DNA from: Wallemia ichthyophaga EXF-994
Lineage: Eukaryota > Fungi > Basidiomycota
NCBI RefSeq assembly: GCF_000400465.1
Contig: NW_008806280.1
Location: 240,001-272,000, forward strand
Length of the DNA: 32,000 nucleotides
Reading direction: 5' to 3'
In this document: one piece after another, positions 1 through 32,000 of the stretch
How positions within the stretch are numbered: position 1 is the stretch's first letter
How the letters are laid out: each line of letters opens with the position of its first letter
Notes under the pieces: generated by a model
Told to the model about the DNA's origin: nothing
Databases searched by the model: none
Seen by the model: the letters and a program-made list of their open reading frames with translations, nothing else
Program-made: the position numbers and the translations under genes

Positions 1-3000
1 CCGTAGCTTCCGAGCTTACTGATCCTCTTGATGTGAGTACTTCCTAATTGGTTTGCGTTTCTAACCCTTGCATAGATCGATACGCGTGTTTACAACCCGC
101 CTGCTCCATTTCCCACTGCTCATCATACTCTTCAAGCAGATCTTACTTACAGAGGTGCCGTTGTAAACGCCTTCGTTTACGTGCACCTATCTTTACATGA
201 GATCAGCAAGCGCTTGAGTAAACGACAAGGTCGTTATAAGTGAGTGTCTTTCACGTTTTGAGATTATTGCTCATGTGATTCAGCTATGTCACTCCTCGAC
301 ACTACTTGGATTTTATTGACCAATACGTTAAGTTGTTCAATGAAAAGCGTAATGAACTGGAAGAGCAACAGCGTCATTTGAATGTTGGTTTAGATAAACT
401 ACGCGATACGGTAGTTCAAGTTGATGAACTTCAAAAAAGCTTAGCCGTAAAAGACACTCAATTGAAAGCCAAAGTTGCCGAGGGAGATGAAAAATTAGCC
501 AAAATGCTTGAAGAGCAGAAACAGGCCGAGAGCAACAAAGCTACCTCAATCCAAATTCAAAGTCAGCTTCAAGAACAGAACAAAAACATAGCGCAGAGGA
601 AAGAGGTTGTTATGACTGATCTTGCTGATGCTGAACCAGCTGTTAAAAGTGCACAGGAGTCCGTTAGTAATATCAAGAAGCAACATCTCACAGAAGTCAG
701 ATCTATGGGTAACCCTCCAGAAGGTGTCAAGCTCGCTATGGAATCCGTTTGCACCGTACTGGGACATAAACTTGATGGTTGGAAGACCGTTCAGGGTATC
801 ATCAGAAGAGATGATTTTATCCATTCAATCGTTAACTTCGACACTACCAAGCAAATGTCTAAGAGCCTCAGCGATCGTATTAAAAATGAGTTCATGTCGA
901 GACCTAAGTACAACTTCGAAGACATTAATCGTGCATCGAAAGCATGTGGACCTTTAGTTAAATGGGTTATTGCTCAAGTACACTTTGCGGAGATACTCGA
1001 CAGGGTCGGTCCACTTAGGAACGAGGTGCACTATCTCGAAGAAAAGAGTTTGCACACACAGAAGCAAGCCAGCACTATAATTGACATGATCAAAGAGCTC
1101 GAAGACAGCATAGGAAAGTACAAGGACGAGTATGCAGGCCTAATTTCGGAACAGCAAGCTATTAAGAGTGAGACTGAGCGCGTACAGAAAAAAGTCGAAA
1201 GAAGTAAAACATTGTTGAGTTCACTTTCAGCCGAGCAAGATCGTTGGGAGACAAGCTCAAAGACATTCGAGTCTCAAATGAGTACGATTGTTGGAGACGT
1301 ACTTCTATCAGCTGCTTTCCTCGCATATGCTGGCTTCTTTGACCAACAGTACAGAGAAGCAATGTGGAATGGCTGGGTTACATATATGAATGATGCTGGT
1401 ATTAAATTCAAACAGGAGCTCTCGTTCGCCGACTATCTCTCGACTGCCGATGACAGACTTAGCTGGCAATCTAAATCTCTTCCAGCAGATACTCTCTGTA
1501 CAGAGAATGCCATCATGATGAGTCGTTTTAACAGGTTCCCACTCATCATTGATCCATCTGGTCAAGCATCTAATTTCCTTATCAACGAGTATAAAGGTTC
1601 GAACAGAAAATTGAGTGTGACCAGCTTTTCGGACAACTCATTCCTAAAGCAGCTGGAATCAGCAATGAGATTCGGTAATCCAATACTCGTTCAGGATGTA
1701 GAGTTTTTGGATCCGATCATTAACCCAATATTAAACAAGGAGATTCGAAGAAGTGGTGGTCGTGTACTTATTCGTGTTGGTAATCAAGACATCGACTACT
1801 CGCCTGCCTTCAACATGTTCCTAATGACACGTGATCCAAGTGTCGAATTCAGTCCAGATGTTTGCAGTAGAGTAACGTTCGTAAACTTTACCATGACGAG
1901 AAGCTCTCTCCAATCTCAATCTCTAGACCAAGTGCTCAAATCAGAAAGACCAGACGTAGATGCAAAGAGAACAAATCTTCTCAAACTACAGGGCGAGTTC
2001 AGACTGCGGTTGCACTTCTTGGAAAAAGGTCTGCTACAGGCGCTGAATGAGTCAACTGGTAACATTCTTGATGATGACAAAGTCATTGAAACTCTCGAAA
2101 CACTGAAGAAAGAGGCTGCTGATGTTACGGTTCAAGTTGAGGATACTGATACAACTATGGCGGAGGTAGATCATGTGACTTCTGAGTACCAGCCGCTTGC
2201 ATCTGCTTGCTCATCTGTGTTCTTTGTTATGGATCAATTGAATCTCATCAACCACTTTTATCAATTTTCTTTGAGGTTCTTTTCAGATATTTTTGATTTC
2301 ATCATACGTCAAAATCCTCATTTGAGCGGAATTACAGACCATAAAGAGAGACTAGACGTCCTCACTAATGACCTCTTTCTGGTCACATTTCAACGCACCT
2401 CTAGATCGTTGTTACACGTTGACCATGCTATGTTAGCAGTCTTACTTGCTCAAGTTAAGTTAAGAACTTTAGCCGGAGCCTACGATGAGGATGAGTTCGA
2501 TTTTCTTATTGAAGGTGGCGACTCTTTAGCTGGCAAGACTTCGGCCGCAAATGAGTTCGAGAGCGTCTTCAATGATGAGCAGGCTGCGAAAATAGAGTTA
2601 CTTACTACTCGCATACCATCATTAACTGACTTGAAGGCCGATATCAGGAACAATTTGAAAGAATGGGAGAGTTTCCTTGAAGCCAATCAACCCGAACTTA
2701 AGACACCTCTCGTTCATAGTGAAGGTTTGCCAGGTAGGTCAGCAGTCTGCTCAAAGATGATCATTGACAATAATTGACAGCACCAATTCGTGAAGTGAGG
2801 GATCTGCTCATTATAAAGTGTCTCCGTCCAGACAGAATTATACAAGCAACGTCACTCTTTGTCAATAGTGTCTTCCACTCCGACTTAGCTAACTTGGCAT
2901 CGTACAACTTCCAGAATCTGGTCCAAAAAGAGGTTGGACCCCAAACTCCGGTTGCACTATGCTCCGTACCCGGTTATGATGCATCTTATCGAGTGGATAA

Positions 3001-4816
3001 CCTTGTCAGCGGTTTGGGTATCAAGTGTACATCAGTAGCGATGGGTTCGCCAGAGGGTTTTAAGCAGGCAGAGCAAGCAATATCTCAATCGTCTAGAGCT
3101 GGTCACTGGGTGTTGCTAAAAAATGTACATTTAGCTCCTGGATGGCTCACTCAAGTCGAGAAAAAACTCCAAACGCTCAACCCTACGCCAAACTTTAGGC
3201 TTTTCTTGACTATGGAGACAAACCCACTGGTACCTATCAATATACTCCGTCAGTCGAGGATTGTTATGAATGAACCCCCTCCCGGTATTAGAGCAAACAT
3301 CTTAGAGACACTGAGAAATATACCATCTCTGAGTATACAGAACGGACCAGTTGAAAAGATGAGACTGTACTTTTTACTAGCATGGTTCCATGCAGTGATT
3401 CAGGAGCGACTAAGATACTGTCCTCTTGGTTGGAGTAAATTGTATGAGTTCAATGACTCAGACCAGGCTAGTGCTCTGAAAATGATAGACACTTGGACCA
3501 ACAGAGTGGCCAAAGGAAGGTCAAACGTAGATCCTAACACCTTCCCGTGGGAGGCGATCAGAACTTTGTTAAAAGAATCTGTCTATGGTGGGAGAATTGA
3601 TAGAGAATTTGATCAGGAGCTACTCAACACGTTTGTTGACAAGATATTCACGCCTGAAGCATATGAGCTTGATTTCCAACTTGCACCAGCGGTAGACGGT
3701 CAACCCGATTTAGTTATACCTGAAGGAACTAAATTGGAACAATTTATAAGGTGGGCTGAAAGATTGCCAGAAAGAGAGCCAATCACCTGGCTCAACTTGC
3801 CAATCACAGCTGAGAAAGTAATTGCTATTGCTCATGGCACTGCTCTATTTGGGAAGTTACGTAAGATGAAGAGTTTGTCCGATGATGATGAAACTGTTAT
3901 TGTTAGTACAAGTGAAGAGAGTACTCAACAGCCCGTCTGGATGCGTAATTTGATGACTAAGTGCCAAGAGTGGTTGGGTTTGTTGCCAAGTGTGAGTACT
4001 TGTCAATTAATTTTGGAAATGCTAACAAGAGCTCAGGAAATCGCACAATTTGATTCTGACGCTTCACGAGCACAAGACCCAATTTTCAGATTCTTTAAGA
4101 GGGAGTCAGATCTCGGTAGAAAGCTTTACAGTGCTGTTAGAGGCGATCTTGAAGACTTGACTGGTGTTTGTAAAGGTGAACTCAAGCAGACTAATCACCT
4201 TCGCACTCTTATGAGTGACCTGACTAAGGGTGAGTTTTATTGATGGTGATTTTGTCATTAGCTAATCACCAAACTAGGCACTGTGCCAAGTAATTGGAAA
4301 GCCTATAAAGTTCCTAGCAGTTGGACTATTACACAATGGCTGCCTGATTTCGCGTTACGTTTACAGCAAATTCAAAGGTTATCCAACGAGCAAAACTCAC
4401 TTTCACAATCAACGATTTGGTTCGGTGGTCTTTTCTTCCCAGGCTCATTCCTTACCGCGACACGTCAAGACAGTGCGCACAGAACGCGAGTCTCTTTAGA
4501 AGAGCTGCATTTAGAGCTGTATATCAATGACACAAACAAGGGCGGATTTGCAGTTGAAGGACTATACCTTGAGGGTGCTGTTTACGTGGATGATAAACTT
4601 TGCGCGACTAATATTGATCCTGTGAGATTGCGTACGTGCAAGCTGAAGTGGACAGCAATACAGAATCAAGTGCTACAAAATCCCGTTACCATACCTGTAT
4701 ACCTCAACCACAAAGACAGAGAGGTGGTGTTGTTCAGTGTAAAACTGAGCGCTGAAGATACTTTGTCTCAAGCAAAAGCTACTCAACGGTCGATATGTTT
4801 GACAGCAAGTGTGTAG
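1..4816 (+). CDS. DYN1: Cytoplasmic dynein heavy chain, C-terminal part (end of AAA4, stalk/microtubule-binding domain, AAA5, AAA6, C-terminal domain); 5' end lies outside the window
   Basis: Spliced reading gives YVTPRHYLDFI, stalk EPAVKSAQESVSNIKKQHLTEVRSMGNPP, FPLIIDPSGQA, GHWVLLKNVHLAP, VYGGRID and VYLN...R. Introns with GT..CTAAC/CTCAT/TTGAC/CTAAT..AG at 33-75, 240-283, 2734-2780, 3992-4036 and 4230-4277 join ORFs 306..2777, 2774..4243 and 4283..4816. Confidence 0.98.
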
Positions 4817-4949
4817 AGTGTTGGGCTCAGTTGTTTGCTAGGTATGAAAGCGATAGAAGAGGAAGTCATGCAACCGAATGTTTTTATTTAAACTAGTTTG
4901 ATTCAATTCTGATACATCATATTTATACGCACTAGAAATAATTATGCTC

Positions 4950-7350
4950 GTGTTTTAACAGAAACGTATCTTGCAGATTTCAACAGCAAAGCGCGATAGT
5001 ATCTGAACGCACCCAAGATCAAACTTAAAAAACATGATCATATTTTGGTAACGCCTTTCTCATCTAAAAAATACTCAATAACCTACAAAGCAACCAGATG
5101 AGTGAAGACTCGAACTTGCTTTAAGCGTCTCGTGCTTATTAAATTGTAGCGCTATTAATCATCAATCTGGATTCCCCCTGGCTTGCATCAATGATGTCAC
5201 CGGTGTCGTATATCAGTGCGGTTTCGTGGAGATTCGGGCCATGCTAATACTGAATAAGAGCCCAACCTTTCAAATAGTCACTTTGCTTGAATAGACATTT
5301 CTTCCCATGCGCGTTTGTTGAATGGGCTGTAATTTTAAGGTGAGTAAGAAAAAAGACTTGAGCGGCTTCAAGACGGTTAAAGACGGTTTGAAGCGTAATA
5401 GTGTAACTGATTTCATCTGAATAAACACATTTAAAGTCCATATGCTTCATAACTTCTCATTAATCTCACTTTACAGTATTACAATTGATCGTCGCAGAGC
5501 AGCAATAGCTCAAATACGGTCAATTACTCGCAAACTCAAAACGGGACAACTACTAAGTCATATATATGCATAAATTACTCGAGAAAGCTAGTTGTTCCCC
5601 TAAATATCAGAACATCGCAAAGTAAAGCATGTCATCTCCGAATCGAGAATGGCCTGCTCAATGACGTGTTGGTGATAGCACTGTGAGTAATGGAAGCTTG
5701 ATAAAGTTTGTTAGAATTCTGGAGCTATCAATTTTGCGATCAATTCGAGATTGAGTTTATCGTACATATCATACCGATGTCTTTTATACTAATCCAGCTA
5801 GATATGGCATGTTTCAGGGAGGATAACCTGGTCTAAAAATTATGAATTATACTCTTATGCCTTCTGCAATTCCAACGCAGCCTTAATCGCCTTCACATTT
5901 CCATGATTTAAAATCTTGAAATCCACCTGGTGAAGCTAAAAGTCGTGATTTCAGAGTTGGGCTGACCCTCCCTTTTTTCTTTTAATAAATTCCGTATAAT
6001 TGGCTTGCAATGATCCGAGATGATATTGAAATTACTTTTCCCCCGAAGCCAGCATTAAGCTCGGTGGAAGCTAATCTTTGTAAAAGTAAATCGCGCTCAT
6101 AGAGCCGAATAATTCAAATTTTTGGATGCTTGAGGTCTCAAAACGCCAGTTTAACTTGTATTTATCGATGAAGCACGTATAATCTTCCATGTATATCCTA
6201 CAGCGTGCTCCAGAGCGATGTCGGATTACAACTTCCGAACAGCCTAAAGGGCACAATTGAAGGCTCAGGGATATAATTCTGCAAATTCTTGTTAAGCTCA
6301 ACCAGCGCTATTCATGAAGCTTTTTTATTCGGAGATCATCAAAACTCGTAAATCAGCCATCTGAGATAAGATAGGGGTCGAGAAATGCAACTCGGTGGAT
6401 GTTGAGCGTAGGGCTGATACGGGAATAAATCTAGCATGCTGAATATAATAGAACAAAATCTTGGTATCGCTAAGTTGCTCAAATTGTCAGTGTACGGTTT
6501 CTCTGTGTTCTTTTTCCCATTTACTTGGTCATTTGCATGGTGCCTCGAGCATACTTAATTTGCGAGAGTTCCTAGTAATGTTTATAGTTTCCAAACATAT
6601 CATATTGCACCTTCAAATTCTTCTGCCGTCCCAAAAACTCCTCCAGACTTTGTCATTGATTGTCGCAGATTGTATTGATGTGGGTCGCGGCAGAGTATAT
6701 ATCTATCAAAATATGTGCAAGTATTTAAATGTTTATAATATCAAACGATAAGTTTTCAATGCTATTAATTCTGTGATTGAGTGGAGAGCACAAACAAGAA
6801 GACCTGTTATAGGCAAAGTGAATCATTACCTAAAGCGGCGAAACAGGTAAGATATGATTCCAATCAAGACTTGTGAATCTCGACCGGGCTCTTTTCCAGG
6901 TTTTACATTTGGATATAATCGAAAGTCATGAATGCACGACCTGAGATGACATCTGTGGCTTGAGGGAGAAATCAAGTCATTAGAACTTAAGGAGATGGGA
7001 GTATATTTGGAATACTGAAAATACTAAGAGACCGTTGGTTTTAAGAATGCGACTTAAACGTGCTCACTTCTCACTTGTAGTTCATTTGTGGGGTGATCTG
7101 AGCATTTATAAATTACTGGAGCGACAGCTATAACCTATTGTATTAATGTCATTACACCTCCAAGCCCTTCTGCCAACTCATAAGTAAACCTGAATCGCAG
7201 GTTGGGCTTTGAAGGTCGTAACCGGAGAAACACCTGCCAGAATATATTTGAGAATTCAGTGTATCAGAATTGTATGTCAAGCTGCTCTACGTATTCATCT
7301 TGCTGGTAATTTGTGGCAGAGCAGAACGAAGAAGACAGCTCAAGGCAGGA
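4950..7350 (+). pseudogene. Probable decayed multi-exon gene with leucine-rich-repeat-like (LxxLxL) segments; boundaries and identity uncertain
   Basis: No long intact ORF. Intact-looking introns at 6847-6899 (GTAAGA..TTCCAG) and 7034-7080 (GTTGGT..GCTCAC..TTGTAG) splice to give KQVLHLDIIES and ILKILRDLHLWGDLSI. A diverged repeat (6530-6637 vs 7083-7184) shows many third-position differences and a 2-codon indel. In-frame stops and frame switches occur throughout. Support is solid only for about 6430-7330. Confidence 0.45.
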
Positions 7351-7454
7351 ACCGATGAAAAAGACAGCAAATTAGGGTAAAATTAATAGCGTCTGCTTGC
7401 AGAATCGCTTTCTGTTTGTCTTAATTTTCCAAGTGCGAGTCTGATAATCTCAAT

Positions 7455-7480
7455 CCACCCATTCCACCCATTCCACCATC
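7455..7480 (+). repeat. Short tandem repeat CCACCCATT x2 plus CCACCATC directly upstream of the AP-3 beta ATG
   Basis: Read directly: CCACCCATT CCACCCATT CCACCATC A ATG. Confidence 0.8.
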
Positions 7481-7481
7481 A

Positions 7482-9890
7482 ATGGACGTTTTCAAAAGGT
7501 TTCAACAGCGGATCCACGAGAATATTGCTGAGTCTACGAGGTGATTATATAGCAAGTCAAAGCGCATCAAAGCTCATTACCAACAGAGATTTCGATTTCG
7601 GCTCAACCGTTCGCATAGCAGATGCACCCAACGATAAGCTCTCAGACATAATCCCAAAGCTTTCATCAAAAGAAGAGCACGAAATCAAGCATGCTTTGAA
7701 GCGTGTCTTGGTCCTTTTATCTCACAATAGGGATTTGTCTTCCTTGTTTCCGTCAATTGTCAAGCTGGTATCTTCAAGGGATCTGCACATAAAGATATTG
7801 GCGTACGTTTATCTGACGAGATATGCCCGACTATGTCCAGATCTTGCGATGCTCAGTGTTAATTCATTCCAAAAAGACTCAAGTCATCAGTCACCCCTAG
7901 TGAGAGCTCAGTCGATAAGAGTTTTATCGAGTATAAGCTCCGAGGAAGTTGCGCCTATTTGCATGCTATGTGTCAAGCGTGCTGCAACTGATTCCAATCC
8001 TTACGTCCGCAAAGCAGCTGCGCTGGCAATAGCCAAGTGTTACGAGTAAGGATCTTCACAAGATGTATCTTTGAAATACTCATAAATCACAGACTGGATG
8101 ACTCTTCATACGATGAGCAGAAAGAATTGTCTTTGAAGCTGATGAGATGTGCATCGTCGATCCCGATCGGTGCCGCTGCTTACGCTTTTATCAAAATACA
8201 CCCCGATATTGATGATCTCAACGATAACTTATCGGCATTACATTCATTGTTTAGGCACTTGGTCAGACAGCTAGTGGACTGCGAAGAATGGTCTCAATTA
8301 ATCGTTTTGGATTTGCTGGCCAGATACAGCAGAGTGTTTTTGCCTCGACCATTAGAGGAGGATTCTGTAGACAAAGATATGAAGGATCTACTCATGGGAT
8401 GTGAGTATCTCTTAAGCAGTCCTAATCCAGCCGTGAGTGACATTAACGCTATCTTCCCTTACTGACATGATCCAGGTCGCAGCCACTGCTTCCAAAACAC
8501 TTCTTACGCTTGGATCTACCACCTACCGAAGCAAGGCTCTCAAGTGCTTGATGCGCTTGAGGAAGGAATCGCCTGAAATGTCGGCATACGTCATGTTAAC
8601 TTTACAGCTGATATCAGAGAAACAACCGGTGCGTATTGAGAGATATCTGAACATACCTAACAAACTTCAGGAATCGGTCACTCCGTTTTTTCAATCTCTT
8701 TTCATCGTTAAAAGTGACACAGATTATACCAAGATAATCAAACTAAACATACTACAAAATTTAATGAAAGTCTTGGATGACTCTCAGCTCACAATGCTAG
8801 CGAAGGAGCTCTCAGTAAGTTAAATCCTGTTTTTTTTTCACCTAACCCCTGTTAGAATCATACCCTTGATCCTGATACAAAATTTGCAGCTGAGGTGATT
8901 GAGACGATCGGCAGCTTGTCATGTGCATCAAAAAGAGCGTCAGAAGTTGCCTTCAAGACGCTCACAGATTGTTCAACTGCAACAAACAAGTTACTAAGTC
9001 ATCAATCCATCATACAATTGAGTAATTTTGTCCCTGATCTCTTGCAAGGATCATGGAATCTACGTAGACTATTAAAGCGGATGTTCAATGGAAGAGTAGT
9101 AGACGATGATGCCCGTGCGACTTTAGTTTGGGTTGTCAGTGAAGTAGTACAGAAGCCGCCCCAAAATGAACTGAACGAGCTGGATGGTATGTCAGTCTGG
9201 AAGTATGGTCCTGATGTACTGCGTAGCTGCGTAAAGGGATTCTCCGAAGAAGGCAGCAAGACACAGACCCAAATTCTCAATCTAGCGGCCAAAATGATGG
9301 CGATCTTACCTGATATAAGAAGTGTACAGGCAATGGCCCGCAAAGTTTTCATAGATTCGGCTGATTTTGACCATGTAAAGTCCATGGACATCGAATCACT
9401 TGATGGACTTAATAGGAGACATTCGATTATGAATACGGTGGCGGGATTGTATGGAGAAGTGCCTGAGCAAGGCGATCAAGCACCTAGAGTACTTTTACGT
9501 CGCAACCAAGCTAATGCTATACTCACAAATATGGCCACAAACTCGAGTGTGATGCACAAAATGACAAGTTCCATCAAAAACAACAACATGGTGCGGATTC
9601 AGACAGATACTTACTTGAATAGCCTACCAGAATGGTCAACTGAAGGTTTGCCTGGTCCTGAAGTGAGAGAAGTAAAGCAGAGTGAGGCTAATCAAGCCGA
9701 TGAGGCTTTAACGATGCCGGTAATGAGTAATGAGATTGCAGCGTACAATGCAGAGGTAGAAACCATACTCGCACAAAATGCGGATTACGAAGATGATGAA
9801 CCTGTAGATACCACAGATAAAGCGGCAGATGACGACCTAGAGAGGTTTTTGGAGAGTGATGGAAATCTCACGAGCGATGTAGATGATTAA
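7482..9890 (+). CDS. APL6: AP-3 complex beta subunit (adaptin N-terminal trunk plus acidic tail)
   Basis: ATG 7482 (MDVFKRFQQRIHENIAESTR), intron 7541-7586, then beta-adaptin motifs KILAYVYLTRYA, LSVNSFQKD, PLVRAQSIRVLSSI, DSNPYVRKAAALAIAKCY, CEEWSQLIVLDLLARY and LLSSPNPAV. Further introns near 8046-8092, 8433-8475, 8629-8670 and 8816-8856. Acidic C-terminus. Confidence 0.9.
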
Positions 9891-9937
9891 TTGGTAAACT
9901 TGTATACAATAAATAGTTTAAAACGAGTAAAGATGAG

Positions 9938-10589
9938 TTAGAGTCTTTTTAATCCTTTCTTCTTTGCGTTTGCCTCCTTGGACTTCAAAGGTTGCTTTGC
10001 AGGTTGGTTTTCTTGTTTGGTTGAAGGCTCGATCGGAGCATTTGAGAGGGGCTGATTCTCGATTTGGGAAGGAGAAGAGTCGAACTCGATAGGGCGGCTT
10101 CTTGCGTGAATAGAAGTCATCATTTTCGCGTGATTGAAGTAGTCTTGATAACTCTCCTGAAGTAACTTTCCCGCTTCTTCATCGAGAGCAGAATCAGGGC
10201 CTGGGTAGATCAAGAGACACTTGATTGTAACAAGGATGTGCTCTATACCGAATTCAGGTCTCCAGTCCTTCTTGAGGGTGGAAACGCAGATCTCACCGGT
10301 CTTGCTGATATTTGGGTGGAATATCTTGGTTAGCATCCTGCCTAGATAACTGTAAGCGTGGGTTTACATAATCAATTATCCGCGTACAATTTGGTGGACT
10401 GTTTGGGAAGTCAGCACCAAAGTTGAACTTGACTTTGAAGAAGCCGTCCTCGTATGGGGTGCCTTCCGGTCCTTGGACGTAGCCGACAACATCAAACACG
10501 TCCGAATCGCTGAAGGATATCCTGATATTGTCTGGTGGGTTTTGTTTGAGCTGTATACATTCCTTTGCGATCCGACGTGCGATGGACAT
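9938..10589 (-). CDS. UBE2S: Ubiquitin-conjugating enzyme E2, UBE2S-like
   Basis: Exons 10589-10388 and 10341-9938 (intron 10387-10342 GTACGC..CTAG). Motifs [34 protein letters not shown] (catalytic Cys) and [17 protein letters not shown], with a basic C-terminal tail KKKGLKRL typical of UBE2S. Confidence 0.9.
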
Positions 10590-10629
10590 ATTGTTATGAA
10601 TTAAAGATACAAACCGCGTTAGGAAATGC

Positions 10630-11292
10630 TCAAAAATAATAATTAAAATCTCCCATGTATATTGTAATGGCTTTGAATTTACCAGACATCCAGTTTTCCT
10701 CTACTTCGACTGCGTCGTCCAGCTGGCTGATGTCTTGTAGCGTTGTGTTTCTCGGCAGAAACATACAGACATTCGGTGTGATTGCCTTGGCTCTGCGAAC
10801 GAGCTCCGCGCCGGTCACAGGCATTAGGCTATCCAGCGTGAAGGTATCCATGTAGTTTATCCCACCCCAGGGCGGCGAGTAGAAGATAACGTCAATATTG
10901 TAATCAAACTTGTACTCGTTAACCCAACTAATATAATCTTGCTGTATAAACTCTATCCTGTCTTCAACGCCGTAGATTCTCGCGTTATGCCTCGCCAATT
11001 CAATTTTAACCGGATCAATGTCTATAGCTATCACCCGCTCGCAGGTGAAGGCAAAGGAGATGGCATTACCGCCAACTCCGCAGAAAGCGTCAACGATCGT
11101 TCCGCATCGGCATCGTTCAGCCGTTTGCATCGCGATTAGCTCTGGTGTGACCGAGTACCACGACTCTTCATCGAGAATGATGCCCTGGTCATATTGGCTA
11201 AATAGCCTGTTCCTTTGGTAATAATATTTAAGCAGATGCTCGGGCACCTGCGACTTGTCCGTGTAAATAAGCTCTTTGTACTTGTCTTCCAT
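10630..11292 (-). CDS. TGS1: Trimethylguanosine synthase (RNA cap hypermethylase), essentially catalytic domain only
   Basis: Single 220-aa ORF with KYYYQRNRLFSQYDQGIILDEESWYSVTPE, VDAFCGVGGNAISFA, VIAIDIDPVKIELARHNARIYGV and FYSPPWGG. Confidence 0.96.
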   Translation of the reverse strand: MEDKYKELIYTDKSQVPEHLLKYYYQRNRLFSQYDQGIILDEESWYSVTPELIAMQTAERCRCGTIVDAFCGVGGNAISFAFTCERVIAIDIDPVKIELARHNARIYGVEDRIEFIQQDYISWVNEYKFDYNIDVIFYSPPWGGINYMDTFTLDSLMPVTGAELVRRAKAITPNVCMFLPRNTTLQDISQLDDAVEVEENWMSGKFKAITIYMGDFNYYF

Positions 11293-11298
11293 CGGGCG

Positions 11299-14200
11299 AT
11301 GAAGAGATCAAGAGATAGCGCGTTCAAATCACCGGCGATAAATATAAATTCAAATAAATTTGCAGATAACAGCCACCCGCTCCAGTTCTGGTCTGTCCAA
11401 TGGCGTAATCCTCAGTTCAAGAAACACAAGACGTGGGATGGTGATGGCACGCTGATTGTCAATAGCGGACAAATGATTCTCAAAGATACCAACAGCAGCG
11501 TCATTGGTAGATCTTTCGATAAGAAGAACAGCGTGTTTGAGCCAGGTGCCCACTTTGTTATCGCCGGCAAAGACGTCGAGCTCGATCAACTGCTTAAACA
11601 AGACGCGGCAAAAGAAAACTCACCAAGCAAGCCCAAAGGTATACCAGCTGCTTCTTTTTATACTTCCGCTCCTTCTGCCGCGAAGCCATACAAACCGCCA
11701 TCATTCAGTAAGCCTATGATACCGAGTAAACCTCTGGCAGCAACCAATATTGAGAGCTCCTCGACTTCTGAACCATCTTCACTCGAGCAAAGTGCTTTTC
11801 AGAAACACCCTCCACTCGTTTCTCAAAGCATTTCTCACTCTAATACGCATACCGCACATCCGCCAGCCCCCAAATACGATCCAAACGCCCCAGACGCATT
11901 CGTGATGCCTCAGCTTCCACAAAATATCTTAAATGAACTTAACTACAAGCAGCACCCAGTAGTTGATGTCGTTCTCGATCCACACATCTCATCGAAACTG
12001 CGTCCTCATCAACAGGAAGGTGTTAAGTTTATGTATGAAGCTGTTATGGGTATGCGAGGACATAAGGGCAAAGGTTGCATACTCGCTGATGAGATGGGTC
12101 TCGGTAAGACGCTTCAAGTAATCGCCTTGGTATGGACTCTGTTGAAGCAGAACCCAATCACAAACTCGGGACCCGTCATTGGTAAAGCTATGATAGTCTG
12201 TCCGGTGTCGCTTGTTAATAATTGGCGCAAGGAATTCAGCAAATGGATTGGTCAGTCAAAAATTGGTATCTTCCTTGGCGATAAGGATGTGTCCGAGATC
12301 AAAAAGTTTCAACAGTCGCGTATTCACCAGGTTCTGATTATAGGTTATGAGAAGCTAAGAACAGCAGTCGATGTGCTGAAGTTCTGTCAACCTCAGATAG
12401 GTCTTATCGTATGTGATGAAGGTAAGTGGAATGCAATCAAGAGAAGCATCCTAATAGTACTCTAAGGACATCGTCTAAAGGCGTCAAACAAGACATCACA
12501 AGTGTTTGAAGCGTTCCCTACGCGGCGACGCGTCATTCTGTCTGGTACTCCGATTCAGAATGATTTAGGAGAGTACTACTGTATGGTCAGTAAAAGTTCA
12601 ATACGTACCTGAGCAGACTGACATTCCAAGACTGATTTCTGTAACCCTGGCTTACTCGATAGCTACGCTTCATTTAAGAAGAAGTACGAAACGCCTATTA
12701 TGAGAAGTAGGGCTCCAAATTGTAACAGAAGTGATCTTGAGTTGGGAAGACAACGATCCGAAGCACTCTCAGCCCTCACGAACCAGTTTGTGTTGAGAAG
12801 AACAGCTGAAATACTTGACAACGTTCTACCAACCAAGTCAGAGGTGGGTAGACGTTACAAAGACGATTCAGGCTGACATAATGCTAGTTCGTTGTATGCA
12901 TTGCTCCGACAAAACTTCAATTAGCAATATATAAGCAGTTAGTGCAAGCATCAATCATTCAGAGCGTGTTGGAAAGACTGGGTGGTCAACACTTGAATTT
13001 AATAGGTGTATTGAGGAACTTGTGCAACTCTCCTGGAATTATATACAAGATGATTGAGAATAAACAATCTGAAAGCTACAAAGATTTCAAACTAGATAAT
13101 GTCAAAAACATGTTTCCAAGTAGCGTAAACGCGAATGATATCAATCTTAGTGGGAAGTTGAAAGCATTAGGGAGGTTATTGAAGACACTTAAGACTGAAA
13201 CAGAAGAGAAGATTATTGTTGTTTCAAGTTTTACAGCTACATTAGATGTTATAGAGGTGAGAGTCCCTTTTTTTGGGGGGCTTTATTGACTAAATGTTAT
13301 AGTCTCACTGTCGTCTATGTAAATACAAATTTTGCAGACTCGATGGCTCTACGCCGCAAGCCAAGCGTCAAGAAATAGTAGATGGTTTTAACCGTTCTCC
13401 ACAAGCAGGAAAATTTGTGTTCCTTTTATCAACGAAATCAGGCGGGGTGGGACTCAATCTCATTGGCGCATCACGACTCGTTCTATTTGAGAGTGATTGG
13501 AACCCATCTAACGATTTGCAAGCCATGGCTAGGATTCACAGAGATGGTCAGACGAAACCTGTGTTTATATACCGCTTTCTGACAACGGGAACGATTGATG
13601 AGAAGATATTCCAGAGGCAGTTGACCAAAATCGGACTGTCTAACTCTTTGATGGGGAATACTGTTGAGAAAAAGAACGATACGGATTCTTTCACGGTAGA
13701 AGAACTTCGAGCGTTGTTCAGGATCGATGATGACACAGCTTGCGGGACACACGATTTGCTCGACTGCACTTGTAATCATGGTAGGGTACTTACAGAAGCT
13801 GAGAAAGGTGCTGAGGATGCACAACAAGACGATGAAGAAGAGCCGCAAGGGTTTATCAGCGCCAGTCAACACCAACCCGGAACATCATTAAAGTCAAAGA
13901 GAGACAAACAGGCCAAGATTGCGGCATTGGATGGATGGGATCACGTGGATTGTCTACAGGAGAATCATATGGGGAATTTGGCTGATGATGTGTTGAGAAA
14001 GCTTACAATACACGCTGAGTCACCATTAGTTGCCCAACACAAAGATGATTTCGTTGAAGATACCACAGCTAAGACATCAGACCATCAATTCGAATCATTG
14101 AATGACTATTGCCCGGCCAGTGACGAAGAAGAAGAGCCTGAAGAGGAAAGAAAGGAAGGGGATGTGGAAATCATCGAGCCAGAGCGTAAAGTACAGAAAA

Positions 14201-14307
14201 TAGAGCAACAGGAAGATCCATTCGACATGAACGGATTTCTGCAGGATCAAAATAATGAAGGCAGATTAACATTTGTATTCAAGAAAGTGTCTGGAAGTGT
14301 TGTATAA
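11299..14307 (+). CDS. RDH54: Snf2-family DNA translocase, Rdh54/RAD54B-like
   Basis: Likely ATG 11299 (MKRSRDSAF). N-terminal [18 protein letters not shown] motif, [31 protein letters not shown]|[59 protein letters not shown]. Introns near 12422-12466, 12586-12629, 12846-12886, 13257-13302. Confidence 0.93.
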
Positions 14308-14337
14308 TAGTACAAATTGCATTACAATAATAATTGC

Positions 14338-15339
14338 TTAGGTGGCATCTACAATTATTAGTGGGAGGAAGGGTTAGAAAAACGACTTACATCGGTTCCA
14401 AGTGCCCTGGGTCATCCACTCAGAGTCTGTCCGTCTGCCTGACTTTGGAATATCCTTAGGACCAACTTAGAAAATGTCAGTGAAAATGTATGGTGCGACA
14501 GTCGAATCTCACAGATAGACTTGACGGCGTCGCTTTGGTTTGCATTCTTAGACGTGTTGGACAGCGCATCCGATACTGCCTTTCTAGCGCCTTTTACAAC
14601 ATCAGAGACAGGTGGATCATCGATATTGTCAGCCTTCTTGGCCTTAGGTGTATGTTCAGGCTGATCGGCGGCAGCCTTGCGCTTCTTGCTCTTCTTGCTG
14701 TCAGCCTGCTTCAACCTTGTGGCGTAGAGTTGCTCTTTCATGGCTTCTTCTTCTTCGGGGGGAGGATTAAGCGTGATAAGCTCATCGACATGGTACTCAA
14801 TGCCAGATTCAGGGCACTGACCCGTCTTTGAGCCCTTGTTCATCGACTTCAAACCGCTATCAGAGGCAACAATGCCAGTTTTGGGGAGGTAGACGAATCT
14901 TTGCTTTCCATTCATTTCCTTGAGCGTGATTGGACAAATGAAAGGGGCGTTACTTAGCATAGAATCGCTGTCACGACTGAGGACTTGGTTGAATGAAGGA
15001 TTTGAAGTAAGTTTGAGTTGTTGGACATCTTTTAGAGAGCGTATATGACCACAGATCTTCTGTCCATCGCCGTAGACTGATTTATCGAGGAGAAACTCGA
15101 CAATGGCTTCCTTATTGTAAAGCTTGCCAAGTTGACAGGAAACGACTGGCTGTTTAAGGAGTTTCTTAGACAGAGCACAATAAAACCAGGCTGCTATCCT
15201 AGATATCTCATCGTTCTTCACTTCCGGTTTCTTCTTAGTCTTGACCAATTCTGATCGATAGACAAATGAGCCTCCATCGGCACCCTATCGAGGGCAATTA
15301 AAATTGAGTACAATCAATACTAAAATCCTAGCGTACCAT
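14338..15339 (-). CDS. RTF2: Replication termination factor 2 (Rtf2 family)
   Basis: ATG-only exon 15339-15337, intron 15336-15285, then GADGGSFVYRSELVK, LGKLYNKEAIVEFLLDK, HIRSLKDV and FICPITLKEMNG. Two 3' introns restore ...EWMTQGTWNRYAT*. Confidence 0.93.
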
Positions 15340-15404
15340 TTTTATATTTCTTTATTTGTTGATGGTGGCTACTGTGAAAGGAAACCCCTTTATCACGGCC
15401 AGCC
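15340..15404. promoter_or_regulatory. Inferred bidirectional promoter/5'UTR region, RTF2-CWC15 (65 nt between ATGs)
   Basis: Positional inference from divergent ATGs; AT-rich tract TTTATATTTCTTTATTT. No TSS data. Confidence 0.5.
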
Positions 15405-16421
15405 ATGTCAACCGCGCACAGGTGATTATAAAGAAAAGCACTGAGCCGAGCAACTCTTACATTCCACCGCGCAGACCAACATGGGACCCAGCAGTCGGAC
15501 GAGCAGACACCAAAGCGTACTCGAAGCAGTACTCTGCCAGGGATGCACCAGCGCAGACGAAACTCAAGTTCCGGTGGGTGTGCGAGGTGTATATTACAGC
15601 GTAGGGCATTGTAGTTTACACCACTCTAGTAAGCCCGGTCAGGGAGGTATCGGCGACCAAGATAAGCGCAGAGACTTGCGCCTCGAATTGAACAAGGCAG
15701 AGGAGGAAGCTAATGAAAAGAAACGTAAAGCGCAAGGTTTGTCGTTGGAAGATATTGGCCAGGGTACGGATGACAGCCAGCAGAAAATACCGAAACTTAT
15801 AGACAATCCCGGTGAGGGAGACGCGCATGCTGAGCCATCGACTAGAACACACGAGTCGCAGGCAAGTGAAGACAAGCCTCAGACTTTAGATAAGGATGAA
15901 GAAGCTGATGACGACGAGAGGTGGGTTGCTCACCTTAGCGTTCTATACCGCCTAACATAGCCAAGTGATGACGACTCAGAGGATGATGAGGCTGAGTTGC
16001 TGCGGGAGCTCGACAAAATCAAGCGCGAAAGAGCTGAAGAAAAAGCCAGAAAGGTGAGAAAGTGTTGCTGTTTGTGGTCATCAACTTTCTAACAATTACA
16101 CCACCTAGGACGAGGAGCAAAACAGCGCTAAAGCTGCATCTAGAGAAGAGGAAGTGGCTAGCGGAAATCCTCTACTTAACCTACAGAACGCGTTGGGCGC
16201 TTCTCCATCTTCTACACAGGATACAGGGTTTACTGTGAAACGCAGATGGGATGACGATCTTATCTTCAAGAATCAGGCACTGAATACTTCCGACAAACCA
16301 AAGAAGGAATTCGTTAATGACTTATTGAGGACAGACTGTGAGTATCGCGTGTTTAGTATCCTAACAAAGCTAAAAATATATCCTAGTCCATCGCAAATTC
16401 ATGTACAGATTTATTAAGTGA
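15405..16421 (+). CDS. CWC15: Pre-mRNA splicing factor Cwc15/Cwf15
   Basis: Spliced N-terminus MSTAHRPTWDPAVG, ARDAPAQTKLKFR, EAELLRELDKIKRERAEEKAR, SGNPLLNL, FTVKRRWDDDLIFKNQA, EFVNDLLRTDFHRKFMYRFIK*. First intron 15422-15474. Confidence 0.96.
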
Positions 16422-16639
16422 TTTACATACATTCATAATTAATCTATGTTTGTCGGACACTTGTCAAGCTTGAAGCCAACTGTGGTGGATAAATCAAGCC
16501 AGAGAAATCAAGTTCCTGTTTGGTATACGAGCCAAGTAGAAGAAAAACATGTTGAGCATAGCTTAAAGCTGACATGAATCCATCAAACGCTTGAGCTCGA
16601 CATTTTTGCACATACTCAAAAAAGTAATATAAATATCAT

Positions 16640-18073
16640 TCATTCAAAATCTTCAACTAAAGGGTGATTAGAATTGCTAGATAGTTGAGGGACTACTTAC
16701 AACCACACATAAATGCCTTGTGAATACTAGTATCATCCAGGTCAGCGTACAAACTTAGAAATGGACACAGTCTCACCTCATAACCTTGGCGATAAAGGCC
16801 TCAAGATGGAAAATCTGCTTAGAGCCTTTCCTCATTCGATGCTCCTGAGGTGGATAAGATTAAGTCGTGTTTGTTAAATTCTACTCACATAAAATGCTGC
16901 CCAATAGATAAGGTCTGCACGAATGGAATCGTCGACCATTGTAAGAATGACGTCAAGAAGTGTCTGAAGTAGTTGTTAGGAGATTATCAACTCCGGCAAA
17001 GGAAATTCACTTTGAGAATGAGAGTAGGTGGTATGCAATGTGTGATGAGCTCATAAATTTTTCCTCTTACTTTGAGCAAACCGTCTGGAGAAGGATCGCT
17101 TGTAATTTCCTTAGCGACTTGGATGGTATAAGATTGCCAATCAGGCTTGGCAATTTGAACATTTGAATCAAACGACGGAGATTGCATTCTCATTGCTTCA
17201 AGAACCAGCAAAGCTTTGCGAAGATTACCTGTTGATTCTTTGCCGATCTGTTTGGCGACATCCTCAGGCAGCTGGAACTTCTCTTTTTTAGCTACTTGGG
17301 TCAATACGGTTGACATCTGCAAATTTCATTGAGTATGCTTTGTTACTGAATAAATAACTCACCTGTGGAGGTAAGGGAGCGGGGATTCTAACCAACAAGC
17401 ATCGAGATCGAATTGGAGCTATAATCTTGCTCGTTGTTTGAGCACAGAGAATGATACGAAGGTTAGACATGTACTTCTCCATAGTTCTTCTCAAAGCAGC
17501 TTGAGCATCTCTAGAAAGCTGATCAGCTTCGTTAATGATAACGACTAGGCAATCTGTGAGCTAAAACTAGATTTTTTTAGGTAACCAGCTAACCTTTGAA
17601 TCTTTGTTTCGCATTAGCGTCAACTTGCTGTGTTTGGGCAATTTCTTTGAGGATATCCTGTATAATCAGTCTATCATACTGACCAACGTCGGAAGGTGTA
17701 ATTTCAATGTGATAGTTGCTTTGGACGATGTTCACGTCGAGCTTTCTGTTTGAAGGCGTGAGGAAGACGCGCTGATCGATTTTGAGCTTCTCAACACCTG
17801 GACCAAACAGCTCTCTTAAAGTGGCCATAATGCGTGTCTTTCTACCTGCGCCGGTGGGTCCATAGAAAAGCGTGTGGGGAAAATCGCCGGAGCCAGCCAG
17901 GGATCTGATTCTATTTGTAATATCATGATGATAGTCGAGTTCATCAAGCGACTTTGGCCTATACTGAGCAGAATGAGATAAACCAGGCTAATAAACAAGA
18001 ACTATACTTTATCTACGTATAGAGACTGTAAATATTATTAATTTTATATTTTATATTCCATTTTACTTACCAT
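16640..18073 (-). CDS. RFC5: Replication factor C subunit 5 (yeast nomenclature; human RFC3 orthologue)
   Basis: ATG-only exon 18073-18071, 18-nt exon 18025-18008 (SLYVDK), then YRPKSLDELDYH, DFPHTLFYGPTGAGRKTR, SNYHIEITPSDVG, LRRTMEKY, APIRSRC, GNLRKALL, EHRMRKGSKQIFHLEAFIAKVM and ending GFEDFE*. Confidence 0.96.
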
Positions 18074-18115
18074 TGAGGAGATGACCGTTGCTGTTTACGC
18101 GCTTACGCCCAAGAT
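18074..18115. promoter_or_regulatory. Inferred bidirectional promoter/5'UTR region, RFC5-RasGAP (42 nt between ATGs)
   Basis: Positional inference; contains TTTACGCGCTTACGC. Confidence 0.45.
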
Positions 18116-21100
18116 ATGGCTCATGCACTGGATGAGTTTTCGTATAAGCAATTCATACCTGAGTACGAAATTGGGAATTTAAAGCTCAAAGTGAACCACA
18201 AGTCCAATAGACCGCTTATTCCGATGGTACGTGCGTTTCTCCTGTCCTCCGCTGCTTACCGGTGTGCAGATGTCTAAACTCCGGAGATCTTCTGCGAAAT
18301 CGGGAGCAATGGGAGTGGGATGGAAGCAGATATCTCTAAAGCTCGATTCCATTGGTGGTCTATTTATTCTCGCTGAGGTGAGTGTCAATAGCTCATGGTT
18401 GAGCCTTTAAACTTAAATTCAAAAGGAGGGAACTCCGATTCACTATATTGGCCTTAGTAGCCTGAAAATGACTGATATACGACCTGTCGATTATTCCGTA
18501 TTCACAGTTCCCAACTTAATCGTCATACACACTCATTCTCTCTCTCCAACGCTCCTGATTGGGCAGAATTCTTCCAATCACTCTAACTCTAGCAACTCTA
18601 CATTCGGCCTTCTCAATAACCTCAGGCCCATATCGCCCAAATCCACTCAGCGATCGAGCCCCTCTCCAAACCATCCTCCAAGCCCAAATCCAGACGATCC
18701 ACTTTTTATCGCCTTCCCCACTCGACGGCATATGATAGCTTGGTTGACTCTATTGCGATCATGCACCAAAGCTGACGTTTATCATGCCGGTAAAGACCCT
18801 CACAAAGGTTACTTTCGAATGTCAAGACAAATGTCTCTCTCAATTGTGGAGCTGCGATCCCCGCAGAAAGATGTTCAATCTAACCTTAATGATTATGTCG
18901 AGGACAGCCCGAGTGTTAATGGTAACTCATCCAAAATTAACTCTCTCAATTCGCTGTCTTCATCAAGCTCAGCTGGGCTTACTCCGCCATTACAGCGAAG
19001 AACATCTACCCAATTCACTGAACCTTACAACGATACCTACGAGTGGCACTGTGAGATTTGGGATCCCACAGGACTAGCTTTTAGATCCTCTGCCAAGGTC
19101 GCTTACCATCCATTTTGGAAAGAAGATTGTCTTCTGGTTGATCTACCGAATCTCAACTCTATAACGGTCAAGATATTCAGATCAGTTTCATCATATGCTT
19201 TATCAAAAGGACATTTCACATTGTTTGGTACAGTATTCATACCTCTAAAGGCATATCCAAGATTATCAGAGGTAGACAAATGGTTCAACGTGATTGGCAT
19301 AAACGAAAACACTCTCGAAACTTCTGTCAGGGGAGAATTGAGACTGAAATTGAGGGTTGATGAGGATGTAATCCTGCCCAAAAGCCGTTATGATGAATTG
19401 TTTAGCGTGAGTATAGGTGATTTGTGATTAGTATTATCTCACACCGTCAATTTAGATTATGCAAGGTCAACATAGAGTGAGAGTCATACATGACATCTCT
19501 TCAATATACCCATCTTTGGTGAGTGTATGTGTATATCAATCATCTAGACCAACTGAAACCTTTGCTAGGAACAACTTTCTGATACACTAATCAAAATATA
19601 CTCAATAGATTGCAATTTAATGGTATCTGTAATGAATGATCTTGCTTACAAAGAAATATGGTCATCAAGAGCTGGTAGGTCTGACTCAAAATTCTAATCC
19701 TGGCTAACAACTAGTAGATGAGAATACAATATTTCGGCCAAATACAATATTAACTAAATTAATGGATCGCTATATGAACTTCATGAGTAGACTGACTGGA
19801 TGGTTGGAGGATAGTCTGGGACACCCTATCCGCGAAATGATAGACAAGAAGGTAGAATGTGAATTAGATACAGATAGAAAAGGTGGACCAGCAGACAAAG
19901 ATGAATTGCTTCACTGGGCTGATGTAATTCTCAATAGCATCATAGAATCAAGAGTTGGATGTCCAATTGAGCTTCGAAAGATATTTCATAACATAAGGAA
20001 ACAATGTCATGCAAGATGGAACAAGGCTCAATTAGTAAACTCATTTATCTTTTTAAGACTTTTCGTACCTGCGATTATCAACCCAAATTTATTTGGTTTG
20101 ACCAATGTGTCACCATCACCTGGAGTTTCGCGTACATTAACACTGATTGCGAAAATAATTCAAGCTCTTGCTAATAATAAAGAGGAGATGGGAGATAAGG
20201 AGCACTTTATGGGAGTCGTTTCACCATTTTTACAAGATCATAATAGGAGGTTTGCATTTATTGATTACGTTGCATATGTTGGTAATGAGGATTCAGCTGC
20301 TTCTTACAAGACGAGTGAAGAAATATCAATAAACGAGTTGGCGACTTCTGTTGAGAAAACATCGGATAGGAGATTCAATGATTGCAGTCATGATATATAT
20401 AGGCAGTCTCTACCAAGTTCATACACAGGGATTGATAACTCGAGAGAGTTGGCGTCGTTCACCAACGATCTCAACAAGATATATAACAAAGTGCAGCTAA
20501 ATGAATTGCAAAATAGGGATCATTATTTTAGGAGAAAGTCATTAAATTACGCCACGCTTGAATTGTTTGAAGCAAGTATGGATATACAAGAAGATGCCAG
20601 ACAGATGTGGGAGTCTCGGCAAAGACATAGGAGAAAGGCCAATTCGGCATATGAGTCGTCGAAACCCAACAGAAGCGAATGGTTAAGTGATCAGCAAGAC
20701 TTACGCAGTAGTAGAAAAGTAAGCGTGTCCAGTTCTAGCGCTAGCTTAGAACCGCAAATGAAGCAATCATCGTCGCAGCGCCGTAGAGGATTTACAATCA
20801 CAGGATTGAGTAATGGCAGCAATAATTGGATTCATGATAGTAAACGTAAGAATATTGGCAGTGATAATAAGACAAGTAACAGCAAAAGTAGCGCGACTAA
20901 TAAGAACAATAGTACGGGTAATAATAATACAAGTAATAGTAACACAAGTAATAATAAGAGCAATGGCGCTCATGCTAAGAACAAAGTTGGTAATCGTAAT
21001 CAAAACAGGGACAAGAAGGATTACGTCAATAATGATCCATCGAGATATATGGACCTAGGTAGGGGATTTAATGACTATCAATTCATGCAATACGACAAGG

Positions 21101-21483
21101 AGAAGAGGGAGAAGAAGGGGAAAAAGGAGATGGAGGTGGAGAAGAAGGAGATGGCAAAGAAGGAAGAAAAGGCAAGCCCGCCTAATACACCGGAGTCGAT
21201 GAAGAATTTGAAAATAACACTGGAGAAGTACAGACTTACCCAGGAGGCGGTGGATGATGCACCGTTACCGAAATATCCGTTACCTGTGAGTGACAGTGTG
21301 AGTAGCAATGTGAGCAGCAACGTAAACAGTCACAGCTACGATAACAACGATCGTTCAAAGTCAAGGGCGAGTGTTCGAAACTCAGCGACAAAAGGAGAAG
21401 AGGAGCACAGCAAGGATGACATAAACATTGACAATAAAAAGAAGACAGTCTTCTTCAAATGGACCAAAGGAATAATTGATTAG
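18116..21483 (+). CDS. Ras GTPase-activating protein with C2 domain (Bud2/Cla2-like) and low-complexity C-terminus
   Basis: ATG 18116 plus two upstream introns (GTACGT..GCAG, GTGAGT..AAAG) join in frame to ORF 18468. C2-like segment HPFWKEDC...GELRLKLRV, arginine-finger segment NTIFRPNTILTKLMDRYM and GAP signature SFIFLRLFVPAIINPNLFGL...RTLTLIAKIIQALAN. Confidence 0.88.
20815..21180 (+). repeat. Low-complexity coding tract (Asn/Ser-rich, then Lys/Glu-rich) in the RasGAP tail
   Basis: AAT/AGT/AAC-rich run encoding NKNNSTGNNNTSNSNTSNNKSN, followed by a purine-rich run encoding KEKREKKGKKEMEVEKKEMAKKEEK. Confidence 0.75.
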
Positions 21484-21569
21484 GTATAGAGGATATTGAA
21501 CACTTTTTAATCAGCACAGCTTAATAATAAATTTAAGAATGAAAGTATATTTTGTATTATATTAATGTT

Positions 21570-22144
21570 CTACGCATTTAATTCTTCTCTAGTTGGAATG
21601 CCTGTGGGTGATGATAAGTGATGAGATGTGAGCAGTTTCATTAGTAAGTAGACACACCAAGTTCTTCTCTGAGTGGCTTGAGAGCATCAAGGTATTGCTC
21701 ATATTGGCCTTGATTTTCGACCTTCTCCTTTATGCCTTCCTGTATAGTAAAGAATCAGCCAATCAGGTTGTCGGAAAAGAGAAAATGAAAAAACGGACAA
21801 AGATTCTGACAGCAGTGCTAAAGTCGTTAACACGTCTAGAAGCTCTGATTGCAGATTCGCATATTTCAGGAGCAGGTACTAAATCGTAAGCGAAACAGTT
21901 GTTCAATCCTCTTTGCAATTCGAAAAGGTCTTCAACTTGATCGAAGAATGCGGTGTATCTCTTTGTGAAGTCTTCAAAGCTTTCCTCTTCATGTCCAGCG
22001 CTATATTGACGAACTAGGTGTAGAGTCAGCGCTTTGTGGTAAGTGTGCACACGAATAAACACCTTGGGTGATTGGAATTGAAGGCGTTAAGCTAACTCTC
22101 GATAAAGCTCTCGCATTTACTGCTGTTCTAAGTACACCGAACAT
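21570..22144 (-). CDS. COX6: Cytochrome c oxidase subunit Va (yeast Cox6) precursor
   Basis: Presequence MFGVLRTAVNARALSR, then EESFEDFTKRYTAFFDQVEDLFELQRGLNNCFAYDLVPAPEICESAIRASRRVNDFSTAVRIF|EGIKEKVENQGQY...LREELG|IPTREELNA*. Three short introns. Confidence 0.97.
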
Positions 22145-22224
22145 TTTTTTAAACAGTTGGTTGGATACAAGAGAGAGAGGTGGGCGTCTTTCGAACGATT
22201 GAGCGATTGAGTGGTTAGATTAGT
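22145..22224. promoter_or_regulatory. Inferred bidirectional promoter/5'UTR region, COX6-Alba gene (80 nt between ATGs)
   Basis: Positional inference; contains a GA dinucleotide run and repeated GATTGAG. Confidence 0.45.
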
Positions 22225-22728
22225 ATGATTGAATGCGTTGTAACTAAAGCTGGTAAAATGAGTAACTACATTCAAGTCATTTTGGGTGGTTTGGAGGTGT
22301 GTTCGTTGGTGTATATTCACACTGACTCACACCCGTACAAAGAAGAAGGAAGTTGTAAAAGTAACAGCTTTGAAAGAAGGTGTAAACCTCGATACATCTA
22401 GTGCACTCGCAGCGAAAGTCATCAGCGTGGTCGAAGTCGCCAAGAGGCAGTCATCGGACGTTTATCAGTATACACGCCTAGTTGAGCATCAAGAGGTTAG
22501 GTTGAACTTGTCAGCAAGTGATATTATAAATGGGAAGAGGTTGGTTGGTTGATTTGGTGTACTTGTACCACTTCTAACCTCAATACAGCCAGACATCGAT
22601 ACCACCACCGACAATTGAAGTCATTCTAAGCAAGCAAGCGTTAGATATCGATAGTGATTATGTGTTAGTGGCTTACTTAGCGTGAAACACTTGACATTAA
22701 CACCACACACAGACTTCAAAAAGACTAA
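22225..22728 (+). CDS. Small Alba-domain protein (Rpp25/Pop6/Rpp20-like), 119 aa, 4 exons
   Basis: Exons 22225-22296, 22343-22539, 22589-22663 and 22713-22728 (360 nt, in frame) give MIECVVTKAGKMSNYIQVILGGLEKKEVVKVTALKEG...AAKVISVVEVAKRQ...YQYTRL...PTIEVILSKQALD...LQKD*. This fits the Alba pattern GKxxNYI, KAxSVAEIxKR and IEIxLS. Introns of 46-49 nt carry CTGAC/CTAAC/TTAAC branch sites. Family call is by motif recognition only. Confidence 0.8.
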
Positions 22729-22731
22729 GAT

Positions 22732-23882
22732 CTATAACAGCAAGTTATTTACAGCTTTCTCATCATTCAAGTTTTCATCAAAATCGTAAGGTAGAAGCGA
22801 TGCAACTGTTGTCGTGTCAGCATGTTTAGCAGATATCACTTAACACAACACTTACAAGTCAAGTACGACGTGTGACCTCTTGTATCCATGAAAGGACGAC
22901 TGAGCAGTGTGCTTCTGTCATCGATATTACTACTGGTTTCGTCTAGTTTGCGTTTGCTCGTTTGTTCGCTTTCAACACTGATATTGACGGGCTGGTTGAG
23001 AGATTCATCGCCAGCCTCACCGCCAGCCTCATTAAGTTTCAATTCAAGCTTTTTCTGGGCTGCAGCAATCTGTTGCTGCCTTCTAAACTCCTTTTTCTTT
23101 AGTATGGCTTTCAACTTATTCGTGACGTCGTTTATATTTGGAAGATGAGTGTAAGAGGTGTCGTAATTTCTAGAGAGAACTTCAAACATGGTAACGTTGG
23201 TAAAGCCATTCGAGTTGAGAGTGGTTGTAGTTTTAAGTACCTGTTCAATACACGGACTGAAGCAGCAAATTCTGCTAATTTTGTCATTACGGAGGGATTT
23301 CTTTGCATGCGGGATAGCTAGCCAAGGCATGGGTAGGTCTAGAAAGATGGAGTCTATAGAGTTGTTAAGGTGTGAAGGGAAGCCGTCTTTGCAGCTATCT
23401 CTGTGATAGACGTTGATGATATCAGATAAACCGTGTTGATTGAACTCTGATTGAGCCTTCTGGCATCTAGATTGATGATATTCGAAGGAGTGGAGCTGGC
23501 CACGGGTACCAATAGATCTAGCAACTGAATGACTGAAACTACCTGAACCAGTACCTGATTCGATGACTTTTGAACCCGGTTTAATGTTTAAAGTGAGAAG
23601 AATGAAGCTAATATCCGTGTTGTATAGGATCTGAGTTCTATGAGGGAGAGCTAGAGTCCATAACTCCGGAGAAGGCTTGAGTAAGTGAATAAAGCCTCTG
23701 TTGTTATTTGAACTAAGTTTATCACCAAAGCATCTACCAATGATATCTTTATGCTTAAAATTACCAAATTTATTTTGAAATATTTTATCCTCCTCAACTC
23801 GAATAAGTGATAATTGATCTCTAGTTAACCAAATGATAACCAAATCATTCTCTTTAATTACCGATTCCTTATTATTTATCAT
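22732..23882 (-). CDS. TRM61: tRNA (adenine-58-N1)-methyltransferase catalytic subunit Trm61/Gcd14
   Basis: PSPELWTLALPHRTQILY, VIESGTGSGSFSHS, LHSFEYHQSR, FLDLPMPW and CCFSPCIEQV. Intron 22855-22806 restores GHTSYLTFASLLP; TAG ends at 22732. Confidence 0.97.
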
Positions 23883-24221
23883 TGAATTGCTCTGGTGTTA
23901 ATGTTTTTTGTGTAAATGCGTGCAATTTGCTTATCTCCTCTTTAAGTATATCGTTGACTGGTGAGGGGTTATTAGTTTGGTGATCTAGATAAAATTTTCC
24001 GAACCAACCCAATCGATGTCTCTTTAGAGTTATTAGACCATTAAATATTTTACTAACGATTACGACTTCAAAGCTCTGTCCACAACCACCGCTAACATCT
24101 TTAACGGACTATGTGATTTGACTTAGACTGCTCATCCAATCAAATCACTCCAAATACCCACAACATGCTCAACCTCTGGTACTTTGATTTCTATTTGCTG
24201 TTTAAATTTTTCCTGATCCAT
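23872..24221 (-). CDS. BOL2: BolA-family protein, cytosolic Bol2/Fra2 (BOLA2) type, 81 aa, 3 exons
   Basis: Exons 24221-24162, 24108-24009 and 23957-23872 (246 nt); introns GTGGGT..ATAG (53 nt) and GTTGGT..CTAAT..CCAG (51 nt). Product MDQEKFKQQIEIKVPEVEHVSVKDVSGGCGQSFEVVIVSKIFNGLITLKRHRLVNDILKEEISKLHAFTQKTLTPEQFNDK* has the D-x-SGGCG, RHR-x-VN and HA signatures of BolA2. Confidence 0.95.
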
Positions 24222-24290
24222 TTCCAATTCCAGTGGCTATTCAAGCGAGCTGTTGCGTTCGAATATTAGAATTATAAATTACAAATTAAA
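24222..24290. promoter_or_regulatory. Inferred bidirectional promoter/5'UTR region, BOL2-QCR2 (69 nt between ATGs)
   Basis: Positional inference; AT-rich ATTATAAATTACAAATTAAA directly before the QCR2 ATG. Confidence 0.5.
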
Positions 24291-25608
24291 ATGCAAAGGT
24301 CTTTAGTACTCAACTCTACCAACAACTTCAAAACAGCGTTCAAGCCCTCCCTCGCTAGCTCCATTAACCTCGTTTTTAACGCTGGAACAAGATTCGAAGA
24401 CACTCAAGGTGTGGCTAACGTTTTAAAGAACTTTGCTTTTAGGGTGAGTTGATTGGTTTATACTAAGGTACACCCTCTAATCCCCCAAAGGACACACAAA
24501 ACCGCTCCAGCCTACGTCAAGTTAGAGAAGCTGAAGCTGCTGGTGGTGTTCTCTACTCTTCCCTTACAAGAGACAATCTCACTCTCTCTGCTGACTTCAT
24601 CCCCGGCCATGAAGACCTTTTCCTCTCTCTTCTCGCTGATGTCGTTAAGTCGACCAAGTTCGCCCCTCATGAATACAAAGAGGTCGTTAAGCCTGCTATC
24701 GATTCTGAAGTAAACGCTGCTCAGCGTAATCCTCTCATTCAAGCCATCGACGCTGCTCACACTATCGCCTTCAGAAGAGGTTTGGGTAACTCTCTCTTCT
24801 CCGCATCCGAGCAACCCGTAGACCTCCAAGACGTCAAAAAGTTCGCCAGTAAAGTCTACTCTGCCGACAACGTCGCCTTTTTAACTACCGGGCAATCTGA
24901 CTTTTCATCCAACTTATCATCCTACTTCAACGACTTAACCGCAACTGGTCAAGTTAGCTCACAACCATCCAAATACTTTGGTGGTGAACAGCGCTATAGC
25001 CTCTCGCACGATGGTCACTCCCACCCATCTGCATTCATCGCCTGGGGCTCAACCTCTCCATCACCTGCTCACAACGTTTTAGCTGAATTGTTGGGTGGTC
25101 AATCTAACATCAAATGGTCGAGAGGTCTTTCACCTTTGTCTGCAATCGAAGAGGGCAATGTTAACGCTCTCAACTTTGATTACTCTGATGCTAACCTCTT
25201 TGGTTTCACTGTCGAATCATCAACCGACCTCAACGTCAAGACTGCTTCACAGAAAGCTGTTGCAGCTCTCAAGGCAGTTGCTCAAAATGGTGTCGAATCC
25301 GCTCAGTTACAACCTGCTATCGCTAAATCTAAATTCAACTACACCCTCTACGCTGACTCAGCTCAAGGATGGAAGCAACTTAACGGCGAAGGTCTCATCA
25401 ACAACAACCTCAAATCACTCGATCAAGTTCTCGGTGAATTCGATGGCGTATCTACTACATCCATTCAACAAGTCAGTCCAGCTTATAAAGTTCCTGACTG
25501 CTTTTCTAATTTTTCCTTTAGGCAGCTGCTCATCTTCTCGACAACAAGGTCACTCTTGTCACTGTCGGTGGTAGAGACGCTCCATACGCCGATGAATTGC
25601 ATCTCTAA
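24291..25608 (+). CDS. QCR2: Cytochrome bc1 complex core subunit 2 precursor (non-catalytic M16 family)
   Basis: AGTRFE..GVANVLKNFAFR|DTQNRSSLRQVREAEAAGGVLSTSLTRD, AAHTIAFRRGLGNSLF, GGQSNIKWSRG and FDYSDANLFG. No HXXEH motif. Introns 24444-24490 and 25472-25521; ends PYADELHL*. Confidence 0.95.
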
Positions 25609-25671
25609 AATTCATGCTATAATTCATGTAAATACACCCTATAAAAATATTTCAATTATTTTAAATACCAA

Positions 25672-28600
25672 CTACTCGTCAAAGAAGTCATCCTCGATTG
25701 TCCTTTCCAATAACTCCCAATCGATATCTTGTTTGTCAAGAACATTATTATACGTCACACTACTCAACGCCCGGTAAAATGGTGATAAATCTCCCATCTG
25801 ACTTATCTTTCTTACGTTGGTCAGTAATGGTTGTCTTTTTTCACTATTGATTTGTAGCTTGAATGATTTTTCAGACGCTCCCATTAATCCTTCTTGTCCA
25901 AACAATCCCGACAACTTATCAATAATACCGTATTGTTTACCATCGCAGCTGGCATCCACAGTATCTGTAATGAATAGTGACTGATATGCTTGGAAATCTT
26001 CATTTTGCAGTAGCAACAGGGTATCCAATAGCTTGCAAGCGCTTAAGAGTAATGGAAGTAGATCTAGATGTTCAGCAGAAGGCGATGTAGTAAATATGTC
26101 AAATAACCTTAGCAATTCTGTATTTACTATTGGCCAAAATGTTGTTAAGTCGTCGCTTTTAAATCGCACTAGCAACACTCTGAGACAGAGATAGATTTCA
26201 GATTGTGATACTGGTGTAATTGCATTGTTGCGCACTACCTCCACCAGCTTTTCTTTCACTAGTGGTAATTGCGATGTGTAACTTTCCGGATTACCTGCGA
26301 ATATTGCGTAGCTAAGTCTGCGCAAGTTGAGAGCTCTTGACAAAGATTCGTATTCCCTATTAGCAAATATATTTGTAGACGGTGCACTAGACACTTTGCT
26401 GACGAGATCTTTAAACTTATCTTTCTCAGCCGACATGAGCGCGTTGACGAGGTACTTCCATTGATGAGTTTTGGAAGCGTTGAAAAACCTGTTGTCATAG
26501 AAGACATCACTAACCAGTCCCTTCCAAGATTTTGAGCAGTGCGGTAAGCGTGTTAAACCCACCAGCACATCCACACTTGCGCTGTGTGGTTGAATCCCAT
26601 TCGTGCCTTTTGAAGTTGATTTCAGTGCAGGAGCGACCACGCAATATGAAATATTCGCAGCAATGCTTTGTAATTTTTCCGTTGAGGATATTAAATTAGG
26701 TAGGTCCACCAATAGCTCATTCGCCATGTACAGATAGATCTTTGAACTGTCACCGTCTAATTTCTCAGCAAGTGAATTGACAGACACGCTATCGCGATCA
26801 GAGTCTTCATTAGTACCGGTAACATTCGCTACATCCAACCCAGCCAACGCTTTCTTGAGCGCCCATGGACCTGTGTCTGAGCCACCGGTGCTGATGAGGA
26901 TGGAGGAATCAATAAATCGATGCAAGATATCCTGCAACAAATGTCAATAGAGTGCTCTAGTTGAAGCGCTGAGCACTTACCTGGTAATCCATCTTGACTT
27001 TCTTTTCGACGATCTCCGTCGTCTCACCATTGAAAATGCGAAGACCGACTATATGAATGCATCTATCTAGCGTTATTGTAGAGTCCATGAAAAAAAACTA
27101 AACTCACCTTAACGTTGGATAAACGCATAGTTTTCGCTGTGCACTAGTCGTAGATACTATCACATCACGCGCAAATGGCTGTAGAGCAACCCAAGATTGC
27201 AAAGCATCCTTAACACTAAGCTCACCAAGATACACCTCCAAGCTCTCAAACAACATTGACGAGCTAATTGCATCACTTTGCCACAACGAGCGTGGCTTTT
27301 CATCCCCAGCAAAACTTCTCATTCCTATGTTCTTGCATATATAATGAACGAGTATTCGAGAGGGGTCTGAAAATAGCTTGAATATTTTTAGCAAAGTCAC
27401 TTTGTTCAATGTTTCTTGATAATACTCCATAGCAAGGTCCAGCATCTCATAAGGTCTTTTTTCAAACAAATTGTGGATGTACCCTTCACATTGCGTAGTC
27501 AGATAGTCGAAAGTTCCACTTTGTTTATTTTTAAGTGTAAAGTATAAACTCGTGAGAAGCTTGAACGATACTCCCATCAACGACATTGTCTGCTCGACGA
27601 TATTAGGACTACCGTGAATCATCGAAGTGTGTAGATCATCTAGATTGATGACCAAGATGGCATTCAACGATGACAACACTGAAGACAAGTTTTTGTGGTC
27701 GCTGAAGGATACGCTCAGGTTGTTCGTGTGTAACATGTCGCTTAATTTGCTATAGATGATGTTTCCCATATCGAGTTTGTGATCACGAATCAACATTGAG
27801 TACTTATCTAAGATCATACTTGTAAAGTTGATCCAGTATTTTAAAAGTGACTGACAGCCTGCATTTGATATAGCGTTGCGGAGCAGTTTGACTACAGTTT
27901 GACCTAACTCGTTACTGCTGTGTACGTTGTTCAAATCGCAATGCTGCAGTGCACATGTAACAAGCTTGATGGCTCTTGGCTGGACATCGAGATTGACTAG
28001 TTGAACATGATAATTTAGATAGTTGCTAATGACGAAAGCCGCCGTAGTAAATACATCTGAATCTTTCCGACTATAGATGAACATTTCCTCTAGCAACTCC
28101 ATAGTAGCCATCTGTAAATACTCATTACCTGGTTGTATAGAAGAAGCGATACCTTGGTTCGGTTCAGATTGCAATATCCTGACAGCTCGTAAGCAACTAT
28201 TATTACTCCTCACAAAAATCTCACCTGAGACTCAGTTGTAATAAGGATAGTTCACTCTCACTCTCATCCAAGCGACCAAGTTGCTCCCAAAAGGATTGTC
28301 CAATGTGTTTACTGAGCTTGGTAAGCTGTTGCAGACTGTAAATAGCAATCTCCTGGTCCCAATTAAGGAAATACTCGTAGGCACTCGTGTTGAACAGATA
28401 TTGCCTTTCCACGGTTCTTGAAGCTTGTGTGACTTTTGAAATTTTCGCAATTAGTGATCTAGTCACCATACCAGAGTTATCGAAATACTTCTTCAACCAA
28501 AGTGCATTTGTTTGACTATCTTCTGCAGCTGTAGTATCACTCGAGTTGACAGTAAAGAATCTCGATACCGGTATTGTGAGATCGAAGTGTGTTGGACTAA

Positions 28601-30999
28601 ACCTCGATGCTATACTGTAGATGATACCACATTGATGAATGACTTGCAGTCGCGCTGGTTGGTCATTGTCATTATTTAGTCTTTGTGCGAGAATTGAAGT
28701 GATATGTTCTTGAGCCGTTGTATTTTCTATCTCTACAATCAATTTCACGCAACGAAAGTGATAATCAAAATACTGTGGAGCTAAATAGGGAAGCAATGCA
28801 TTGAGGAGTGTTTCATGTGCTTCTCTATCCATCCATTGCAGATATACACTGTCATCTGAAAAACAAGTCTGCCTCAATGTCAGAAGACATTTTATTAGTA
28901 ACTCTGTTGTTTCAAATTGGTTTGATATTGATACTAGCTTGAGCAATGCGGTAAACAACTGCGCAATCATATCCCCAAAAGATTCATTCAGTTGTTTGCG
29001 TGGGTATCGTAGAGTGAGCAATGTGTATAACGTAGAAAAGCTGCTTTTTACCATCATTGAGTCAGCAACATCTTCAGACCAGGACAAATTAATTTCAATA
29101 AGACGTTTCAGTAATGCTTCATAGAATGTGTCAGGGGTCTCGACCTCGGGTATATCGATGCTATCGGTGTATTCTGCATCAGCGACGTAATCCCAACTAG
29201 AGACAACTTTTTGACTGTCTTTAATTATCCAAGGAGTTTCGTTCATTACCTTTTCTGGAATGTGATTAATTAGCATTTGGGCAAGGATAAAAGCACGTTC
29301 GGTCAAGACGGACTTCCTGTTAGCCTGTCGATTAACGGATATAAGTTTGAGTATGTTGAGTAATTGAATCGGAAAATGCAAGCATGTGTGCGCTTCCTCT
29401 TCGAATGATATATTGTCCACAATCATTGTGATGAGCTCGATCGAACGACAAGTGTCATCTTGATTGGTGAAATCTGATTGAAGCTGATGATTCATTGCTT
29501 TCCACAATAAATATATGTCTATTGATTCCAATACCATGCTGGTGATGATCTTAACGTCTGCATTTCTGTCAACATCCTCCTTCAACCGACACTCGAGACA
29601 GCTGATGATTTCTGAGACTATACATTTCGTCAAATTGTGACCAATCTCCCATTTGTCCAATAGAGAAATGAATATTTTGTAAGGTCGACTATCAAAGGAC
29701 TTGGTTGTATCCATATCTGCTAACATCCATGAGCTGATTAGGGGTAAACCAAAAGTATTGAAATAGGAAGATAGCGATTCTTTGTCATCGGATGTACCGA
29801 GTAACCAAGTAAACAGGCGCCTGTTTAATGATATGTCTTTACGCAAGACTACATTGCATGCATTCCTGCACAAATCAACCCTGAAATCTGATCTAGAGAA
29901 TTTCTGAAGCGCAGGTCCACCAGTAGGTAGGCTTGAGATGAGCAAATCAAGTGCTGAGCGCCGCACAAGCATATTATTGTCCATCAAAGAAGCTGATACT
30001 CCGCGAATCAACAAATTAGCGTCAGATGAAAGAAACATGATAATTTCTGTTGCAAGGTTAGATATTATAGAGTCTCAAACGTTTGTCTTACGATCATCAG
30101 TGTCAAGGGGCGGCATTTTGCGCAATAGATAATTTAAAGTTGAAATGCGAGAAGCGGGGGACGTTATTAGTATTAGACAGAGGTTTTGTAGGAAGAAATG
30201 AAGTGCTGTGGTAGAACTGAGGTAATCTAGCATCGATAAAGCCTGGATTGTTTCATCTTGTTAGCTAATAGAAATCGAACTGAAAGAGGAAAGCACACAT
30301 CGTCGAAATGTTCACCGTTCTCCTCTTCAAGGCCAGGTAATAGCGATAACGTCATTGATTTTATGATGGGTCGTAGATGTGAGCGTAGGGGGAAGTAATG
30401 CGATTTGTAAAGTTCAAGAACGAGGGGCTATTATTGGCAATGAGAAGGGTATTTCAGGGAAGAGATGCGCTCACTCGAACAGAAATGGCAGCATATTGAA
30501 AGAAAGGAAATAAGCTGGTAGACCACATTTGTAAATCACGCTTTAAACCGTCTGTCTATATAGCCAATGAGAAGGAGATAGTGGAAGGAAGACAGCTTAC
30601 ACCCATAATAGCAAACAACTTGTCATAAACCTCTAAAGCCTTTTGATGAACACCAGTAGGCAAAGCAGGATTCAAGCATTGAGATAAACGCTTGGATACG
30701 ATAAGCTTGTGAGGAATATCGTTGAACTGTGGATAAGACTGGATAGCTTTGAGCAGCTTGGCGAGAAATGCGATGAAATCAGCCCATTCTTGGACGTCAA
30801 GGAAGGAGTTTAAGCTGCGATCAACAGCTTGAGAGTATTTCTTGTACGTAGGGTTAGAACTGAGGGAGATATCTGCATCCCTGGGAGCTAAACGTTGATC
30901 ATCACCGGAACGAGAACTGGGCAGCCAGCTAGAGAAGGCGGATGAGTTTGTGGGGGTGGTTGGATTGGATAGAGATGGGAATATTTGGTTATCTGACAT
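25672..30999 (-). CDS. DOP1: Dopey/Dop1 endosome-Golgi trafficking protein
   Basis: N-terminal Dopey domain EWADFIAFLAKLLK, KRLSQCLNPALPTGVHQKALEVY, LFPFFQYAAISVR, LVRRSALDLL, VVLRKDISLNRRLFTWLLG. C-terminal SSAPSTNIFANREYESLSRALNLRRLSYAIF and YLCLRVL. Several short introns, not all boundaries resolved. Confidence 0.95.
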
Positions 31000-31049
31000 A
31001 TAAAAAACTCAAATAATTCTCAGAGATGCTCGTCGTCACCAACAACGAT
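31000..31049. promoter_or_regulatory. Inferred bidirectional promoter/5'UTR region, DOP1-ECM16 (50 nt between ATGs)
   Basis: Positional inference; TATAAAAAA at about 30998-31006. Confidence 0.45.
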
Positions 31050-32000
31050 ATGGCCAAAGACAGATCGAATAGATTCAACGCAAAAGGCCGTCAATCTGGT
31101 TTGAATAAATTAAAAGAAGATGAAAAGATTAAGCAGCGTAAAAGAAGTAAAGTTGTGGAGGACCGTGAGAGTACAGATGCGAATACAAACGCCGATTTGA
31201 TTCTTCCAAAGTCCAAGGAGCAGAAAGAACAAGATCAACTAAGAAAACTCGAGCTCAGGAAAGAGGTTTGTGCGTTTGAGAAGCTCGTACCCCTCTCACA
31301 CACAATATCCAGTTGGAATCCCAGCAGGATGGAAAGGTTTCCAGCAAGAAGCGCAAGAGACTTGATGCTTACATTGTGTGTCTCTATACGCGTCATTGGC
31401 CCACGCTTATCATCCTCTCTCAGACTCGTCAACTCAAGAAGGAAGAACGCAAGGAGTTGATTGACAAACTTTCGTGAGTCTTCTGTCAACTACAGCGACG
31501 CGTAATGACTGTTACAGCAAATCACAAACTCCCACTGATGCTTCGTATCTGAAGTCATCCGCTAACCTTGGCTCGAGGCAGCAGCACTCTGCTCAAGATA
31601 AGCTCGATGTCTCAGAGCATATCCAAGTCAAATCTGCACTTAGAAATGCTGGTAGAAGAGTCCAGCATCCTGACACTAATCAAGACTCTGATTCTCTCTC
31701 TGAACACTCGAGTGCCTCGGATGATGATGATGTCAATGTTCCTATCGATAAGCCTCAGCAACCAGCAAGCACGGTATCCGCATCTCAAACGTCTACAAAA
31801 GAGCACATCAGTCCTCCACAGAAACCACCTATAGGAAATGCACTTGGAAGTGCCCTTGGAGCAAGTGGTGTTAAACCAATCGTCAGACCTAGAAAAAAGA
31901 AGGCTAAAACTGTCTCTGTGAGGGTATAATTTTATGCTCTTCCCCGCCGCTTACCAATCAAAGACTTTGACTCGTGGCTGGAAACTGTCAGCAAACTCTG
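31050..32000 (+). CDS. ECM16: DEAH-box RNA helicase Dhr1/Ecm16 (DHX37), N-terminal part only
   Basis: RFNAKGRQS, SKKRKRLDAYI and KEERVKLIDKLS match the Dhr1 N-terminus as I recall it. The helicase core is outside the window, so the call rests on N-terminal motifs. Confidence 0.75.

What the first reader, a model, noticed from the sequence alone, without database searches (positions are those of the whole stretch)
23860..24221. BolA2 CDS overlaps the TRM61 start codon on the same strand: candidate bicistronic or +1-frameshift-coupled BOL2-TRM61 unit
Seen: the spliced BOL2 frame ends TTC AAT GAT AAA TAA TAA and TRM61 begins inside it as A|ATG ATA AAT AAT AAG, an 11-nt operon-like overlap (23882-23872). 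There is no intergenic DNA, BOL2 exon 3 has no GT donor, and TRM61 has no other in-frame Met before its conserved DLVIIWLTRD region. A +1 slip at AAA-U-AA would enter the TRM61 frame (..FNDK-NKESVIK..). Known: several +1 frameshifts use a stop codon in the A site (antizyme, bacterial RF2), AAA-UAA is the Euplotes motif, and polycistronic transcripts have been reported in basidiomycetes. Bol2 is a Grx3/4-partner [2Fe-2S] chaperone; Trm61 makes tRNA m1A58. Inference: TRM61 is made from a bicistronic mRNA by leaky scanning or termination-reinitiation, or as a frameshift fusion, or from a promoter buried in BOL2 exons/introns. The first options could link iron-sulfur status to tRNA modification, which is speculative.
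Basis: partly seen in the sequence, partly recalled or inferred. Interest (0 to 1): 0.8.

Follow-up and report, generated by a model that had tools for sequence, protein, structure and literature searches.

The report
Conserved 11-base BOL2–TRM61 gene overlap
In the very compact genome of the salt-loving fungus Wallemia ichthyophaga, the end of a small iron-sulfur helper gene (BOL2) overlaps the start of a tRNA-methylase gene (TRM61) by 11 bases on the same strand; the overlap is real and kept across the genus, but it looks like genome compaction between two separate genes rather than a frameshift fusion.

Summary
On the minus strand, a three-exon BolA2-type gene (81 aa, 24221-23872) ends 11 nt after the ATG of TRM61/GCD14 (23882-22732, 366 aa). 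The window is Wallemia ichthyophaga. The same 11-nt overlap occurs in five Wallemia lineages, with the stop codon varying (TAA, TAG, TGA). The two genes are not neighbours in three other basidiomycetes. A fully spliced cDNA-type contig from a W. mellicola-like species confirms the BOL2 splice sites and shows the junction is colinear in RNA, with no spliced fusion.

- **+1 frameshift:** not supported. AAA-stop becomes AAG-UGA in one lineage, there is no conserved structure, and the TRM61 ATG is conserved and aligns with Met1 of other orthologues.
- **Leaky scanning:** unlikely. The BOL2 AUG has A-3/G+4 in every lineage, and three lineages have 3-4 AUGs in between.
- **Termination-reinitiation:** not excluded, but there is no TURBS motif.
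- **Most likely:** two genes squeezed together. Local CDS gaps are -2 to 218 nt. TRM61 would be translated from its own AUG on an mRNA that starts inside BOL2, alongside read-through RNAs. No TSS or poly(A) data were available.

BOL2 is missing or wrong in most public Wallemia annotations, and the reference TRM61 model is a BOL2-TRM61 chimera.

The parts
24162..24221 (-). BOL2 exon 1 (ATG at 24221-24219, context GAAATGG)
   Evidence: Translation and splice model. The same exon boundary is seen in the cDNA contig L008 compared with its genome L011.
24109..24161 (-). BOL2 intron 1 (53 nt, GTGGGT...ATAG)
   Evidence: The orthologous intron is removed in cDNA contig L008.
24009..24108 (-). BOL2 exon 2 (holds the DVSGGCGQSF BolA2 core)
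   Evidence: The best PDB match is 5y4b_A, BolA-like protein 2, E=8e-18.
23958..24008 (-). BOL2 intron 2 (51 nt). It is A/T-rich with an AAAATTT motif in all Wallemia genomes read. It is a candidate site for the TRM61 core promoter or TSS region; this is inferred only.
   Evidence: The promoter role was not tested.
23872..23957 (-). BOL2 exon 3, including stop TAA at 23874-23872. It contains no GT and no ATG other than the TRM61 start.
23872..23882 (-). 11-nt same-strand CDS overlap, ATGATAAATAA (TRM61 ATG through BOL2 TAA)
   Evidence: The overlap length is conserved in L001, L002, L003, L008/L011 and L009.
22856..23882 (-). TRM61 (GCD14) exon 1
   Evidence: The protein is identical to W. ichthyophaga TIB34695.1.
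22806..22855 (-). TRM61 intron (50 nt, GTAAGT...ACAG)
   Evidence: The orthologous intron is removed in L008.
22732..22805 (-). TRM61 exon 2 with stop TAG at 22734-22732
23766..23789 (-). Patch of suppressed synonymous change in TRM61 codons 32-39: GATAAAATATTTCAAAATAAATTT, with AATAAA at 23774-23769, starting 98 nt 3' of the last base of the BOL2 stop codon. It is a candidate BOL2 3'-end signal (tentative).
   Evidence: Six of 7 informative codons are identical in 5 lineages, against a 19% background. Gene-wide permutation gives p about 0.03-0.05.
24222..24290 (.). 69-nt divergent spacer between the BOL2 ATG and the QCR2-like (Peptidase_M16) ATG at 24291 (+)

Best explanation
BOL2 (BolA2/Fra2-type) and TRM61 (catalytic subunit of the tRNA m1A58 methyltransferase) are two separate, intact genes under purifying selection. 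They became tandem neighbours in the Wallemia lineage and were squeezed together until the BOL2 stop lay 11 nt inside TRM61.

**Shown:**
- Each protein starts at its own AUG.
- BOL2 is expressed and spliced as modelled.
- RNA is colinear with the genome across the junction.

**Inferred:**
- TRM61 protein is made mainly from a shorter mRNA whose transcription starts inside BOL2, in intron 2 or exon 3. That gives a short leader in which the TRM61 AUG is the first or nearly the first AUG.
- BOL2 mRNA is cleaved and polyadenylated within roughly the first 150 nt of the TRM61 coding sequence.
- Read-through BOL2-TRM61 RNAs probably also exist, as in other fungi, but are not the main template for TRM61.
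- The overlap persists because both ends are pinned by coding constraints and a compact genome has no pressure to re-expand. It is not there to couple the two functions.
For: **Organism and compaction**
- The organism is Wallemia ichthyophaga (99-100% identical TRM61).
- Its genome is 9.6 Mb, 73.6% CDS, with 514 genes per Mb (PMC3849046).
- In the annotation of a near-identical W. ichthyophaga contig (it encodes the identical TRM61), 11 genes around the site have CDS-to-CDS gaps of 50, 63, 46, 113, 86, 42, 218, -2 and 30 nt.
- One divergent pair shares CATG as both start codons. Promoters and 3' ends embedded in neighbouring genes are therefore the local rule.

**Both genes are real and independent**
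- BOL2 keeps three exons, the same intron positions and mostly third-position changes in five lineages.
- TRM61 Met1 is conserved and aligns with Met1 of other basidiomycete orthologues and with the start of the yeast Trm61 structure.

**RNA evidence**
- cDNA-type contig L008 equals genome L011 minus every intron. BOL2 is therefore expressed and spliced as modelled, and the junction is unspliced.

**Adjacency is lineage-specific**
- The genes are not neighbours in Calocera, Rhodotorula or Russula, which argues against an old functional unit.

**Leader and 3'-end hints**
- Four of five lineages have at least 118 nt free of ATG upstream of the TRM61 ATG in genomic DNA.
- The strongest synonymous-site conservation in all of TRM61 is an A/U-rich AAUAAA-containing patch about 100 nt after the BOL2 stop. 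This fits a BOL2 3'-end signal.

**Literature**
- In Agaricomycetes and in yeast, genes found on polycistronic or bicistronic RNAs are also transcribed on their own (PMC4503453; PMC8573964).
Against: - No TSS, cap or poly(A) data exist for this locus in anything I could reach. The nested promoter and the BOL2 poly(A) site are inferences.
- The cDNA contig is continuous from BOL2 into TRM61, which is also what a bicistronic mRNA would give.
- The exact 11-nt overlap length is kept in all five lineages while the flanking codons diverge and an indel occurred just upstream. That could reflect selection on stop-start spacing.
- AATAAA is not a general feature after stop codons here: 1 of 9 neighbouring genes has it within 200 nt. 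The conserved patch reaches only p about 0.03-0.05.
- The W. mellicola-like lineage has a 2-codon uORF ATG 60 nt upstream of the TRM61 ATG.
Confidence: 0.6

Rival explanations
1. Obligate or predominant bicistronic mRNA with termination-reinitiation. Ribosomes translate the 81-82-codon BOL2 ORF and terminate. A fraction of post-termination 40S subunits move back about 8-11 nt to the TRM61 AUG and reinitiate, which ties TRM61 output to BOL2 translation.
For: - RNA is continuous and spliced across both genes.
- The stop lies 11 nt after the AUG in all five lineages although the stop codon itself changes (TAA, TAA, TAG, TGA, TGA).
- ORF1 is short for a protein-coding gene.
- Coupled termination-reinitiation with short overlaps is known in viruses and in some cellular mRNAs (PMC5972666).
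- A strong BOL2 Kozak context suits this model.
Against: - No UGGGA (TURBS motif 1) lies within 120 nt upstream in any lineage.
- There is no stable or conserved structure at the junction (z-scores 0.3, 1.4, 0.1, -1.3, 0.25).
- The short-read contig also merges antisense neighbours, so its continuity does not show one molecule.
- Reinitiation after ORFs longer than about 30 codons is normally inefficient without a tethering element (established knowledge; PMC5972666).
- In other fungi, co-transcribed genes are also transcribed separately (PMC4503453).
Confidence: 0.22
2. Bicistronic mRNA read by leaky scanning, as in green-algal bicistronic loci. Some 40S subunits skip the BOL2 AUG and start at the TRM61 AUG.
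For: - W. mellicola (L001) has no AUG between the two starts in the spliced mRNA.
- Exon 3 is AUG-free in four of five lineages.
- The mechanism is proven in green algae (PMC11291117).
Against: - The BOL2 AUG has A at -3 and G at +4 in all lineages.
- W. ichthyophaga, L003 and W. hederae have 3, 4 and 4 intervening AUGs, about what chance predicts, so AUGs are not depleted.
- The W. ichthyophaga TRM61 AUG itself has T at -3.
Confidence: 0.05
3. Programmed +1 ribosomal frameshift at AAA-UAA, producing a BolA-Trm61 fusion protein (..FNDK-NKESV..).
For: - TRM61 is in the +1 frame relative to BOL2.
- A Lys codon directly precedes the stop in all lineages.
- A stop codon in the A site is a known +1 stimulator (antizyme, RF2, Euplotes; established knowledge, reviewed in PMC5009743).
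Against: - The Lys codon is AAG (AAG-UGA) in the L008/L011 lineage, so the slippery AAA-U is not conserved.
- Sequence 3' of the stop is not conserved and no structure stands out.
- The conserved in-frame ATG, which matches the orthologous Met1, would be unnecessary.
- None of the 120 best-scoring TRM61 homologues listed carries a BolA domain.
- W. ichthyophaga has two stops in tandem.
Confidence: 0.02
4. A spliced BOL2-TRM61 fusion mRNA, as drawn in the reference annotation: EXF-994 model XP_009267706.1, with BOL2 exon 1 and part of exon 2 joined to TRM61 residue 70.
For: The GeneMark-ES model P0244 (334 aa) has this structure.
Against: - It needs a 382-nt intron (24057-23676), against a genome mean of 61 nt.
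- It deletes half of the BolA fold and the N-terminal domain of Trm61.
- The cDNA contig shows the normal splice pattern and a colinear junction.
- Newer NCBI models give the 366-aa protein.
Confidence: 0.01

Closest known systems
Overlapping genes and transcripts in compacted eukaryotic genomes (microsporidia, nucleomorphs; Williams et al. 2005 PNAS, cited from my own knowledge; the title appears in reference lists found)
   Same: Extreme gene density leaves intergenic spacers of a few tens of bases or fewer. Promoters, UTRs and 3' ends lie inside neighbouring genes, and RNAs cover more than one gene.
   Different: Wallemia is a free-living basidiomycete with normal intron density. Here the coding sequences themselves overlap on the same strand, and the overlap is conserved across a genus.
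Polycistronic read-through transcripts of Agaricomycetes (Gordon et al. 2015, PMC4503453) and bicistronic transcripts of budding yeast (Wu and Cox 2021, PMC8573964)
   Same: These are tandem same-strand fungal genes covered by one RNA. The genes are also expected to be transcribed on their own, and how the downstream ORF is translated is unresolved.
   Different: Those screens required non-overlapping ORFs with stop codons in between. Here there is no spacer at all (-11 nt). A single-molecule RNA has not been shown for Wallemia.
Green-algal bicistronic loci translated by leaky scanning (PMC7896298; PMC11291117)
   Same: Two unrelated nuclear ORFs sit on one strand with a very short spacer or overlapping stop and start.
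   Different: The algal ORF1 has a weak start context and lacks internal AUGs. Here the ORF1 context is strong and AUGs are not depleted.
Coupled termination-reinitiation (calicivirus and influenza B TURBS; hypovirus UAAUG; some human mRNAs; PMC5972666, PMC2699510)
   Same: The downstream AUG lies a few nt upstream of the upstream ORF's stop.
   Different: There is no UGGGA/TURBS motif and no conserved structure. The 11-nt overlap is longer than the classic 1-4 nt.
+1 frameshifting with a stop codon in the A site (antizyme, bacterial RF2, Euplotes AAA-UAA)
   Same: The downstream frame is +1, and in W. ichthyophaga the sequence AAA-UAA is present.
   Different: The slippery codon is not conserved (AAG-UGA in one lineage). 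There are no stimulatory elements, and the downstream ORF has its own conserved AUG.

Membership tests
BolA2 / Fra2 (Bol2) family | BolA domain of about 80-90 aa over the whole protein | tested here: met
   Pfam PF01722, E=8.8e-17, residues 9-77.
BolA2 / Fra2 (Bol2) family | Closest to the BolA2 subgroup rather than BolA1 or BolA3, with the conserved GGCG Cys and the C-terminal HAF His motif | tested here: met
   The best PDB matches are BolA-like protein 2 (5y4b_A, E=8e-18) and Arabidopsis BolA2. BolA3 and BolA1 match more weakly. The DVSGGCGQSF and LHAFTQKTLTPEQ motifs are shared with fungal BolA2 and S. pombe SPAC8C9.11.
BolA2 / Fra2 (Bol2) family | Forms a [2Fe-2S] complex with Grx3/4 | not testable with these tools
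   This is a biochemical property.
Trm61 / GCD14 (catalytic subunit of tRNA m1A58 methyltransferase) | GCD14 domain with a SAM-binding GxGxG motif and full-length similarity to solved Trm61 | tested here: met
   PF08704, E=1.5e-92. Yeast 5eqj_B gives E=5e-73 over residues 6-347, and human TRMT61A 5ccb_A gives E=6e-64. The ESGTGSGS motif is present.
Single-molecule bicistronic or polycistronic mRNA | One RNA molecule carries both complete ORFs | tested here: inconclusive
   The spliced contig L008 spans both ORFs. It is a short-read assembly that also merges antisense neighbours.
Leaky-scanning bicistron (green-alga type) | Weak start context on ORF1 | tested here: not met
   GAAATGG (A-3, G+4) in every lineage examined.
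Leaky-scanning bicistron (green-alga type) | No AUG between the ORF1 start and the ORF2 start | tested here: not met
   There are 3, 4, 4, 0 and 1 intervening AUGs in the five lineages.
TURBS-type termination-reinitiation | Stop and restart codons within a few nt of each other | tested here: met
   The AUG begins 11 nt before the end of the stop codon in all lineages.
TURBS-type termination-reinitiation | UGGGA motif 1 complementary to 18S rRNA helix 26, upstream of the restart site, with a supporting stem | tested here: not met
   No TGGGA lies within 120 nt upstream in any lineage. There is no structure signal.
Programmed +1 ribosomal frameshift | Conserved shift-prone P-site codon next to a slow A-site codon | tested here: not met
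   The sequence is AAA-UAA, AAA-UAG or AAA-UGA in four lineages but AAG-UGA in L008/L011.
Programmed +1 ribosomal frameshift | Conserved stimulatory sequence or structure, and a downstream ORF that lacks its own start | tested here: not met
   The 3' flank is not conserved. Fold z-scores are near zero. The downstream ORF has a conserved AUG that matches the orthologous Met1.

The most novel reading that the evidence does not exclude
TRM61 in Wallemia has no promoter of its own. It is translated only from a BOL2-TRM61 bicistronic mRNA. After terminating on the 82-codon BOL2 ORF, 40S subunits step back to an AUG 11 nt upstream without any TURBS-like tether. The genus-wide fixed -11 spacing would then be the functional signature. 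This would be a cellular, operon-like, translationally coupled gene pair in a fungus.
Probability: 0.2. Interest if true: 0.7.

Novelty: new member of a known kind. Interest (0 to 1): 0.38.

Why it matters
**Annotation.**
- The overlap causes gene callers to drop or mangle one of two housekeeping genes.
- BOL2 is absent from most NCBI Wallemia annotations and only partial in the JGI one.
- The reference W. ichthyophaga TRM61 entry (XP_009267706.1, UniProt R9AGT7) is a BOL2-TRM61 chimera. Comparative studies would wrongly score Wallemia as lacking BolA2.

**Biology.**
- A same-strand CDS overlap kept across a fungal genus is a clean natural test case. It asks how a downstream gene is expressed when it has no intergenic DNA at all.
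- The candidates are a nested promoter plus an internal poly(A) site, or translational coupling.
- The question can be settled with a few standard experiments.
- If coupling were shown, this would be a rare cellular example in fungi. If not, it documents how far promoter and terminator embedding can go in a free-living eukaryote.

Tried and rejected
**Transcript evidence**
- I looked for transcript evidence for W. ichthyophaga itself. Neither the exact spliced BOL2 protein nor any Logan RNA-derived TRM61 of this species is in the protein collection. Only genomic ORFs were found.
After it was returned by a homology search (P0253), it proved to sit on that one contig only.
- Two metagenome scans, one with the conserved TRM61 patch and one with a degenerate BOL2 core pattern, found nothing. 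No poly(A)-tailed or 5'-end-defining contigs could be obtained.

**Signals near the junction**
- TURBS motif search was negative.
- Folding of 120 nt around the junction in five lineages gave no signal.
- BOL2 exon 3 shows no synonymous constraint that would mark a promoter or leader.
- AATAAA as a general Wallemia poly(A) signal was rejected: only 1 of 9 neighbouring genes has it within 200 nt of the stop. The conserved patch is therefore only a tentative 3'-end signal.

**Other leads**
- P0121, the best BolA hit, was followed in case it was a Wallemia-like transcript. It is an unrelated 915-nt contig carrying BolA alone.
- Literature searches for Wallemia with polycistronic, overlapping or bicistronic found nothing on this locus.
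Full report
**What is there**

The finding lies on the minus strand. I read 25200-22000 and listed ORFs, then built both gene models.

BOL2 has three exons: 24221-24162, 24108-24009 and 23957-23872. Its introns are 53 and 51 nt. It encodes 81 aa (MDQEKF...TPEQFNDK) and ends at TAA 23874-23872, followed by a second TAA. TRM61 starts at ATG 23882-23880. It runs to 22856, has a 50-nt intron, and ends at TAG 22734-22732, giving 366 aa. The two coding sequences share ATGATAAATAA (23882-23872, 11 nt), and TRM61 is in the +1 frame.

- Pfam gives BolA (E=9e-17) and GCD14 (E=1.5e-92).
- BOL2 is closest to solved BolA2 proteins (5y4b_A, E=8e-18).
- TRM61 aligns over residues 6-347 with yeast Trm61 (5eqj_B, E=5e-73).

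- Exon 3 has no GT.
- The TRM61 frame has a stop six codons upstream of the ATG.
- No other Met precedes the conserved N-terminal domain.
- Met1 aligns with Met1 of seven non-Wallemia basidiomycete orthologues.

**Whose genome**

The TRM61 protein is identical to W. ichthyophaga TIB34695.1 and 99% identical to other strains. The published genome is 9.6 Mb, 73.6% coding, 514 genes per Mb, with 61-nt mean introns, and was annotated with GeneMark-ES (PMC3849046).

I looked at 21 kb of the public annotation of a near-identical W. ichthyophaga contig (it encodes the identical TRM61).
- Eleven genes strictly alternate strands.
- CDS-to-CDS gaps are 50, 63, 46, 113, 86, 42, 218, -2 and 30 nt.
- The -2 case is a divergent CWC15/RTF2 pair whose two start codons share CATG at window 15404-15407.
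- BOL2 itself lies only 69 nt from the divergent QCR2-like gene.

Core promoters and 3' ends embedded in neighbouring genes are therefore normal in this genome.

**Conservation**

I fetched the orthologous loci:
- W. mellicola (L001, and L009 for strain CBS 633.66)
- W. hederae (L002)
- an unnamed Wallemia at 79% protein identity (L003)
- a W. mellicola-like species (L011, L012)

BOL2 is intact in all of them, with the same intron positions and mostly third-position changes. Its stop lies 11 nt after the start of the TRM61 ATG in every one:

| Lineage | Junction sequence | BOL2 stop |
|---|---|---|
| W. ichthyophaga (window) | AATGATAAATAA | TAA |
| L003 | AATGATAAATAA | TAA |
| W. hederae (L002) | AATGCTAAATAG | TAG |
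| W. mellicola (L001) | AATGCTAAATGA | TGA |
| L008/L011 | AATGCTAAGTGA | TGA |

The stop codon identity drifts and two of the five internal bases vary, but the spacing does not. W. ichthyophaga has lost one codon just upstream of the ATG (FNDK versus FKNDK), which puts a T at -3 of its TRM61 start.

Outside Wallemia the two genes are not neighbours. No BolA lies within 5 kb of TRM61 in Calocera viscosa or Rhodotorula toruloides, and no TRM61 lies within 5 kb of BolA in Russula vinacea.

**RNA evidence**

Logan contig L008 (3744 nt, run SRR23314750) is 99-100% identical to genomic L011 except that every intron is precisely absent. That covers two QCR2 introns, both BOL2 introns, the TRM61 intron and those of the downstream gene. 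This shows three things:
- BOL2 is expressed and spliced exactly as modelled.
- RNA crosses the BOL2-TRM61 junction colinearly, with no splice there.
- Transcripts of neighbouring genes on both strands overlap enough for a short-read assembler to merge them.

Because of the third point, the contig cannot tell one bicistronic molecule from overlapping mono-cistronic ones.

**Testing the proposed mechanisms**

*+1 frameshift.*
- The Lys codon before the stop is AAG in L008/L011, so the AAA-U slip site is not conserved.
- Sequence 3' of the stop is unconserved.
- 120-nt folds around the junction have z-scores of 0.3, 1.4, 0.1, -1.3 and 0.25.
- The conserved ATG that matches the orthologous Met1 would be pointless under this model.
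- None of the 120 best-scoring TRM61 homologues listed has a BolA domain.

*Leaky scanning.*
- The BOL2 AUG is in GAAATGG in all lineages.
- The spliced mRNAs carry 3, 4, 4, 0 and 1 AUGs before the TRM61 AUG.
- The algal loci that use this route have the opposite features (PMC11291117).

*Termination-reinitiation.*
- The geometry fits, and the fixed spacing is mildly suggestive.
- However, no UGGGA motif lies upstream, there is no structure, and ORF1 has 81-82 codons.
- It remains possible (PMC5972666).

*Nested transcription unit.*
- It fits the local genome architecture.
- It also fits what long-read work found in other fungi, where co-transcribed genes are also transcribed independently (PMC4503453; PMC8573964).
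- Two weak sequence hints point the same way. First, four of five lineages have at least 118 nt of ATG-free genomic sequence upstream of the TRM61 ATG.
- Second, the most synonymously conserved stretch of the whole TRM61 gene is codons 32-39, GATAAAATATTTCAAAATAAATTT (23789-23766), which carries AATAAA 98 nt after the BOL2 stop. Six of 7 informative codons are identical in five lineages against 19% background. Gene-wide permutation gives p=0.03, or 0.05 when stratified by amino acid.
- I read this patch as a possible BOL2 3'-end signal, with a caveat. AATAAA follows only 1 of 9 neighbouring stops.

**Verdict**

The best explanation is two independent genes pushed into an 11-nt overlap by genome compaction. 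TRM61 would be initiated at its own AUG, most probably on an mRNA that starts inside BOL2 (confidence 0.6). A translationally coupled bicistron is the main rival (about 0.2). Leaky scanning and frameshifting are unlikely, at about 0.05 and 0.02. The proposed link between iron-sulfur status and tRNA methylation has no support.

**Annotation consequences**

- No Wallemia BolA2 of full length is in the 5.8-billion-protein collection apart from the ORF on the cDNA contig.
- The NCBI strain annotations skip BOL2.
- JGI's W. mellicola CBS 633.66 has a partial 61-aa BolA model that does overlap TRM61 by 11 nt. The overlap therefore already exists in one public annotation, without comment.
- The reference W. 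ichthyophaga EXF-994 TRM61 (XP_009267706.1, 334 aa) is a chimera. It joins BOL2 exon 1 and part of exon 2 to TRM61 residue 70 through an implausible 382-nt intron.

**Novelty and interest**

Overlapping genes and transcripts in compact eukaryotic genomes, and polycistronic RNAs in fungi, are known kinds. This is a new, genus-conserved member with an unusual same-strand CDS overlap. I found no paper describing it. It deserves moderate interest as a tidy test case and an annotation fix. It would deserve high interest only if coupling were demonstrated.

Noticed in passing
window 23872-24221 (-); L001, L002, L003, L010: BOL2 is not called in the annotation of the near-identical W. ichthyophaga contig (GCA_004918415.1) or in the W. 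mellicola and W. hederae strain annotations. JGI's W. mellicola CBS 633.66 has only a partial 61-aa model. No full-length Wallemia BolA2 is in the protein collection apart from the ORF on cDNA contig L008.
   Followed up: yes
window 24221-22732 (-); predicted false intron 24057-23676: The reference W. ichthyophaga EXF-994 TRM61 entry (EOR01444.1 / XP_009267706.1 / UniProt R9AGT7, 334 aa) is a chimera. It joins BOL2 exon 1 and part of exon 2 to TRM61 from residue 70 through a 382-nt intron that the cDNA does not support.
   Followed up: yes
window 12732-32000 (L010): Eleven consecutive annotated genes strictly alternate strands (- + - + ...), with CDS-to-CDS gaps of -2 to 218 nt. BOL2 to TRM61 is the only tandem pair in the stretch. 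This may reflect selection against tandem arrangement in a very compact genome.
   Followed up: partly
window 15404-15407: The divergent CWC15-like gene (+, ATG 15405-15407, MSTAHR then an intron) and the RTF2-like gene (-, ATG 15406-15404, MAGRDK) share the tetranucleotide CATG. Their start codons overlap head to head by 2 nt, so each promoter must lie inside the other gene.
   Followed up: partly
window 23766-23789 (-): TRM61 codons 32-39 (DKIFQNKF, GATAAAATATTTCAAAATAAATTT) show the strongest synonymous-site conservation in the gene across five Wallemia lineages. The function is unknown. It may be a BOL2 3'-end signal, but AATAAA is rare after other stops nearby.
   Followed up: partly
window 23958-24008 (-); L001, L002, L003, L011 BOL2 intron 2: BOL2 intron 2 carries an A/T-rich AAAATTT(T)A motif in every Wallemia genome read, about 100-120 nt upstream of the TRM61 ATG. 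It could be a TATA-like element for TRM61 or simply intron composition. This was not tested statistically.
   Followed up: no
L008:1-3744 versus L011: One short-read cDNA contig joins the 3' end of a further neighbour, QCR2 (-), BOL2 (+), TRM61 (+) and the convergent downstream gene (-), all spliced. Only 52 nt separate the divergent ATGs and 29 nt separate the convergent stops. Sense and antisense transcript overlap is therefore pervasive at this locus.
   Followed up: partly
window 23883-23885 (-) compared with L001-L003: W. ichthyophaga has lost one BOL2 codon immediately upstream of the TRM61 ATG (FNDK versus FKNDK, FQNAK and YENAK). This changes the TRM61 -3 base from A to T. It also has two tandem TAA stops.
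   Followed up: partly
window versus L010: The coordinate offset between the window and the GCA_004918415.1 contig differs by 1 between the two ends of the alignment. At least one 1-nt indel therefore separates them, so the window is a very close but not identical assembly or strain.
   Followed up: no
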